Shown here piece by piece: positions 1-64,000 of a DNA stretch of 64,000 nucleotides. The stretch covers positions 838 through 64,837 of the forward strand of contig CAYTPZ010000007.1 in the NCBI GenBank assembly GCA_964440095.1, written 5' to 3'. How positions within the stretch are numbered: position 1 is the stretch's first letter; each line of letters begins with the position of its first letter. This DNA comes from an uncultured bacterium. GTDB taxonomy: Bacteria > Krumholzibacteriota > Krumholzibacteriia > JACNKJ01. The notes beneath the pieces were generated by a model. That model was given only the letters and a program-made list of their open reading frames with translations, made no database searches and had not been told where the DNA came from. The translations under genes and the position numbers were made by a program.

Positions 1-2079
1 GCCACCGACTTGGAGCACTACTATTCCGACACCTACAAGCTGCAGTTCAGCGGTCCCATGCCCGGCAGCGGCAGTTGGCTCCCCGGCGAGTGGCTGAGCT
101 ACTTCGTGAACTTTTCCAGCGAGATCCTCAACACGCGCTACCCCAGCATACGCACTCTGCCCCTGGGTCCGGAGAATCTCAACGTCAACTATAAGGACAG
201 CTTCCTGGGTATTCCCATTCAATGGGGGAACAGCCTGGCGCCGCGTCAGAACAATACCTGGAACCTCATGGCCAAGCTGAGTTGGAAAATCAATGCCAAC
301 CACAAGCTGCGCCTGTCCTTCATGAAGTTCCTGGGATTCGACCAGGGCTTCGAGCGCCACGACATCAGCGACATCACGCGCCAGAGCAATCGCTACCCCT
401 ACAATTGGTCGCATTTTCTGTCGCACTACAGCGCCTTCGTGGAAGATCAGAACGTCACCACGATGCACTATCGCCACACCTTGAGCAGCAGTGCATTCTA
501 CGAAATTCAGGCCGCGCGCTACTTCACCCGGCTGCACCAGGACAGTCAGGGTGTCAATCGCGACGACCTGAAAGACCTGCTCGCCGATTATGTGCCCCCC
601 GAATACACCTGGGCCGATGCGGCGCACGGTGAGGAATGGGAGTTCCATCCCTTCTTTAGGCTCAACGGCGACAACAACATCTATCGGGATCGATTCGTGG
701 AGCGCTACTCGCTGAAGAGCAGCCTCACGAAGAAGTGGTACCCGCATCACAGCGCCAAGGCTGGGTTCGAAGTCGGGTATGAGACGGTGCAGAACATCGA
801 TATTCAGGATCCATGGATCAGCCGCGCCGACGGCCTGGGGCGCAAGGACATCTTCCGCGCCTTCCCGACCACCGGCTATTTCTTCGCCCAGGATGATATT
901 GAGTATCAGGGCTTCGTGGCCAACCTCGGTCTTCGCATGGACTACTGGTTCCCTGGACAACTGGCCACCGATGCGGCCCAAAGCGCCCTTGATGGAACAG
1001 CCGGCGACCTTTTCACCGAGGAAGTCGGGCAGCAGTACTTCGACAACACCCACGAGCTTTTCGGCAATCGCTACAAGTACACGGTGAGTCCGCGTATCGC
1101 GATCAGCTATCCGATCAGTGACCGCGACAAGCTGCGCTTCAACTATGGTCACTTCAGCCAGTGGCCCACCTACTACTATGTCTACGCGCATGTGGCCAGC
1201 GGTGTGGAAGATCTCTTCGGGAACCTGGGCAACATCAACCTGGATCCGCAGATCACCATTCAGTACGAGCTGGGCGCCAGCCACACCTTCACCGAAAACG
1301 TGGCGGGCGATCTGACGGTGTTCGTGAAGGACATCTTCAATTATCCGACCAGCGATCGTTTCACCGTGCAGTACTTCGACCCCGAAGGCGGCAGTAAGGA
1401 AGCGACCTACTTCCTCTACAGAAACGCCGACTATAGTCGCAGCCGCGGCGTTGAGTTCAGTCTTCGCAAACGGCGCGGCCGCTATGCTTCCGGAAGCCTC
1501 AGCTACACCTACTCTATCGCCACGGGAAAGAGCAGCGATCCCGACGCCCTTCGCGAGCTTTACATCGGTGGCGCCACGGGCGAGGTGGAAGTGCAGGAAG
1601 GCTTCCTCTGGTGGAACAAGCCTCACCGGCTCACGGCCACCTTCGACTACCGCGCCCGCGATCCCCAGGGGCCCACCGTCCTGGGAATCCCCACGCCCGG
1701 TCATTGGGGATTCAATCTGTACTACATGCTCTCCAGCGGACGGGCCTATACGCCCAACGATATTCTGGGTGTGCCCATCGGCGAAGATTACTCGCGCAAT
1801 GGTCCCGTCGAGCAGAATCTGAATCTGAAAGTTCAGAAGTGGATCATGTGGGGGGATACCCGCATCGACATAACCCTTCAGGGCTGGAATGTTTTCAATT
1901 GGGATCGACCCAAGAGCGTTGACCCGGTTACTGGTGAGCCTTACAAGGACGGCGTGGGATCCTACTCGGTTGAGTTCACCGATCCCGACGCGCGGCTTTC
2001 ACGTTATCTTTCCCTGCTCGATCCCTCGCGCAACGGCAACCCCCGTCGCTTCAAGCTGAGTGTGGGGGTGAATTTCTAA
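1..2079 (+). CDS. TonB-dependent receptor, C-terminal barrel portion (5' end lies outside the window)
   Basis: Frame is open from base 1. Typical TBDR barrel motifs: VSPRIAISYPISD, GNINLDPQITIQYELG, NADYSRSRGVEFSL, SLSYTYSIATG. Ends in the beta-signal FKLSVGVNF. Confidence 0.85.
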   Translation, partial: ATDLEHYYSDTYKLQFSGPMPGSGSWLPGEWLSYFVNFSSEILNTRYPSIRTLPLGPENLNVNYKDSFLGIPIQWGNSLAPRQNNTWNLMAKLSWKINANHKLRLSFMKFLGFDQGFERHDISDITRQSNRYPYNWSHFLSHYSAFVEDQNVTTMHYRHTLSSSAFYEIQAARYFTRLHQDSQGVNRDDLKDLLADYVPPEYTWADAAHGEEWEFHPFFRLNGDNNIYRDRFVERYSLKSSLTKKWYPHHSAKAGFEVGYETVQNIDIQDPWISRADGLGRKDIFRAFPTTGYFFAQDDIEYQGFVANLGLRMDYWFPGQLATDAAQSALDGTAGDLFTEEVGQQYFDNTHELFGNRYKYTVSPRIAISYPISDRDKLRFNYGHFSQWPTYYYVYAHVASGVEDLFGNLGNINLDPQITIQYELGASHTFTENVAGDLTVFVKDIFNYPTSDRFTVQYFDPEGGSKEATYFLYRNADYSRSRGVEFSLRKRRGRYASGSLSYTYSIATGKSSDPDALRELYIGGATGEVEVQEGFLWWNKPHRLTATFDYRARDPQGPTVLGIPTPGHWGFNLYYMLSSGRAYTPNDILGVPIGEDYSRNGPVEQNLNLKVQKWIMWGDTRIDITLQGWNVFNWDRPKSVDPVTGEPYKDGVGSYSVEFTDPDARLSRYLSLLDPSRNGNPRRFKLSVGVNF

Positions 2080-3074
2080 TGCGCCTACGCAATGCGATTC
2101 TCCTTGGCCTGGCTCTCTTAGTTCTCGCCGCACCGGCCATGGCGCGCATGGAACTGGGAGCCCTTCGCGTGGCCACCAGCAGTGGAACCTTCCTGAAAAT
2201 CGGTGTCAGCCCGCGGGCCGAGGCCATGGGCGGCGCATGGGTGGCCATCGCCTCGGACGCCACGGCGGCCTGGTACAATCCTGCGGGCATGGGCCTGCTT
2301 GCCAACCGGCAGTCCTCTGTGGGTTACGTTGCCTGGCCGGCGGACATTCAATATGTGAGCGCTGCGGTGGGTCTGCCCGGCGGATTCTTCGGCGGCACCT
2401 GGGGCCTGACCCTTGGCAACTTGTCCACGGTCATCGATGAAACCACCGAGTATGAACCCTACGGCACCGGCCGTGAATTCCTCTACTCCGATACGGTGGT
2501 GGGGCTTACTTTCGCGAAGTTCCTCACCCCTAGACTGATCCTCGGAATCAGCGGCAAGTACGTGCGCGAAGATTTGGGATCCTCCATCGATCTTCCTGTG
2601 GTTCAGACATGGCTGGTGGATGCGGGCACGCTCTATCACATTGAATGGCGCAACACCCGCATCGGCATGTCCATCCAGAATTTCGGTCCCGAGTTCAAGC
2701 CGCCGGGTAAGTACTGGAACTACAGCGAAGAGAAGTATCAGGAGTACGAGGGTTTCCCTCCGCCTTCCTCCTTCCGACTGGGGATAGCTTGGGAGGCTTT
2801 CAAGGCCTGGCCCTGGCTGCTGACTCATAGCTTCGAGTTGAATCATCCCGCGGATAATCGCGAGACCATTCACACCGGCGTGGAACTGGCCTATATGGGC
2901 GGAATCTTCGCCCTTCGCGGCGGCTACGTATTCATGGCCGACGGGATGAAACTCTCGACCGGATTCGGGACGGCCTTCATGATGGGCTCCGCCATGGCCG
3001 GCCTGGACTATTCCTTCACCGACGGCGGCGATCTGGGAGCCATCCATCGCTGGGGACTGAGGGTGGATTTCTGA
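2079..3074 (+). CDS. PorV/UPF0164-family outer-membrane beta-barrel (FadL-like superfamily)
   Basis: Signal peptide followed by the hallmark FLKIGVSPRAEAMGGAWVAIASDATAAWYNPAG. Ends LRVDF. TAATG overlap with the TBDR stop. Confidence 0.85.
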   Translation: MRLRNAILLGLALLVLAAPAMARMELGALRVATSSGTFLKIGVSPRAEAMGGAWVAIASDATAAWYNPAGMGLLANRQSSVGYVAWPADIQYVSAAVGLPGGFFGGTWGLTLGNLSTVIDETTEYEPYGTGREFLYSDTVVGLTFAKFLTPRLILGISGKYVREDLGSSIDLPVVQTWLVDAGTLYHIEWRNTRIGMSIQNFGPEFKPPGKYWNYSEEKYQEYEGFPPPSSFRLGIAWEAFKAWPWLLTHSFELNHPADNRETIHTGVELAYMGGIFALRGGYVFMADGMKLSTGFGTAFMMGSAMAGLDYSFTDGGDLGAIHRWGLRVDF

Positions 3075-4024
3075 TGCGAGCACTGAAGACCATCCTGCTT
3101 TTTGCCTTTATTACCGCGGCGGCCGGCTGCGGGATCAAACCCGAGCTGCCCGACCAGACGCCCTTCACCGGCGGCATCAGCGAGGGTGACTACTCGCTGG
3201 AGTATCGCTGGACCGTCCTCGGTGTCACCGACATGGTGGTGGGGCGCGACTCGGGTATCTTCTATGTGATCCAGGACGCCGACAGCCTGGGTATCTATCC
3301 GGCCTATCGCCGTGCGGACGCGGTGTTGGAAGGCCGGCAGCTCTTCCCCGATCTCGTGGAGCCGACCGTGCTTTGCGAGGGGCGTGACTTCGATCGGCGA
3401 ATCTGGGCATACGACCAGGCCGATGGCAAAGTGAAGGGCTTCGACGGGAACGAATTCCTGAGCGAACTCAGCGTCATCATGGAGATCTACGATCCGGGTT
3501 GGCAGGATGTTGTGGCCATCGCGGCCGACGATGATCGCCGCATTTTTGTGGCCGATCGCGGACCCAATCGGATCTATCGTTACAGAATCGAGGGCGACGC
3601 CGGCGACTTCGAGGTCTTGGCCGATGGCGAAATCAGCTGGACCAGTCAGGGCGGCGGCGCCACCGTGCGTGACCTGGCCTTCGCAGACGGCTTCCTGCTC
3701 CTGCTCGACGACGTGTTGCTCACCTTGCAGGTGCTCGATCCGGAAACGGGATCTCAGGACCCCGCGGTCTTCACCTATCTCGACGGATTCTTGGCCCAGC
3801 CCGTCCACATCACGGGCGATGGCGAGGCTATCTTCGTTTCCGATCTCGCCGACAAGGCCATCTGGGCCATCGACTGGGATCTGAACATGGATCTCGCCCT
3901 GCGCGTCAACGCAGCTGAGGATGATCCGGCGCTGACCGATCCCGTTGCGATCACCGTCAACGAGGGTAAGCTCTACGTGGCTGACCCCGAGCTTGGAAAG
4001 ATCTTGGACTATGAGAAGCGGTAG
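3074..4024 (+). CDS. Lipoprotein with NHL/6-bladed beta-propeller-like repeats
   Basis: Lipobox AAAG-C and repeated blade motifs (AIAADDDRRIFVADRGPNRIYRY, IFVSDLADKAIW, KLYVADPELGKI). TGATG coupling to the upstream gene. Confidence 0.7.
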   Translation: MRALKTILLFAFITAAAGCGIKPELPDQTPFTGGISEGDYSLEYRWTVLGVTDMVVGRDSGIFYVIQDADSLGIYPAYRRADAVLEGRQLFPDLVEPTVLCEGRDFDRRIWAYDQADGKVKGFDGNEFLSELSVIMEIYDPGWQDVVAIAADDDRRIFVADRGPNRIYRYRIEGDAGDFEVLADGEISWTSQGGGATVRDLAFADGFLLLLDDVLLTLQVLDPETGSQDPAVFTYLDGFLAQPVHITGDGEAIFVSDLADKAIWAIDWDLNMDLALRVNAAEDDPALTDPVAITVNEGKLYVADPELGKILDYEKR

Positions 4025-6239
4025 ACGGCTGCTGGCAATGCTGATCCTGCTCCTGGCCCTGCCCACCATGGCGGCCGAGGGGGATCACAATTCGCCCACG
4101 CCCCTGGCTTTGCCGCCCGCAGGTCCTTTCTGGGCGGACGATCGCGATAGTCTCATCGTGGATTACGTCTTCAAGGTGCAGGACATCGGCAATCTGGCCA
4201 TGAGCCTGACCAACCACGGTTTCCTGGGCGACAACTTCGCCGATCGCGAAGTGCCGTCCATGGTCTTCCCCAAGGGCTCCTCCGTCGATCACCTCATTCG
4301 CGCGGGAATTTGGGTGGGGGGCATCAACACCAACCTGGACCCCTTGGTGACCACCGGCGTGCAGGACGGCTACTACGGTTCCTACACGCGCCGCACCGAA
4401 TGGGAACCCGGTGCCATTCCTCAAACCGAGAGCAACATCGGTTGGATTCGCGGGCGAAGCACACTGCCTACGAGCCCCTATTACAATCCCGACGACGCCA
4501 TCAGCGAGCTGGACTTCATCACGGAAATGGTGGACACCCTGGATCACGCCGACGATGTGGATTGGGACGAAGACGATTTCCATACGGCCACCGGTTTCCT
4601 GATGACCCAGGAAAGCTTCGCCTGGAGCTTCGAGCCCGCCAACGACATGATCATCTTTCGCTACACTTTGACGCCCACCCGCCGCATCAGTCAGACCTAT
4701 TTCGGAATGTATGCCGAACTGACCACGGGCGACAAAGACGACTACGAAAACTGGCCGCCCTCGGGTTGGTTCCGCCGCCACCAGCTCAAGTGGGTGGACG
4801 CCATGCCCGAGTATGAGGGCGTCAGCGACGAGCCTTTGAATCTTTGCGCGGAACACCACTTCAGTTACTTGCCGGGTGAACATGCGGGCATCAAGTTCAT
4901 GGGCGCCAAGTTCTATCCGGGCGACGGCGGCGAAGTGATCACCGACGTGAACGTGGCCTGGCAGTGGTGGAACTGGGATCCGGGCTCCATCGCTTTGGAC
5001 CAGGACGTGGAGCGCTACGCGCTGCTCAGTGATCCGGGCATCGACGACTGGACCGAGATTCTTCCTTTGGAAGACAGTCCCATCATGTTGCTCAGCGGCG
5101 GTCCTTGGGAATTCAATCCGCCTTTGGAAGGGCAGGCGCCCGATCGCCTGGTGGTGACCTATGCATACCTTGGTGGCGACACCATGGATGATTTGGTGAA
5201 CAACGCCATCTATGCCCAGGAAGCCTACAACAAGGACTTCGCACTGCCCTCACCGCCGCACTCGCCCCAGACGACGGTCCGGCTCAACTCCGGAAAGGTC
5301 ACGCTGTTCTGGGAGGGCAGCCCCGAACTTTCCAGCGATTCCGAAAGCGGATTCGATTTCGAGGGTTACCGAATCTATCTGGGCCGCTCCGCTGAGGAAT
5401 CAGCCTTCGGTTTGATCAAGGACTACGATCTCACTGATGTTCCCGCGGCCAATGTGATGACCGGCGAGTTTTCCATCCGGCAGGACTGGCTCGATTCACT
5501 CGTGACGGCTTGGAATGTGGAAGACGAGCAGTCTGTACTCGATCTGCTCGATGAAACCTGGCCCGGCACGGACTATGTGTATCACGAAGGCGCGGATCCG
5601 CCCTTCCTGGTCACCCATGCCGACTCCGTGGGCTACAACACGGGCCTGTCCCAGGTGCGATTGGCGGAGGAAGACTATCTCACCGAATGGGTGAACGATT
5701 CCACGCAGGTCACCTACACCTACGCCTACACCTTCGATGAGCTTTCCGACGGACACGAATACTGGGCCGCGGTAACCAGCTATGACCAGGGCGCAGGCTC
5801 GGTGGCCAGCTTGGAGAGCGGCCGAAGCCAGAACGCGCGCTACGTGATTCCCGGTCCAGGACCCGAGTCCTGGGAAGCCGGACGTCCCGTAACCGTCTTC
5901 CCCAATCCCTATCGCGGCAGCGCGGTCTGGGACGGCAACCGCGCCATCGGTCGCTATATCTGGTTTGCCGGCCTACCCGCGCGGGCCACAATCAAGATCT
6001 ACACTTTGGCTGGCGATCTGGTTTACGATTTTGCTTTCGATCGCGACACCTATGTCGGCGAAAATGCCGCCGGCGTTTTCCCGGCCGACGGCCAGGCTCC
6101 TGTTCTTCCCGGAACCTTCGCGGCCTGGGATCTGCGCAGCAATAACGGACAGCCCGTCTCCACGGGCCTCTACATGTTTTCGGTGAAAGACCTGGACACA
6201 GGCGAGGCCCAGCAGGGCAAGTTCCTGGTGCTCAAGTGA
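4011..6239 (+). CDS. Large secreted protein with Fn3-like region and T9SS/FlgD-like C-terminal sorting domain
   Basis: Probable ATG at 4011 gives a signal peptide (LLAMLILLLALPTMAA). Contains FEGYRIYLGRS and YWAAVTSYD. C-terminus VFPNPY...IKIYTLAGDLV...WDLRSNNGQPVSTGLYMFSV...GKFLVLK. Confidence 0.75.
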   Translation: MRSGRRLLAMLILLLALPTMAAEGDHNSPTPLALPPAGPFWADDRDSLIVDYVFKVQDIGNLAMSLTNHGFLGDNFADREVPSMVFPKGSSVDHLIRAGIWVGGINTNLDPLVTTGVQDGYYGSYTRRTEWEPGAIPQTESNIGWIRGRSTLPTSPYYNPDDAISELDFITEMVDTLDHADDVDWDEDDFHTATGFLMTQESFAWSFEPANDMIIFRYTLTPTRRISQTYFGMYAELTTGDKDDYENWPPSGWFRRHQLKWVDAMPEYEGVSDEPLNLCAEHHFSYLPGEHAGIKFMGAKFYPGDGGEVITDVNVAWQWWNWDPGSIALDQDVERYALLSDPGIDDWTEILPLEDSPIMLLSGGPWEFNPPLEGQAPDRLVVTYAYLGGDTMDDLVNNAIYAQEAYNKDFALPSPPHSPQTTVRLNSGKVTLFWEGSPELSSDSESGFDFEGYRIYLGRSAEESAFGLIKDYDLTDVPAANVMTGEFSIRQDWLDSLVTAWNVEDEQSVLDLLDETWPGTDYVYHEGADPPFLVTHADSVGYNTGLSQVRLAEEDYLTEWVNDSTQVTYTYAYTFDELSDGHEYWAAVTSYDQGAGSVASLESGRSQNARYVIPGPGPESWEAGRPVTVFPNPYRGSAVWDGNRAIGRYIWFAGLPARATIKIYTLAGDLVYDFAFDRDTYVGENAAGVFPADGQAPVLPGTFAAWDLRSNNGQPVSTGLYMFSVKDLDTGEAQQGKFLVLK

Positions 6240-6246
6240 GGCTGAT

Positions 6247-7818
6247 ATGAAGAAAAGCACTCACATTTTATGGATCATCCTTCTGGCGGCGCTGCTGCTC
6301 GGCGCTTGCACAGAGGTCACCGAATTCACGGAAAATCTTCCGCCTCAGACTTCGCTTATGGTCGATAGCAGCGTCAATGTGGATCCCACACACTATCTGC
6401 AAGTTCTCCACTGGCATGGTGAAGATCAGGATGGAGAGGTGGCGCGCTACGAATACAAGTGGACTCTCGACCCGGCTGTGGCCGCCGGCGACTTCGACAC
6501 CACCTGGGTGGGGCGAGTGGAGCCATTCGTTACCTGGGAGAGCGACAGCTTCTTTCTGCCCGTGCCCGAGACCCAGGCGCTTCACGCTTTCCAGGTGCGT
6601 GCGGTGGATTGGGAAGGCTTGGCCGATCCCAGCCCTGCCTATGTCGAGCTACCTGTCTTCAACAGTCCGCCGAGTATCCTCTACCAACGGGGCGAGGAAC
6701 TCGACACGCTCATCACCCTGCCCGCGGAAATTCTGCCGGTCTACAGCCTGAAATTCAAAGTGGAAGATCCTGACGACGATGAAGGGCTTGGCGCTCTCAT
6801 CGAAGAGGTGCGTTTTTGGTTCGAGGACCCAGACGACTACATCAGCATTCCCGGGGCCGACACGCTTTTCACCCTCATGCCCGAGCACTTCGGCGAGGGT
6901 GTGGGAATCAATCGGGAATTCCATCTGCAGGCCGTGGATAGGGCGGGGGCCAAGAGCAATGTGCTTCGCGGCGAGGCCGTGGTGAAGGATATCAGCGAGG
7001 TCGAGCTGCTTATTCTGGACTCCTGCGATTCGGGAACCACCGCCGAGATTACCGCGGACAGCTACTGGAAAAACGACGTAGCGGGCCTATTTCCGCCTGA
7101 AAAAGTCTACGTACACGATTTTGATGAATTTGGGGGCCTTGGTCAGCCCGAGGTCCTTTACAATATCTTTTCCATTTTCAAAGCCGTGTTGTGGTATAAT
7201 GGTGACGCCGGATTCGCAAATGACGAGCTTTTTACAAGTATTCCCACTCCCGAGATTCAAGAGGCCGAGGAGGCGCTCTTGGCGTATCTGGAAGGGGGAG
7301 GCAAGGTTCTGATCACCGGGTGGAACCTGGTAGGAGCCAGCGTTCGCGATCAGGTGGAGCCGGGGCAGCCGCCAGGCCCCGAGAATTACAGTGGTGCCAG
7401 CTTCTCCGAGGATTTCGACGATGAGGTGCTTCTGCTCGATGAGTTCAGACATCACAGCGTCAGTACGGAGAATCACGAGTCCTCGAATTTCAGACTCTTC
7501 CCGGGTCGAGAAATCGTAGGATATCCTGAGATAGGCACGGAAACTTTGAGGAACATGACGGCGCTTACCGGCATCGACCTCATGCTTCCCAATGAGGATG
7601 CTCTAGGGGCCGGAACCCTGGAGAGTCTCTACAGCGTCAACGGCGCGGTGGATACTTATCCTCAGACCTTAGGCGACGGTGTCGTCGGACTCAGACGATA
7701 CTTCGACCAGGACGGAGAGATGGTGCTGCTCACCTTCCCTCTAAGCCTGGCTTTCGGATACGGCAACGCGCTGGGTGAGGCGGAAAGCTTCCTCCAGCAT
7801 TTCGAGCTTCTGCCCTGA
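6247..7818 (+). CDS. Lipoprotein with Fn3/Ig-like repeats and a C-terminal alpha/beta (GATase-like) domain
   Basis: Lipobox LLGA-C. Motifs WHGEDQDGEVARYEYKW, QVRAVDWEGLADPSPA, LQAVDRAGAKS, and VLWYNGD...LLAYLEGGGKVLITG. Confidence 0.65.
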   Translation: MKKSTHILWIILLAALLLGACTEVTEFTENLPPQTSLMVDSSVNVDPTHYLQVLHWHGEDQDGEVARYEYKWTLDPAVAAGDFDTTWVGRVEPFVTWESDSFFLPVPETQALHAFQVRAVDWEGLADPSPAYVELPVFNSPPSILYQRGEELDTLITLPAEILPVYSLKFKVEDPDDDEGLGALIEEVRFWFEDPDDYISIPGADTLFTLMPEHFGEGVGINREFHLQAVDRAGAKSNVLRGEAVVKDISEVELLILDSCDSGTTAEITADSYWKNDVAGLFPPEKVYVHDFDEFGGLGQPEVLYNIFSIFKAVLWYNGDAGFANDELFTSIPTPEIQEAEEALLAYLEGGGKVLITGWNLVGASVRDQVEPGQPPGPENYSGASFSEDFDDEVLLLDEFRHHSVSTENHESSNFRLFPGREIVGYPEIGTETLRNMTALTGIDLMLPNEDALGAGTLESLYSVNGAVDTYPQTLGDGVVGLRRYFDQDGEMVLLTFPLSLAFGYGNALGEAESFLQHFELLP

Positions 7819-7917
7819 CCCGGGGAAATGGGTCCCGATCCCGGGGTTAAGGGAAAGGGCTTTAGCCCAGCCATCGGGGTAACAACAGTAGAGAATTCAA
7901 CCTTTCGGGGGATACCG

Positions 7918-9759
7918 ATGAAGAAACTTCTCTCTCTCATGCTTCTTCTCATGGTGTCGCTGCCTGTCTCGGCTCAGTTGCTGACGACCTGCTACGATAT
8001 CAATACCGGACTGGTGCCTGAGTACACCTTCGTCCGCGTTGAGGCACTCATAGTCACGGCCGTAGCCGACTACGGTTACTACGCCCAGGAACAGGCCGGC
8101 GGTCCCTACGCCGGTATGTGGATTTACACCGGCAGCGGCGATCCGCCGACCGAGATCATCGGCGACATCGTCAATGTCGAAGGCGAATACTACGAGTACT
8201 ACGACTACTCGGAAATCGACATGACGGCCATGGGCGGCGACGAGTACGTGGGATTCGGCACCAGCCCCGATCCTGAAGTGCTCCGTGCCGTTCAGGTTAA
8301 GGTGGAGAATCCTCTCGAGGCCGAAAAGTGGGAAGCCATGCTCGTTCAGGTGCTCAACCTGGATCCGCTTCCCGACGATCTCGGTTACGGCGAGTGGTGG
8401 GGTCTTGAGTTCGGTTACGCCGACAATGACACCGCGCGCTTCGATGATCAGTTCACCTACGGTCAGCCTCTGCCCGGCCAGATGATGGAAAGCGCAACCG
8501 GAACCCTGCGTTTCGGTTACGGCTTCTTCAAGGTCGAGCCTCGCGGCAACTATGACCTGGTTTTCGTGGGCGCCGAGCCCGCGCCGAACCTGGACTACGC
8601 GGTTTGCACGGGCGATGCCACCATCGATGTGCGCTTCGATCGCGAAGTGGATCAGACCACCGCGGAAAATCCCTGGAACTACTTCCTGGATGCCGGGCTC
8701 GTGAGCACGGCCGTCCTGGATGCCACGGATCCCACCCTGGTGCACCTGACCCTGACCGCCGACATGCCCATCGAGCTGTACATGACCCTTACGGTCTTCG
8801 ACGTGCAGAACACCACGGGCATTCCCATGACTCCGCAGGACGTGAGCTTCTGGGGCGGCATCAACACCGTCGCTTTTGTGAACACGCCTGATGCGGAAGG
8901 CAACAGCATCCTCGACCAGCAGGTCGTCACCTTCAAGGGCGTGCTTTCCGCCAAGTTGGAAAACCGCGCCTACTTCACCGATGAAGCCGGCGGCGATTAC
9001 TCCGGCATCGAGGTCTATTGCCCGGCCATCATCGATGACCTAGCAATCGGCGACCTCTATATCATCGGCGACTTCCTGAGCGAGTACTACGGGATGACTT
9101 CGATCACCTATCCCTTCTACTACTCGGAACTGGTTTCCTCGGGCAACACTCCCCCGGCGCCTCCGGTCATCGGAATCTCCGGCGTGGACATGGAGCTTTA
9201 CGAATGCCAGTTGGTCGTTGTGGATGACGTCACAGTCGCCACATTCCCCACCTGGGAAACCTACGGAGAGTGGTGGGTCTACTATCCGCGCGGCGATTCC
9301 CTCAAGGTCGGCGAGAACGGCGAAGTGAGCGACTACGATTACAACCCCGTGATCGGCGACATCATCGATCTCACGGGCGTGCTTCGTTTCACCTATGACG
9401 AGTTCAAGGTGTATCCCCGCGATAACTCCGACATCGTCATCGTGTTCGATAACCCGCCCACCGACGTGCTGCCCGCCGGCGCCTCGGTCATGCTGGGTCA
9501 GAACTTCCCCAACCCCTTCAACCCGAGCACCAAGATCAGCTTCCGCATCGATCGCGAGAAGCAGGTGCGTCTTGAAGTCGTGGGCGTCGACGGACGTCGC
9601 GTCGCGCTGCTTCAGGATGGAATGATGGGCGAGGGCGAGCACTCCGTCGTCTGGGATGGCCGGACCGACAGTGGTGAGCAGGCTGCGAGCGGCCTCTACT
9701 ACTACAGTCTGATCACTCCGGATGAAGTCTTGTCCAACAAGATGGTGCTCTTGAAGTAA
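7918..9759 (+). CDS. Secreted protein with duplicated OB-fold-like modules, Big_5-like Ig domain and FlgD/T9SS-type CTD
   Basis: ATG at 7918 gives signal peptide MKKLLSLMLLLMVSLPVSA. Internal repeats (YGEWW twice; LRF.Y..FKV.PR twice). Also VRFDREVDQTTAENPWNY and the tail GQNFPNPFNPSTKISF...ASGLYYYSL...KMVLLK. Confidence 0.75.
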   Translation: MKKLLSLMLLLMVSLPVSAQLLTTCYDINTGLVPEYTFVRVEALIVTAVADYGYYAQEQAGGPYAGMWIYTGSGDPPTEIIGDIVNVEGEYYEYYDYSEIDMTAMGGDEYVGFGTSPDPEVLRAVQVKVENPLEAEKWEAMLVQVLNLDPLPDDLGYGEWWGLEFGYADNDTARFDDQFTYGQPLPGQMMESATGTLRFGYGFFKVEPRGNYDLVFVGAEPAPNLDYAVCTGDATIDVRFDREVDQTTAENPWNYFLDAGLVSTAVLDATDPTLVHLTLTADMPIELYMTLTVFDVQNTTGIPMTPQDVSFWGGINTVAFVNTPDAEGNSILDQQVVTFKGVLSAKLENRAYFTDEAGGDYSGIEVYCPAIIDDLAIGDLYIIGDFLSEYYGMTSITYPFYYSELVSSGNTPPAPPVIGISGVDMELYECQLVVVDDVTVATFPTWETYGEWWVYYPRGDSLKVGENGEVSDYDYNPVIGDIIDLTGVLRFTYDEFKVYPRDNSDIVIVFDNPPTDVLPAGASVMLGQNFPNPFNPSTKISFRIDREKQVRLEVVGVDGRRVALLQDGMMGEGEHSVVWDGRTDSGEQAASGLYYYSLITPDEVLSNKMVLLK

Positions 9760-9764
9760 TAATC

Positions 9765-9833
9765 ACGGGGAGGGAATTACCCTCCCCGTATACAGCTTCG
9801 AAAGTTATACGGGGAGGGTAATTCCCTCCCCGT
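9765..9833. repeat. REP-like doublet: perfect 28-bp inverted repeat whose arms are themselves hairpins
   Basis: ACGGGGAGGGAATTACCCTCCCCGTATA (9765-9792) and its exact reverse complement (9806-9833) flank a 13-nt spacer. May also act as a terminator. Confidence 0.85.
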
Positions 9834-9856
9834 ATTCATGTGCACAAGAGCTGGGT

Positions 9857-10675
9857 ATGGAAGAGCATCGCATTTACATTCATTTGCCTTTGAGTATGTA
9901 CGCCAAGTATCGGGACGCGGTGCTTGCCATGCCCGTGGGGCTCGAACTGCTCGTGGATCACGAGGTGCTCGTGCCCGAGTTCCGTGGCGAAATGAAAGAC
10001 ATCGCCGCCGAAATCAGGGAGCGCAAGATTCCCTGCCGCTTCCATGCGCCCTTCCGCAATCTGTATCCCGCCGGTCACGATCCCGAAGCGGTGGACCTGG
10101 CTCGTCGGCGTCTGCTAAGCACCTTGGCCTTGGCTCCCAAGTTTGGCGCGAAGCATCTGGTGGTTCATCCCGCCTGGGATCCTCGCGGCGACATCCTCGA
10201 TCGGGAAGCCTGGCTGGACCGGGCCGAGGCTTTCTGGAGCTCTATGATTCCATCCCTGGAAGCCGCCGATGCGGCTTTCGTTTTGGAGAACATCTTCGAC
10301 CTGGATCCCTCGCTCCTGGTGGACCTGCTCGCCCGGCTCTCCCCCGAGCGATTCGGCTTCCTCTTCGACACGGGCCACTTCAACGCCTTTTCCGAAGTCC
10401 GCCTGGACGACTGGCTGAGCGCCCTGGAACCGCGCCTACAGTCCATTCACATCCACGATAATGCCGGTCAGCACGACGAGCACCTGGCATTGGGCCAGGG
10501 AAGCTTTCCCTGGGGCGATCTTTTCGAGTGGGTGGGTGGGCAAAATCGTCCCCTGGAGTGGACATTGGAAAATCGCAGCGTGGAGGATGTTATTGCTAGC
10601 CTTCGCTTTCTGGGCCAGAGCTCGGGAATTTCCGAGTTCAGACCCCTGGCCGAGCTAGCCCTGCCCCAGGCCTAG
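9857..10675 (+). CDS. Sugar-phosphate isomerase/epimerase (AP endonuclease 2-like TIM barrel) family protein
   Basis: Metal-binding motifs FHAP, VVHP, LEN, FDTGH, HIHDN, DEHL..G.G..W, LEN. Confidence 0.75.
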   Translation: MEEHRIYIHLPLSMYAKYRDAVLAMPVGLELLVDHEVLVPEFRGEMKDIAAEIRERKIPCRFHAPFRNLYPAGHDPEAVDLARRRLLSTLALAPKFGAKHLVVHPAWDPRGDILDREAWLDRAEAFWSSMIPSLEAADAAFVLENIFDLDPSLLVDLLARLSPERFGFLFDTGHFNAFSEVRLDDWLSALEPRLQSIHIHDNAGQHDEHLALGQGSFPWGDLFEWVGGQNRPLEWTLENRSVEDVIASLRFLGQSSGISEFRPLAELALPQA

Positions 10676-10694
10676 AAAAGGCCCTGGGGCCGCC

Positions 10695-10723
10695 TTGACA
10701 GCGCTCTAAGCCTTTGCTAGATT
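10695..10723 (+). promoter_or_regulatory. Sigma70-type promoter of the rplM-rpsI operon
   Basis: TTGACA-17 nt-TAGATT. Confidence 0.75.
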
Positions 10724-10745
10724 GGCCGTTCACTGTGTTTCAAAA

Positions 10746-10796
10746 CCCGTGCTCCCGTCCTAACGGGCCCTATGTCCGTAATGGGGGAAGTGCGGG
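10746..10796 (+). promoter_or_regulatory. Structured 5' leader of rplM (candidate L13 autoregulatory element)
   Basis: Three-way junction: P1 10746-53/10789-96, P2 10754-58/10763-67, P3 10768-73/10781-86. Confidence 0.45.
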
Positions 10797-10816
10797 ATTC
10801 CCTCATGGAGGCGAGA

Positions 10817-11251
10817 ATGAAAACCCATGTCGTGAAGGCTGGGGACATCCAGGAGACTTGGTACATCGTGGATGCCGAGGGCCTCACTCTCGGGCGGCTC
10901 TCGTCGCAGGTGGCGCAGGTAATTCGTGGCAAGCATCGCCCCGATTTTACGCCCCACCTGAACTTGGGAGATCATGTCATTGTCGTGAACGCTGAAAAGG
11001 TTCACGTGACTGGCCGTAAGCTGGAGAAGAAGACTTACTCCAGCTACTCCGGCTACCAGAGCGGTCTCAAGGTCACCACTCTCGCTGAGATGTTGACCAA
11101 GAAGCCCACCGAAGTGATCACCCACGCCGTCCGCGGCATGTTGCCGAAAAACCGCCTGGGAAGAAGCTTGGCCAAGAACCTGCGTGTTTACGCCGGTCCC
11201 AGCCATCCCCATGGCGCTCAGAAGCCCCAGCCTCTCGAAATCGAAGGCTAG
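10817..11251 (+). CDS. rplM: 50S ribosomal protein L13
   Basis: MKTHVVK...WYIVDAEGLTLGRLSSQVA...GKHRPDFTPH...GDHVIVVNAEKV. ATG at 10817 follows GGAG. Confidence 0.97.
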   Translation: MKTHVVKAGDIQETWYIVDAEGLTLGRLSSQVAQVIRGKHRPDFTPHLNLGDHVIVVNAEKVHVTGRKLEKKTYSSYSGYQSGLKVTTLAEMLTKKPTEVITHAVRGMLPKNRLGRSLAKNLRVYAGPSHPHGAQKPQPLEIEG

Positions 11252-11274
11252 CGGAAATCAAGGAGAATTGATCG

Positions 11275-11664
11275 ATGTCCGAAATCTGGAATGCCACCGG
11301 TCGTCGCAAGGAATCCGTTGCTCGTGTGAGGATCACGCGTGGCACGGGTAAGCAGACGGTTAATGGCTTGGCCCTGGACGATTACTTCGGCCGCCGAAAC
11401 ATCATCATCGAGGTGCGTCAGCCCCTCGAGTACGTCGATATGATGGATAAGATCGACGTTGCCGCCCGCGTAGACGGGGGCGGTAAGGGTGGACAGGCCG
11501 GCGCCGTGCGTCTGGGAATCTCCCGAGCTCTGGTGGAAATGGACGAGGAACTTAAGAAGACGCTGCGCGGCACCGGTTGCCTGACCCGCGATCCCCGTAT
11601 GAAGGAACGCAAGAAGTATGGTCAGCCCGGAGCTCGTAAGCGCTTCCAGTTCTCGAAGCGTTAG
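11275..11664 (+). CDS. rpsI: 30S ribosomal protein S9
   Basis: ATGRRKESVARV...GGGKGGQAGAVRLGISRAL...LTRDPRMKERKKYGQPGARKRFQFSKR. Confidence 0.98.
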   Translation: MSEIWNATGRRKESVARVRITRGTGKQTVNGLALDDYFGRRNIIIEVRQPLEYVDMMDKIDVAARVDGGGKGGQAGAVRLGISRALVEMDEELKKTLRGTGCLTRDPRMKERKKYGQPGARKRFQFSKR

Positions 11665-11676
11665 ACAAGAAGAACG

Positions 11677-11755
11677 TCACACGACGGTGGACCGGGGCCG
11701 GGTCTCCCTTTGGGGAGGAAGTCCTGGGGTGAAGCCGTCGGAGGAAAACAACCCG
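11677..11755 (+). promoter_or_regulatory. rpsB (S2) leader RNA candidate
   Basis: CACAC...CGACGG/CCGTCG stem with an internal CTCCC/GGGAG hairpin, then GGAGGAAAACAACCC. Resembles the known S2 autoregulatory leader. Confidence 0.5.
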
Positions 11756-11766
11756 CAGGAGGAAGC

Positions 11767-12618
11767 GTGAACTTCAATATCAGCATCAAAGATATGCTGG
11801 AAGCAGGAGTCCACTTCGGGCATCAGACCCGTCGCTGGAACCCGAAGATGAAGCCCTTCATCTTCGCCGAGAAAAACGGCATCTACATCATCGATCTGCA
11901 GCAGAGCATGCGCCAGGCGCAGGTGGCCTACGAGGCCATCCGCCAGGTCGCGGCCACCGGCGCCCCCGTCTTGTTCGTGGGGCCCAAGAAGCAGGCCATC
12001 GATATCATCCAGGAAGAGGCCGAACGCTGCGACCAGCACTACGTGATCGAGCGTTGGCTGGGTGGATTGCTCACTAACTTCCAGACCGTCCGCAAGAGCC
12101 TCGATCGCCTCGAAGAGATTGAGAACTGGGAAAAGGACGGCACCATCGAGCAGTTCAGCAAGAAGGAGCGGATGCAGCTTACCAAGAAGCGCGCCCGGCT
12201 CCAGCGCATGCTCGGCGGAATCCGCAAGATGGACAAGCGCCCGGGACTCATCTTCGTGGTCGACACGCAGATCAGTGACATCGCCATCAAGGAAGCCAAG
12301 GTGCTCGGCGTACCCGTCGTGGCCCTGGTCGATACCAATTGCGACCCGGATCCCGTGGACTATCCCATCGCCGCTAACGACGACGCCATCCGCTCTATCA
12401 AGCTCTTCACCAAGATGGTCTCCGAGGCCGTCGAAGAAGGCCGCTCGATGATGAAGGAAAAGGCCGCTCTTGAGGTGGCCAAGGCCGAGAAGGAAAAGGC
12501 GGAGAAGCAGAAAGCCGCGGCCGATAAGGCCAAAGCCGCTGCTGCGGAAGAGAAGGCCGAAAAGCCCGAAGAGGGCGAGGCCAAAAAGGCCGAAGACAAA
12601 CCGGCTCTCGACGCCTAA
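11767..12618 (+). CDS. rpsB: 30S ribosomal protein S2 with Lys/Ala/Glu-rich tail
   Basis: MLEAGVHFGHQTRRWNPKM...RWLGGLLTN...DTNCDPD..DYPIAANDDAIRSI. GTG start at 11767. Confidence 0.97.
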   Translation: MNFNISIKDMLEAGVHFGHQTRRWNPKMKPFIFAEKNGIYIIDLQQSMRQAQVAYEAIRQVAATGAPVLFVGPKKQAIDIIQEEAERCDQHYVIERWLGGLLTNFQTVRKSLDRLEEIENWEKDGTIEQFSKKERMQLTKKRARLQRMLGGIRKMDKRPGLIFVVDTQISDIAIKEAKVLGVPVVALVDTNCDPDPVDYPIAANDDAIRSIKLFTKMVSEAVEEGRSMMKEKAALEVAKAEKEKAEKQKAAADKAKAAAAEEKAEKPEEGEAKKAEDKPALDA

Positions 12619-12659
12619 ACCACATCCACCTAATTCGCTAGCGCTTAGAAGGAGACGCC

Positions 12660-13259
12660 ATGAGCGTGGACGCAAAGATTGTGAAGGAACTCCGGGATAA
12701 AACTGGAGCGGGTATGATGGACTGCAAAGCCGCCTTGGCCGAGTCCGGCGGTGACATGGAGAAGGCCGTCGACTTCCTGCGGACCAAGGGACTTGCCGCC
12801 GCCAAAAAGAAGGCCGGCCGCGCCACCAACGAAGGTCTGGTCTACTCCTACATCCACCCCGGCGGTAAGGTCGGTGTATTGGTGGAGATCTCCTGCGAGA
12901 CCGACTTCGTCGCTCGCACGGATGAATTCCAGAAGTTCTGCAAGGACGTGGCCATGCACGTGGCCGCTGCCAGCCCACTGGCTCTGAACACCGAAGATCT
13001 CGACCCTGCTATCGTTGATAGAGAGCGCGAGATCGCCAAGCAGCAGGCCATAGAATCCGGCAAGCCCGAGAACATCGCCGAGAAAATCGTCGAGGGTCGT
13101 GTGGGCAAGTTCTACAAAGAGGTCTGCCTCATGGAGCAGGCCTATGTGAAAGATCCGAATATGACGGTGAAGGATCTGGTCGATACGACCATCGGTTCCC
13201 TGGGTGAAAACATGGGAATCCGTCGGTTCTCCCGTTTCCAGCTTGGAGAGGAACTCTAG
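12660..13259 (+). CDS. tsf: Elongation factor Ts (short form)
   Basis: VKELRDKTGAGMMDCK...CETDFVAR...RRFSRFQLGE. Confidence 0.97.
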   Translation: MSVDAKIVKELRDKTGAGMMDCKAALAESGGDMEKAVDFLRTKGLAAAKKKAGRATNEGLVYSYIHPGGKVGVLVEISCETDFVARTDEFQKFCKDVAMHVAAASPLALNTEDLDPAIVDREREIAKQQAIESGKPENIAEKIVEGRVGKFYKEVCLMEQAYVKDPNMTVKDLVDTTIGSLGENMGIRRFSRFQLGEEL

Positions 13260-13283
13260 CAGGTCGAGGACCCCAAGGAGATC

Positions 13284-13997
13284 ATGCCTTCGTCCCAATA
13301 TCAGCGCGTCGTTCTGAAGCTGAGCGGTGAAACTCTCTCCGGAGAGGGAGAACAAGGCGTCGATTTCCAGAAGGTGGCGATTCTCTGCGAAGAGTTGAAG
13401 CCGGCTCTCGAATCGGGCATTCAGATTGCGCTGGTGCTCGGCGGCGGAAACATCTTCCGCGGTCGTGACGCCGCCGACCTTCAGATGGACCGGGTGGCTG
13501 CAGACCGACTGGGAATGCTGGCCACCATCGTGAATGCATCAGCCCTGGGAGCGGCTCTCGCCTCCCGGGGCTTTTCTACTAGGGTATTCAGCGCCACGCC
13601 CATGAGCCCCTTGGCCGAACCCTATAGCGTGGAGGCGGCTCGCACGGCTCTGGATCAGGGGGACTTGGTTCTGGCCTCGGGCGGCATCGGAAGTCCCTTT
13701 TTCTCCACCGATACCACGGCGGCCCTGCGTGCCCTGGAGCTAGGGGCACAGGCTCTGCTTAAGGGGACTAAGGTTGATGGAGTCTACGCCAGCGACCCTA
13801 AGCTTGACCCCACCGCCACCCGATATGATACCCTGAGCTATGACGAAGCTCTGGCCAAAGATCTGAAAGTCATGGATGCTACGGCCATGGCGCTTTGCCG
13901 CGACGGCGGTCTGCCCGTGAGGGTTTTCGACTTCTCGACGCCCGGCAATTTGAAACGCATTCTGAGCGGGGAGCCACTGGGCACCCTGCTGCAATAA
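13284..13997 (+). CDS. pyrH: Uridylate kinase
   Basis: RVVLKLSGE...GGGNIFRG...GMLAT...PFFSTDTTAALRA...VDGVYASDP. Confidence 0.95.
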   Translation: MPSSQYQRVVLKLSGETLSGEGEQGVDFQKVAILCEELKPALESGIQIALVLGGGNIFRGRDAADLQMDRVAADRLGMLATIVNASALGAALASRGFSTRVFSATPMSPLAEPYSVEAARTALDQGDLVLASGGIGSPFFSTDTTAALRALELGAQALLKGTKVDGVYASDPKLDPTATRYDTLSYDEALAKDLKVMDATAMALCRDGGLPVRVFDFSTPGNLKRILSGEPLGTLLQ

Positions 13998-14008
13998 GGA
14001 GGCCCAGG

Positions 14009-14566
14009 ATGATCGACGAACTGCTCATGGATGTGGAAGCACGCATGGTGAAAACTCATCAGGCGACTCAAACGGAATTCACCCGCATTCGCGCGGGGCG
14101 CGCCAATGCAGCCATCCTCGACGGCATCCGTGTGGACTATTACGGAACGGCCACCCCCTTGAACCAGGTGGCCGGCATGGCCACCCCCGAGCCGCGCCTC
14201 ATCACGATTTCGCCTTGGGAAAAGCCCATGGTTCAGGAAATCGTGAAGGCCATCCAGGCCAGCGATCTCGGCCTTAATCCAGCCAGCGACGGCAATATCA
14301 TCCGCATTCCCATTCCACCCCTCACCGAGGAGACGCGCAAAGATCTGGTCAAGCGCGTGAAGGTGCTGGCCGAAGAAGGCCGGGTGGCCATTCGCAATAT
14401 TCGTCGCAGCGGCATCGAAGATGCGAAGAAGGCACAGAAGGGCAAGGACATCACCGAGGATGATCTGAAGCTCGTCTCGGACAAGATCCAAAAACTCACC
14501 GACCGTTTCGTGGAGGAAGTGGACAAAAGCCTGGACTCCAAGGTCCAGGAGATCATGGAAGTCTGA
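14009..14566 (+). CDS. frr: Ribosome recycling factor
   Basis: IRAGRAN...VDYYG..TPLNQVA...LNPASDG..IRIPIPPLTEETRK...VAIRNIRR. ATG at 14009. Confidence 0.96.
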   Translation: MIDELLMDVEARMVKTHQATQTEFTRIRAGRANAAILDGIRVDYYGTATPLNQVAGMATPEPRLITISPWEKPMVQEIVKAIQASDLGLNPASDGNIIRIPIPPLTEETRKDLVKRVKVLAEEGRVAIRNIRRSGIEDAKKAQKGKDITEDDLKLVSDKIQKLTDRFVEEVDKSLDSKVQEIMEV

Positions 14567-14573
14567 GGACGCC

Positions 14574-15311
14574 ATGAGCGATGCGTCGAGCCTCAAGGAG
14601 GGGGTTCTCAAGCGGGGGAATCTCCCTCGACACGTTGCCATCATCATGGACGGCAACGGTCGTTGGGCCAAGAAGCGGGCCATGCCTCGCATCATGGGCC
14701 ACCGCGAGGGCCGCAAAGCTGTTCGGCGCATCACCGAGTCCGCCCGCGAAATCGGCATCGAGTATCTAACTCTCTACACCTTCTCCACCGAGAACTGGAT
14801 GCGTCCTCTCAGCGAGGTCACGGCCCTCATGGGTTTCCTCGAAGAGGTTCTCAAGGATGAGATCGAAAATCTGGGCGAGAATGGAATTCGTCTGAAAGCC
14901 ATGGGACGTCTGGATCAGCTACCCGAGCACACTCGCAAAGCACTGGATGCGGGCATCGAACGCCTCTCGGATAACTCGAAGATGACGCTGACCTTGGCAC
15001 TCAGCTACGGCGGTCGCGCCGAAATCGCCGATGCGGCCAAGAGTCTGGCCAAGGCCGCGGCGGCGGGCACATTGGACGCAGAATCCATCGATGAAGACAT
15101 TTTCGCCCGGCAGCTATACCTGCCCGACAATCCGCCGGTGGATCTGCTCATCCGCACCAGCGGCGAATCACGCATCAGCAACTTCTGCTTGTGGCAACTG
15201 GCCTATTCGGAGATTCACATCACCGATACCTTGTGGCCCGACTTCGCCGCCGAGCATCTCTATTGTGCGGTATCCGACTACCAGGGAAGGGAGCGGCGCT
15301 ATGGCAAGTGA
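14574..15311 (+). CDS. uppS: Undecaprenyl diphosphate synthase
   Basis: PRHVAIIMDGNGRWA...YTFSTENW.RP...DLLIRTSGESRISNFCLWQLAYSE. Confidence 0.96.
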   Translation: MSDASSLKEGVLKRGNLPRHVAIIMDGNGRWAKKRAMPRIMGHREGRKAVRRITESAREIGIEYLTLYTFSTENWMRPLSEVTALMGFLEEVLKDEIENLGENGIRLKAMGRLDQLPEHTRKALDAGIERLSDNSKMTLTLALSYGGRAEIADAAKSLAKAAAAGTLDAESIDEDIFARQLYLPDNPPVDLLIRTSGESRISNFCLWQLAYSEIHITDTLWPDFAAEHLYCAVSDYQGRERRYGK

Positions 15312-16146
15312 TCGAGGTTTCTGGCGCACTTTCGGAGTGCGTCTGCTGGCCGCCATGGTGTTGCTGCCCCTTTTCATCTTCTCGGCCCTATGGGGCGGAT
15401 GGTGGTTCTTCGGCTTTACAGCTCTGGCTGTCATTCTGCTCACACGAGAATTCGGCCAGTTGGCTGCGGCGCGCGGCGTGCGCGGTATCTATCCCGAACT
15501 GCTGCCATTTCAACTGATCATCCTGCTGGCCTTTCACCGTGGGGGAGCCGAGCGCGGCGGCGAGATGGCCGGCTTCCTCATCCTCATGCTTCTGGTTTGG
15601 GCGGCCCTGCGCGGTCGAATCGAGGGCGCCTGGGAGCGGGTCGGTGCGCGACTGCTGGCTCTGTTCTACCTGGCCTGGTTGCCTGGACACTGGATTCTGC
15701 TGCGCAACTTGGGCGAGCAGATGGGATTTCCCGCCGAAGCCGCCGGCAAGTGGCTGCTCTTCGGTGCGGGGCTCATCTGGTTGGGAGATACGGGAGCCTA
15801 TCTTATCGGCAGCCTTTTCGGGCGACATTCCTTGGGCACGCCCGTTAGCCCGAACAAATCGGTGGAAGGGGCCTTGGGAGGGCTGGCCACCTCTCTCGTC
15901 GCAGCCTGGTTCCTACGTGAGGCCTGGATGCCCTTCCTCACCGGCATGCAGGCTCTGAGCCTGGGATTCACGGTGGCCCTGGCCGGGCAGGTGGGGGACC
16001 TGTTCGAATCCCTGCTCAAACGTGGGGCCGGCAGCAAGGACAGCGGCACGGCTATTCCGGGCCATGGCGGCTTTCTGGACCGTCTGGACAGCATGCTCTT
16101 CGGATTCCCCATGCTTTACTACTTCCTCACCTGGGTTATCTTCTAA
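15301..16146 (+). CDS. cdsA: Phosphatidate cytidylyltransferase
   Basis: WLGDTGAY..G..FG...VSPNKSVEG...GDLFESLLKR....KDSG..IPGHGGFLDRLDS. Confidence 0.95.
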   Translation: MASDRGFWRTFGVRLLAAMVLLPLFIFSALWGGWWFFGFTALAVILLTREFGQLAAARGVRGIYPELLPFQLIILLAFHRGGAERGGEMAGFLILMLLVWAALRGRIEGAWERVGARLLALFYLAWLPGHWILLRNLGEQMGFPAEAAGKWLLFGAGLIWLGDTGAYLIGSLFGRHSLGTPVSPNKSVEGALGGLATSLVAAWFLREAWMPFLTGMQALSLGFTVALAGQVGDLFESLLKRGAGSKDSGTAIPGHGGFLDRLDSMLFGFPMLYYFLTWVIF

Positions 16147-16149
16147 TCT

Positions 16150-17328
16150 ATGAAGGATCTGCTCCTTTTCGGCGCCTCCGGTTCCATTGGAGGTAGCACC
16201 CTTTCGGTGCTTCGTGAACACCCCGACCAGTTCGCGCTGGCTGGCCTTGCCGTGAACAGCAGCACCCATGAACTGGCCGATTGGATCGCCGAGTTCGCTC
16301 CCCGGCAAGTGGCCATCGACGATGTTTCCGCCCGTGAGGCTTGGCGCGAGTCACACCCCGACCTGGCCGCCCGCTATCTTTTGGATGGTCCCGCCGAGGC
16401 CTTGCTGGATCTAACCGCCCATCGTGTGCTCAATGCCGTGACGGGATTCGCGGGCCTGAAGATCACCCTGGAGGCCGTGGAGCGCGGCTTGGACGTGGCT
16501 CTGGCCAATAAGGAATCCTTGGTCTGCGGGGGCAGCTACCTGCTTGAGCGGGTGGCGGGAAGCAGTAGCCATCTACTTCCGGTGGACAGCGAACACGCCG
16601 CACTTTTTCAACTGCTTGAGGGGCGCGATCCCAATACGGTCGATCGCCTGATTCTCACCGCATCCGGCGGGCCTTTCTGGAAACTTCCAGCAGGGGATTG
16701 GAGTTCGATCACACCGGAGCAGGCGCTCCGTCACCCCACCTGGAAAATGGGACCGCGAATCACCATCGACTCGGCGACCCTGTTCAACAAGGGATTGGAA
16801 GTGATCGAAGCGGCCATGCTGTTTGACATGCCGGAAGGTCGCATCGAAGTGCTTGTGCATCCCCAGTCTCAAGTGCATGCCCTGCTTGCGCTCAAAGATG
16901 GCTCCACCCTGGCTCAAATGGCGGCCCCGGATATGCGCCTGCCCATCCACCAGATGCTGGCCTGGCCGGAAAAAGCAGTGGGGGAATACGGGCGGAACGA
17001 CTTCGGAAGTTACCTTGAGGTGAGCTTTGAACCTGTTGATAATGATAGATTTCCATCGCTTGGCCTGGCTCGACAATGCCTCCGCCAGGGGGGCACTTCG
17101 GCACTGGCCCTCAATGCCGCAGACGAGGTGGCCGTGGCCGCTTTCCTGGATGGGCGACTCGATTTTCCGGGCATCTTCCAGACTGTTGAGGCCGTATTGG
17201 ATGCGGGCGGCTTCTCGGCCGCCGGATCCTGGACCGACTTACTCGCCGCCGACCAAAGGGCGCGAAACCTAGCCACTGAGTATATCTCCGCCCCAAGCGG
17301 CCGGGCTAAGAAAGAGGCAGACGCATGA
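16150..17328 (+). CDS. dxr: 1-deoxy-D-xylulose 5-phosphate reductoisomerase
   Basis: GASGSIG, ALANKESLV, LPVDSEH, LTASGGPF, HPTWKMG..ITIDSATLFNKGLEVIEA. Confidence 0.96.
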   Translation: MKDLLLFGASGSIGGSTLSVLREHPDQFALAGLAVNSSTHELADWIAEFAPRQVAIDDVSAREAWRESHPDLAARYLLDGPAEALLDLTAHRVLNAVTGFAGLKITLEAVERGLDVALANKESLVCGGSYLLERVAGSSSHLLPVDSEHAALFQLLEGRDPNTVDRLILTASGGPFWKLPAGDWSSITPEQALRHPTWKMGPRITIDSATLFNKGLEVIEAAMLFDMPEGRIEVLVHPQSQVHALLALKDGSTLAQMAAPDMRLPIHQMLAWPEKAVGEYGRNDFGSYLEVSFEPVDNDRFPSLGLARQCLRQGGTSALALNAADEVAVAAFLDGRLDFPGIFQTVEAVLDAGGFSAAGSWTDLLAADQRARNLATEYISAPSGRAKKEADA

Positions 17329-18647
17329 TTCTCACCACCCTCCTGGCCGGTGTTTTCACCATCGGCGTTATCATCATCGTGCATGAGCTGGGACACTTCC
17401 TCGCGGCAAGGGCGGTGGGAATCCACGTACACCGTTTTTCCGTGGGCATGGGGCCGGTGATCCTGCGCATGCGGGGCTTCGGCACCGAGTGGGCACTCAG
17501 CCTGCTGCCCTTGGGCGGATATGTTCGCATGGCCGGCATGGAACTGGCGCCCATGGAGGGAGGCGAGTTCGACGAAACCACCCTGCCGCCTGAAAGTCTT
17601 TATCGCAACAAGTCACTCGGCGCCCGCTTCCTCGCCATCATCGGGGGGCCGCTGGCGAACCTGCTTTTGGCGGCGCTCATCAGTATCGGCCTGCTCTGGG
17701 CCGGGGGCGAAACCATTTATCCGACTACCTGGCTCGCAGATCCCACGGAGGACAGCCCCGCGGCGGCCTTGGACATCCAGCGTGGTGATCGCCTGGCTCG
17801 TGTGGCGGGCGAGGACGTGGAAGACTGGAATGCGGTCGATCGCCTTCTCCGTGCCGATGAGAGCAGCCCCGTGTCCATCGTGGTGGATCGCGAAGGCCGC
17901 ATGCTGAATCTGTCCATCGTACGTCCCGAAGAAGGTCTGGGTTGGGGGCTTATTCCGCTCTTCGATAATCGTGTGGGGCGCGTGCTCAAAGACGGGCCCG
18001 CCTTCGAAGCGGGCCTGCGCGAGGGAGATGCCATCGTCGAGGTGCATGGCCAGCCCGTTCACTTTTTCGAGGAAATCGCCGAGATCATCAACACCCGGGC
18101 GGGGGAAGAAACCCTGATTCGCTGGGACCATGAGGGAACTCTCATGGAGGCGCGGCTCACCCCCGAGGCCAGCGAAGTTCCCAATCCCGACGGCAGCGTG
18201 GAGACCATTGGCCGCATTTTCTTCGAGCCCTATCTGGGAAGCAGGCCCATCGGACTTGCGGGAGCGGTGACCGGTGGCCTCGACCGCACCTTTGGCTATG
18301 TGGCTCTGACCTTGGACTTCCTGAAGGAGGCGATTTTCTTTCGGGTAAGCGCCGACGCGGTGGGTGGACCCATCGCTATATTTCAGATGGCGGGGCAGAT
18401 GGCCGGCTGGGGATTCGAGAACCTGCTCTTCTTCATCGCCTTCTTCAGCACCCAGCTCTTCCTGCTGAATCTCCTGCCCATTCCGGTGCTCGACGGCGGC
18501 CATATCATACTGATGATTCCGGAGCTCTTCGGCCGCGAGGTTTCCGAGAATCTCAGACTCAGGCTGACCCAGGCCGGCCTAGTGTTGTTGCTGGGAATCA
18601 TCGTGCTGGTGGTCTTCAACGATCTGCGGAGAATCATTGGAGGGTAG
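17325..18647 (+). CDS. rseP: RIP metalloprotease RseP with two PDZ domains
   Basis: HELGH, LLPLGGYVRM, and NLLPIPVLDGGH. Confidence 0.95.
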   Translation: MILTTLLAGVFTIGVIIIVHELGHFLAARAVGIHVHRFSVGMGPVILRMRGFGTEWALSLLPLGGYVRMAGMELAPMEGGEFDETTLPPESLYRNKSLGARFLAIIGGPLANLLLAALISIGLLWAGGETIYPTTWLADPTEDSPAAALDIQRGDRLARVAGEDVEDWNAVDRLLRADESSPVSIVVDREGRMLNLSIVRPEEGLGWGLIPLFDNRVGRVLKDGPAFEAGLREGDAIVEVHGQPVHFFEEIAEIINTRAGEETLIRWDHEGTLMEARLTPEASEVPNPDGSVETIGRIFFEPYLGSRPIGLAGAVTGGLDRTFGYVALTLDFLKEAIFFRVSADAVGGPIAIFQMAGQMAGWGFENLLFFIAFFSTQLFLLNLLPIPVLDGGHIILMIPELFGREVSENLRLRLTQAGLVLLLGIIVLVVFNDLRRIIGG

Positions 18648-18653
18648 AAGCGT

Positions 18654-18992
18654 CTAGGGCTCCATAAGGTCGATGCGCCGCTGAATCTCCTGGAAGATGA
18701 TTCGCCAGCGCTCCGGATTCTCGCGGGAGATGCGCTCGGAAATATCCATGACCGAATCAACGGGGATTTCCAGGGCTAGGGCTTCCAGAACGCTGTCAGC
18801 CTCGGCCATGCCTTCTACGGCCAAGCCCCGGACTTCCACGACGCGGAGATACTGCTCCACGAGGAAGAGCTCCTGGGCCTCAAGCTTCGGCGGCGCCTCT
18901 TCGGGATCTGGAGTCGGACCGCATCCGGCTAAAAGGGCCAATGCGGAGATAAATGTAAGGACAGCTTTCAAGCCGGTGGTATAGTTGCTCAC
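18654..18992 (-). CDS. Small hypothetical lipoprotein
   Basis: GTG start, hydrophobic stretch and lipobox LLAG-C. Fills the gap between rseP and the tamA-like gene on the opposite strand. Confidence 0.55.
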   Translation of the reverse strand: MSNYTTGLKAVLTFISALALLAGCGPTPDPEEAPPKLEAQELFLVEQYLRVVEVRGLAVEGMAEADSVLEALALEIPVDSVMDISERISRENPERWRIIFQEIQRRIDLMEP

Positions 18993-19030
18993 GTTGCACC
19001 CCCGGCGCAGTTTAGACGAGGCCAAACGGG

Positions 19031-21010
19031 ATGTCAAAGACGGGGCTCCCAATCTTGCGTCTGGCCCTTGTGGTCAGCCTGGTCGTTTTCCTTTCCGTTT
19101 CGGCGGAAGAGGGGCGGTCCACCTATGTGGAATCGGTCCATTTCGAAGGAAACGAAACCCTATCCGGTGATGAATTGCGTCAGGTCATGCGCACCCGCGA
19201 ACGCGGCCTGCTGCAGCTGACCCATCCCAATTTCAATCCCGAGTACATGCGCAGCGATCTGGCTCGCCTGGAAGCGCTCTACCATCGCGCAGGTTTTTAT
19301 GAAGCGCGGGTTTGGTCCGATCCGGAAAGCGACATCACACTTCGCCCGGTGGGAGAAACGCGTAACGCGGCTGAACTGACCATCCACATTGAAGAGGGTC
19401 GGCGGCGGCATCTACGCCGGCGCATTTTTCAGCCGCCTCTGGGTGCTCTGGGAGAGGGCCTGGCCCCTCGGCTGAAACTCAAGCCGGGAGATCCCTTCAA
19501 TCCGCGTGCGGTAGACAGCGAAGGTTCGCGCATTTTGCGTTTCTTGCAGAGCAGCGGATACTTTGCCGCGCAAATCAGCACTCGCATGGAATTGCTCGAT
19601 GCGCCCAGTTACGCATCCACCGATTCCGTGGATCTCATCTTCCAGCTTCGCCCTGGTCCCCGGGGATTTTTGCGCGAGATCCAAATTGAGGGCAGCACTC
19701 TGCCCGACGCCTTCCTGCTCCAGGAAATGCGCGTGAATATAGACGAGGTTCTTCTACTGGAAGATCTGCTTTTGAGCGAACAGAATTTGCTCGATACGGG
19801 ACTCTTCCGGTCGGCACTCTATCGCATCGAATCTCTCGGGCCCGAAGAGACCGGCACTGAGGGCCTGCGTCTTGTCTGGAGCCTGCGCGAGCGCGATCGA
19901 GGCGCCATGGAATTGGGTGCGGGATATGGTAGCCAGGATGGCTATCGTCTGCTGGGCGGGTGGACTCATCGCAACTTCGGATATCCCGGCGGTCGTATCA
20001 GTTTAGAGACCCTGCACAATCTCAAGGAAGATAGTAAGAACGTATTCGGTCCCAGCTTCGAAAGACAGGTGCTCGAGTACCAGGTGCGCAACGTGATACG
20101 GGCGGGCAATCATCTGGGCATCGACCTTTTTCGGGAGAAGGACTACGAGCAGCTTAGCGGTCTCTACAGCCTAGAGTCCTTGGCTTTTCGAATCACGCTC
20201 TTCCGGCGCCTCAGCCCCAATGTTGTGCTGCGCCTTCGCGAGCAGCAGCGCGTGGGCACCCAGACTCTTTTGGAAAGCAGCGACGAGGGGGACCCTCGCT
20301 ACCTCACACGCTCCTTTGCCACCTTGCTGGAGCAGGACCGGCGGGATCACTATCTGCATCCCAAGCGGGGAGATCAGATTCTCGCCAGCTATGAGATCGC
20401 GGGGGGCTGGCAGGGCGGCGACCATCATTTCCAGAAGATCAAACTCAGTGGCCGTTGGTACGACGGCTGGCGCAGCGGCGTGCTGGCTTCCAGGCTTTCC
20501 CTTTCCTGGGTGGGTGCTTACGGCAAGAGCCAGGATGTAGAACTCACGGGTGTGCCCGAGGACGGCATTCCCTACGAAGAGCGCTTCTACTGCGGCGGAT
20601 CCCACACCGTGCGCGGCTATGAGAATTCGAGTCTGGGCCCAAGGCGAGATCCCGATCTGGATCCCGGTGAAGGTAACGCCCAGGGCGGACGTTTCATGTT
20701 CGTGGGCAATCTGGAATGGCGACGCTCATTGGCTGGCCTCATGCCCTTCCGCTGGAGCAAGGGGCTGGGCGCGTCCGTTTTCCTGGACGCGGGCAACAGC
20801 TGGTTGAGCCCGACAGAAATCGCCATCGATCGCTTGCTTCCCTGGGATGGAGATTCCGACGATAACCTGCGTCTCTTCTGGGGCACGGGATTCGGCATTT
20901 ACTATGTCACTCCCGTCACGGTTCTGCGACTGGATCTGGGATTCCCCGCCAGTTGGGTGGAAGATCGCGGCGGCATCGTTTGGCACCTTAGCCTGGGACA
21001 TTCCTTCTGA
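19031..21010 (+). CDS. Omp85/TamA-like outer-membrane protein (POTRA repeats plus barrel)
   Basis: POTRA motifs (VHFEGNETLSGDEL, LEALYHRAGFYEA). Barrel motifs FYCGGSHTVRGY and FLDAGN...GTGFGI..VTPV..LRLDLG. Ends LGHSF. Confidence 0.85.
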   Translation: MSKTGLPILRLALVVSLVVFLSVSAEEGRSTYVESVHFEGNETLSGDELRQVMRTRERGLLQLTHPNFNPEYMRSDLARLEALYHRAGFYEARVWSDPESDITLRPVGETRNAAELTIHIEEGRRRHLRRRIFQPPLGALGEGLAPRLKLKPGDPFNPRAVDSEGSRILRFLQSSGYFAAQISTRMELLDAPSYASTDSVDLIFQLRPGPRGFLREIQIEGSTLPDAFLLQEMRVNIDEVLLLEDLLLSEQNLLDTGLFRSALYRIESLGPEETGTEGLRLVWSLRERDRGAMELGAGYGSQDGYRLLGGWTHRNFGYPGGRISLETLHNLKEDSKNVFGPSFERQVLEYQVRNVIRAGNHLGIDLFREKDYEQLSGLYSLESLAFRITLFRRLSPNVVLRLREQQRVGTQTLLESSDEGDPRYLTRSFATLLEQDRRDHYLHPKRGDQILASYEIAGGWQGGDHHFQKIKLSGRWYDGWRSGVLASRLSLSWVGAYGKSQDVELTGVPEDGIPYEERFYCGGSHTVRGYENSSLGPRRDPDLDPGEGNAQGGRFMFVGNLEWRRSLAGLMPFRWSKGLGASVFLDAGNSWLSPTEIAIDRLLPWDGDSDDNLRLFWGTGFGIYYVTPVTVLRLDLGFPASWVEDRGGIVWHLSLGHSF

Positions 21011-24000
21011 TGCGGCGGCGAATGAAACAGTCGACCCTGGTGGCCCTTGCCCTGATTTTGATCACGGCATTTGGGCTTGTCCTCAAGTTCAAAAACTCCT
21101 GGGTGGCTTCCCGCATTGCCGGGCTGGCTACCACGAATCTACTCGCCGACGCCGGTTATGAAATGAGCCTGGAAGGCATTGCCTGGCGTCCGGGAGGCGG
21201 TATCACATTGCGTGAGCCGCGCATTCATTATGGGGGAGAGCATCGGGAGCCTTTCGACCTCTTCGAGGCCGAGAGTATGAGCATGCAGGTTCGCCTGCGA
21301 AGTCTCTTCAAGGGCAATCTTGTGAGCCGGAGTGTCACCTTAAATGGAGCGGTGCTTCGCGCCTTCCCGGTTGAAGCTGAAGGATGGGGTTATCCCGGGC
21401 TCGACGAGGAAGGGCAGGAGCCCAGCGAGGCTCAGGTGATTCTGGAATCCGTCAGCCTGAATGACTTCCTCCTGCTCAGGCCGGGTGAAGCGGGCCTGGA
21501 CAGCTTGCGTATTCGGGCTGCGCACTTCGCATTCCTTCGCGCCGCGAGTGGTATGCAGGTGAGCATCCACTCTCTGGCCGGTCGCTTACCTTCGGGTTTG
21601 GATGTCTTGGCCTTGGCCGGCGAACTGAATCTGCATGATGAGCATTTGCGTCTCCAGTCCGTATCGATGACGCTTCCGGGTAGCGATTACGAGCTTGAAG
21701 GTGAATTGTTGCTGAGCGGCGGTCCCATGTTGGATCTCTCTGGCAGTGCTGACAGTCTTCGTCTCGATGAAGTGGCGGCACTTCTTGGTCAAAATCTGGA
21801 AACTGACAGCAGCCTCCGCGGTCGTTTCAACATTTCCGGACGTCCCGATAGCCTGCATCTGGCCGGTAAGATCAGCGGCAATCTCTACGATTTCAAACTG
21901 GATGACATGGAGCTTAGAAGTTTCTACGGCGGGCAGGGGCAGCTGAGTATTCGTGAAGCGAAGGGTCTCGTAAATCGCAATGCGGTCGAGGGCCGCGCGG
22001 ATTTCTCGCTACCCCATGACGATCTTCCTCTGCATTTGGATATCGAAGGTGAGGTGTCGCATTTCGATCTGGGCAAGTTCCTTGGGGGTGGGCCTCCAAG
22101 CGACCTGAGCGGTCGGGGAAGTTTGAGCGGCGGCGCGAGCGAGCTGAGCCTCAATTTCGAATTTGGGCCGGGCCAGTTCATGGATCTACCCTTCGCCGCC
22201 TGCGTGGCCGACATCGCGCTGCTAGGCGACAGTCTGAGCCTGCGCCACATTGTCGCCGAAGATGAGGGACTCGATATAGAATTGAGCGGGTGGGTCAAGC
22301 CCGAAGAAGAGACTCTGCTCATACGGGCCTCCGGCTCAAGCCGCTCCTCGGAATTGGCTCGCTACTTCAGCGCCGATTCCACCCTCACCGGCGACCTGGA
22401 TTTCACCCTGAAGATCAGCGGTCCCATTTTAGGTCCGGCTCTGGAAATGCAGGGTCCCTTCCGGGATGCCGTGTACATGGGCGCCCATGTGGACTCGGGA
22501 AGAGTGGAGATCCTCACCGAGGCTCTTGAATTGGAGCCTCTTAATCTGATACTTGAGGCGAATCACGTAAGCTATTGGAAATTCGACTTCAACAAGGGTT
22601 TCCTTCGGGCCAGGGTCCATCCTGACAGCCTGGAATTGGCCTATGCTTCTCTTGAGGGCGATCCTCTCAGTGTGACCCTGGCCGGATTCATCCCCCTGCA
22701 AACCCTGCCGCCCAGCGTCTCCTTCGAGCGCTTCTGGATTCACTATCAGGAGGAAGATTGGCTCAATGATCGCCCCTTCACCCTCCACCTGGGCGAGGCT
22801 CCACGAGTGGATGCCGTCGAGTTCCTCTCGGGTTCGGGGCGACTGGGTTTGGAGTGGCAACGTCATCATGGCGGTATCAGCGTGATGGATTGGAACGAGC
22901 TTAACTTCTCCATGTTCCGTCAGTGGCTGCCGCCCTTCCTGGCCGACATGGGCAAGTCGCGTGGACGTCTGCTGCTGGATTCCAGCGACCACCTCGATTT
23001 ACGCGTAGATCTGGAAGACCTTCGACTTCAGGGCCGCGACGACGGCAGCAATCAAGTGCGCGCTCGATGGGAGGGCGACTCTCTAAAGCTCGCCGTACTC
23101 CATTGGCGATTGCCCGACGACAGTTTCATCAAGGCGAGCGGCTGGATGGGCGGCCTGCCCAATCCGGGAGATCTTCTGGACGGCCTCGCCGAGATTCAAA
23201 AGGACTCTCTGAAGCTGGATCTCAACATGGATTTTGAAAGTTTCCCCTTAGAGCGTCTCATGACCTTCTATCCCGATTCCCTGGATCTGGCGGGACGTAT
23301 CACCGGCAATCTACATCTGCACGGCCCTCAAGATCTTCTGAGCCTGGAGAGCAGTGCGGAACTCGATTCCTTCCGCGCGGGGCCCGCGGCCTTGGACAAG
23401 ATTCGTTGGACTGCCAGTTCCCAGGGTCGAACCCTTAACTTGCATCGACTGGAGGCCCGGGTGGGCAGCGGTGAGGGCAGTGTGCTGGAAGCCCAGGTCT
23501 ACCTGCCCCTGGAATTGTCGCTCTTTGCGCCGCCCAAGCAAGATCCCGATGGCAAGCTGGGCGGAGAATTCGAATTCGTGGGGCGCCTCGAAGATTTCCA
23601 ACCCTTCCTCTCCCGTTGGCTGGCCGTGGCCGAAGGGGATATGGAGGCGCGAATCGCCCTGGCGGGCACGGCACGCGAGCCTGAACCGCGGGGGCGCATC
23701 GAACTGAAGCGTGGGAAGCTCCGGCCCATGGCCTGGGAAGAGGAGTTTGTGGATCTCTATGCCGAGGGCCGTGTGGAAGGCGACACGCTCTTCCTGGAAA
23801 AGGCGGAGTCGCGTGAAGGATTACGATTCGAGCGTGGGCGCAATGGACGGGTGACCGCTCAGGGTTGGCTCACCTGGCGTGGACCTCTTCGCTATGGGGC
23901 CAGCGCCATGGTTTCCAATTTTTCCTTGAGCACTCTTCCCATTTTCACGGGTGTTCTCAGCGGCGATCTGACCTTGAGCACCTATCTGGAAGAAGGCCTT

Positions 24001-24843
24001 CGCGAACATCCCTTCCTGGAGGGAAACTTTGAAGTTTCCCGCGGCGAATTGCACAACCTCGTGGAACAGACCGAGGTGGCTGCCGACGAGCCTGCGCCGC
24101 TATCTTATCGACTCGATCTCAGCAGCGATGGTGGCCTTTACCTGCGCGACGCCGAAGCCGATCTGGAATTGGCCGGAGACATCACCGTGACCAGCCTTCC
24201 CTCTGGCGACGATATCTCGGGTATCCTTGATATACGGCGCGGCCGTTACACGCTTTTCTGGCATGTCTTTCATCTGAATGAGGGAACACTCGACTTCAAT
24301 CGAGCCAAGGGGTTCAATCCCGAACTTTTCATCGTGGCTGAAACCGAAACACGCGATGACAAGATCACCCTCGAGATCACGGGCACTCTGGAAGAGCCCA
24401 AGGTGGGGGTGGAGAGCTCCTTGGGTTACAACGAGGAAGATGTGCTACGCATTCTCATCGGCGCGCCTCAAGGCGGGCAGGGATGGAGCGAAAGCAGCAC
24501 CGAAGCGGTAGGCGGTACGGTATCAAATCAGTTGGTGGGGCGTCTGGAGTCTTGGGCATCGGGTGAATTGTTTTCGGGGATTTTCGATACGGTCGAGATC
24601 GAGGGGAATCCGCTGAGCGCCCAGGAAACACGCTGGCAGGTGGGCAGATACCTGCCCGGCGGCTTCTACGTGACCTATAACCACGGTCTGAGTCTGGATT
24701 CCACCTGGGAGTTAGGCATGGAAAATCGACTCCTGGACTGGATGATCCTGCGCATGGAGCTTATCAATCGGGGTGAGGAATTGGGCGCCGAGACCCTGCC
24801 CAACGAATACAACTTCGATATACGATTCCGCTACGAATATTAG
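21010..24843 (+). CDS. TamB/AsmA-like translocation and assembly module protein (DUF490 C-terminus)
   Basis: N-terminal TM anchor and long beta-taco-like repeats. C-terminal G.L.F......NP.L...A...ITG.L..P...S...EEDVL..L...VGRYL...YVTY. Coupled to the TamA-like gene. Confidence 0.8.
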   Translation: MRRRMKQSTLVALALILITAFGLVLKFKNSWVASRIAGLATTNLLADAGYEMSLEGIAWRPGGGITLREPRIHYGGEHREPFDLFEAESMSMQVRLRSLFKGNLVSRSVTLNGAVLRAFPVEAEGWGYPGLDEEGQEPSEAQVILESVSLNDFLLLRPGEAGLDSLRIRAAHFAFLRAASGMQVSIHSLAGRLPSGLDVLALAGELNLHDEHLRLQSVSMTLPGSDYELEGELLLSGGPMLDLSGSADSLRLDEVAALLGQNLETDSSLRGRFNISGRPDSLHLAGKISGNLYDFKLDDMELRSFYGGQGQLSIREAKGLVNRNAVEGRADFSLPHDDLPLHLDIEGEVSHFDLGKFLGGGPPSDLSGRGSLSGGASELSLNFEFGPGQFMDLPFAACVADIALLGDSLSLRHIVAEDEGLDIELSGWVKPEEETLLIRASGSSRSSELARYFSADSTLTGDLDFTLKISGPILGPALEMQGPFRDAVYMGAHVDSGRVEILTEALELEPLNLILEANHVSYWKFDFNKGFLRARVHPDSLELAYASLEGDPLSVTLAGFIPLQTLPPSVSFERFWIHYQEEDWLNDRPFTLHLGEAPRVDAVEFLSGSGRLGLEWQRHHGGISVMDWNELNFSMFRQWLPPFLADMGKSRGRLLLDSSDHLDLRVDLEDLRLQGRDDGSNQVRARWEGDSLKLAVLHWRLPDDSFIKASGWMGGLPNPGDLLDGLAEIQKDSLKLDLNMDFESFPLERLMTFYPDSLDLAGRITGNLHLHGPQDLLSLESSAELDSFRAGPAALDKIRWTASSQGRTLNLHRLEARVGSGEGSVLEAQVYLPLELSLFAPPKQDPDGKLGGEFEFVGRLEDFQPFLSRWLAVAEGDMEARIALAGTAREPEPRGRIELKRGKLRPMAWEEEFVDLYAEGRVEGDTLFLEKAESREGLRFERGRNGRVTAQGWLTWRGPLRYGASAMVSNFSLSTLPIFTGVLSGDLTLSTYLEEGLREHPFLEGNFEVSRGELHNLVEQTEVAADEPAPLSYRLDLSSDGGLYLRDAEADLELAGDITVTSLPSGDDISGILDIRRGRYTLFWHVFHLNEGTLDFNRAKGFNPELFIVAETETRDDKITLEITGTLEEPKVGVESSLGYNEEDVLRILIGAPQGGQGWSESSTEAVGGTVSNQLVGRLESWASGELFSGIFDTVEIEGNPLSAQETRWQVGRYLPGGFYVTYNHGLSLDSTWELGMENRLLDWMILRMELINRGEELGAETLPNEYNFDIRFRYEY

Positions 24844-24855
24844 GCGAGGTTCACG

Positions 24856-27840
24856 GTGAAACGCATTCTCCTCCTTATGGTTCTCATGGCGCTCATGGTC
24901 ACGTCTGCGTCTGCTCAGTATTTTGGGAAAAACAAAGTCCACTACGAGTCATTCGATTGGCGCGTTTATCACACGCCGCATTTCGATCTTTACTATTATC
25001 CCGAGGAAGAGGTGCTGGCCAGCCAGACAGCGCTTCTCGTGGAAGAGGCCTATGAGCGATTGGCTCTGCTGCTCGATCATCGTCCCAGCTCTCGCGTGCC
25101 CATGGTCCTCTACAGCGCGCATCCCTTTTTCCAGCAGACCAACGTAACGCCTTCGCTCATCAGTGAAGCCACCGGCGGTTTCACCGACATCTATCGCAGC
25201 CGCGTGGTGCTTCCTTACAACGGATCGGTTCCCGACTTCCGTCACGTGGTGACTCACGAGCTTGTGCACGTTTTCATGCTCGACATTCTCTACGGCGGCA
25301 TCGGCCCCGAACACGCCATGCGCAGCCTGGGACAAATGCAGATGCCACCGCTCTGGTTCATCGAGGGCATGGCCGAGTACCTTTCCACGGGATGGGATTC
25401 CGAGGCCGAACAGTTCCTGCAAGACTCCGTGGCCGGTGACTACCTCTACGATCTCGATAGCTACTTCGGCGGCTTCATGGTCTACAAAGAGGGCCAGGCC
25501 CTCATTCGTTTCCTGGTTGAAAACTATGGCGAGGGCGTGCTGGCCGAGCTCATTCGAGGAACCCGTCGCGAGCGAACCTTCGAGAAGAGTTTGGAAAAGC
25601 GCCTGGGCATGGATCTGAAAGAGCTCAGCCGCCAGTTCCGGCGCGAGGCTCGCGCCACCGCTTGGAAGAACATGGAAGGCCGCAAGGATCCCTCGCAACT
25701 GGCCTTTCCCCTGCGCGAACACGAGAAGGAACGAAAGGTTTTCTTCCGCAATCCGGTGCTTTCGCCGGCGGGCGATCGCGTGGCCTATTTCTCGGATCAC
25801 AAGGGCGAGGTGAATCTCTACCTAGCCGCGGTGGCCGATGGTAAGGAAATCCGCAAGCTGGTCACGGGGCATCGATCCAGTGGATTGGAAAGCCTTCACC
25901 CATTCGATTCGGGTGCCTGTTTCGATCCCACGGGTGAGCAACTTGTTTTCGTAGCGCTCAAGGGCGGCCGCGATGAACTGGTCGTGGTGGATGGTGAAAA
26001 TGGCGATGAAATTCTCCGCTTCCGCCCGCCGCTGGACAGCATGCGCCATCCGGCATGGTCGCCCGATGGAACGCGCATCGTGGTGTCGGGCGTGTCCGGC
26101 GGGATCACCGATCTGTGGATGCTGGATCTGGATAGCGAAAGCTGGTTCCCGCTCACGGAAGATTTGGCCGATGAGCAGGATCCCGCTTGGATCGACGACA
26201 CGCACTTGGTCTTCGCACGCCACCCGGCTCTGTTTTTTGACTTTTTTGAAAACGGTCCTTACGAACCCGGTGAGCTTTCCTTGGAGGACTTCGGCAAACA
26301 TCCGGAAGTCTTCGACACCACGCAGAACTACGACTTGTGGAGCATGCCGCTGGGTGGCATGGCCGCACCCTTGGTCGCCACGGCGGGTAACGACCGATCG
26401 CCGATGCCTGGCCCCGGTGGAGGATTCTTCTTCACCAGCGACGCCGCGGGTATGGAAGACCTGTGGGCATGGAAGCCCGGCGGCACGGCCCAGCGGGTTC
26501 TGGCCAGTGCCGGTGGTGTGCTCGATCCCAACCTTTCCGCCGATGGCCAGGGAATCGTTTTCGCCACTCTTCGCCACGGCGGCTACGACATCTTCCTGCA
26601 CGAGGATATGGCAAATCTCGCGCCCGAAGAAGAGTCGCCAAGTTCGGCGATCTGGGCCTATCAGCCCTTCAATCAGGTCATGCCGGAGCCCAGTACTTCG
26701 GAAAGTGACGGAGAGGCCGAAGAACCCGATTCCCTGGCAGGATTGTCGGAAGATTACAAGGTACGCTTCCTGGTGGATGCGGTGGGCCGGCAGCTGACCT
26801 ATCACAATCTCTACGGCTTTTACGGCAGCAGCGTCATCCAATTGAAGGACGTGCTCGGCGACCATGAGATGCTCATCATGCTCGACATCTTCGGGCGCAT
26901 CAGCGATTCGAATTTTCTCTTCGGCTACACCAATCGGCAGAAGCGTTTCAACTGGAGCGCGGGGGCCTACAGCTTCCTGAACTTTTACCAGAGCACCGTG
27001 AGCGGCCTGGAAGAAACCCTGCCCGAGGATCGCCTCTTCTACGAATGGAGTCGCGGAGTCTGGGCGGGGGGCATCTATCCCTTCAGCCTTTTCACACGCC
27101 TGGAAGCCGATCTCAATTTTTACTACACACGGCGCGAGTACTTCACCGAGTTCGATCTCTTTGGAGATCCCGTGGATGTGCAGGAACGCGATCCCGAGCA
27201 GCGCCTGCTCGTGCAGCCGGGTCTCTCACTGGTGCACGACGACGCGCTTTTCGATTACCTGGGTCCTGTGAAGGGCAGTCGCTGGATCGCCAGCCTCAGC
27301 TACGCCACCGATGTGGCCGGTGATATCGACGTGAACCGCTGGGTCGGTGTGGCCGACTGGCGGAAATATTACCTGGGCCCCGGTGGACACAGCCTGGCCC
27401 TGCGTCTTTCTGCCCGCCGAAGCGATGGCCTATCCAAAGATGGCAAGGGCGACCCGCTCTATTTCCACCTTGGAGGTCCATCCAGCTTGCGCGGCTACGA
27501 TTACCTGGAATTCGCCGGCACGCGCACGGTGCTGGGCAGCATCGAATGGCGTTTCCCATTCATTCGCGGAGTCTGGTTCGGCGGACCCATTCCATTGGCC
27601 TTGGGGAACATCGGCGGCGCTTTCTTCGCGGACTTCGGCGGTGCATGGAACGAGAACGACAAGTTCCAGGCCACGAGCACCGACGGAGGCTATCGCCTTC
27701 AGGATCTTCGCGGCGACATCGGCTATGGCCTCAGGTTCAATCTGGGCGGCTGGCTGCTGCTCTGGGACTTCGCCTGGCCGACTAACTTGCAGGAGATGGG
27801 GGACCGACGGGTGCACTTCAGTATTGGGGCGCAGTTCTAG
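24856..27840 (+). CDS. Peptidase MA-like metalloprotease + PD40/TolB-like propeller + Omp85-type barrel fusion
   Basis: QYFGKNKV.Y..FDW, HELVH...WFIEGMAEY, repeats PVLSPAGDRVAY/PAWSPDG, then LGGPSSLRGYD...FFADFGGAW. Ends SIGAQF. Confidence 0.8.
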   Translation: MKRILLLMVLMALMVTSASAQYFGKNKVHYESFDWRVYHTPHFDLYYYPEEEVLASQTALLVEEAYERLALLLDHRPSSRVPMVLYSAHPFFQQTNVTPSLISEATGGFTDIYRSRVVLPYNGSVPDFRHVVTHELVHVFMLDILYGGIGPEHAMRSLGQMQMPPLWFIEGMAEYLSTGWDSEAEQFLQDSVAGDYLYDLDSYFGGFMVYKEGQALIRFLVENYGEGVLAELIRGTRRERTFEKSLEKRLGMDLKELSRQFRREARATAWKNMEGRKDPSQLAFPLREHEKERKVFFRNPVLSPAGDRVAYFSDHKGEVNLYLAAVADGKEIRKLVTGHRSSGLESLHPFDSGACFDPTGEQLVFVALKGGRDELVVVDGENGDEILRFRPPLDSMRHPAWSPDGTRIVVSGVSGGITDLWMLDLDSESWFPLTEDLADEQDPAWIDDTHLVFARHPALFFDFFENGPYEPGELSLEDFGKHPEVFDTTQNYDLWSMPLGGMAAPLVATAGNDRSPMPGPGGGFFFTSDAAGMEDLWAWKPGGTAQRVLASAGGVLDPNLSADGQGIVFATLRHGGYDIFLHEDMANLAPEEESPSSAIWAYQPFNQVMPEPSTSESDGEAEEPDSLAGLSEDYKVRFLVDAVGRQLTYHNLYGFYGSSVIQLKDVLGDHEMLIMLDIFGRISDSNFLFGYTNRQKRFNWSAGAYSFLNFYQSTVSGLEETLPEDRLFYEWSRGVWAGGIYPFSLFTRLEADLNFYYTRREYFTEFDLFGDPVDVQERDPEQRLLVQPGLSLVHDDALFDYLGPVKGSRWIASLSYATDVAGDIDVNRWVGVADWRKYYLGPGGHSLALRLSARRSDGLSKDGKGDPLYFHLGGPSSLRGYDYLEFAGTRTVLGSIEWRFPFIRGVWFGGPIPLALGNIGGAFFADFGGAWNENDKFQATSTDGGYRLQDLRGDIGYGLRFNLGGWLLLWDFAWPTNLQEMGDRRVHFSIGAQF

Positions 27841-27878
27841 CAGTATCATGTTCGGCACTTCCGAGTTTTGTGTGGTTA

Positions 27879-28072
27879 GCGTGCATGATTCACCGTTTTC
27901 GGTTCCTTACCTGCGCGCCGAGTGCCGGCTTGTCCAATCGTCCACCCGGGTGGATTGCTCGCCCTATCAGGTGATCGTGCAGCACTGCCCGGCTTGCGAG
28001 TCGAAAACGGTGGGGCCTGAGCAGCGTAATCTGAGCGCAGCGGGTAGGCGCAGGTCGAAAGCCGTTCCGACC
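27879..28072. ncRNA. Unassigned structured intergenic element (candidate ncRNA or leader)
   Basis: 11-bp stem 27891-27901/28002-28012 encloses further stems and the palindrome TCCACCCGGGTGGA. Downstream hairpin AGGTCG/CGACCT. Confidence 0.3.
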
Positions 28073-28182
28073 TTATTCCATGGGGATCCGTGCTGTTCCG
28101 CGCCCATCCGAACAGTCCTATTGCCAGCACCTTCCATCTCGTCTACCTTCGCCCTCAAACATCATCGCAAAGGATTCACCGT

Positions 28183-30474
28183 TTGCAGCTCAATCCCCCT
28201 CAGCAGGAGGCCGTGGATCACGGCGCAGGCCCCTGTCTCGTCATCGCCGGTGCGGGCAGCGGCAAAACCCGCGTGCTCACGAATCGTATCGAGCGCCTGG
28301 TCATTCTGGGCGTCGCCCCTTGGCGCATTCTCGGTTTCACATTTACCAACAAAGCCGCCGGCGAGATGCGCACGCGGCTCGAAACTTCCCTGGGGCGCGT
28401 GGCGCAGCGACTGTGGCTGGGCACATTCCACGCCACGGGTGTGCGCATTCTGCGACGCGAATGGGAAGCGGCGGGAATCGATCGAGATTTCAACATCTAC
28501 GATGCGGATGATCAGCAGGCCCTGCTAAAGCGCGTGATCAAAGACCTGTCACTGCCCGACGGCAGTTTCACACCCCAGTCTGCGCGCGGGGCGATAGAGC
28601 GGCTGAAGCGCTCGCTCATTCGTCCCGAGCAATTGAGCAACGAGGCCGACGGCTTCAAGGAAGCTCAACTCGCGCGAGTCTACAAAGCCTACGAAGACGG
28701 ACTTCGCCGCGCGAGTGCCTTGGACTTCACCGACCTCATTGCCCGCCCCGTACGCCTTTTCGAAGAAGACGAGGAGGCCGCCCGCCGCTGGGCCGAGCGC
28801 TTCGACTACGTACTCGTGGACGAGTTCCAGGATACCAACCGTCTTCAGATGCGATTCATCGAACTCTTGTCGGCCGCCTGCGGGAATCTCTTCGTGGTGG
28901 GCGACGACGACCAGTCCATCTACGGATGGCGCGGCGCGGAAGTAGCGAACATCTTGGGATTCGAGAAACAGTGGGACGGTTGCAAGGTCATCCGCCTGGA
29001 ACAGAACTACCGGTCGACGCAGCCCATTCTCGAAGTGGCCAACGCGGTCATATCCCACAACACGACGCGCAAGGGAAAGAATCTGTGGACCGCCCAAAAA
29101 GAGGGCGAAAAGGTACAGGTGCTCACGGTCCTCGATGAAGATGAAGAGGCCGAGTCCCTGGCCCGGCGAGTTCGCGCGGCGGGTTCGAAAGATCAGGACT
29201 GGACGCGCTTTGCCGTGCTCTATCGCACCCATGCCCAGAGCCGCTCCCTGGAAGCTGCGCTGGGCAAGTATCGCATTCCCTATCGCATCATCGGCGGCAC
29301 TCGATTCTACGATCGCAAAGAGATTCGCGACATGCTGGCCTACCTCAAGGCCGCCGCCAATCCCGCCGACACGGTGAGCCTACTTCGTATTCTCAATACG
29401 CCGCCACGGGGAATCGGTAAAACCAGTGAAGCCCGATTGCTGGACCTGGCCCGCCGCAAGGAACTGGAACCGGGAATGCTGCTCACCGCCTTTCCCGAAT
29501 TCATCGACGAGCTTCCCGCCGCCGCAGCCGCGCGCATGAAAGAGTTCGGCAAACTGCTGCTGTCGCTGAGCAGCGATCCCTCAAAAGACGCGGCACCCTC
29601 GGTGCTCGAGCGTCTGCTGGAGAAGGTGCCTTATCTGGAATACCTCAGCGGTAGCGATCCCGAGCAGTCCGCCACACGCAAGGAAAACGTGGAGGAACTG
29701 GTGAGCGCAGGCCAGGCTTTCTTTGAGTTGCGTCTGGGGCAGTCGGTGTCCGAGGAGGATCGAGAAGATCGCGTGGGTACGCCCGGCTCCCTGGTCGATT
29801 TTCTGGCCGACGTGGCCCTCGTGGCCGACGTGGATAGCCTCGACGCCGGCGCCAACGCCGTCACGCTCATGACTCTGCACAATGCCAAGGGGCTGGAGTA
29901 TGATTCCATCCACCTCACGGGAGTTGAGGAGGGGCTGCTTCCTCACGCCATGAGTATTGGTGAAGATTCGGAAATCGAAGAAGAGCGCCGGCTGTTTTAT
30001 GTCGGCGTTACTCGCGCCTGCAAGCGTTTGGTGATCAGCCACGCCCTCAATCGCCGTCGATTCGGCGACACGCTTCCCGCTTCGCCCAGCCGTTTTCTGG
30101 ATGAGCTTCCCGATGAGTGGGTGCAGCGAGAGGGCGAGGAACTGGCCCATCGCGCCGACACCTTCGCCCCGCGGCGGCAAAGTTACGCATCCAGTGGAAA
30201 CTGGGCGGGAAGGCGTTCTGGCGGCGTAACTCGCGCACCGGCGAGCAGGGGCGGCGAGTGGAACGATATCAGCCAGGAAACGCCCGACTATGATGACATG
30301 AGCCAGGAAGAGCATGGGCTGCGTGTGGGCCAGCGGGTCATGCATCCCAGCCTGGGCCCCGGAACGGTGCACAAACTCGAGGGCGGCGGTGAGAAGTTGC
30401 GGGTCATCGTGATGTTTGATAAAAAGGGACCAAGGAAACTCATGGCCAGGGTGGCGGGACTGAAACCGCTCTAG
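28183..30474 (+). CDS. uvrD: ATP-dependent DNA helicase UvrD/PcrA
   Basis: AGAGSGKTRVLT, FTFTNKAAGEM, VDEFQDTN, VGDDDQSIYGWRGA, LEQNYRS, TLHNAKGLEY, EERRLFYVGVTRA. Probable TTG start at 28183 after AAGGA. Confidence 0.95.
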   Translation: MQLNPPQQEAVDHGAGPCLVIAGAGSGKTRVLTNRIERLVILGVAPWRILGFTFTNKAAGEMRTRLETSLGRVAQRLWLGTFHATGVRILRREWEAAGIDRDFNIYDADDQQALLKRVIKDLSLPDGSFTPQSARGAIERLKRSLIRPEQLSNEADGFKEAQLARVYKAYEDGLRRASALDFTDLIARPVRLFEEDEEAARRWAERFDYVLVDEFQDTNRLQMRFIELLSAACGNLFVVGDDDQSIYGWRGAEVANILGFEKQWDGCKVIRLEQNYRSTQPILEVANAVISHNTTRKGKNLWTAQKEGEKVQVLTVLDEDEEAESLARRVRAAGSKDQDWTRFAVLYRTHAQSRSLEAALGKYRIPYRIIGGTRFYDRKEIRDMLAYLKAAANPADTVSLLRILNTPPRGIGKTSEARLLDLARRKELEPGMLLTAFPEFIDELPAAAAARMKEFGKLLLSLSSDPSKDAAPSVLERLLEKVPYLEYLSGSDPEQSATRKENVEELVSAGQAFFELRLGQSVSEEDREDRVGTPGSLVDFLADVALVADVDSLDAGANAVTLMTLHNAKGLEYDSIHLTGVEEGLLPHAMSIGEDSEIEEERRLFYVGVTRACKRLVISHALNRRRFGDTLPASPSRFLDELPDEWVQREGEELAHRADTFAPRRQSYASSGNWAGRRSGGVTRAPASRGGEWNDISQETPDYDDMSQEEHGLRVGQRVMHPSLGPGTVHKLEGGGEKLRVIVMFDKKGPRKLMARVAGLKPL

Positions 30475-30513
30475 CCAGCGCGACCGAGCCTAGTTTTCCA
30501 GCAGGGTGCTAAC

Positions 30514-30816
30514 ATGGAAATTACCGACAAACTTCTGCGCGAGATCGAGAGTCTGGCCCGACTGCCTTTGCAGCTTGGCGAGCGGGAGTCTTTGCGTAAA
30601 GACCTGTCGCGTATTCTAGATCATTTCGAATCTCTGGCCGAACTGGATCTCGAAGGTGTGGAGCCCAGTTCCCATGCAACTCATGCCGAGCCTTTCTATC
30701 GCGATGATGAGCCGCGTCCGGGCATCGGCAGCAAGGTCGCGCTCTCTGGCGCCGCCGAGGTCGAAGACGGACACTTCCGCGTGCCGCCCATTATCGGCGA
30801 GGATGAACATGCCTGA
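30514..30816 (+). CDS. gatC: Asp/Glu-tRNA amidotransferase subunit C
   Basis: LARL...L..IL..F..L.ELD..GVEP...RDD...L..A.....G.F.VP. Lies directly before gatA. Confidence 0.9.
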   Translation: MEITDKLLREIESLARLPLQLGERESLRKDLSRILDHFESLAELDLEGVEPSSHATHAEPFYRDDEPRPGIGSKVALSGAAEVEDGHFRVPPIIGEDEHA

Positions 30817-32251
30817 GCGCCCGGGACTTCGCGAAGCGGTGGAGGGAATTCGCGCCGGGAAATTCAGTTCGCGCGAATTGGCTGAAAACTGTCTATCGCG
30901 CATCGAAGCGTTGAATGGGAAGCTGGGTGCCTTCGCGCACTGGGATACCGGCGCCTGCGATACCGAAGTCCAAGACGGGCCTTTGACCGGTGCTCCCTAC
31001 GCGCTCAAGGACAATCTCTGTCGAGAAGGCACACTCACGGCCTGCGCATCCAAGATTCTCGAAGGATGGATTTCCCCCTACAACGGCGGCGCAGCCCAGC
31101 GCATGGAAGATGCCGGCGCACGCTACCTGGGTAAAACCAACATGGACGAGTTCGCCATGGGATCGTCCACCGAATACAGCGTCTATGGTCCCACGAAAAA
31201 TCCCTGGGATTTGACGCGCAGCGCGGGCGGCAGCAGTGGAGGATCGGCCGCCTCCGTCGCCGCCGAAATGGTGCCACTGGCCCTGGGCACGGACACAGGC
31301 GGATCCATCCGCCAGCCCGCCGCCTTCTGCGGCATCGTGGGCGTCAAACCCAGCTACGGCCGCGTGAGCAGAAGCGGCTTGGTGGCCTTCGCCAGCAGTC
31401 TTGATCAGATCGGAACACTCACCCGCGATGTGGGGGATGCAGCCCTGGCCCTGGAAAGTCTCATGGGGCAGGATCCTCTCGATGCCACCAGCCTGGGCGA
31501 ACCCATACCCGCCCTTCAGCCTGAACTCGAGCGCGGTGTGAAAGGCCTGAAGTTCGGCATTCCGGCCGAAGACCAGTGGATGCAGCTCGACGCAGGCCCG
31601 GCACGCATTTTCCAGGAATCAGTTGACGCTCTTCGCGACGCAGGCGCCGAGCCCGTGGAAATCACCTTGCCTCACGCGAAACATTCGGTGGCTGCCTACT
31701 ATCTCATCGCCACGGCCGAGGCCAGCAGCAATTTGGCGCGCTACGACGGCCTGCGTTTCGGCCCCCGTCGCGATGCGGAGACGCTGGAGGAGTTGCTCCT
31801 CGCCAATCGCAGCCAGGGATTCGGCGCCGAGGTGAAGCGTCGCATCCTGCTGGGTACCTTTGCCCTGTCGGCCGGCTATGTGGAAGCCTACTACCAGCGA
31901 GCGCAGAAGACCCGCACGCTTATCCGAAACGATTTCCAGGCGGCTTTCGAAAAAGTCGATTTCATGGTGATCCCCACAACGCCGACGCCGGCTTTCAAGC
32001 TGGGTGAGATGAGCGATGATCCTCTGTCCATGTATTTGTCCGACATCTTCACCCTGCCGGCCAGCTTGGCCGGGCTGCCTGCGGCCAGCGTTCCCTGCGG
32101 TTTAGATGACGGCCTGCCCCTGGGTACACAGATTTGGGCCAGGCCCCTCGGCGAAGCCATGCTCATTCGCGCGGCGGCCAGCCTGGAGAAAGCCTTCCCC
32201 TTCGGCAAAGTTCGGCAGGCGGCACTGGCATCCCTTGAGGAGGCACCATGA
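30809..32251 (+). CDS. gatA: Asp/Glu-tRNA amidotransferase subunit A
   Basis: GKTNMDEFAMGSSTE, GGSSGGSAA, GTDTGGSIRQPAAFCG, EASSNLARYDG, EVKRRILLGT. Confidence 0.97.
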   Translation: MPERPGLREAVEGIRAGKFSSRELAENCLSRIEALNGKLGAFAHWDTGACDTEVQDGPLTGAPYALKDNLCREGTLTACASKILEGWISPYNGGAAQRMEDAGARYLGKTNMDEFAMGSSTEYSVYGPTKNPWDLTRSAGGSSGGSAASVAAEMVPLALGTDTGGSIRQPAAFCGIVGVKPSYGRVSRSGLVAFASSLDQIGTLTRDVGDAALALESLMGQDPLDATSLGEPIPALQPELERGVKGLKFGIPAEDQWMQLDAGPARIFQESVDALRDAGAEPVEITLPHAKHSVAAYYLIATAEASSNLARYDGLRFGPRRDAETLEELLLANRSQGFGAEVKRRILLGTFALSAGYVEAYYQRAQKTRTLIRNDFQAAFEKVDFMVIPTTPTPAFKLGEMSDDPLSMYLSDIFTLPASLAGLPAASVPCGLDDGLPLGTQIWARPLGEAMLIRAAASLEKAFPFGKVRQAALASLEEAP

Positions 32252-33684
32252 GTCTGCCCGCGGGATGGGAAATGGTCATCGGCCTTGAGGTGCATGCGCA
32301 GCTCAAAACGCGCAGCAAGATTTTCTGCGCCTGTCCCACCGGATTTGGAGGCGAGGCCAATAGTCGAACCTGTCCGGTCTGCCTCGGCATGCCAGGGGCT
32401 CTTCCCGTACTCAATCGGCGAGTCGTGGAAATGACAGCGTTATTGGGGCTGACCCTGGGATCCCGTGTGGCCCTTCGCAGCCAGCTGGCTCGGAAAAACT
32501 ACTTCTACCCCGACCTGCCCAAGGGTTATCAGATTTCCCAGTACGATCAGCCCCTGTGCGAGGGCGGCGCGGTGGAAATTCCCTTCGACGGTGGCCGCCG
32601 AAAAATCGCTCTGACACGCATTCACATCGAAGAAGATGCGGGCAAGAATGTTCACCTCGATGGACGATCACTGGTGGATCTGAATCGCTGCGGCACGGCC
32701 CTGGCCGAAATCGTCAGCGAGCCAGGCATGCGCAGCCCCGAAGAAGCGCGGGAGTATCTGGGACGACTTCGTCAGGTCCTGCTCTGGATAGGCATCAGCG
32801 ACGGCAACATGGAGGAAGGATCCCTGCGCTGCGACGCCAACGTTTCGGTGCGGCGTGTGGGGGAGGCCGAACTGGGTCAGCGCACCGAACTCAAGAATCT
32901 CAATTCCTTCAAGGCCGTTGCAGCAGCCCTGGCCTTCGAGGCCGAGCGGCAGGTGGCGGTGCTTGAATCCGGCGGAACGGTGGAAAAGGCCACACTTCTT
33001 TGGGATGCCCATGAAAAGCGCAGCCGACCTCTTCGCGGCAAGGAAGAGAGCAAGGATTATCGATACTTCCCCGAGCCCGATTTGCTTCCCGCAAGTCTTA
33101 GCGAGAAGGCACTGTCTGCCCTGAGCGCCAGCCTGCCAACCCTGCCTCTGGATCGCCTGGATTCACTCATGGATCAGCACAAGCTGGATTTCTACGAAGC
33201 CGACATCCTCACCCGCGACAGCGCCATGGTTGATTACTTCGAAGCTCTCTCCAAAGCCTGCTTCGATTCCAAAGCCGCCGCCCGTTGGATGCTGGGGGAA
33301 CTGGCCCGTCAGCTCAACGAACGTGGCCTGAGCATCGTAGATTTGAAACTAGAACCCGACTCTCTCGCGGAACTCATCGTTTTGGAGAAGGAAGGCAAGC
33401 TCAGTGGTCTGGCGGCCAAGAGCGTGCTGGAGAAAATGCTGGAGGAGGGTGGTTCGGCCGTCGAGTGGATGGATCGATTGGATCTGGCTCAGCTCAGCGA
33501 TGCGGACGAATTGGCGGATCTGGTGAAATCCGTGATCGAGGCCAACCCCAAGGAGGTGGAGCGCTATAGAGCTGGGCGGAAGAAACTCTTCGGGTTTTTC
33601 GTGGGGGAGATCATGAGTGCCACCAAGGGCAAAGCCGATCCCAAGGAAGTGGGACGCCTGCTTCGCGAAGGTCTGGACACTTAG
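32248..33684 (+). CDS. gatB: Asp/Glu-tRNA amidotransferase subunit B
   Basis: VIGLEVHAQL, RKNYFYPDLPKGYQISQ, IHIEEDAGK, EGSLRCDANVS, DYRYFPEPDL. Confidence 0.97.
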   Translation: MSLPAGWEMVIGLEVHAQLKTRSKIFCACPTGFGGEANSRTCPVCLGMPGALPVLNRRVVEMTALLGLTLGSRVALRSQLARKNYFYPDLPKGYQISQYDQPLCEGGAVEIPFDGGRRKIALTRIHIEEDAGKNVHLDGRSLVDLNRCGTALAEIVSEPGMRSPEEAREYLGRLRQVLLWIGISDGNMEEGSLRCDANVSVRRVGEAELGQRTELKNLNSFKAVAAALAFEAERQVAVLESGGTVEKATLLWDAHEKRSRPLRGKEESKDYRYFPEPDLLPASLSEKALSALSASLPTLPLDRLDSLMDQHKLDFYEADILTRDSAMVDYFEALSKACFDSKAAARWMLGELARQLNERGLSIVDLKLEPDSLAELIVLEKEGKLSGLAAKSVLEKMLEEGGSAVEWMDRLDLAQLSDADELADLVKSVIEANPKEVERYRAGRKKLFGFFVGEIMSATKGKADPKEVGRLLREGLDT

Positions 33685-34439
33685 CGCTTCTTCTTGCCGA
33701 ACTCCTCACGGGCAAGGCGCGATTCCTCGCTGCAATAAGCTTCATGTCGAATGGACGCCACCTCATCGAGAATCTCAGGCGGCAGGCTTTCAGATTCATC
33801 CAGCAGATTGAGTAGGCGCCGGGTTCCACGAAGCGCCAGATCCGTGCCCTTGTCGATTTCCTTCAGCACACTCTGGGTTTCCTTCTCGATCTTTTCCTGA
33901 GGCACCAATCGATTCAAGAAACCTTCCTCGAAGGCCCGGCGGGCCGTGATGGGCGATCCCGTAAGCAGCATTTCGCGTGTGAGGGCCGCGCCCAAACGGC
34001 TGGCTAAGCGCCGCATGCCCGAGTGGCTGTAAACCAATCCCAAGCGTACCGATGGCAAGGCAAAACGCGAACCCTCTACGCCGATGCGAATGTCGGCGCA
34101 AGAGAGCAATTCGATGGCGCCGCCGTAGGCGTCGCCTTGAATGGATGCCACGATGGGCGACTCGTATCGCGCGAGCTCGTTCATCACCCGCTGAAAGGGA
34201 TCGCGGTCGCGCACGCTCGCGTCGGCGTGAAAGATATTCTCGGGGATGGCATCAATGGGATAGCCGGTGCTGAAGTGCTTACCCCTAGAGGCTAACAACA
34301 AGACCGGGGAGCCCGCCGCACGAAACTGTTCGAGAGCTTCGAGGGTGCCATCGAGCATTTCCGGGGTCAGCATGTTTCGAGGAGGGTCGTTCAGGCGCAG
34401 AACAGCGCCCTGATCATTGAGAGTAACTTCCAGTTTCAT
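33681..34439 (-). CDS. Crotonase-superfamily protein lacking the second catalytic Glu (ScpB-like)
   Basis: FSTGY, YGGAIEL...D.RI, LPSVRLGLVY, LLTGSPITARRA. ATG at 34439. Stop overlaps the gatB stop. Confidence 0.8.
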   Translation of the reverse strand: MKLEVTLNDQGAVLRLNDPPRNMLTPEMLDGTLEALEQFRAAGSPVLLLASRGKHFSTGYPIDAIPENIFHADASVRDRDPFQRVMNELARYESPIVASIQGDAYGGAIELLSCADIRIGVEGSRFALPSVRLGLVYSHSGMRRLASRLGAALTREMLLTGSPITARRAFEEGFLNRLVPQEKIEKETQSVLKEIDKGTDLALRGTRRLLNLLDESESLPPEILDEVASIRHEAYCSEESRLAREEFGKKKR

Positions 34440-34510
34440 CAGGAGCTTCGATCCCCTTGGTGGCGTGGCTCGGTTCGGCCGGAATTCTAGCTCAGACAGG
34501 GCACAAAGAA

Positions 34511-34535
34511 AAGGGGAGAGCAATGCCCTCCCCTT
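34511..34535 (-). terminator. Intrinsic terminator downstream of the dockerin-like gene
   Basis: On the minus strand: hairpin AAGGGGAGGGCATTGCTCTCCCCTT followed by TTCTTT. Confidence 0.7.
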
Positions 34536-34609
34536 CCTGCTCAATGGACTTGTGATTCCGGTTTAGCCCAAGGGGCCAAGAAACATGCGAGACGTTTCGA
34601 AATCAGTCT

Positions 34610-35233
34610 CTAATAGTAGCTACCGAAGACGCCGAAGTCGGCGATGTCGGTGGCTCCGCTTTCCGCGTAGTCATGGCAGGAATCGAACGTACCCACGCCA
34701 TTGTAGTCGGTAGCGAATTTCGCGAAGTCAGCGATGGCCACATCCTGGTCACCGTTCAGATCGGGACTATCCACAGCAACACAAACGGGCAGGCCGTTGT
34801 TGATCATGATGTCATAGGCCATGACGTAGAGATCCAGATCGTCGCAGACGATTCCATCACTCAGGTCACCGCTGACGCCACCGTCAATGGTTCCGGGATT
34901 GTCACTGAACTGACTATCACCGTTGGCATCGGTGCCCGCATCGGCCTGGCTGCTCTGACCGCCGGCGAAAGCGACGTCGGCGTGATAGAGAGTCAGATCG
35001 GTGGCGGCGAGGCTAACGGGGTTTCCATTGATATCCAGAATCTGGCAATGGATCGTGTAGTCGTTAGTACCTTCGATCAGGGTCTCACCGCCGCCGGGAG
35101 CGATGGTGAAGCGACCACAGTTGTCAGCCCAGGCGGTGGAGTTGGCGGGATCAGGGATACCGGCGCCGGCCACCACGACCAGGCCCATGACGAAAAGGGC
35201 TGCTAGGGCAAGGGTGGAATTCCTCTTGGCCAT
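34610..35233 (-). CDS. Secreted protein with C-terminal dockerin/EF-hand-like duplicated Ca-binding motif
   Basis: Signal peptide, then SPDLNGDQDVAIADFAKFATDY and HDYAESGATDIADFGVFGSYY. AGGAGG RBS. Confidence 0.7.
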   Translation of the reverse strand: MAKRNSTLALAALFVMGLVVVAGAGIPDPANSTAWADNCGRFTIAPGGGETLIEGTNDYTIHCQILDINGNPVSLAATDLTLYHADVAFAGGQSSQADAGTDANGDSQFSDNPGTIDGGVSGDLSDGIVCDDLDLYVMAYDIMINNGLPVCVAVDSPDLNGDQDVAIADFAKFATDYNGVGTFDSCHDYAESGATDIADFGVFGSYY

Positions 35234-35392
35234 TCATAACCTCCTGAAGATGGCCGCCCCGATGAAATGCTCTTATCTAAGAAGCAGAGGGGCTGAACCG
35301 GTCAAGCTAAGGGTGCTTTGCCATTTATGGAAGCAGGGGAACTTCCAAGATCCATGAGCAGGAAAGCACTGCCCAAGTTTCAAGTGAGCCTA

Positions 35393-35422
35393 ATTATACC
35401 CTGAATCCAGAGGGGGGGTCAA
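35393..35422 (-). promoter_or_regulatory. Strong sigma70-type promoter for the dockerin-like gene
   Basis: Minus strand TTGACC-18 nt-TATAAT. Confidence 0.7.
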
Positions 35423-35448
35423 CCGGGAAAAGAAAGTCAACTCCGGGT

Positions 35449-35796
35449 TTATAGCTCTTTAGCGAGCCCTACGACCCTAGATACGGGCACTGTGAAAGCA
35501 ATCCCCGTTCCACGGCCCTCTAAGGAACCACATATTCCTGGGATCAAGTCCAATAGCTCATCGGCCTTGGATTGCTCGGCAACCGAGAATACAAGGGAGT
35601 GTTCGCTTTGACCACCGGGGAAGAAGTTGCGAAGACCAGCAAATATAGGGATTTCCTCGGTGAGGATCTGTCCCATGCCGCGGGCGTCCAGTATTGTGGC
35701 GCCCGTGATTCCCAGCTCCAGAAAAGCCTCGAGGATTTCCTCGAGTTTGTCGGGATCCAATACGATGATGAACAAAAGGACCATGCTGCTAACCAC
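35449..35796 (-). CDS. P-II-like signal transduction family protein
   Basis: LEEILEAFLELGITGATILDARGMG...GTGIAFTVPV. Alternative ATG at 35784. Confidence 0.75.
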   Translation of the reverse strand: MVSSMVLLFIIVLDPDKLEEILEAFLELGITGATILDARGMGQILTEEIPIFAGLRNFFPGGQSEHSLVFSVAEQSKADELLDLIPGICGSLEGRGTGIAFTVPVSRVVGLAKEL

Positions 35797-35906
35797 TTTC
35801 CGCTTACGACACCCCGCAGTCTTTCAAGTATTGAGGTCCTGCGCAACGGAAAAAAGAGTTTAGACGGCTCAGGATTCCCAAAGAGTCTTCTTTGTTCCCA
35901 AAGCCG

Positions 35907-35935
35907 TTGACACCAGCCACATACCTACTTAGAGT
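35907..35935 (+). promoter_or_regulatory. Sigma70-type promoter of the ABC transporter operon
   Basis: TTGACA-17 nt-TAGAGT. Confidence 0.7.
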
Positions 35936-35968
35936 TACGCGTTCTTCCCCGTTATACCTCGGAGTGCC

Positions 35969-36958
35969 ATGAGTCAGGAACTCAGCCCCCAACAACTCAG
36001 GCAGAGGATGCTAAGGCGCAAGCGTCTGGACGTTGCCAGCGCACTGCTCTACATCCTGCCCGCTGCGGCAATAGTCTTCACTTTCCGCCTAGTGCCCATT
36101 CTTGCCGCTTTCACATTCAGTTTCTTCGAAATCAAGATGGGCGCCTTGGTGGGCTACGTGGGGCTCGGCCACTACTTGAAGCTCTTCCAAGATCCGACCT
36201 TCTGGCATTCCCTGAGCACCACCCTCTGGTTCGTGCTAGGTACCGTGCCGCCGGCGATCTTTGCATCGCTCTTCTTTGCCATGCTGCTCAATCAAAAGAT
36301 ACGCGCCCTGGGGCTCTACCGCATGATCTACTTCATTCCGGTGGTGACCAGCATGGTGGCGGTGGCGGTGATCTGGAAGTGGATCCTGGAGCCAGAGATC
36401 GGCATCCTGAACTATCTCTTGGAAGGTTTGGGCGCAGGTCGCATGGGATGGCTCTCAGAAAGTCGCGGCATTTTCCAGATGATGGCCGGGACCCTCGGCA
36501 TCAACCTGCCCGACTGGGCGGGCGGCCCGAGCCTGGCTCTCATAAGCTTGGCCCTGGTGAATACCTGGAAGGGTCTGGGCTACAACATCGTAATCTTCCT
36601 GGCCGGACTGCAAAATATTCCCCAGCAGCAGTACGAGGCGGCACGAATCGACGGTGCCGGCAGCTGGCAACTCTTCCGTTACGTCACCTGGCCCATGCTC
36701 AGTCCGACCACTTTCTACGTCTTCATCATGAGCACCATTGTGAGTTTCCAGACCTTCAGCCTGGTCTATCTCATGACCTCGCCTCCGGGTGGTCCCGAAG
36801 ATTCCACCAAGGTTCTGGTCTACTATCTCTTCGACAAGGGATTCACTCCTCCGGCCAGCCTGGGACGCGCCAGTGCGGTGGCCCTGGTGCTATTCATCAT
36901 CATCCTCACTTTGACCATTGTGCAGCGGCGTGTGGCCGAGAAGCGCGTGCATTACTAG
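35969..36958 (+). CDS. Carbohydrate (CUT1) ABC transporter permease
   Basis: EAA motif FLAGLQNIPQQQYEAARIDGAGSWQLFRYVTWPML. Confidence 0.93.
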   Translation: MSQELSPQQLRQRMLRRKRLDVASALLYILPAAAIVFTFRLVPILAAFTFSFFEIKMGALVGYVGLGHYLKLFQDPTFWHSLSTTLWFVLGTVPPAIFASLFFAMLLNQKIRALGLYRMIYFIPVVTSMVAVAVIWKWILEPEIGILNYLLEGLGAGRMGWLSESRGIFQMMAGTLGINLPDWAGGPSLALISLALVNTWKGLGYNIVIFLAGLQNIPQQQYEAARIDGAGSWQLFRYVTWPMLSPTTFYVFIMSTIVSFQTFSLVYLMTSPPGGPEDSTKVLVYYLFDKGFTPPASLGRASAVALVLFIIILTLTIVQRRVAEKRVHY

Positions 36959-36967
36959 GAGAGAGCG

Positions 36968-37870
36968 ATGGCAGCAAGAGAAGGCATGATCAGAAGGATA
37001 ACTGGGAGCACGACCATTCACTTGCTGCTCATTGTATCCAGTCTCACCATGCTGATGCCCTTCGTGTGGATGCTCGCCACCAGTTTCCGCGACACCATGG
37101 AAATCACGCGGGAGCCCTACGGTTTCATCCCGCAGATCTTCGCGCCGGGCTTCGGCGATGTGGGCACGCCCACCGAGGGGCAGACCCTCAGCATCAGCCG
37201 CATTTTCGCCAACTACATCGAAGCCTGGCAGAGCGCGCCCTTCGGCCGCTACTTCCTCAACACCATCTTCGTCGCCCTTTCCTGCGTGGTAGGCGTGGTG
37301 GTGACCAGCGCGCTGGCGGCCTACGCTTTCGCCCGTATGGAATTCAAAGGCCGCGACATCATCTTCATGGTCTTCTTGGCCATGATGATGGTGCCCGAGC
37401 CGGTCTATCTTGTGCCCAGCTTTATCATCATGGCGAGGCTGCATTGGCTCGACACTTACTACGCGCTCATTGTTCCCTGGACCGTGAAGGTCTTCTCGAT
37501 CTTCCTGCTCAGGCAGCACTTCAAGACCATCCCCCAGGATCTCTTCGACGCGGCCACCATCGACGGCGCCAGTCGCTTCAAGGTGCTTTGGACCATCGTC
37601 ATGCCGCTGTCGCGGGCGATTCTGGTGACCATCGTCATCTTCACGATTATCGGAAGCTGGAATTCCTTCCTCTGGCCGCTGGTCATGACCCACTCGCCGG
37701 AGATGCGGCCCATTCAGATTGGGCTGGCGGCATTCAGCCAGGAAGAGGGGACCGAGTACGGCCTCATGATGGCGGCCACCACGCTCAGCGTTCTGCCACT
37801 ACTGATACTCTACTTCTTCGCACAGAAGCAGATCATCTCGTCCATGGCATCCAGCGGTCTCAAGGAGTGA
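36968..37870 (+). CDS. Carbohydrate (CUT1) ABC transporter permease
   Basis: FLLRQHFKTIPQDLFDAATIDGA...SWNSFLWPL. Confidence 0.93.
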   Translation: MAAREGMIRRITGSTTIHLLLIVSSLTMLMPFVWMLATSFRDTMEITREPYGFIPQIFAPGFGDVGTPTEGQTLSISRIFANYIEAWQSAPFGRYFLNTIFVALSCVVGVVVTSALAAYAFARMEFKGRDIIFMVFLAMMMVPEPVYLVPSFIIMARLHWLDTYYALIVPWTVKVFSIFLLRQHFKTIPQDLFDAATIDGASRFKVLWTIVMPLSRAILVTIVIFTIIGSWNSFLWPLVMTHSPEMRPIQIGLAAFSQEEGTEYGLMMAATTLSVLPLLILYFFAQKQIISSMASSGLKE

Positions 37871-37871
37871 G

Positions 37872-39143
37872 ATGAAACGCGCACTGTTCCTCTTGCCGAT
37901 TCTTGCGATTCTCCTCGGAAGCTGCGCCCCCGGGCCCAGCGAGGACGAGGTCATCTTCTGGCATGCCATGGGCCGCTGGGAACCTGCCTTGCTCGAACTG
38001 GTGGATGAGTTCAACGAGCTGCATCCCGACATGCCCGTGCGCGCCTACAACATGAGTCGCTATCAGGCCCTCAGTCAGAAGATCATCGCGGCGGTGGCGG
38101 CGGGACAGCCGCCGACCATCAGCCAGGCTTACGAGGCCTGGACCAACGAGATGCGCGCGGCGGGTATCATCGAGCGACTGGAAGATAGAGCTCGCGGGGA
38201 GGCGGGGCTGAGCGAAAGCGATTGGGAGGATATCCACCAGGTCTATCTGGACGAGTGCCGCGACGAGGAGGGCAAGCTCTGGAGCTTCCCCTTTAACAAG
38301 AGTGTACGCACGTTATTCATGAACCGCGATTTCTTCCGCAGCAAGGGCTTTGACCCAGATAAGCCGCCGACCAACTGGGAAGAGTGGAGAGACATGAGCC
38401 TGGCCATGACCGCCGACCTGGACGGCGACGGTCGCAATGACCACTGGGGCACCACGGGTCGCAACTCGGTAACCATCTTTGGAAATCTTCTGCTTCAAAA
38501 CGGCGGCGATTTCTTCACTCCCGATGGCAAAAAGAGCAGTATTGCCGAGCCCGAGGGCGTGGAGGCCATGGAATACATGTGGGAGATGTTCGGCTCGCGA
38601 AAAATGGGATACTCCACTTTCGATTACGCCTATCAGAACGAGTTCAAAGCTGGTCGCGTGGGCATGATGGAAAGCTCGAGCGTTTCCCTGTCTTTCCTGC
38701 GCGGAACCATCAGTTTCGACCTGGGTGTTGCGCCGCTTCCCGGGCGGAAGAAGAACATCGCGCTGATCCAGGGAACGAACCTGGTCATCTTCAAGAAGGC
38801 CACGGAGAAGCAGAAGGCCACGGCTTGGGAGTTCATCAAATTTCTGACCAGCACCGAGAACGCCACCCGTTGGTCCCTGGCCTCGGGCTACGCACCGCTT
38901 CGCAAGAGCTGCATGGAACAGCCCAGCATGCGCGCACTTCTGGATGAGGTGCCGGGCCTGGAAGCATCCTACGAGCAGCTTCTCACCGCGCGAAGCGAGC
39001 CGAGTAATGCCGCATGGTTCGCCGGGCGGAAGTATCTTGAAGAGGGAGCCATCCAGCGCGTCATGCGTGGAAAGGCCGACCCGGGCGAAGCCCTCAGGAT
39101 AACCGCTAAGAAAATCGACAACGAAATAGAGTCGGGATTCTAG
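37872..39143 (+). CDS. ABC transporter substrate-binding lipoprotein (UgpB/family 1-like)
   Basis: Lipobox LLGS-C. Motifs VIFWHAM, PFNKS...LFMN, KATAWEFIKFLTS, SGYAPLRKS. Confidence 0.9.
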   Translation: MKRALFLLPILAILLGSCAPGPSEDEVIFWHAMGRWEPALLELVDEFNELHPDMPVRAYNMSRYQALSQKIIAAVAAGQPPTISQAYEAWTNEMRAAGIIERLEDRARGEAGLSESDWEDIHQVYLDECRDEEGKLWSFPFNKSVRTLFMNRDFFRSKGFDPDKPPTNWEEWRDMSLAMTADLDGDGRNDHWGTTGRNSVTIFGNLLLQNGGDFFTPDGKKSSIAEPEGVEAMEYMWEMFGSRKMGYSTFDYAYQNEFKAGRVGMMESSSVSLSFLRGTISFDLGVAPLPGRKKNIALIQGTNLVIFKKATEKQKATAWEFIKFLTSTENATRWSLASGYAPLRKSCMEQPSMRALLDEVPGLEASYEQLLTARSEPSNAAWFAGRKYLEEGAIQRVMRGKADPGEALRITAKKIDNEIESGF

Positions 39144-39221
39144 AACTGTCGGCCATTGACTCATGGCCTTGCCCTAAGTTCTCACCTTCATCGCTAACAG
39201 CCAATCGCAAATGGAGTAGTC

Positions 39222-40466
39222 ATGTCCCTCAGTTTCGAAGAAAAACTTGACCGTTACGCCGAACTCACCGTGAAGGTGGGTGTGGGTCTGCAAGAGGGAC
39301 AGCGTCTCATGTTGCGTGGAGCCGTGGACGCGGCGCCACTGGTTAGACGGGTGGTTGAGAAGGCCTATCAGGCCGGCGCCAGTGTGGTGGAGGTGCTATG
39401 GGACGATGAGGCCAACGCTCTGGCCCGTTTTCAATACGCTGCACCCGAAACCTTCGATGCCATTCCCACCGCTACGGCCGACGCCTTGCTCAAAGGTGGC
39501 GAAGCCGGCGATGCGCTGCTGGCCATTCGCGCCAGTGATCCCGATTTGCTGTCGGGTCAAAATCCTGATATCGTGACCAAGGTTCAGCGCATGAACATGG
39601 AGTACATGCAGCCCTTCTCCCGGCGAATCACAGGCAAGGAAATCAACTGGTCCATCGCCGCGGCGCCAGTGCCTGCCTGGGCACTGAAGGTCTTCCCGGA
39701 TCTTACACCTGAAGATGCGGTGGCCAAACTCTGGGAAACCATCTTTCGTATTTGCCGCGTGGATCAGGATGATCCTGTGGCCGCCTGGACTCAACACCTG
39801 GACAAGTTGGCTTCCTGGCGCGTCCATTTGGATGCCAAAGCCTACCGTGAATTGCGTTACAAAGCTCCAGGCACCGACCTGGTTCTTGGCATGCCGGACA
39901 ATCAGTATTGGATGGGTGGGCGCAGCGTTTCCAGTCGGAACAACATCGATTTCGTGGCCAACATGCCCACCGAGGAAGTGTTCAGCGCGCCCCACCGTGA
40001 AAAAGCAGAAGGTGTGGTCACGGCCTCCAAGCCGCTGAGCTATGCGGGCACGCTTATCGATGATTTCAGCCTTACCTTCGAAGGCGGCCGAGTGGTCGAT
40101 GTGAAGGCCGGCTCTGGCGAGGCCATTCTCAAGAAGCTCATCGAAACCGACGAAGGTGCTTCGCGTTTAGGCGAGGTGGCATTGGTGCCGCACAGTTCAC
40201 CTATTAGCGCATCGGGTATTCTGTTCTACAACACACTCTTCGACGAGAACGCCTCCTGCCACTTGGCCGTGGGCAAGGCCTACCGCCCATGCATCGTGGA
40301 CGGCGTGAAGATGAGCGACGAGGAGTTCAAGGCCGCAGGCGGCAATGATAGTCTGACCCACGTGGACTTCATGATCGGCTCGGAAAAAATGGACATCGAC
40401 GGCGTTACCGATAGTGGCGAGGTAGAAGCCATCATGCGCGCCGGCGAGTTCGCCTTTGGTGATTAA
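39222..40466 (+). CDS. Aminopeptidase, M29 (AmpS/T) family
   Basis: [53 protein letters not shown]. Confidence 0.93.
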
Positions 40467-40468
40467 CC

Positions 40469-40888
40469 ATGAATAGCTATCGCAAAGAACTCTGGTTCAG
40501 CACAGGCGCGCGCCGCGAATTGATAAACATCACGCCTGATGTCGAAACCTGCTTGGCTGAAAGCGGAATTCGCGAAGGACTCTGCCTGGTGAACGCCATG
40601 CACATTACTTCGAGTGTGTTCATTAATGACGACGAGCAGGGTCTGCATGCCGACTATGAAGATTGGCTCGAAACTCTAGCGCCTGAGAAACCGTACAGCC
40701 GCTATCGTCACAATAACACCGGCGAGGACAACGGCGACGCGCATCTCAAGCGCACGATCATGGGGCGTGAAGTGCTTGTGGCCGTGACGGATGGGCGTCT
40801 GGATTTCGGGCCCTGGGAGCAGATCTTCTACGGTGAGTTCGACGGGCTTCGGCGCAAACGAGTATTGGTGAAAATTATCGGAGAGTAG
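40469..40888 (+). CDS. YjbQ/UPF0047 family protein
   Basis: [44 protein letters not shown]. Confidence 0.9.
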
Positions 40889-42115
40889 ATGGATTCCTCA
40901 CAGAATCGAATTGTCGCCGTGGATTTGCTCCGCGGCTTTGCTTTGCTCGGTATCCTGGTGATGAATATCAGCAGTTTCGCATTGCCCACGGGCTCCTACT
41001 ACAATCCGCTTGCCTACGAGCCCACGATTCTCAATCGAGTGGTGCACGGAGTGAGTCACGTTCTGGCCGACCAAAAGATGATGGCCCTATTCTCCATGCT
41101 GTTTGGCGCCAGTATGATCCTTCTCATGCAGAAAACCGAGGTAGCCGGTCGCAAATTCGGCGGGCTTCACTATGCCCGCACGGGCTGGCTCTTGTTATTC
41201 GGAATCTTGCATTTTGTTTTCTTCTGGGAGGGAGACATCCTTGCCCTCTACGCACTTTGCGGATTTCTACTTTTCCTCTTCAGGCGCCTTCCGGCCTGGG
41301 CCGGGATCTGCTTGGGCATTCTAGTATTCCTCGCGCCCCTTACCTGGGCGCCATCTCTGCGAGTTAGCCTGGCTGAACTCGACGAGGCCAATGTACATGG
41401 CGTGGAGAAATGGTGGGCGCCTCCGCAAGAAGTCATCGAAGAGGATATCGCAATCTATCGAGGGAACTATGTCGATCAGATTGCACATCGATTCGATGAG
41501 CCCAGTGACAGTGAAGGTGATAGTGAGATCAGCGAGTGGCCTGCCGCCACACTGGCCATTGAGGCTTTTTGCCGCGCCCTGGGTATGATGCTGGCGGGTA
41601 TGGGGCTTTATCGGGCAGGTGTTCTTTCAGGGCAGCGCAGTGCTTCCTTCTATCGGCGTGTGCTAGCCATCACCCTTCCTCTGGGTCTTGTGACTAGCTC
41701 CTATGGTCTTTGGAAGTACTATCAGTGCGACTATGCCTTCCCCTGGTCGCTTAGTCTCGGGCGGACGCCCAATTACATTGCTACGGTTTTCCTGGCTGGT
41801 GCCTATCTGTCCATGATCATGCTCTGGAGCAAGAGCTCCCAGCTCATGAATCTGAAGACACGATTGTCCAGCGTTGGACGTATGGCGCTCAGCAATTACA
41901 TCGGGCAGACCGTCTTGGCTACCTTGATATTCTACGGATGGGGGCTGGGACTCTACGGGCGACTCAATCGTCTCGAGCTTGTAGGTGTGGTGCTAGTTAT
42001 TTGGACCCTTCAGCTAATAATCTCCCCCTGGTGGCTCTCGCATTTCCGCTATGGACCCCTGGAGTGGTTCTGGCGGACCATGAGCCATTGGAAGCGGCAA
42101 CACATGCGGCACTGA
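40889..42115 (+). CDS. DUF418 (YeiB-like) membrane protein
   Basis: RI..VDLLRGFALLGILVMNI, LFSMLFG, VGRMALSNYIGQT, FRYGPLEWFWR. Confidence 0.9.
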   Translation: MDSSQNRIVAVDLLRGFALLGILVMNISSFALPTGSYYNPLAYEPTILNRVVHGVSHVLADQKMMALFSMLFGASMILLMQKTEVAGRKFGGLHYARTGWLLLFGILHFVFFWEGDILALYALCGFLLFLFRRLPAWAGICLGILVFLAPLTWAPSLRVSLAELDEANVHGVEKWWAPPQEVIEEDIAIYRGNYVDQIAHRFDEPSDSEGDSEISEWPAATLAIEAFCRALGMMLAGMGLYRAGVLSGQRSASFYRRVLAITLPLGLVTSSYGLWKYYQCDYAFPWSLSLGRTPNYIATVFLAGAYLSMIMLWSKSSQLMNLKTRLSSVGRMALSNYIGQTVLATLIFYGWGLGLYGRLNRLELVGVVLVIWTLQLIISPWWLSHFRYGPLEWFWRTMSHWKRQHMRH

Positions 42116-42184
42116 TCGGCACACCTCTTGCCATAAGCCAAGCCTCCCCGGATTCCTCCCACGAATCCGACACGGAGGTATTCC

Positions 42185-42844
42185 ATGCTGAAATCCGCCC
42201 GCAAGGGCCTGTATCCCCTGTTCTATACATCCCTCCTCATCTTGTTTTCCCTTCCCTCGGGCAGCTTTGCCGATGTGGTTATCACCGAACTGCTCGCCTC
42301 ACCCGGTAGCGACTGGTCGGGGGACGGCACCATTGACTGGCGTGACGACGAGTGGGTGGAGATTGCCAATCGTGGCGACAGTGCCGTGGACCTCATTGAC
42401 TACTGGGTTTCCGACGAGCTGGACGACTCGCCTATTCGCTATCGATTCAATGGCACTCTGGAGCCGGGGGAGGCGATTTTCGTCACGGGTCAGGAGGCGC
42501 GCGCCTGGCAACTTGAAATGGGACTGGGAGGCGCGGGCCTCAGTTTGCGCAACACCAGCGGCGAAGTTGTGCTCTATCAGGACATTGGTGATTCAGTGGC
42601 GCTGGCCGATGTGATCGCCTACGAAACCTATCAAGTTGACTACGAACGCGCGCTGGGGCGTCATCCCCTCGATAGCGATTCCTGGATGCTCTTTGACGGC
42701 CTCAATCTGTATCACGGTAGCCAAGAACCTGGATCCACGGGATGCTTGCCCTCGCCAGGCCTGATTAACGACTGCGGCGACGTGAGCACCACCGATTTGG
42801 ATTGGGGCAATCTGAAAGGGCTCTACGGACTACCGGATTCTTGA
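42185..42844 (+). CDS. Secreted lamin-tail-domain protein with WGxxKxLY-type tail
   Basis: Signal peptide, VVITELLASP...DEWVEIANRGDSAVDL. Ends STTDLDWGNLKGLYGLPDS. Confidence 0.7.
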   Translation: MLKSARKGLYPLFYTSLLILFSLPSGSFADVVITELLASPGSDWSGDGTIDWRDDEWVEIANRGDSAVDLIDYWVSDELDDSPIRYRFNGTLEPGEAIFVTGQEARAWQLEMGLGGAGLSLRNTSGEVVLYQDIGDSVALADVIAYETYQVDYERALGRHPLDSDSWMLFDGLNLYHGSQEPGSTGCLPSPGLINDCGDVSTTDLDWGNLKGLYGLPDS

Positions 42845-42846
42845 TT

Positions 42847-42870
42847 GCGGGGGAAAGCTAGTCTTTCCCC
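42847..42870. terminator. Possible terminator hairpin after the lamin-tail gene
   Basis: GGGGAAAG-CTAGT-CTTTCCCC stem-loop, but no clear U-tract. Confidence 0.4.
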
Positions 42871-42887
42871 ATCCGATGGCAATGCAG

Positions 42888-42915
42888 GCGGCACCGTACC
42901 CGGGTACGGTGCCGC
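42888..42915. repeat. Perfect 28-bp palindrome
   Basis: GCGGCACCGTACCCGGGTACGGTGCCGC equals its own reverse complement. Confidence 0.85.
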
Positions 42916-42964
42916 TTTACATGCAGCCTCCCGCATGCTAGCTTCTCCGCATGCGAGGTAAGTC

Positions 42965-43933
42965 TTGAACTCACAAGCGCTTCCCCAGCTTTTCGAAGCC
43001 GCTTTCGCGGGCGATCGTCGCGCGCTCGCGCGCTTGATTTCTCTCGTGGAGAACGAGGCGCCCGAGCGCGGCGCCATCCTCGATGCCGCCATCCCCAAAT
43101 GCGGCAAGGCTTGGCGCGTGGGTGTAACAGGCCCTCCCGGAGCCGGCAAATCTTCCCTTCTCGAAGAAATCGTCATGGCCTACCGCGAGCGCAGTCAGAC
43201 CGTGGGCCTCGCGGCGGTGGACCCAAGCAGTCCTTTCACCGGTGGTGCACTCTTGGGAGACCGCATCCGTATGGCCCGGGCGGGGGCTGATTCCGGAGTC
43301 TTCATTCGCAGTCTCGGCAGTCGCGGTTCCCTGGGCGGGCTCAGCGCCCAGACCGAAGCCGTGCTCGATTTGTTCGACGCGGCCGGTAAAGACATGGTCT
43401 TCGTTGAAACCCTGGGTGTGGGACAGGCCGAACTCGACGTAGCCGAATGCGGCTATACCACCGTGGTGGTGCTCGTGCCCGAAAGCGGCGACGGCATCCA
43501 GGCCATGAAGGCCGGACTCATGGAAATCGGCGATATCTTCCTGGTGAATAAATGTGACCATGAGGGTGCGGCTCTCTTGGAAATGGAACTGCGCGCGGCG
43601 CTGGAACTCGGTACCAATTCTGAAGGCTGGGTGCCTCCCGTGATCCAGACCAGTGCCATCGAAGGTCGCGGCATCACCGAGGCCGTAGAAGCTATCGAGA
43701 TGCACAGGGCGCATCTCGATCAAAACGGACAGCTGCCGATCCTGCGTCGTCGTCTGCTGGAACGACGGCTGAGGCGTGCCGTGGAATCCCGCGTAAGGGA
43801 TGCCATCTGGGCAGATTCGAATCGTGCAGCCAGGCTGGAACTGACCCTTGATAAGCTGCTGGCCGGAGGAGTAGGCTTCGAGGACAGCCTTCGCGCCCTT
43901 CTGCCCGAAGGGCTGGATGGAGAGGAATCGTGA
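42965..43933 (+). CDS. meaB: Methylmalonyl-CoA mutase-associated GTPase MeaB/ArgK
   Basis: [55 protein letters not shown]. Confidence 0.93.
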
Positions 43934-44334
43934 TGGACAGGAAAATCCGCGTACTGGTAGCCAAACCGGGTCTGGACGGCCACGACCGCGGCGCACGCGT
44001 GGTGGCCGCCGCCCTCAAGGACGCGGGCATGGAGGTCATCTATACGGGCCTGCATCAGACGCCTGAAATGATCGTGGAAGCGGCCGTTCAGGAAGACGTG
44101 GACGTGGTGGCGCTCAGCATTTTGTCGGGATCGCACATGAGCCATTTCCCGAAAGTGCGCGAGCTTCTCGATGCGGCGGGCGCGGGCGACATGCTCATCA
44201 CGGGCGGGGGAATCATCCCCGAGGAAGACATGAAAACACTATCGGAGCAGGGCATCGGGAAACTTTTCGGGCCCGGAACCGATACGCGCGAGGTGGTTGA
44301 GTACATTCGCGAAGAAGTCGAAGCAAGGAGATGA
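43930..44334 (+). CDS. Acyl-CoA mutase small subunit, cobalamin-binding domain
   Basis: [12 protein letters not shown] (DxHxxG base-off motif), [20 protein letters not shown]. Confidence 0.95.
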
Positions 44335-45188
44335 AGATGAACGACAACAGGGTGATGGTCATCGGCGCGGGAACCATGGGAAGCGGCATCGCACAGGTGT
44401 TCGCGGCCAAGGGTTATGAAGTGTTGATGGTGGATGTGACCGAGGACATGCTTGAGCGCGGTTTGAAAACCATCGCGAAAAGTCTCGACCGTCTGATCAA
44501 GAAGGAGAAGATCAGTGAGGCCGACAAGGACGCCATCATGGGGCGTATCGACGGCAGCACCGACATGGCCGCCGGCGCCGATGTGTTCCTGGCCATCGAA
44601 GCGGCCACCGAGAACATGGACATTAAGCGCAAAATCTTCGAACAGCTTTCCGATACGGTGGAAAATGACGCTTGGCTGGCCACCAACACCTCGAGCATTT
44701 CCATTACCGCCCTGGGAACTTCCGTGAAGGATCCCACACGTTTCATCGGTATGCACTTCATGAACCCCGTGCCCATGATGAAACTGGTGGAAGTGATTCG
44801 CGGCCTCGACACGCGCAAGGACGTGGAAGACGGCATCGTCGCCATGAGCGAGAAGCTGGGCAAGGTGCCGGTGCTGGTGAACGATTATCCCGGCTTCGTG
44901 GCCAATCGCATTCTCATGCCCATGATCAACGAGGCCTGCTACACCCTCATGGAAGGCGTGGCCGATAAGGAAGCCATCGACAGTATCATGAAACTGGGCA
45001 TGGCCCATCCCATGGGGCCGCTTACCTTGGCCGATCTCATCGGCCTGGACGTCTGCCTATGGATCATGGAAGTCTTGCATCGCGATCTTGGCGACAGTAA
45101 GTACCGACCCTGTCCCATGCTGCGCAATCTCGTTGCGGCGGGACGCCTGGGCCGCAAAACCGGTCGCGGATTCTACGACTACGAATAG
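44331..45188 (+). CDS. hbd: 3-hydroxybutyryl-CoA dehydrogenase
   Basis: [58 protein letters not shown]. Confidence 0.93.
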
Positions 45189-45196
45189 GAGGGCCT

Positions 45197-45709
45197 ATGC
45201 GCCTGATCCTTTGCCTACTGCTCGCCGTTTTGATTGCTGCGCCTGCGAGCGCCATCCAATCTCAATTGGATGAGATCAGTCGCGGTACCGATCCCTTCGT
45301 ACGCAGCCTCTTCTGGCCTGGGCTCGGGCAGATCCAGCAGGGTCGTATTACCGTTGGCGCAGCCTTCGCCGGTGGAGCCGCTCTGGCTTCCCTTGGAGCG
45401 TTTAATGGTCATCTGAGTTATCACTCTGCGGCCAAAGACTTCCGGAATGCGGGCGATGCTCACGCGGATGCCTTAGCCCTCGGCGACACCGACACGGCTT
45501 GGTACTACTACCAGCAACTGGAAGGCTTGGAGGCTACGGCCAACGACCGCTATGACCAGCGCAAAATCTGGTACGCAGGGCTGGCCACCGTTTGGGTTGC
45601 CAATCTGGTGGATGTCTGGTGGCATTCACGAGGTGGCGATGATCGCGTTGCCTTCGTGCCCCTGATGCAAAAAGATGGCGGCGGCCTGGTCGTCACCCTG
45701 AACTTCTAG
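45197..45709 (+). CDS. DUF5683-like exported/membrane protein
   Basis: Signal peptide, SLFWPGLGQIQQG motif, C-terminal beta-strand ending LVVTLNF. Confidence 0.55.
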   Translation: MRLILCLLLAVLIAAPASAIQSQLDEISRGTDPFVRSLFWPGLGQIQQGRITVGAAFAGGAALASLGAFNGHLSYHSAAKDFRNAGDAHADALALGDTDTAWYYYQQLEGLEATANDRYDQRKIWYAGLATVWVANLVDVWWHSRGGDDRVAFVPLMQKDGGGLVVTLNF

Positions 45710-45717
45710 GAGGCGGC

Positions 45718-46134
45718 GTGCGAAATTCAATCATGATCATCGCCTTGCTCGGCCTTCTCGCCTTCGCAGGGCTTTGGGGATGTGCCGAAGAACACAGCCC
45801 ATTCGAACTGGGAGAATTCCCCGCACCCATTCTGGATGTGAGTATCACCGGTGCGGAGATTCTTGAACTCAGCTGGGATTGGAATGACGAGGAAACCGAT
45901 TGGTACATGATTTACCTGGGTGGTTTCACCGTCGACGAGTTCAACAATGCGGTTCCCATCGACACGCTCATCGATTCCACGGAAACTTCTCCGCGAAGCC
46001 TTCTTGTTCCCGGTCTCACCGAGTTCGATGCAGAACTGGGGGATACGCTCTACCGTTTCATGTACTTCCGGGTGGCGCCCAAGACTAGCGGAGTCGAAGG
46101 ATTCCGCAGCCCCGCCGCCTTTCCTCACAGGTAG
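45718..46134 (+). CDS. Hypothetical lipoprotein (Fn3/Ig-like)
   Basis: Lipobox LWG-C, LSWDW...WYMIY...YFRVAP. SD AGGAGG before the GTG start. Confidence 0.6.
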   Translation: MRNSIMIIALLGLLAFAGLWGCAEEHSPFELGEFPAPILDVSITGAEILELSWDWNDEETDWYMIYLGGFTVDEFNNAVPIDTLIDSTETSPRSLLVPGLTEFDAELGDTLYRFMYFRVAPKTSGVEGFRSPAAFPHR

Positions 46135-46140
46135 GTGAGC

Positions 46141-47211
46141 ATGCGCGCATGTCTCTTGACCTTGCTCCTGCTCCTTCCAGCCGCGGGCCTTCTGGCCCAG
46201 AGCGAATGGATGGAGCTGGAACCTCTAGAGGACAATGACGAGAAGAAGTCGGAGGAAGTTCTTCCACCAAAAACACTGGCGGACCTTCCCAAGAAGTTCA
46301 CCTACCAGGGCAAGGTTCAATACCTGGGGCCCGTGGGCTTCGTCTATCTGGGCGATTACTATTTCATCGAAGAACTCGATCCTCAGATGGCGGCGCTTGC
46401 CTGGCGTCACGCGGCGGAGACCTGGCCTTGGGCCGGTCCCGTGCAGGATCGTTTGAACATCGTTGCGGTGCATGATGGCAACTGGCTGGATGCGGCCAAT
46501 GGTTTTATGCTCGATTATCGCGAGGAAATGCCGCCCCATCGCCAGGTGGATTGGGCCTTAAGCGGCGATATTCCCCTGACCAGTGAGGACATCCAGGACA
46601 TCCCTCAAGCGCCCACGGTGCTGTTTCGCCACGCACTTCAGACCCTTCGCCAGATTCCCGTGGACGATGCGCTTCTCTCGCCGCGCATTTTTCTGGAAGC
46701 TCGCTTGCAGTCTTTGGCCGGATTGGAAAACGCCGCCCTGCGTAGTTTCCAGAAACTTCCGCTGTCGGCATTGGATCTTCCCTGGAGCGATCAAGCTGCA
46801 CTCATGCGCGGGCACCTTTACTATCGCAGTTTCAATCCCGAGCGGGCCCTGCTCGAGTATCAGTCCATTCTCCATCGGCATTCGGAGTTGGGCGGACGCA
46901 TCGAAGAGATTCGCGCGGGCTTCGAACAGCCCCAGATTGAAGGCCAGGGGGAGCAGATGCAACTGTCCACCCAGCTCATCGGCAAAACGGCCGAGGGGCG
47001 TTGGGCCATCACCGCGCCGGAATGGAATCTTTGGCCCTTGGAGTCAATTGTGGGGCCTGGCGAAAGCGACAGTTCACCGCGCATCGTGTATCGCGGCATG
47101 GACTACTGGGTGATCAGTATGCCGCTGGGCTCGGACGAGACCGGTTGGGAGCGCGGCAAGACCGTGATTTTGAGTGGTTATCCCTGGCAGGGTGATCAGC
47201 TAAGCGAGTAG
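46141..47211 (+). CDS. Hypothetical exported protein, helical (TPR-like) middle region
   Basis: Signal peptide MRACLLTLLLLLPAAGLLA. Fills the operon up to the convergent epimerase gene. Confidence 0.55.
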   Translation: MRACLLTLLLLLPAAGLLAQSEWMELEPLEDNDEKKSEEVLPPKTLADLPKKFTYQGKVQYLGPVGFVYLGDYYFIEELDPQMAALAWRHAAETWPWAGPVQDRLNIVAVHDGNWLDAANGFMLDYREEMPPHRQVDWALSGDIPLTSEDIQDIPQAPTVLFRHALQTLRQIPVDDALLSPRIFLEARLQSLAGLENAALRSFQKLPLSALDLPWSDQAALMRGHLYYRSFNPERALLEYQSILHRHSELGGRIEEIRAGFEQPQIEGQGEQMQLSTQLIGKTAEGRWAITAPEWNLWPLESIVGPGESDSSPRIVYRGMDYWVISMPLGSDETGWERGKTVILSGYPWQGDQLSE

Positions 47212-47217
47212 ATCCCC

Positions 47218-47652
47218 TCAATCGGGATATTCCACCAATTCCAAAAGCACGCCGTGGGTATCCTTGGGATGCAGGAAGCAGATGCGCAGGCCACCGGCGC
47301 CCACCGAAGGCGGCGCAATGGGTTTCACGCCGCGTCCCGCAAGTTCAGTAAGGGCGGCGTCGAGGTCGGCAACCTGAAAGGCCGCCTGTTGTAGTCCCTC
47401 ACCGTGTTTCTCAAGGAACTTGGCGATGGGGGAGTCGTCACTCAGGGGCGCCAGCAGCTCCACGCGACAATTACCGCCGTCGAGCATGATCACTTCGACG
47501 CCTTGCTCGGGCAGGCTTTCCCGTTCGGCCTCCACGAAGCCCAAACGCTCTACGTAATCCCTGCGCGCGGTTTCCAGATCATTCACGGCGATTCCCATGT
47601 GGTCGAGCCGCCGGAAAATACCCTTGGGTAGCATTTCCTCGTATCGCTTCAC
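47218..47652 (-). CDS. mce: Methylmalonyl-CoA epimerase
   Basis: LDHMGIAV, EQGVEV, VELLAPL...IAKFLEKHGEGLQQAAF, FLHPKDTHGVLLELVE. Confidence 0.93.
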   Translation of the reverse strand: MKRYEEMLPKGIFRRLDHMGIAVNDLETARRDYVERLGFVEAERESLPEQGVEVIMLDGGNCRVELLAPLSDDSPIAKFLEKHGEGLQQAAFQVADLDAALTELAGRGVKPIAPPSVGAGGLRICFLHPKDTHGVLLELVEYPD

Positions 47653-49301
47653 GCGCCGCCTCCCTGTCGATGTTGACCGAACACTTCGCGCAATGCGTTG
47701 CTGGTTTCTCCGAGGGTGGCGCCCAGGGCCAAGGCATCTTTCAGTTGAGGCATGAGATTGTTTTCCCCGCGGGCAGCCTGTGAGAGTGAATCCAATGCGG
47801 CGCTTACCTTAGATTGATCGCGTGCCTCCCGATAGCGTTCGAGGCGTTCCACTTGTTCATTCTCAAGCTCTGGATTCAAGGTGAAGATTTCGCCGGGTTT
47901 ATCTTCACCACCGTCTTCGAACTTGTTCACGCCCACCACGGACTGATCGCCTTCTTCGATGGCCCTCTGCGCCGCGAAAGCAGCCTCGCCGATTTTTCGG
48001 CGTTGGTATCCCGTTTCAATGGCTGCGGCCGCTCCGCCCAGAGCTTCCACTTCTTCCATCATGGCCCAGGACTCTTCCTCCAGATCCCGGGTCCAGCGTT
48101 CCACCTGCCAACTGCCTCCGAGAGGATCCACCGAGTCCGCCGTTCCGCTTTCCTCGGCGATGACCTGCTGGATTCGAAGGGCGAGCTGAACGGACTCTTC
48201 AGTTGGAAGAGCCAAGGCTTCATCGAAGCTGTTGGTGTGAAGACTTTGGGTGCCTCCAAGCACGGCTGCCAAGGCCTGAAGGGTTACGCGCACCACGTTA
48301 TTGAGAGGTTGCTGGGCGGTGAGAGTTGAGCCGGCCGTTTGACTGTGGAATCGAAGACGCATGAGCTTTTCGTCTTCCACGCCGAACTTCTCGCGCAGGA
48401 TGCGCACCCAAAGTTTGCGAGCCGCACGGAATTTTGCAACTTCCTCAAACAGGTTCGAGTGCACGTTGAAAAAGAAAGACAGACGGGGAAGGAAACGATC
48501 CAGGGGCAGGCCTGCCTTTTGAGCTGCGCGCACGTATTCCACCGCATTGGCGAAAGTGAATGCCAGCTCTTGTGGCGCCGTACTGCCCGCCTCGCGTATG
48601 TGATAGCCGCTAATGGAAATGGTATTCCACTGGGGAGCATGCTCGGCGCACCATGCGAAAGTGTCGGTGATGAGCCTAAGACTCGGCCCCGGCGGCAAAA
48701 TGTAGGTGCCGCGCGCAATGTACTCCTTGAGTACGTCGTTCTGAATGGTGCCGCGCAGAGCGCTTGCCCCAAGACCACGCTTTTCCGCACTGAGCGCATA
48801 GAAGAGCAGTAACTGGGCAGCCGTAGAGTTGATGGTCATGGACGTCGACACCGAGGCCGGATCGATACCGTCCATGAGAATTTCCATGTCTTCCAGCGTG
48901 TCGATGGCCACGCCCACGCGCCCTACTTCATTGGCGGCCAGGGGCGCGTCGGAGTCGTATCCCATTTGTGTGGGAAGGTCGAAGGCTACCGATAGTCCCG
49001 TTTGCCCCTTATCCAGGAGATAGCGAAAGCGCTCATTGGTTTCGCGAGCGGAGCCGAAACCGGCGTACTGGCGCATGGTCCAGAAGCGTCCGCGATACTG
49101 ATTGGGTTGCACACCGCGCACGAAGGGCGCTTGCCCCGGCCATCCCAATTCGGCTTCGGGGTTGAAGCCCGGCATGTCGTCGGGGCCGTAGAGTGTTTTT
49201 ACTTCGCGGCCCGATTGGGTGCGGAAGGGGGATTTGCGCTCACCGAATTTTCCGAGATGAGGGGAGAGGGAACGGTCTTCCCAATCTTTGCGACCGCTCA
49301 T
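47649..49301 (-). CDS. Methylmalonyl-CoA mutase, substrate-binding (large) subunit
   Basis: WTMRQYAGF, LSVAFDLPTQMGYDSD, GTIQNDVLKEYIARG, ISGYHIREAG, GGTQSLHTNSFDEAL. Confidence 0.95.
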   Translation of the reverse strand: MSGRKDWEDRSLSPHLGKFGERKSPFRTQSGREVKTLYGPDDMPGFNPEAELGWPGQAPFVRGVQPNQYRGRFWTMRQYAGFGSARETNERFRYLLDKGQTGLSVAFDLPTQMGYDSDAPLAANEVGRVGVAIDTLEDMEILMDGIDPASVSTSMTINSTAAQLLLFYALSAEKRGLGASALRGTIQNDVLKEYIARGTYILPPGPSLRLITDTFAWCAEHAPQWNTISISGYHIREAGSTAPQELAFTFANAVEYVRAAQKAGLPLDRFLPRLSFFFNVHSNLFEEVAKFRAARKLWVRILREKFGVEDEKLMRLRFHSQTAGSTLTAQQPLNNVVRVTLQALAAVLGGTQSLHTNSFDEALALPTEESVQLALRIQQVIAEESGTADSVDPLGGSWQVERWTRDLEEESWAMMEEVEALGGAAAAIETGYQRRKIGEAAFAAQRAIEEGDQSVVGVNKFEDGGEDKPGEIFTLNPELENEQVERLERYREARDQSKVSAALDSLSQAARGENNLMPQLKDALALGATLGETSNALREVFGQHRQGGGA

Positions 49302-49831
49302 GCGTCCTCCATGATGATGCGGGCCAGGAGCGCACCGGTTTCTACCATTTGGCCGTCGCTCACGAAAACTTCCTGCACGATACCTTCCATCTCGCTGGCG
49401 AGTTCGTTCTGCATTTTCATGGCTTCGAGAATGACCAAGCCTTGGCCCTGTGCCACATGGTCGCCAAGCTTGACAAGACTCTTCACAAGGATGCCGGGCA
49501 TGGGTGCCTTCAGTTCGAACAGCCCTTCCTTGCTGCCACCTCCTGTCAATTCTTCCGCAATGGACTCGAGTTCGTCGCGTACGATCACTTGGGCGCTGGA
49601 AGCCAGAGCGCTCACGGTGAATTGCCCCGAATCCCAGTTCTTCTCAACGAGATCGACCATGTAGGACTGCCCACCGATGATGAGCGAATAGATCTCGTCG
49701 CGCTCGATAACGGTTTGCTCGAGAGTGTGTGTGACGCCGTCCACGGTAATGGCCCAGCGTTCGCCGTCGGGGCTAAGGGACACTTCCTTCTTCTCGCCGT
49801 TCAGGGTGACGACATAGCGATGGGCGCTCAT
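49298..49831 (-). CDS. Biotin carboxyl carrier protein
   Basis: APMPG...ILEAMKMQNEL (biotinyl-Lys motif). ATG at 49831. Confidence 0.92.
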   Translation of the reverse strand: MSAHRYVVTLNGEKKEVSLSPDGERWAITVDGVTHTLEQTVIERDEIYSLIIGGQSYMVDLVEKNWDSGQFTVSALASSAQVIVRDELESIAEELTGGGSKEGLFELKAPMPGILVKSLVKLGDHVAQGQGLVILEAMKMQNELASEMEGIVQEVFVSDGQMVETGALLARIIMEDA

Positions 49832-51351
49832 GATTGCCTCCTGGTCACGGCTTCTTTTCGTGCTGCCAGTTTCCATTTGCTGGGTTTTCGGGAAAAGGCT
49901 TGAAGTCCTGCGAAATTCATACGTCTACCATGCTGATGATAAGCAAGGGTCGCCGCAGCCAAGGCCACGAAGGGGAGGTCCTCGTCTTGCTCCAAGTATT
50001 CGGGGCGAAAGTGTGCGTCGATGAAGTGCGTATCGAAATCGCCCTTCTCGAATGCCGGTTGGCGGAGCAGCCATTGGTGAAAGGGAAGATTCGTTCGGAT
50101 GCCCGCGATGACGAACTCGGTGAACGCTCTTCTCGCTCGCTGAATCACTTCGTTACGCGTCTGTCCATAGATCACCAGCTTGCTAAGCAGGGGATCATAG
50201 TAGATGGGCACGTCGTACTTCTCGTAGATGCCGCTGTCATGGCGAATGCCGGGTCCATTGGGTTCGCGCAGCCTCAGGATTTTCCCGGTGGAGGGCAGGA
50301 AGTCGGTGGCCGGATCTTCGGCGTAGATACGAAACTCCATGGCCCATCCGTGGGGGACCAACTCATCTTGCGTGAAGGGTAACGCTTCGCCGTTTGCGAC
50401 GGCGATCTGCAGCTTCACCAGGTCCACATTGTAGGTGAGTTCGGTTATGGGATGCTCCACCTGCAGGCGCGTGTTCATTTCCAGGAAGTAGAAATCACGA
50501 TTGGCATCGACCATGAATTCCACCGTGCCCGCACCTTCGTAGTCGCAGGTCTTGGCCACCATCACGGCCATTTCGCCCATCTCCCGGCGCATGGCTTCGT
50601 CTACGATGGGGCTGGGGCTTTCCTCGACGACTTTCTGGTGGCGGCGCTGAATGCTGCATTCGCGCTCGCCGAGATAAACCGCGTTGCCCTTGCGATCGGC
50701 CAGTACCTGAATTTCAATGTGCCTCGGTTTTTCAATGTATTTCTCTACAAAGACCGCCGAGTCGGCGAAAGCCTTGGCGGCTTCGGCTTGTGTGGCGTCT
50801 AGCGCAGAGGCCATTTCCGATTCGTCGCGCACCACTCGCATGCCCTTGCCTCCGCCACCTGCAGCGGCTTTGAGCATTACGGGAAAGCCGATTTCGCGAG
50901 CCAGGCGAAGCGCTTCTTCGGGGTCGCCTAAAGCGCCGTCGCTCCCGGGAATCACACGAACTCCGGCCGCGATCATGGCCGCGCGGGCGGTGAGTTTGTT
51001 GCCCATCATTTCCATGGCTTCGGGGCCGGGACCAATGAAGCCGATACCGGCATCGCGCAGAGCCCTGGCGAAGGCGGAGTTTTCCGATAGGAATCCGTAG
51101 CCGGGGTGCACCGCGTCGGCACCGGTCTCGTGCACCGCGTCGAGTATCTTGTCGATGCACAAATAGCTCTCGGTGGAGGGCGCCGGTCCGATGCAAACCG
51201 CTTCGTTGGCGAAGAGCACGTGAGCCGCTTCGCGATCGACCTCGCTGTAGACGGCCACGGAGGGGATTTCCAATTCCCGAAGGGCACGCATGACGCGCAG
51301 GGCGATCTCTCCGCGATTGGCCACCAGTACTTTTGTAATCTTGCCTGCCAC
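49828..51351 (-). CDS. Biotin carboxylase subunit of acyl-CoA (propionyl-CoA) carboxylase
   Basis: LVANRGEIALRV, HPGYGFLSEN, GGGGKGMR, ERECSIQRRHQK, FLEMNTRLQVEHP. Confidence 0.95.
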   Translation of the reverse strand: MAGKITKVLVANRGEIALRVMRALRELEIPSVAVYSEVDREAAHVLFANEAVCIGPAPSTESYLCIDKILDAVHETGADAVHPGYGFLSENSAFARALRDAGIGFIGPGPEAMEMMGNKLTARAAMIAAGVRVIPGSDGALGDPEEALRLAREIGFPVMLKAAAGGGGKGMRVVRDESEMASALDATQAEAAKAFADSAVFVEKYIEKPRHIEIQVLADRKGNAVYLGERECSIQRRHQKVVEESPSPIVDEAMRREMGEMAVMVAKTCDYEGAGTVEFMVDANRDFYFLEMNTRLQVEHPITELTYNVDLVKLQIAVANGEALPFTQDELVPHGWAMEFRIYAEDPATDFLPSTGKILRLREPNGPGIRHDSGIYEKYDVPIYYDPLLSKLVIYGQTRNEVIQRARRAFTEFVIAGIRTNLPFHQWLLRQPAFEKGDFDTHFIDAHFRPEYLEQDEDLPFVALAAATLAYHQHGRRMNFAGLQAFSRKPSKWKLAARKEAVTRRQS

Positions 51352-51359
51352 GCGAACTC

Positions 51360-52910
51360 CTAGAGTGGAATGTTGCCGTGTTTTTTGTGGGGCATGCTCT
51401 GCCGTTTGCCGGCCAGGCTCGCGAGTCCGGCAATGAGCTTGGGACGCGTTTCCTGGGGCAGGATCACATCGTCGATGTATCCCGCTTCAGCCGCAAGATA
51501 GGGATGGCAGAACTTTTCATTGTATTCATCCACCAGTTCCTTGCGACGCGCATCGGCGTCTTCCGCTTCGGCCAATTCCTTGCGGGCCAAAATATTCACA
51601 GCGCCTTCCGCGCCCATGACCGCGAGCTCGGCGGTGGGCCAAGCGTAGTTCAGATCGGCGCGAATGTGCTTGCTGCTCATCACGTCGTAAGCGCCGCCGT
51701 ATGCCTTGCGCAGCACGATGGTCATCTTGGGTACCGTCGCTTCGCAGTAGGCGTAAAGAAGCTTGGCTCCATGCTTGATGATGCCGCCGTATTCCTGATC
51801 TGTGCCGGGAAGGAATCCGGGCACGTCTTCGAAGGTGATGAGAGGAATATTGAAGGCGTCGCAGAAGCGCACGAAGCGTGCACCCTTTAGGCTGGCGGCG
51901 ATGTCCAGGGCGCCGGCCATGACCGCGGGTTGATTGCCAACAAGGCCCACCGACTGTCCGCCAAGGCGCGCAAAGGCCACCACGATGTTCCGCGCGAAGT
52001 CCTTTTGTACTTCGAAAAGGGAGTCCTTGTCGGCTACGAGTTTCATGACATCGGTCACGTCGTAGGCCTGATTGGCTTCGGTGGGAATGATCGTGTCCAG
52101 CGCCGCTTCCTGACGGTCGGGAGGATCGGTGCAGTCGACGGTGGCCGGATCATCCATATTGTTCTGAGGTAGGTAGCTGAGAAGCTTTTTGGTCAGGAGC
52201 AGGGCTTCCTGGTCGTTGCCGGCCATGAAATGGGCCACGCCGCTGCGTGTGTTGTGCGTGCCCGCGCCGCCCAGTTCCTCAAAGCTCACTTCTTCACCGG
52301 TGACCATCTTGATGACGTTCGGGCCGGTCACGAACATGTGGCTGGTGCCGTCGACCATGACCGTGAAATCGGTAATGGCCGGCGAGTAAACCGCGCCGCC
52401 TGCACAGGGGCCCATGATCACGCTGATCTGGGGAATGACTCCACTGGCCAGTGTGTTGCGCAAGAAGATATCGGCATAGCCGCCCAGGCTTGCCACGCCT
52501 TCTTGAATGCGCGCGCCGCCGGAATCGTTGAGTCCGACAACAGGCGCGCCGTTGTCCATGGCCAGATCCATGAGCCGGGCGATCTTGCCGGCATTGGCGC
52601 CGCTCATGGTTCCGCCGAAAACGGTGAAGTCCTGCGCGAAGGCGTAGACCAGGCGACCATCCACCTGACCAAAACCGGCAACCACGCCATCGCCCAAGGG
52701 CTTGTTGTCTTTGATGGCCGGGTCGCTGGACTGATGGGTCACGAAGGTGCCGAGCTCCTGAAAGGTGCCATTGTCGAAGAACAGGTGGACGCGCTCGCGC
52801 GCCGTGAGCCTGCCCGACTCGTGAATCTTGTCGATGCGTTTCTGTCCGCCGCCCAGGCGGGCCTGCTCGCGCTTCTGCTCGAGAATCTCGAATTTGTCTT
52901 CGTGGGCCAT
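51360..52910 (-). CDS. pccB: Propionyl-CoA carboxylase beta (carboxyltransferase) subunit
   Basis: [57 protein letters not shown]. Confidence 0.93.
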
Positions 52911-52954
52911 CGAAGTCCTTGGGATAGAGTTAGTTGCACAACAGCGATGGGGCG

Positions 52955-52983
52955 ATTCTAACCAGCTCGCGGCCCCAGGTCAA
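52955..52983 (-). promoter_or_regulatory. Sigma70-type promoter of the pccB-mce operon
   Basis: Minus strand TTGACC-17 nt-TAGAAT. Confidence 0.7.
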
Positions 52984-53090
52984 GGCGCGGCAACCCGGCA
53001 GAGAAACCCCACTTTCAGACAATGCGGGCTTGAAATCCTGCCAAAGATAGTAGAATTTATGGTGATCTTATGGACCCTTCCGGAGGAAAC

Positions 53091-53591
53091 ATGCACAAGA
53101 TTTTATCCATCGTTCTAGCTGCTGCAATTCTGACATTCGCCGCTGCGGGCGCCATGGCCGAGGGCCAGGTCTTCGGCAAGGGCGTGAGCCTGGAGAAGGC
53201 CGTCAAGGTGAGCGATTTGCTCGAAAACCCCGACAAGTACGTGGGCGAGACCATTCGTGTGGAAGGTATCGCCGTGGGCGTTTGCTCCCATCGTGGTTGC
53301 TGGGTTGAGTTGGCCTCTGACAAGGAAGGCGATACCGTGCGCGTGAAGGTCAAGGACGGTGAGATCGTTTTCCCGCCCGAGCTTCTGGGTTCCGTCCTGG
53401 CCGCAGAGGGTGTCTGGACCGCCAACAAGCTCGACCTGGACACCACCAAGATGGTTTGCGAGCACAGGGCCAAGGAATCCGGCGAAGATTTCGACGCTGA
53501 AAAAGTCACCGAGTGCATGACCCTCTATCAGATCACCGGCACCGGCGCCATCGTTCTGGACACGCCTGAGAAGCCTCTCGAAAAGGGCTAG
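53091..53591 (+). CDS. DUF4920 family exported protein (OB-fold-like)
   Basis: Signal peptide, FG...V.V..LL..P..Y....V.VEG....VC...GCW..L, VKDG.I.FP. ATG at 53091. Confidence 0.75.
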   Translation: MHKILSIVLAAAILTFAAAGAMAEGQVFGKGVSLEKAVKVSDLLENPDKYVGETIRVEGIAVGVCSHRGCWVELASDKEGDTVRVKVKDGEIVFPPELLGSVLAAEGVWTANKLDLDTTKMVCEHRAKESGEDFDAEKVTECMTLYQITGTGAIVLDTPEKPLEKG

Positions 53592-53594
53592 AGG

Positions 53595-54155
53595 ATGTCC
53601 AGATTCCGGCGCGTCTGTCGCTGGTTGCATCGCGAACTGGGTTTCTTCACGGTGGGGCTGACCTTGGTTTACGCCATCAGCGGCCTCGCCGTGAATCATG
53701 CCCATCACTGGGATGCCAACTACCAACGCGGTTTTGAAGTGAGCCACATCGAGCCCGTGGGCACGGGCTTTACCGTGGATATTCTTCCCATCGTGCTCGA
53801 TCGCCTGGCCCTGGAAGATCCTGTGAAGAACAGCTGGCGGGCCAGCGAGGAACACCTTCAGGTTTTCCAAGAGGGCAGCACCCACACGGTAAATCTGGTA
53901 TCGGGTGAGGTCACCACGGAAACCGTGAAGCGCCGGGCCATGCTCTTCGACCTGAACTTCATGCATCTGAACACCGGCAAGGGTTTTTGGACCTGGGTGG
54001 CCGACTCCTACGCCATCATCCTGGCTTTGCTGGCCATCACCGGCATTTTCCTGACGCGAGGCTCCAAGGGCCTTGGAGGCCGTGGGGGAGTGCTAATGGC
54101 CCTGGGCATCGCCCTGCCGCTCATCTACGCCATTTGGATCAACCTGAGTAAGTGA
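53595..54155 (+). CDS. PepSY-associated TM helix domain protein
   Basis: RWLHRELGFF...AISGLAVNH...LNFMHLNTGKG.W.WVAD...ITGIFL. Confidence 0.8.
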   Translation: MSRFRRVCRWLHRELGFFTVGLTLVYAISGLAVNHAHHWDANYQRGFEVSHIEPVGTGFTVDILPIVLDRLALEDPVKNSWRASEEHLQVFQEGSTHTVNLVSGEVTTETVKRRAMLFDLNFMHLNTGKGFWTWVADSYAIILALLAITGIFLTRGSKGLGGRGGVLMALGIALPLIYAIWINLSK

Positions 54156-54224
54156 ACTTGAACGTGAACTTGAACTGCGATTCGAGTGGTTCTGGTTCAA
54201 GTTCACGTTCAGGTTCAGGTTGAT
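54138..54224. repeat. Inverted array of (T/G)TGAAC / GTTCA(N) hexamers forming a long hairpin
   Basis: 54153-54175 pairs with 54195-54217 (22 of 23 match). Outer ATCAACCTGA / TCAGGTTGAT. Confidence 0.8.
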
Positions 54225-54247
54225 TTTCCCGCTTAACGGGAAAAACC

Positions 54248-54284
54248 TTGCACTTGATTTATAGTGATACTATAGTGTCACTAT
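54248..54284 (+). promoter_or_regulatory. TA promoter with overlapping palindromic operator
   Basis: TTGCAC-17 nt-TATAGT. Palindrome ATAGTGATACTATAGTGTCACTAT (54261-54284, 11 of 12 pairs). Confidence 0.75.
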
Positions 54285-54285
54285 T

Positions 54286-54543
54286 ATGAGAGTTGAACTT
54301 GTAACTACACTCAAGCGTCAGGCTACCAGGATTCTCGAGGAACTTCGAAAATCCAAAGAGCCGATTCTAATCACCGAGCACGGTAAGCCGTCGGCCTATC
54401 TCATCAATGTTGAAAACTACGAATTGATGCAGAAACGAATGAGGATTCTCGAGGGAATTGCCAAGGGTGAGCGGGCCATCCTCGAAAACCGAGTCCTTAG
54501 TCAAGTCGCCGCAAAGCGGAAGATGCAGAAGTGGCTCAAATAG
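54286..54543 (+). CDS. Type II antitoxin, Phd/YefM family
   Basis: LVTTLKRQATRIL...KEPILITEHGKPSAYLI.VE.YE. Confidence 0.92.
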   Translation: MRVELVTTLKRQATRILEELRKSKEPILITEHGKPSAYLINVENYELMQKRMRILEGIAKGERAILENRVLSQVAAKRKMQKWLK

Positions 54544-54845
54544 TCTGGGCTGAAAACGCATTGCAGGAGCTTGATGACATTGCAGAGTACATTTCCCTCG
54601 ATAAACCCGTTGCAGCGGCGAGCTTCGTAAAAACCGTTTTCGCGAAGGTGGACCGCCTAGCCTTGTTTCCAGATTCAGGTCGGCGCATCCCAGAAATTCC
54701 CCGCTCAGGCTATCGCGAAATCATCGTGAAACCCTGTCGATTGATCTATCGCGTCGAGGGAGATCGAGTGTTGATTGTTCACGTCTATCGAAACGAGCAA
54801 CAATTACAGGCATACCTGCTTGAACAGAAGGATGAGACAGAGTAA
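54531..54845 (+). CDS. Type II toxin, RelE/ParE family
   Basis: IVW...ALQELDDIAEYI..D.P.AA...FP.SGR.IPE....YREIIV.PCRLIYRV. Overlaps the antitoxin stop. Confidence 0.92.
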   Translation: MAQIVWAENALQELDDIAEYISLDKPVAAASFVKTVFAKVDRLALFPDSGRRIPEIPRSGYREIIVKPCRLIYRVEGDRVLIVHVYRNEQQLQAYLLEQKDETE

Positions 54846-54972
54846 TCAGACAACCATTTCCATCCCTCAGCAGAAGTTCAGGTTGATGTTCACGTTCATT
54901 GACTTCCCCGCTTTCCTATGTGAATCTCCCTCCGCTTTCCCCCCGCACACGGCGCAACCGAGAAAGGACTCC

Positions 54973-55755
54973 ATGCCTTACGAGAATATTGAACTCAGGA
55001 AAGACGCTGCCCTGGCCTGGCTCTTCATCATGCGCCCCAAAGCCTTGAACGCTCTGAACTTCCAGACTTTGGACGAAATAGACGCGGCCCTGAGCGAAAT
55101 CGAGGGCGACAGCGATATCGGCTTACTGATTATCTCGGGCGACGGCCCCAAGTCCTTCGTCGCGGGAGCAGATATAAGTGAGCTTCACAAGCTCGAAGGC
55201 GATGGTGGTCTTGAGACGGCTCGCCGCGGGCAGGGGCTCTTTGACCGTATCGACAATCTGCCCATTCCCGTGATCGGTGCCATCAACGGTTTTGCCCTGG
55301 GTGGCGGCTGTGAGCTGGCCCTGGCCTGCGACATGCGCATCGCCAGCGATAACGCGGTGCTGGGCCTGCCCGAAGTGAAACTGGGTATCATTCCCGGCTA
55401 CGGCGGCACTCAGCGTCTGCCACGCCTAGTGGGGCCCGGATTCGCACTGGAAATGATCCTCAGCGGGCGCATGATTCAGTCGGACGAAGCGCTGCGGGTT
55501 GGGCTCGTCAACCGCGTCGTGCCGGCCGAAGATCTCGAAGCCACGGTCAAGGAGCTGGCGGCTCAGATTTTGGCCAATGGTCCCATCGCGATTCGCGCGG
55601 CCAAGGAGGCCGTGAAGGAGGGCCTGCAGCATGCCCTGGGCGGCGGACTGGAAGTGGAGGCCCGGCTATTTGCAAGCCTTTGCGGCAGCGCCGATCAAAA
55701 AGAGGGCATGAGCGCTTTCCTGGAGAAACGGAAAGCGGACTTCAAGGGTAAGTAA
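54973..55755 (+). CDS. crt: Enoyl-CoA hydratase (crotonase)
   Basis: FVAGADI, GFALGGGCELALACD, LPEVKLGIIPGYGGTQRL (both catalytic Glu present). ATG at 54973. Confidence 0.9.
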   Translation: MPYENIELRKDAALAWLFIMRPKALNALNFQTLDEIDAALSEIEGDSDIGLLIISGDGPKSFVAGADISELHKLEGDGGLETARRGQGLFDRIDNLPIPVIGAINGFALGGGCELALACDMRIASDNAVLGLPEVKLGIIPGYGGTQRLPRLVGPGFALEMILSGRMIQSDEALRVGLVNRVVPAEDLEATVKELAAQILANGPIAIRAAKEAVKEGLQHALGGGLEVEARLFASLCGSADQKEGMSAFLEKRKADFKGK

Positions 55756-55781
55756 GCCGCATCTTCTTTGTTGATAAAGGC

Positions 55782-55810
55782 TTGATGCTCCGCCCCTGGC
55801 TTCGTAACTT
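55782..55810 (+). promoter_or_regulatory. Probable promoter of tRNA-Leu-tig
   Basis: TTGATG-17 nt-TAACTT. Confidence 0.5.
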
Positions 55811-55854
55811 GGACGCTCGGGCAGCTCTGAACTGTTCGAACGCGCGATCCATCC

Positions 55855-55936
55855 GCGAGAGTGGTGGAATTGGCAGACACGCAGGATTTAGGATCCTGTG
55901 AGGCAACTCGTGGGGGTTCGAGTCCCCCCTCTCGCA
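55855..55936 (+). tRNA. tRNA-Leu (TAG), CCA not encoded
   Basis: Acceptor GCGAGAG/CTCTCGC, D-loop GGAATTGGCAGAC, anticodon arm CAGGA-TTTAGGA-TCCTG, long variable arm, GGTTCGAGTCC. Usual position before tig. Confidence 0.95.
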
Positions 55937-55942
55937 CCCGAC

Positions 55943-56028
55943 CCGCTAGCCGCCGTCCGCCTACCGCTATCCGCCAGCAGCGCCATTGTGGCGGTCGGCG
56001 GTGAGCGGTGAGCGGTGAGCGGAAAGCG
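55943..56028. repeat. Inverted array of heptamers (CCGCNNN x5 / (A/G)GCGGTG-like x5-6)
   Basis: ccgctag ccgccgt ccgccta ccgctat ccgccag ... ggcggtc ggcggtg agcggtg agcggtg agcggaa. Confidence 0.75.
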
Positions 56029-56039
56029 AAAGGACATTT

Positions 56040-57398
56040 ATGAGCACCGAAACGCATGAGCACACTCACGATCATTCCCACGCTCCTCTTGTGGAACTTG
56101 GAGAGGTCACCGTCGAGGAAAGCAAATCCTGGCAGCGCGTGGTGTCGGTAAGCGTGCCGGCCTCCGAATGGGACAAGGCTCGCGCGGATGCCGCCAAGAG
56201 TCTTCGCAAGGGTGTGACCCTGCCCGGTTTCCGCAAGGGCAAGGCGCCGGCCGATAAGGTCGAAGCGCAGTATGGTCCTCAGATCGATATGGATACGCTG
56301 GAGTATCTGATCCCGAGGGCCTGGCATCAGGCCACCCACGAGATCGAATTCATGCCCATTAACGATCCCGAGTATTCGGACATCGACTTCGGTGCCGACA
56401 AGCCTTTCACCTTTAAAGCCACCGTGGAGATTCGTCCCGAGGTGAAGATCGACGGCACTAAGGGCATGAAGGTGACTTGGTATAAGGAAGAGGCGCCCGC
56501 CGATGCCGCCGAGCAGACTCTGCTGGGCATCCGTGAGAATCGGGCCGAGTACAACGAGGTCGAGCGCGAAGCCCAAGACGGCGATCGCATCACCGCCGAT
56601 TTCAATCAGGTGGATGAGGGCGGCCTGCCCATCGTGGGCACCCAGGTGAGCGACCACAGTTTCGAGCTGGGCAGCCCCATGATTCTGGAAGAGTTCTCAA
56701 ACGGCATGCGCGGCATGTCGGTGGACGATGAGCGCACCTTCTCGGTGACCTATCCCGAGGAATACGAGCAGAAGGAACTGGCCGGAAGCACTCGCGGCTT
56801 CAGCGCCAAGCTCAAGAAGCTGGAAGAGAAACACTTGCCCGAACTCGACGACGCCTTCGCCAAGGAACTGGGCGACTTTGAAAACGTGGCCGCGCTGCAG
56901 GAGCGCATCGAGGCGAATATCGCCCTCGAGGTCGAGGGACGAAATCGCGAGCGCCTGGACGCCGCCTTGATCCAGTCTTCGGTGGCCAAGAACGATTTTG
57001 AGGTTCCGCCTTCCATGGTCACGCGCTACGTGGAAGCCATGCTCGAGGAGCAGGTGGAGCGGGTCGGCGGCGAGATGAGCGACGAGGATAAGGAAAACGC
57101 CCGCAAGAACTTCCGCCCGGGTGCGGAATTTGCAATCAAGCGTTGGTTCCTGCTCGATTCCCTGGGGAAACAGGAGGGAATTGTTGTCAGCGATGAGGAC
57201 TTCGAGGATCATATGAAGAAGATCGCGGAGCAGGAGGGCGTCGAAGTGGACCAGATTCGTGAGTCATTCGCCAAGCATCAGGCGGAAGGACGGGTCCGCG
57301 AAGACCTTCTCCACCGTAAAGTACTGGATTTCCTCAGAGAAAACGCAAAAATTAAGGAAGAGGCCATTCCCGAGACTCCACCTCAGTCCCAGGGATAG
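56040..57398 (+). CDS. tig: Trigger factor
   Basis: Ribosome-binding motif [14 protein letters not shown]-like domain (GDRITADF), C-terminal SurA-like domain. Confidence 0.95.
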
Positions 57399-57426
57399 GG
57401 TAAGATTTTCCAAGGATGGATACCTG

Positions 57427-58047
57427 ATGAGTGAGACTACAAGCTACATGCCGGTTCCCATGGTCATCGAACAGTCGGGTCGGGGCGAGCGCGCCTACGA
57501 TATTTACAGCCGCCTGCTCAAGGACCGCATTATTTTCATCGGGTCGCCCATCGACGACCACGTTGCGAATTTGACCATCGCCCAGCTCTTGTTCCTGGAT
57601 GCGGAAGATCCGGATCGCGATATCTTCCTCTACCTGAACTCTCCCGGTGGAAGCGTGTCGGCCGGCCTCGCCATGTACGACACCATGCAGTATATCAAGA
57701 GTGATGTGGCGACCATATGCATGGGCATGGCCGCGAGCATGGGAGCTTTCCTGCTTGCCTCGGGAACCAAAGGTAAGCGTTACTCGTTGCCCAACGCCCG
57801 CATCATGATCCACCAGCCCAGCGGCGGCGCCCAGGGCCAGGCCACGGACATGGAAATTCACGCCCGCGAGATTTTGAAGACTCGCGACAAGCTCAACCAG
57901 CTTATGGCGGAGATGACGGGGCAGACGGTCAAGAAGATCGCCAAGGACAGTGATCGCGACTACTTCATGACTCCGCAGGAGGCCCTCGATTATGGCCTCG
58001 TGGATCGCGTCATGGAGAAGGCCGAGAACCTCAAAGCCGGCGATTAG
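57427..58047 (+). CDS. clpP: ATP-dependent Clp protease proteolytic subunit
   Basis: [50 protein letters not shown] at 57427. Confidence 0.97.
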
Positions 58048-58065
58048 GCCGGGCTTGGAGCAAAC

Positions 58066-59292
58066 ATGATTAAGTGTTCATTCTGCGGTAGAGGACAGGA
58101 CGAGGTGGCCAAACTGGTCAGCGGTCCCAATGTCTATATCTGCAATGAATGCATCAAGCTCTGCAACGACATCCTCGAAGAGGAGATGGTGGTTCCACCG
58201 CTCTTCGAAGAGGAGGATTTCCCCAAGCCTGAGGAAATCAAGGGCAAGCTCGATCACTATGTGATCGGACAGGATCGCGCGAAGATCACGCTGGCGGTGG
58301 CGGTTTACAACCACTACAAGCGCATCTTCCATCTGCGCGAGGCCGACGAAGTTGAGCTGGAGAAGAGCAACATTCTCATGCTGGGGCCGACGGGCACGGG
58401 CAAGACCCTGCTCGCGCGCACGCTGGCCTCACTGCTGAAGGTGCCCTTCGCCATCGTCGATGCCACCACGCTTACCGAAGCGGGTTATGTGGGCGAAGAC
58501 GTGGAGAACATCCTCGTGCGCCTGCTGCAGGCGGCCGACTACAATGTGGCATCGGCGGAGCGCGGAATCGTCTACATCGACGAGATCGACAAGATCAGCC
58601 GCAAAAGCGACAACCCGTCCATCACCCGCGACGTGTCGGGCGAAGGTGTGCAGCAGGCGCTGCTGAAGATCCTCGAAGGCACGGTTGCCAATGTGCCGCC
58701 CCAGGGCGGGCGCAAGCATCCGCAGCAGAAGTACATCGAGGTGAACACGAAGAACATCCTGTTCATCGTGGGCGGCGCCTTCGACGGCCTGCACGACATC
58801 GTCTCGCAGCGCATCGGGAACAAAACCCTTGGCTTCGGCGCGGAAATATTGAGTAAGAAACAGAAGAGTCAGGATGATATTCTTCTGAAAACCGAGCCCC
58901 AGGATCTGCTAAAATTCGGGCTCATCCCCGAGTTGGTCGGACGCCTTCCGGTGGTGGCATCGCTTCACGGTTTGTCGGAGTCGGCGCTGGTGGAGATCCT
59001 GGTGAAACCGAAGAACGCTCTGGTGAAGCAGTACCGGAAGCTTTTCGAGATGGAGAACATCAAACTGGAATTCGACCCGGGCGCCATTCGGGCCGTGGCC
59101 AAGAAGGCCACGGAGCGCAATACCGGGGCCCGAGGACTGCGGTCCATCATGGAAGAGGTCATGACTGACCTCATGTATGAGATGCCGTCCAAAAGCGGCA
59201 TCCAGCGCATCGTAATGACCGAGGAGAGCATCAAAATTGGGGGCGAGCCCAAACTCTTCTTGAGCGACGACGAAGGCGCGCGTCAGGCCTAA
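58066..59292 (+). CDS. clpX: ATP-dependent Clp protease ATP-binding subunit
   Basis: CSFCG zinc finger, [38 protein letters not shown]. Confidence 0.97.
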
Positions 59293-59310
59293 GTCTGCGG
59301 AGTGAATACC

Positions 59311-59345
59311 GCCGGTCGGCCTGGCGCCGTCCGGCATTTTATTTG
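59311..59345 (+). terminator. Possible attenuating terminator between clpX and lon
   Basis: GC-rich imperfect hairpin GCCGG...CCGGC followed by ATTTTATTT. Confidence 0.4.
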
Positions 59346-59356
59346 AGGAGAACAAG

Positions 59357-61798
59357 GTGGAGATCAAGTATCAGGACAAGGTATTCCATCTGGAAGACCT
59401 CTTACCCCTGCTTCCCCTGCGGGACGTTGTGGTCTTCCCCTCCATGATCCATCCCCTGTTGGTGGGCCGCCCCAGTTCCGTGGCGGCTGTGGAGGAGTCC
59501 ATGCTGCATGACCGCGTTTTGATTGTGGCCACGCAGAAGGACAAGGATATCGACGAGCCCTCGGGCCAGGACATTCATCGCACGGGAACCCTCGTGCAGA
59601 TCACGCAGCTGCTGCGTCTGCCCGACGGCACCATGAAAATTCTGGTGGAGGGGCTTCGCCGCGTCAGCATTCTCGACTACGTGAGCGGCGACGAGTACTT
59701 CCGCGTGCAATTCGATCTACTGGAAGCGGACGAAGCCGTAGACGAAGCCGAGGCCGAAGCGCTCATGCGCACCCTGCAGGAGAAGTTCCGCGAGTACGTG
59801 GGCCTTAACAAGCGCGTGCCCGACGGTGTGCTCATGAGTTTGGACAACGTGGAAGATCCTCTGCTCATGGCCGACACCATCGCCACGCACATTCCTGAAA
59901 AAATCGAGCTTAAGCAGGCCCTGCTGGAAGAGCCTTCGCCTGTGGCGCGCATGCGCATTCTGCTGCGCGTGATCACCGAGGAAATGGAGATCCTGGCGCT
60001 GGAGCGGCAGATCGAAACCGAGGTGAAGAGTCAGGTGCAGCGCAATCAGCGCGAATTCTACCTGAACGAGCAGCTGAAGGCCATCCGTCGCGAGCTGGGG
60101 CACGAAGACGATGAAGCCAGCGAACTGGATGAAATCGCCGGCAACATCGAAGATGCCAAGATGAGCAAGGACGGCGAAGAGGCGGCCATGCGCGAGCTGG
60201 ACCGTCTGGCCAAGATGCCGCCCATGAGCCCCGAGGCCTCGGTCATTCGCACTTATCTGGAAACCTTGCTCGCCCTGCCCTGGCGCAAACGCAGTCGCGA
60301 TCGCCTGGACATCGTGAAGGTGGCCGAGAAACTCGACGACGATCACCACGGCCTAAAAAAGGTCAAGGAGCGCATCCTCGAGTTCCTATCGGTACTCAAG
60401 CTCACCCGCAAGGGCAAGAAGAGCGGCAAAATGAAGGGACCCATCCTTTGTTTTGTGGGGCCTCCGGGAGTGGGTAAGACCAGTCTGGGGCGCTCCATCG
60501 CCGACAGCATGGGCCGCAAGTTCCAGCGCATCAGCCTTGGTGGAGTGCGCGACGAAGCGGAGATCCGCGGACATCGCCGCACCTACATCGGTTCGATGCC
60601 GGGACGCATCGTGCAGTCGCTGAAGAAGGCGGGCACACGCAATCCCGTGATCCTGCTGGACGAAGTGGACAAGCTGGGCATGGACTTCCGCGGCGACCCG
60701 ACCAGTGCGCTGCTGGAAGTTCTGGATCCCGAGCAGAACCACACCTTCAGCGATCACTATCTGGAAGTGGCCTTCGATCTCAGCGAGGTCTTCTTCATTA
60801 CCACGGCCAACAATCTGCACGAAATTCCCGGGCCGCTGCGCGATCGTTTGGAGATCATTCGCATTCCGGGTTATCTGCAGGACGAGAAGCGCGCCATCGC
60901 GCGGGGCTTCCTCATTCCCAAGCAGATCAAGGCCCATGGCCTGGTGGAAGATCAGCTGTCTATTTCCGACGCGGTGCTCGATCGCATTGTGAGCGAGTAC
61001 ACCCGCGAATCCGGCGTGCGAAACCTGGAGCGCGAACTGGCGGCCCTCTGTCGCAAGACGGCGCGTCAGGTGGTGGAAAAAGATGTCAGCGGCGTCGAGG
61101 TGAACTCCGAAATGCTCGAAGAGTGGCTCGGACCGCCGCGCTTCATCAACGCCATGAAGGACAAGGCCGACGAGGTGGGCATCGCCACGGGTCTGGCCTG
61201 GACCAGTGTGGGCGGCGAAACCTTGAGCATCGAGGTGCAGCTGATCCCCGGCAAGGGCGAGTTCATTCTCACCGGACAGCTGGGCGACGTGATGAAGGAA
61301 AGTGCCAAGGCGGCGCAGACCATTGTGCGTGGTCGCGCCGAACAGTGGAACATCGACAAGGATTTCTTCACCACCACCGACGTGCACATTCACGTGCCCG
61401 AGGGCGCGGTGCCCAAGGATGGTCCCAGCGCGGGCGTGGCTTTGACCACGGCGCTTGTGAGTGCGATTACGGGTATTCCGGTGCGTCACGATGTGGCCAT
61501 GACCGGCGAGATCACCCTGCGCGGCAAGGTGCTGGCCGTGGGCGGTCTGCCCGAGAAAACCGTGGCGGCTCAGAGGCTGGGCATGAAGACCGTGCTGCTG
61601 CCCAAGCAGAACGAGAAGGACCTGCCCGAACTGCCCGACTCGGTGAAGGAACAGATCAACCTGGTCTTCGTGGAGAGCATCGAAGAGGTGCTTGGCGAGG
61701 CCCTGTCTGAAATGCCCGGCAGCAAGCCCGGCAAGTCGAAGAAATCTGCGCCTTCGCGTCCTTCCGGCCGCAGCGGAGCGGCACCTCCGCCGAGCTGA
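59357..61798 (+). CDS. lon: Lon protease
   Basis: LPLRDVVVFP, GPPGVGKTSL, GHRRTYIGSMPG, HVPEGAVPKDGPSAG, GGLPEK. Confidence 0.97.
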   Translation: MEIKYQDKVFHLEDLLPLLPLRDVVVFPSMIHPLLVGRPSSVAAVEESMLHDRVLIVATQKDKDIDEPSGQDIHRTGTLVQITQLLRLPDGTMKILVEGLRRVSILDYVSGDEYFRVQFDLLEADEAVDEAEAEALMRTLQEKFREYVGLNKRVPDGVLMSLDNVEDPLLMADTIATHIPEKIELKQALLEEPSPVARMRILLRVITEEMEILALERQIETEVKSQVQRNQREFYLNEQLKAIRRELGHEDDEASELDEIAGNIEDAKMSKDGEEAAMRELDRLAKMPPMSPEASVIRTYLETLLALPWRKRSRDRLDIVKVAEKLDDDHHGLKKVKERILEFLSVLKLTRKGKKSGKMKGPILCFVGPPGVGKTSLGRSIADSMGRKFQRISLGGVRDEAEIRGHRRTYIGSMPGRIVQSLKKAGTRNPVILLDEVDKLGMDFRGDPTSALLEVLDPEQNHTFSDHYLEVAFDLSEVFFITTANNLHEIPGPLRDRLEIIRIPGYLQDEKRAIARGFLIPKQIKAHGLVEDQLSISDAVLDRIVSEYTRESGVRNLERELAALCRKTARQVVEKDVSGVEVNSEMLEEWLGPPRFINAMKDKADEVGIATGLAWTSVGGETLSIEVQLIPGKGEFILTGQLGDVMKESAKAAQTIVRGRAEQWNIDKDFFTTTDVHIHVPEGAVPKDGPSAGVALTTALVSAITGIPVRHDVAMTGEITLRGKVLAVGGLPEKTVAAQRLGMKTVLLPKQNEKDLPELPDSVKEQINLVFVESIEEVLGEALSEMPGSKPGKSKKSAPSRPSGRSGAAPPPS

Positions 61799-62406
61799 TG
61801 AGCTGGAAACGCCTGGAGTTCGTAACGAGTGCGAAAGCTTTGGAAGGCTGTCCTCGGGCCCAGGTGCCCGAGGTAGCCTTTGCAGGGCGCAGCAACGTGG
61901 GCAAGTCTTCCCTCTTAAATACCATCGCCGGGCGAAAGGCCCTGGCCAAGGTCAGCGGTAAACCCGGCAAAACCCGACTCCTGAATTTCTTCAACCTGGA
62001 TGATCGCGGTCATCTGGTGGATCTGCCCGGCTACGGCTTCGCCGCCGTGAGCAAGTCCATCAAGGCCGAGTGGGGCCGCTTCATGTCGGAGTACCTCAAG
62101 GGCCGGCCCCAGCTCATTGGCGTGGTGCAGTTGCTCGATTGCCGCCATGAGCCCAGTCAGCAGGACAAGCAGATGATCGCCTGGCTGGAGGCCAGCGAGC
62201 TGCCCTTTTTCCTGGCCCTGACCAAGTCCGACAAGATTTCCCGGGGAATAAGGCAGAAGCACCAGAGCATGATCCTGAAATCGCTGGATCTGCAAACCCA
62301 AGTGCCCCTTCAGTTTTTCTCGTCCGAGACCGGCGAGGGCAAGCCCGAGCTGAGGGCCTGGGTGGACGAGACCCTGGAAGCCGGCCGAGTGCAGATGCTT
62401 CGTTGA
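61798..62406 (+). CDS. engB: Ribosome biogenesis GTPase EngB/YsxC
   Basis: GRSNVGKSSL, PGKTRLLNF, DLPGYG, TKSDK. Confidence 0.95.
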   Translation: MSWKRLEFVTSAKALEGCPRAQVPEVAFAGRSNVGKSSLLNTIAGRKALAKVSGKPGKTRLLNFFNLDDRGHLVDLPGYGFAAVSKSIKAEWGRFMSEYLKGRPQLIGVVQLLDCRHEPSQQDKQMIAWLEASELPFFLALTKSDKISRGIRQKHQSMILKSLDLQTQVPLQFFSSETGEGKPELRAWVDETLEAGRVQMLR

Positions 62407-62431
62407 CAGGGGGCCTCGGCCCTTCTAAATT
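62403..62431 (+). promoter_or_regulatory. Sigma70-type promoter of purA
   Basis: TTGACA-17 nt-TAAATT. Confidence 0.7.
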
Positions 62432-62467
62432 GGGTCGGCTTTCCCATCCTTCCGAAAGGTAATCCCG

Positions 62468-63769
62468 ATGAGCGAGAAGCGCGGACGGGCCACCGTCGTC
62501 CTGGGTGGACAATGGGGCGACGAGGGCAAGGGCAAGATTGTGGACTTTCTGGCGGAGTCGCATGACGTGGTTGTGCGTTTCCAGGGCGGCGCCAATGCGG
62601 GGCACACCATTAGAACCGAGGGGCAGGAATACATCTTCCACCTGATCCCTTCGGGCATTCTCATGGAGGGCAAGGACTGCATCCTTGGCGGTGGACTGGT
62701 GGTGGATCCGCTGGAACTGGCCGAGGAACTGGCCGGCCTGCGTGCTCGCGGCGTGGCCGTGGAGGGGCGCGTCTTCCTGAGCAGTTCGGCGCACATGCTG
62801 CTGCCTTATCACAAGGTGCTGGACCGGCTGGAAGAGGAATCGAAAAAGGGCAAGAGCATCGGCACCACGGGGCGTGGTATTGGGCCGGCCTACAAGGACA
62901 AGGCTTCGCGCACGGGCCTGCGGGCCGAGATGTACGCGAAAGATGATGAGCGCCTCGAGCGCATTCTCATGGAGCGGGTGATCGAGATCAATCGGACCAT
63001 CGCCGCGCTCTATGATGCGGAGGCGCTGAGTCCCAAGGAAACCGTGGACAAGGTCATGGCGGTGAAGCCGGTGATCGAACCCATGCTGGTGGATTCGCAT
63101 CGCTACCTGCAGGACGCCATGCGCGAGGGCAAGGACATACTGCTCGAGGGCGCCCAGGGAACCATGCTGGACCTGGACCACGGAACCTATCCCTTCGTGA
63201 CCAGCAGCAACCCGTCTATCGGCGGGGCGATTGTGGGAAGTGGTGTGGCGCCGAAGAACCTCGGCGAGGTCATCGGCATTTTCAAGGCCTACTGCACGCG
63301 TGTGGGCAACGGGCCCTTCCCCTCGGAGCTGCATGGTGAAGAGGGCGAAACGCTGAGGCAGGAGGGCGCCGAATTCGGGGCGACCACCGGCCGGCCCCGG
63401 CGCTGCGGATGGTTCGACCTGGTGGCCGCGCGCTACTCGGCCGAGGTGAACGGCGTGACGCAGCTTGTGATCACCAAGTTCGACATTCTCTGCGGCATGA
63501 AGAAGGTGCAGGTTTGCACGGGCTATCGCATCGGCGATGAGATGCACCAGGATTACCCGCGCGATCTTGCCCTGCTGGAAAAGGCTGAGCCCGTGCTGCG
63601 CGAGTTCGAGGGCTGGGACGAGAAGCTGGGCGATGCGCGCAATTGGGACGAGATTCCAGAGGCCGCCAAGGTCTACCTGAAGTTCCTGTCCGATGAGCTG
63701 GAGACGCCCATTTTGTACGTGAGCGTGGGTCCGGATCGGAAGCAGATCATTCCCGCGGGAGAGTTTTAG
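62468..63769 (+). CDS. purA: Adenylosuccinate synthetase
   Basis: QWGDEGKGK, GGANAGHT, IGTTGRGIGPAY.DK, EGAQG..LD.DHGTYPFVTSS, TTGRPRRCGWFD. Confidence 0.98.
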   Translation: MSEKRGRATVVLGGQWGDEGKGKIVDFLAESHDVVVRFQGGANAGHTIRTEGQEYIFHLIPSGILMEGKDCILGGGLVVDPLELAEELAGLRARGVAVEGRVFLSSSAHMLLPYHKVLDRLEEESKKGKSIGTTGRGIGPAYKDKASRTGLRAEMYAKDDERLERILMERVIEINRTIAALYDAEALSPKETVDKVMAVKPVIEPMLVDSHRYLQDAMREGKDILLEGAQGTMLDLDHGTYPFVTSSNPSIGGAIVGSGVAPKNLGEVIGIFKAYCTRVGNGPFPSELHGEEGETLRQEGAEFGATTGRPRRCGWFDLVAARYSAEVNGVTQLVITKFDILCGMKKVQVCTGYRIGDEMHQDYPRDLALLEKAEPVLREFEGWDEKLGDARNWDEIPEAAKVYLKFLSDELETPILYVSVGPDRKQIIPAGEF

Positions 63770-63807
63770 CTCGAAAGTGGGGCGGGGGCTTGCGCGAAAG
63801 GCGTGCT

Positions 63808-63967
63808 CTCGACAGATTCTAGGCTCGGTCGCCGGGGAGGTGGTCGGGTGCTGCTGAGAGCTTGAGGCCCTCGGCAAATTCTAGGCCTGGTTGCTGGAGA
63901 CAGCGACTTTGCCGACTGCTGGAAGATCGAACGATCTCGGCAAAATCCAGGCCTGCACAGCCGGGGC
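63808..63967 (+). repeat. Three degenerate direct repeats with 62-66 bp period
   Basis: CTCGACAGATTCTAGGC (63808), CTCGGCAAATTCTAGGC (63870), CTCGGCAAAATCCAGGC (63936). Confidence 0.65.
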
Positions 63968-63984
63968 CGAAACTCAGGCGATAT

Positions 63985-64000
63985 GACCCGCTAGCTCAGT
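63985..64000 (+). tRNA. 5' end of a probable tRNA truncated by the window edge (identity unknown, Lys-like start)
   Basis: GACCCGC-TAGCTCAGT matches an acceptor strand followed by the conserved TAGCTCAG D-arm start. Only 16 nt are visible. Confidence 0.6.

What the first reader, a model, noticed from the sequence alone, without database searches (positions are those of the whole stretch)
1..9759. TonB receptor - PorV-like barrel - lipoprotein - CTD-cargo cassette: candidate uncharacterised surface capture/uptake system
Seen: five tightly spaced genes (TAATG and TGATG overlaps, a 14-bp overlap, a 7-bp gap) plus a sixth 99 bp downstream. They encode a TBDR, a PorV/UPF0164 barrel, an NHL lipoprotein, a CTD protein, an Fn3 lipoprotein and a second CTD protein. 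None has a catalytic motif I can recognise. Known: in Bacteroidota, PorV binds T9SS C-terminal domains and shuttles or displays cargo, while TBDRs usually pair with SusD lids. Inference: here a dedicated PorV paralog may hold a CTD-bearing binding protein on its partner TBDR. That would be a SusCD-analogous module built from T9SS parts in a non-Bacteroidota lineage. No porK/L/M/N/sprA gene is in the window.
Basis: partly seen in the sequence, partly recalled or inferred. Interest (0 to 1): 0.8.

Follow-up and report, generated by a model that had tools for sequence, protein, structure and literature searches.

The report
Conserved TonB receptor–PorV-like surface cassette
Six co-transcribed outer-membrane genes are real and conserved as a set across many phyla of the Bacteroidota-related (FCB) superphylum: a TonB-dependent receptor, a PorV/PorQ-family barrel, two lipoproteins and two proteins with type-IX-secretion tails. 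They probably form an undescribed nutrient-capture and import complex, but its substrate and its physical assembly are untested.

Summary
Six tightly packed + strand genes occupy window 1-9759, and the first is cut by the window edge. They encode a TonB-dependent receptor (g1), a PorV/PorQ-family barrel (g2), an NHL-propeller lipoprotein (g3), a 742-aa protein with a derived type-A CTD (g4), an Fn3-type lipoprotein (g5) and an OB-fold protein with a canonical T9SS CTD (g6). No catalytic family was detected.

The gene set is ancient. It recurs in Eisenbacteria/Krumholzibacteria-like genomes in the same order. In Ignavibacteria, Kapaibacteria, Calditrichia, KSB1 and Rhodothermales it recurs as g4-g6-g5-g1-g2-NHL. 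The last group includes a cultured Rubrivirga. A more distant variant keeps the trio receptor + g4 + PorV-like barrel.

g2 is neither PorV, PorQ nor PorV2 proper. The CTD of g4 is the best-conserved part of that protein.

Best reading: a TonB-energised uptake complex whose surface proteins include CTD proteins held by a dedicated PorV-family carrier barrel, analogous to PorQ-PorZ.

- The module is not confined to non-Bacteroidota lineages.
- Physical contacts, substrate and T9SS core genes in this genome remain untested.
- No description was found in the literature searched.

Interest 0.62; new variant of a known kind.

The parts
1..2079 (+). g1: TonB-dependent receptor, C-terminal 692 of 927 residues. 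The N-terminal CarboxypepD_reg domain, TonB-box-like motif and Plug lie left of the window on the source contig.
   Evidence: PF00593 scores 64.3 bits. The full gene is L001 133-2916 with CarboxypepD_reg and Plug. The motif 'qeVvVvGEkPL' is conserved between the N-terminal domain and the Plug in 53 orthologues. No SusC/RagA equivalog match was found.
2079..3074 (+). g2: 331-aa PorV/PorQ-family (FadL-like) outer-membrane barrel with a signal peptide. It forms a subfamily distinct from PorV, PorQ and PorV2.
   Evidence: NF033709 scores 138.5, above its cutoff of 90. PorV scores 33.7 (cutoff 250), PorQ 60.7 (cutoff 220) and PorV2 35.6 (cutoff 325). The family profile's best PDB hit is PorV 6h3i_F at E=7.6e-19.
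3074..4024 (+). g3: lipoprotein (lipobox AAGC) with a six-bladed NHL beta-propeller.
   Evidence: NHL scores 21.6, above its cutoff of 20. The family profile hits PknD-derived, TRIM71 and other NHL propellers at up to E=1e-64. The lipobox is conserved in orthologues. An NHL lipoprotein follows g2 in 33 Ignavibacteria-type loci.
4011..6239 (+). g4: 742-aa secreted protein of an unannotated family. It has an all-beta N-terminal domain (about residues 54-410), an Fn3-like domain with an insert (about 421-620) and a derived type-A CTD (residues 628-742, nt 5892-6236).
   Evidence: The AlphaFold2 model has pLDDT 78.8. There are no Pfam or PDB sequence hits. The CTD is homologous to the cassette's type-A CTD (hhalign probability 96%). 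It is the most conserved segment of the protein. The family holds 1320 clusters at E<=1e-30.
6247..7818 (+). g5: 523-aa lipoprotein (lipobox LGAC) with two Fn3/Ig-like domains followed by an alpha/beta domain. Its family is unannotated.
   Evidence: The AlphaFold2 model has pLDDT 86.9. The top PDB fold match is chain G of the levan utilisome entry 8aa2. I take that chain to be the surface glycan-binding lipoprotein from memory. There are no Pfam or PDB sequence hits.
7918..9759 (+). g6: 613-aa secreted protein with two OB-fold-containing units like the N-terminal part of ExeM/NucH-type nucleases, an Ig-like domain and a canonical T9SS type-A CTD (about nt 9505-9756). It has no nuclease domain.
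   Evidence: FlgD_ig scores 30.5. ExeM_NucH residues 18-108 match at E=3e-6. The family profile hits 9sf8_A residues 4-233 at E=6e-14 and the PorU CTD. Among 26 orthologues, Por_Secre_tail matches 19 and tRNA_anti-codon OB matches 10.
9765..9833 (.). Two near-identical GC-rich palindromic hairpins directly after g6. They are the likely end of the transcription unit.
   Evidence: A dinucleotide-preserving shuffle expects 0 matches.

Best explanation
The six genes form one operon. It encodes an outer-membrane nutrient capture and import complex of a type not yet described.

**Shown**
- g1 is a plug-containing TonB-dependent receptor with a conserved TonB-box-like motif.
- g2 is a PorV/PorQ-family barrel of its own subfamily.
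- g3 and g5 are lipoproteins. g3 is an NHL propeller. g5 has an Fn3-Fn3-alpha/beta architecture and resembles a utilisome surface binding protein in fold.
- g4 and g6 carry T9SS-type C-terminal domains.
- The six families travel together across at least six phylum-level FCB lineages.

**Inferred**
- g4, and perhaps g6, crosses the outer membrane by a type IX pathway.
- Instead of being cleaved and released, it stays bound through its unusually conserved CTD to the dedicated carrier barrel g2. PorZ is held this way by PorQ, and PorU by PorV.
- g2 sits next to g1, so the CTD proteins and the two lipoproteins form a surface cage that captures a ligand and hands it to the TonB-energised receptor.

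The substrate is unknown. The OB-fold units of g6 resemble those of extracellular nucleases, but they are very acidic here, so a nucleic-acid ligand is only a weak lead.
For: **Operon structure**
- Start and stop codons overlap, gaps are small, and no internal terminator-like site rises above shuffle expectation. Twin hairpins follow g6.

**Domain evidence**
- The TonB-box-like motif is conserved in 53 orthologues.

**Conservation**
- The order is the same in L010-L013, L016, L045, L063 and L088.
- The order is permuted to g4-g6-g5-g1-g2-NHL in 25 of the 37 loci with enough flanking DNA (about 40 loci in all, counting truncated ones), with different flanking genes.
- The full set is present in cultured Rubrivirga sp. 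IMCC43871.
- A distant variant, L091, keeps receptor + g4 + PorV-like barrel + a g5-like protein.

**g4 and g2**
- Across 78 sequences the g4 CTD keeps 0.52-0.55 identity to the window residue in four of its five 25-residue blocks (0.22 in the block holding the larger insertion). The rest of the protein mostly shows 0.2-0.4, with a few blocks lower or slightly higher (0.03-0.46).
- The g4 CTD is a type-A CTD with two family-specific insertions.
- A g4-type CTD profile hits essentially only g4 proteins in the loci.
- g2 fails the PorV, PorQ and PorV2 equivalog cutoffs but passes the family model.

**Precedents**
- Uncleaved CTDs are held by cognate PorV-like barrels (PMC10202324).
- Carrier proteins anchor their substrates (PMC10994853).
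- The g5 fold resembles a chain of the levan utilisome.
Against: - No interface among the six products was predicted or measured.
- No SusD-like lid and no enzyme are present, and no substrate can be named.
- T9SS core genes are absent from the window and could not be sought in the rest of the genome.
- g4 has no recognised Por_Secre_tail or FlgD_ig match in Pfam or NCBIfam.
- Co-conservation of genes shows functional linkage, not physical contact.
- PorV-family proteins are FadL relatives, so g2 could have a transport role of its own.
- The locus has no nearby regulator, unlike typical polysaccharide utilisation loci.
Confidence: 0.45

Rival explanations
1. This is a loosely coupled uptake operon with no CTD tether. 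g1 imports a nutrient. g2 acts as an independent FadL-type channel for a hydrophobic or amphipathic compound. g4 and g6 are ordinary T9SS cargo that the general PorV/PorU machinery handles and then releases or links to LPS. The genes are co-regulated, but g2 does not bind their CTDs.
For: - g2 also matches Toluene_X/FadL weakly.
- g6 has a canonical type-A CTD of the kind PorV and PorU normally process.
- Operon co-conservation alone does not prove a complex.
Against: - Among solved structures the g2 family profile matches PorV far better than any FadL transporter. PorV scores E=7.6e-19. CymD and 3dwo score E>=0.04.
- The g4 CTD is under stronger constraint than the rest of g4 and has conserved family-specific insertions. 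A disposable secretion signal would not be expected to behave this way.
- The trio g1 + g4 + g2 persists even in the distant variant L091.
Confidence: 0.25
2. This is an accessory module of the type IX secretion or attachment machinery rather than a nutrient importer. g1 would be a PorF (PG0534)-like TonB-receptor-type T9SS component. g2 would be a PorQ/PorV-like attachment barrel. g4 and g6 would be non-cleaved structural CTD subunits comparable to PorZ, PorU or PorA.
For: - PorF is a plug-containing TonB-receptor-like protein needed for normal T9SS output in P. gingivalis. Its partners are unknown (PMC5445135, PMC12704123).
- The only NCBIfam hit of g4 is the C-terminal end of PorZ. The g6 CTD hits the PorU CTD.
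- The cassette looks like single-locus, vertically inherited housekeeping equipment rather than a variable locus.
Against: - g4 is not built like PorZ, which has two propellers. Nor is it built like PorU, a C25 peptidase. Fold matches to 5m11 and 6za2 are weak, and no peptidase family is detected.
- PorZ, PorQ, PorV and PorU equivalog cutoffs are all missed.
- The best 80 of at least 597 genome hits contain no Flavobacteriia or Bacteroidia, the classes where the T9SS was defined.
- Orthology of g1 to PorF could not be tested because no PorF sequence was available here.
Confidence: 0.15
3. This is part of a Bacteroidota-type BAM complex. g2 would be the FadL-like BamG subunit, and the lipoproteins would be BamH-like canopy subunits. 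The window encodes BamA-like and TamB-like proteins 9 kb downstream.
For: - BamG and BamH are reported to be conserved in most FCB phyla (PMC12611786, PMC12578637).
- Omp85 and TamB genes lie at window 19031-27840.
Against: - The g2 profile finds PorV in the PDB, and no BAM chain reached E<=10. I did not confirm that the PDB copy holds BamG.
- The g3 and g5 profiles find no BAM subunit.
- The cassette is not next to bamA in the other lineages.
- The cassette includes a plugged TonB receptor, which BAM does not have.
Confidence: 0.04

Closest known systems
SusCD-type utilisomes of Bacteroidota (TonB-dependent transporter + SusD lid + surface glycan-binding lipoproteins and enzymes)
   Same: - The large TonB-dependent receptor has an N-terminal CarboxypepD_reg-type domain followed by a TonB box and Plug.
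- The operon encodes surface-type lipoproteins.
- The best fold match of g5 is a chain of the levan utilisome entry 8aa2.
   Different: - There is no SusD-like protein and no SusC/RagA equivalog match.
- There is no glycoside hydrolase and no linked regulator.
- The cassette contains a PorV-family barrel and two CTD proteins.
- It is one conserved locus rather than many variable PULs.
T9SS carrier/anchor pairs: PorQ-PorZ, PorV-PorU, and PorP/SprF with type-B CTD adhesins
   Same: A PorV-family barrel is encoded beside a CTD protein whose CTD is unusually conserved. This is consistent with a CTD that is retained and bound by a cognate barrel (PMC10202324, PMC10994853).
   Different: - g2 misses the PorV, PorQ and PorV2 equivalog cutoffs.
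- g4 is neither a double propeller nor a C25 peptidase.
- The pair is hard-wired to a TonB-dependent receptor and two lipoproteins.
PorF (PG0534) of Porphyromonas gingivalis
   Same: It is a TonB-receptor-like, plug-containing outer-membrane protein functionally tied to the T9SS (PMC5445135, PMC12704123).
   Different: Orthology to g1 was not tested. PorF is not reported to be encoded with a PorV paralogue and CTD proteins.
BtuB-BtuG type complexes (TonB-dependent transporter capped by a beta-propeller surface lipoprotein). This comparison is from my own knowledge and was not checked here.
   Same: A propeller lipoprotein, g3, is encoded with the receptor. The g1-g2-NHL block stays together in both gene orders.
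   Different: g3 is a six-bladed NHL propeller with no detected relation to BtuG. There is no evidence of cobalamin specificity: TonB-B12 scores 38 bits against a cutoff of about 600.
BamG, the FadL-like subunit of the Bacteroidota BAM complex
   Same: It is a FadL-family barrel that serves as a structural partner of another barrel and holds a surface lipoprotein (PMC12578637, PMC12611786).
   Different: By sequence g2 is a PorV relative, not a BamG relative. Its partner here is a TonB receptor.

Membership tests
PorV/PorQ family (NCBIfam NF033709) | Whole-protein score at or above the curated cutoff of 90 bits | tested here: met
   g2 scores 138.5 bits over residues 35-331. The L061 orthologue scores 226 bits.
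PorV proper (NF033710 equivalog) | Score at or above 250 bits | tested here: not met
   g2 scores 33.7 bits. The L061 orthologue scores 93.8. PorV 6h3i_F is nevertheless the closest solved structure.
PorQ (NF033711 equivalog) | Score at or above 220 bits | tested here: not met
   Scores are 60.7 bits and 90.6 bits for the L061 orthologue.
PorV2 (NF052325 equivalog) | Score at or above 325 bits | tested here: not met
   Scores are 35.6 bits and 79 bits for the L061 orthologue.
TonB-dependent receptor | Plug domain plus 22-strand barrel domain | tested here: met
   PF00593 scores 64.3 bits in the window part. Plug and CarboxypepD_reg are recorded for the full-length gene on L001. In the L061 orthologue Plug scores 45.2 and the barrel 67.1 bits.
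TonB-dependent receptor | TonB box N-terminal to the Plug | tested here: met
   The motif 'qeVvVvGEkPL' is conserved between the CarboxypepD_reg domain and the Plug in 53 orthologues. The source-contig copy reads EQITTWGEAP. Function was not assayed.
SusC/RagA (TIGR04056) with a SusD partner | SusC/RagA subfamily score at or above 368 bits, and an adjacent SusD-family gene | tested here: not met
   The window and L001 copies give no TIGR04056 hit. L061 scores 53 bits, in the N-terminal part only. None of the six products hits a SusD family.
T9SS type-A CTD cargo: g6 | C-terminal Por_Secre_tail / FlgD_ig-type domain | tested here: met
   FlgD_ig scores 30.5, above its cutoff of 27. TIGR04183 scores 18.4, below its cutoff of 23, in the window copy. 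Of 26 orthologues, 19 match PF18962 and 22 match FlgD_ig. In L061, TIGR04183 scores 31.9.
T9SS type-A CTD cargo: g4 | C-terminal Por_Secre_tail-type domain | tested here: inconclusive
   None of 37 family members gives a Pfam or NCBIfam CTD hit. Only the PorZ C-terminal end matches, at 24.6 bits. However, hhalign of the g4 tail profile against the cassette type-A CTD profile gives probability 96% and E=2e-9, with two insertions.
T9SS (system level) | sprA/sov and porK/L/M/N (gldK-N) in the same genome | not testable with these tools
   None of the window ORFs scanned with Pfam or NCBIfam matched one. The contig ends 837 bp left of the window. Genome-wide scans were exhausted.
PorZ / PorU (attachment complex subunits) | PorZ equivalog at or above 260 bits with a double propeller, or PorU sortase equivalog at or above 420 bits with a C25-type peptidase domain | tested here: not met
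   g4 scores 24.6 bits against PorZ and g6 scores 26.9 bits against PorU. Both matches cover the CTD only. The g4 model is beta-sandwich + Fn3 + CTD, and fold hits to 5m11 and 6za2 are weak.
NHL-repeat beta-propeller | NHL repeats forming a six-bladed propeller | tested here: met
   PF01436 scores 21.6, above its cutoff of 20, and 45 bits in L061. The family profile gives 3-6 matched stretches on the listed six-bladed NHL propellers, with the best at E=1e-64.
ExeM/NucH extracellular nuclease (NF033681) | Score at or above 300 bits, including the endonuclease/exonuclease/phosphatase catalytic domain | tested here: not met
   Only model positions 18-108 (window) or 2-214 (L061) match, at 26-38 bits. 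The PDB match covers residues 4-233 of 9sf8_A and does not extend beyond residue 233 of that 562-residue EEP-domain protein.

The most novel reading that the evidence does not exclude
Across the FCB superphylum there may be a previously unrecognised class of TonB-dependent import machine. In it, the surface capture or lid proteins are not SusD-type lipoproteins. They are T9SS-exported proteins permanently tethered by their C-terminal domain to a dedicated PorV-family barrel that docks on the receptor. That would join the type IX secretion and TonB uptake systems into one conserved complex.
Probability: 0.35. Interest if true: 0.8.

Novelty: new variant of a known kind. Interest (0 to 1): 0.62.

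Why it matters
- Two of the six families have no annotation at all. These are g4, with at least 1320 clusters at 50% identity, and g5. Yet both are conserved with a TonB receptor and a PorV-family barrel across Eisenbacteria, Krumholzibacteria-like lineages, Ignavibacteria, Calditrichia, KSB1 and Rhodothermales, and g4 relatives also occur in Zixibacteria.
- If the products form one complex, PorV-type carrier barrels would have a role outside secretion proper. TonB-dependent transporters would have a new kind of surface partner.
- It would also give a handle on nutrient acquisition in abundant but mostly uncultured phyla.
- A cultured carrier, Rubrivirga sp. IMCC43871, makes the hypothesis testable.

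Tried and rejected
- **g4 = PorZ or PorU: rejected.** Only the CTD matches, the model has no propellers or peptidase fold, and the equivalog cutoffs are missed.
- **g2 = BamG or a generic FadL transporter: rejected on sequence.** The profile finds PorV alone at a significant E-value.
- **g6 = nuclease: rejected.** The catalytic EEP domain is absent.
- **Nucleic acid as the ligand, from the OB folds of g6: kept only as a weak lead.** The OB-like units are strongly acidic, with net charges of -31 and -24 and pI about 4.
- **Fold searches of the g4 and g5 models.** Generic Fn3 hits dominated both. The g4 N-terminal beta domain and the g5 C-terminal alpha/beta domain stay unassigned.
- **Profile searches of g4 and g5 against PDB sequences and Pfam.** They gave nothing.
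- **Literature searches.** Searches covered Krumholzibacteria or Eisenbacteria with T9SS, PorV with Ignavibacteria, PorV-like with TonB, PorV2, and T9SS with TonB transporter lids. None described this cassette.
- **Orthology of g1 to PorF.** It could not be tested because no PorF sequence was available.
- **My greedy ORF caller.** It mis-called some high-GC loci, so L011, L013, L051 and L088 appeared to lack g2. Searches show the gene is there.

Full report
**1. What is in the window**

Window 1-9759 holds six + strand genes.
- g1 runs off the left edge.
- A close relative, L011, shares the N-termini MRSGR... and MKKLL..., which supports those two starts.
- Terminator-like sites within the block do not exceed shuffle expectation.
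- Two near-identical GC-rich palindromes follow g6 at 9765-9789 and 9809-9833.

The window is a JGI marine-type metagenome contig (Ga0115650_1001054, 65,105 bp).
- That contig ends 837 bp to the left of the window.
- On it, g1 is 927 aa and starts 704 bp before the window (L001 133-2916).
- The window ORFs scanned with Pfam or NCBIfam (19 proteins, not every ORF) are housekeeping: rplM, rpsI, rpsB, tsf, uppS, dxr, rseP, Omp85/TamB, uvrD, gatAB, an ABC transporter, methylmalonyl-CoA enzymes, lon and purA.
- None of them matched a T9SS core family.
- The closest named relatives are MAGs labelled Candidatus Krumholzibacteria (53-56% identity for g4 and g5) and Candidatus Eisenbacteria. I treat the phylum assignment as tentative.

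**2. What each product is**

*g1: TonB-dependent receptor.*
- It has a barrel domain (64.3 bits), a Plug and an N-terminal CarboxypepD_reg domain.
- A TonB-box-like motif sits between the N-terminal domain and the Plug. It reads 'qeVvVvGEkPL' in consensus and EQITTWGEAP in this organism. It is conserved in 53 orthologues.
- It is not a SusC/RagA equivalog.

*g2: PorV/PorQ-family barrel.*
- It passes the family model NF033709 (138.5 bits against a cutoff of 90).
- It misses the equivalog cutoffs of PorV, PorQ and PorV2. The better-scoring Ignavibacteria orthologue misses them too.
- A 34-sequence family profile has F. johnsoniae PorV (6h3i_F) as its only significant PDB match, at E=7.6e-19. FadL-type channels appear only at E>=0.04.

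*g3: NHL-propeller lipoprotein.*
- It has the lipobox AAGC and a six-bladed NHL propeller.

*g4: unannotated CTD protein.*
- It has no Pfam, NCBIfam or PDB sequence relatives apart from a weak match to the C-terminal end of PorZ.
- The AlphaFold2 model (pLDDT 78.8) shows three parts: an all-beta domain at about residues 54-410, an Fn3-like domain with a long insert, and a C-terminal beta-sandwich.
- Generic Fn3 proteins dominate the fold search. PorU and PorZ appear only weakly.
- The last 115 residues are homologous to the type-A CTD of the cassette's other cargo (hhalign probability 96%, E=2e-9). They carry two insertions.

*g5: Fn3-type lipoprotein.*
- It has the lipobox LGAC.
- Two Fn3/Ig domains are followed by an alpha/beta domain (pLDDT 86.9).
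- Its best PDB fold match is chain G of the levan utilisome entry 8aa2. From memory, I take that chain to be the surface glycan-binding lipoprotein.
- No sequence family matches.

*g6: OB-fold CTD protein.*
- It has a canonical T9SS type-A CTD (FlgD_ig 30.5 bits). Of 26 orthologues, 19 match Por_Secre_tail.
- It has two units like the non-catalytic N-terminal part of ExeM/NucH-type nucleases. The family profile hits 9sf8_A residues 4-233 at E=6e-14.
- OB-fold Pfam hits appear in 10 of 26 orthologues.
- It has no nuclease domain.

**3. Conservation**

*Same-order cassettes.* Divergent g2 homologues (44-60% identity) on long contigs sit in the same six-gene order, with different flanking genes.

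*Genome-wide scan.* A scan of one genome per GTDB species with the g4 alignment gave at least 597 confirmed loci. The best 80 span these groups:
- Eisenbacteria
- Ignavibacteria and Melioribacteraceae
- Kapaibacteria
- Calditrichia
- KSB1
- Rhodothermales

*Gene sets in the fetched loci.* I searched ORFs of all fetched loci with the six window proteins and clustered all neighbours.
- All six families travel together.
- Eisenbacteria-type genomes keep g1-g2-g3-g4-g5-g6, often with an extra g4 paralogue upstream.
- 25 of the 37 loci with enough flanking DNA (about 40 loci in all, counting truncated ones) have g4-g6-g5-g1-g2 followed by an NHL lipoprotein.
- The blocks [g1 g2 NHL] and [g4 g5 g6] are therefore each preserved.

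*Association with the receptor.* Of 37 loci with enough flanking DNA, every one has the receptor beside g4. The apparent absences of g2 are truncations or errors of my ORF caller.

*Cultured carrier and variants.*
- The cultured Rubrivirga sp. IMCC43871 (NZ_CP177355.1) carries the whole set.
- A more distant variant, L091, keeps receptor, g4, PorV-like barrel and a g5-like protein, with a beta-helix protein added.
- A locus carrying a g4 relative of the Zixibacteria-type cluster (L090; its contig is unnamed) has tandem g4 paralogues without a receptor nearby.

*Family size.* An exhaustive profile search finds 1320 clusters at 50% identity for the g4 family at E<=1e-30. Every named member seen is 'hypothetical protein'.

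**4. How it most likely works**

*Shown.*
- The module consists of a plugged TonB receptor, a PorV-family barrel of its own subfamily, two lipoproteins and two CTD proteins.
- The six are inherited as a unit across phyla.

*Key extra observation.* The g4 CTD is the best-conserved part of g4.
- It keeps 0.52-0.55 identity to the window residue in four of its five 25-residue blocks (0.22 in the block holding the larger insertion). The rest of the protein mostly shows 0.2-0.4, with a few blocks lower or slightly higher (0.03-0.46) (78 sequences).
- It carries conserved insertions.
- A profile of it recognises essentially only g4 proteins in the loci.
- A disposable secretion signal would not be expected to behave this way. 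It fits a CTD that is retained and bound.

*Published precedents.*
- PorZ keeps its CTD and is held by PorQ.
- PorU keeps its CTD and is held by PorV.
- Type-B substrates remain on PorP/SprF-type carriers.
- A review explicitly proposes that cognate PorV-like barrels protect CTDs from cleavage (PMC10202324; carrier concept in PMC10994853).

*Inference.*
- g4, and possibly g6, is exported by a type IX route.
- It stays tethered to g2.
- g2 neighbours g1.
- The CTD proteins plus the NHL and Fn3 lipoproteins form a surface cage that feeds the TonB-energised receptor.

Two corrections apply. The module is ancient and also present in lineages where the literature suggests T9SS may be present (PMC11285876). 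And nothing yet shows which protein, if any, caps the receptor.

*Substrate.* It is unknown. The nuclease-type OB units of g6 hint at nucleic acids, but they are very acidic here (net -31 and -24). All four surface proteins have pI about 4.1. I rate that lead as weak.

**5. Rivals**

- (a) *Co-regulated but not physically tethered.* g2 would act as a FadL-type channel, and g4 and g6 would be ordinary cargo. The PorV-specific similarity of g2 and the constrained g4 CTD argue against this, but it is not excluded.
- (b) *An accessory module of the T9SS itself.* g1 would be comparable to PorF/PG0534, a TonB-receptor-like T9SS component of unknown role (PMC5445135, PMC12704123). Against this, g4 and g6 are not PorZ or PorU, and no Flavobacteriia or Bacteroidia appear among the best 80 genome hits. 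Orthology to PorF could not be tested.
- (c) *Part of the Bacteroidota-type BAM complex* (FadL-like BamG plus surface lipoproteins; PMC12578637, PMC12611786). The PDB profile searches give no support.
- (d) *A self-contained mini-translocon.* There is no evidence for this.

**6. Comparison and novelty**

- The parts belong to known kinds: TonB-dependent transporter, PorV-family carrier, type-A CTD cargo and surface lipoproteins.
- I did not find the combination described in ten full-text literature searches. That combination is a dedicated PorV-family barrel plus a specialised CTD protein, hard-wired to a TonB receptor without SusD.
- Two of the families are unannotated.
- I therefore rate it a new variant of a known kind. 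Interest is moderate to high, because the module is widespread and testable in a cultured organism.
- The central mechanistic claim, a physical complex with a CTD tether, remains inference.

Noticed in passing
window 9765-9789 and 9809-9833; also 34511-34535: Two near-identical GC-rich palindromes (ACGGGGAGGG-N5-CCCTCCCCGT) lie directly after g6. A third, looser copy lies elsewhere in the window. Shuffles expect none. They are probably terminator hairpins or a small repeat element.
   Followed up: partly
L035, L039, L058, L065, L069, L077, L081, L086 (upstream of g4); L007, L008, L046 (downstream of g6): In Ignavibacteriales the cassette directly follows, on the same strand, a 2-oxoacid dehydrogenase and lipoylation cluster (E3, LplA-like, E1, E2, LipA). 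In Eisenbacteria, E2 and an LplA-like gene follow g6. The same neighbourhood in two distant phyla suggests ancestral synteny or a functional link. It is absent from the window itself.
   Followed up: partly
window 19031-27840: A BamA-like Omp85 protein (659 aa) is followed by a TamB-like protein (1277 aa). Next comes a 994-aa protein that combines Peptidase_MA-like and PD40 regions with a C-terminal Omp85 barrel, which is an unusual architecture.
   Followed up: no
L007 1-2487, L016 2851-4785, L021 2849-4882, L067, L084; L090 7235-12709: Several Eisenbacteria loci carry a second g4 paralogue just upstream of the receptor gene. L090, a contig carrying a g4 relative of the Zixibacteria-type cluster, has two tandem g4 paralogues (890 and 902 aa) with no receptor within 10 kb, next to a 2315-aa Por_Secre_tail protein.
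   Followed up: partly
L091 3854-16969: This is a variant cassette on a 3.7-Mb contig. It encodes a 1330-aa TonB receptor, a beta-helix protein, a 1060-aa g4 relative, a PorV-like barrel and a 914-aa g5-like protein. The trio of receptor, g4 and PorV-like barrel persists while the accessories change.
   Followed up: partly
window 3074-9759: All four predicted surface proteins (g3-g6) are extremely acidic, with net charges from -32 to -70 and pI about 4.1. The two CTDs are near neutral (net -1 and -2).
   Followed up: partly
L007 7196-9990: On this 2.1-Mb contig the receptor gene is split into two overlapping ORFs of 355 and 576 aa. This is either a frameshift or an assembly error.
   Followed up: no
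window 9857-10675: A xylose-isomerase-like TIM-barrel gene (AP_endonuc_2) sits between the cassette and rplM-rpsI, both here and in L010. It is not part of the cassette in other lineages.
   Followed up: no
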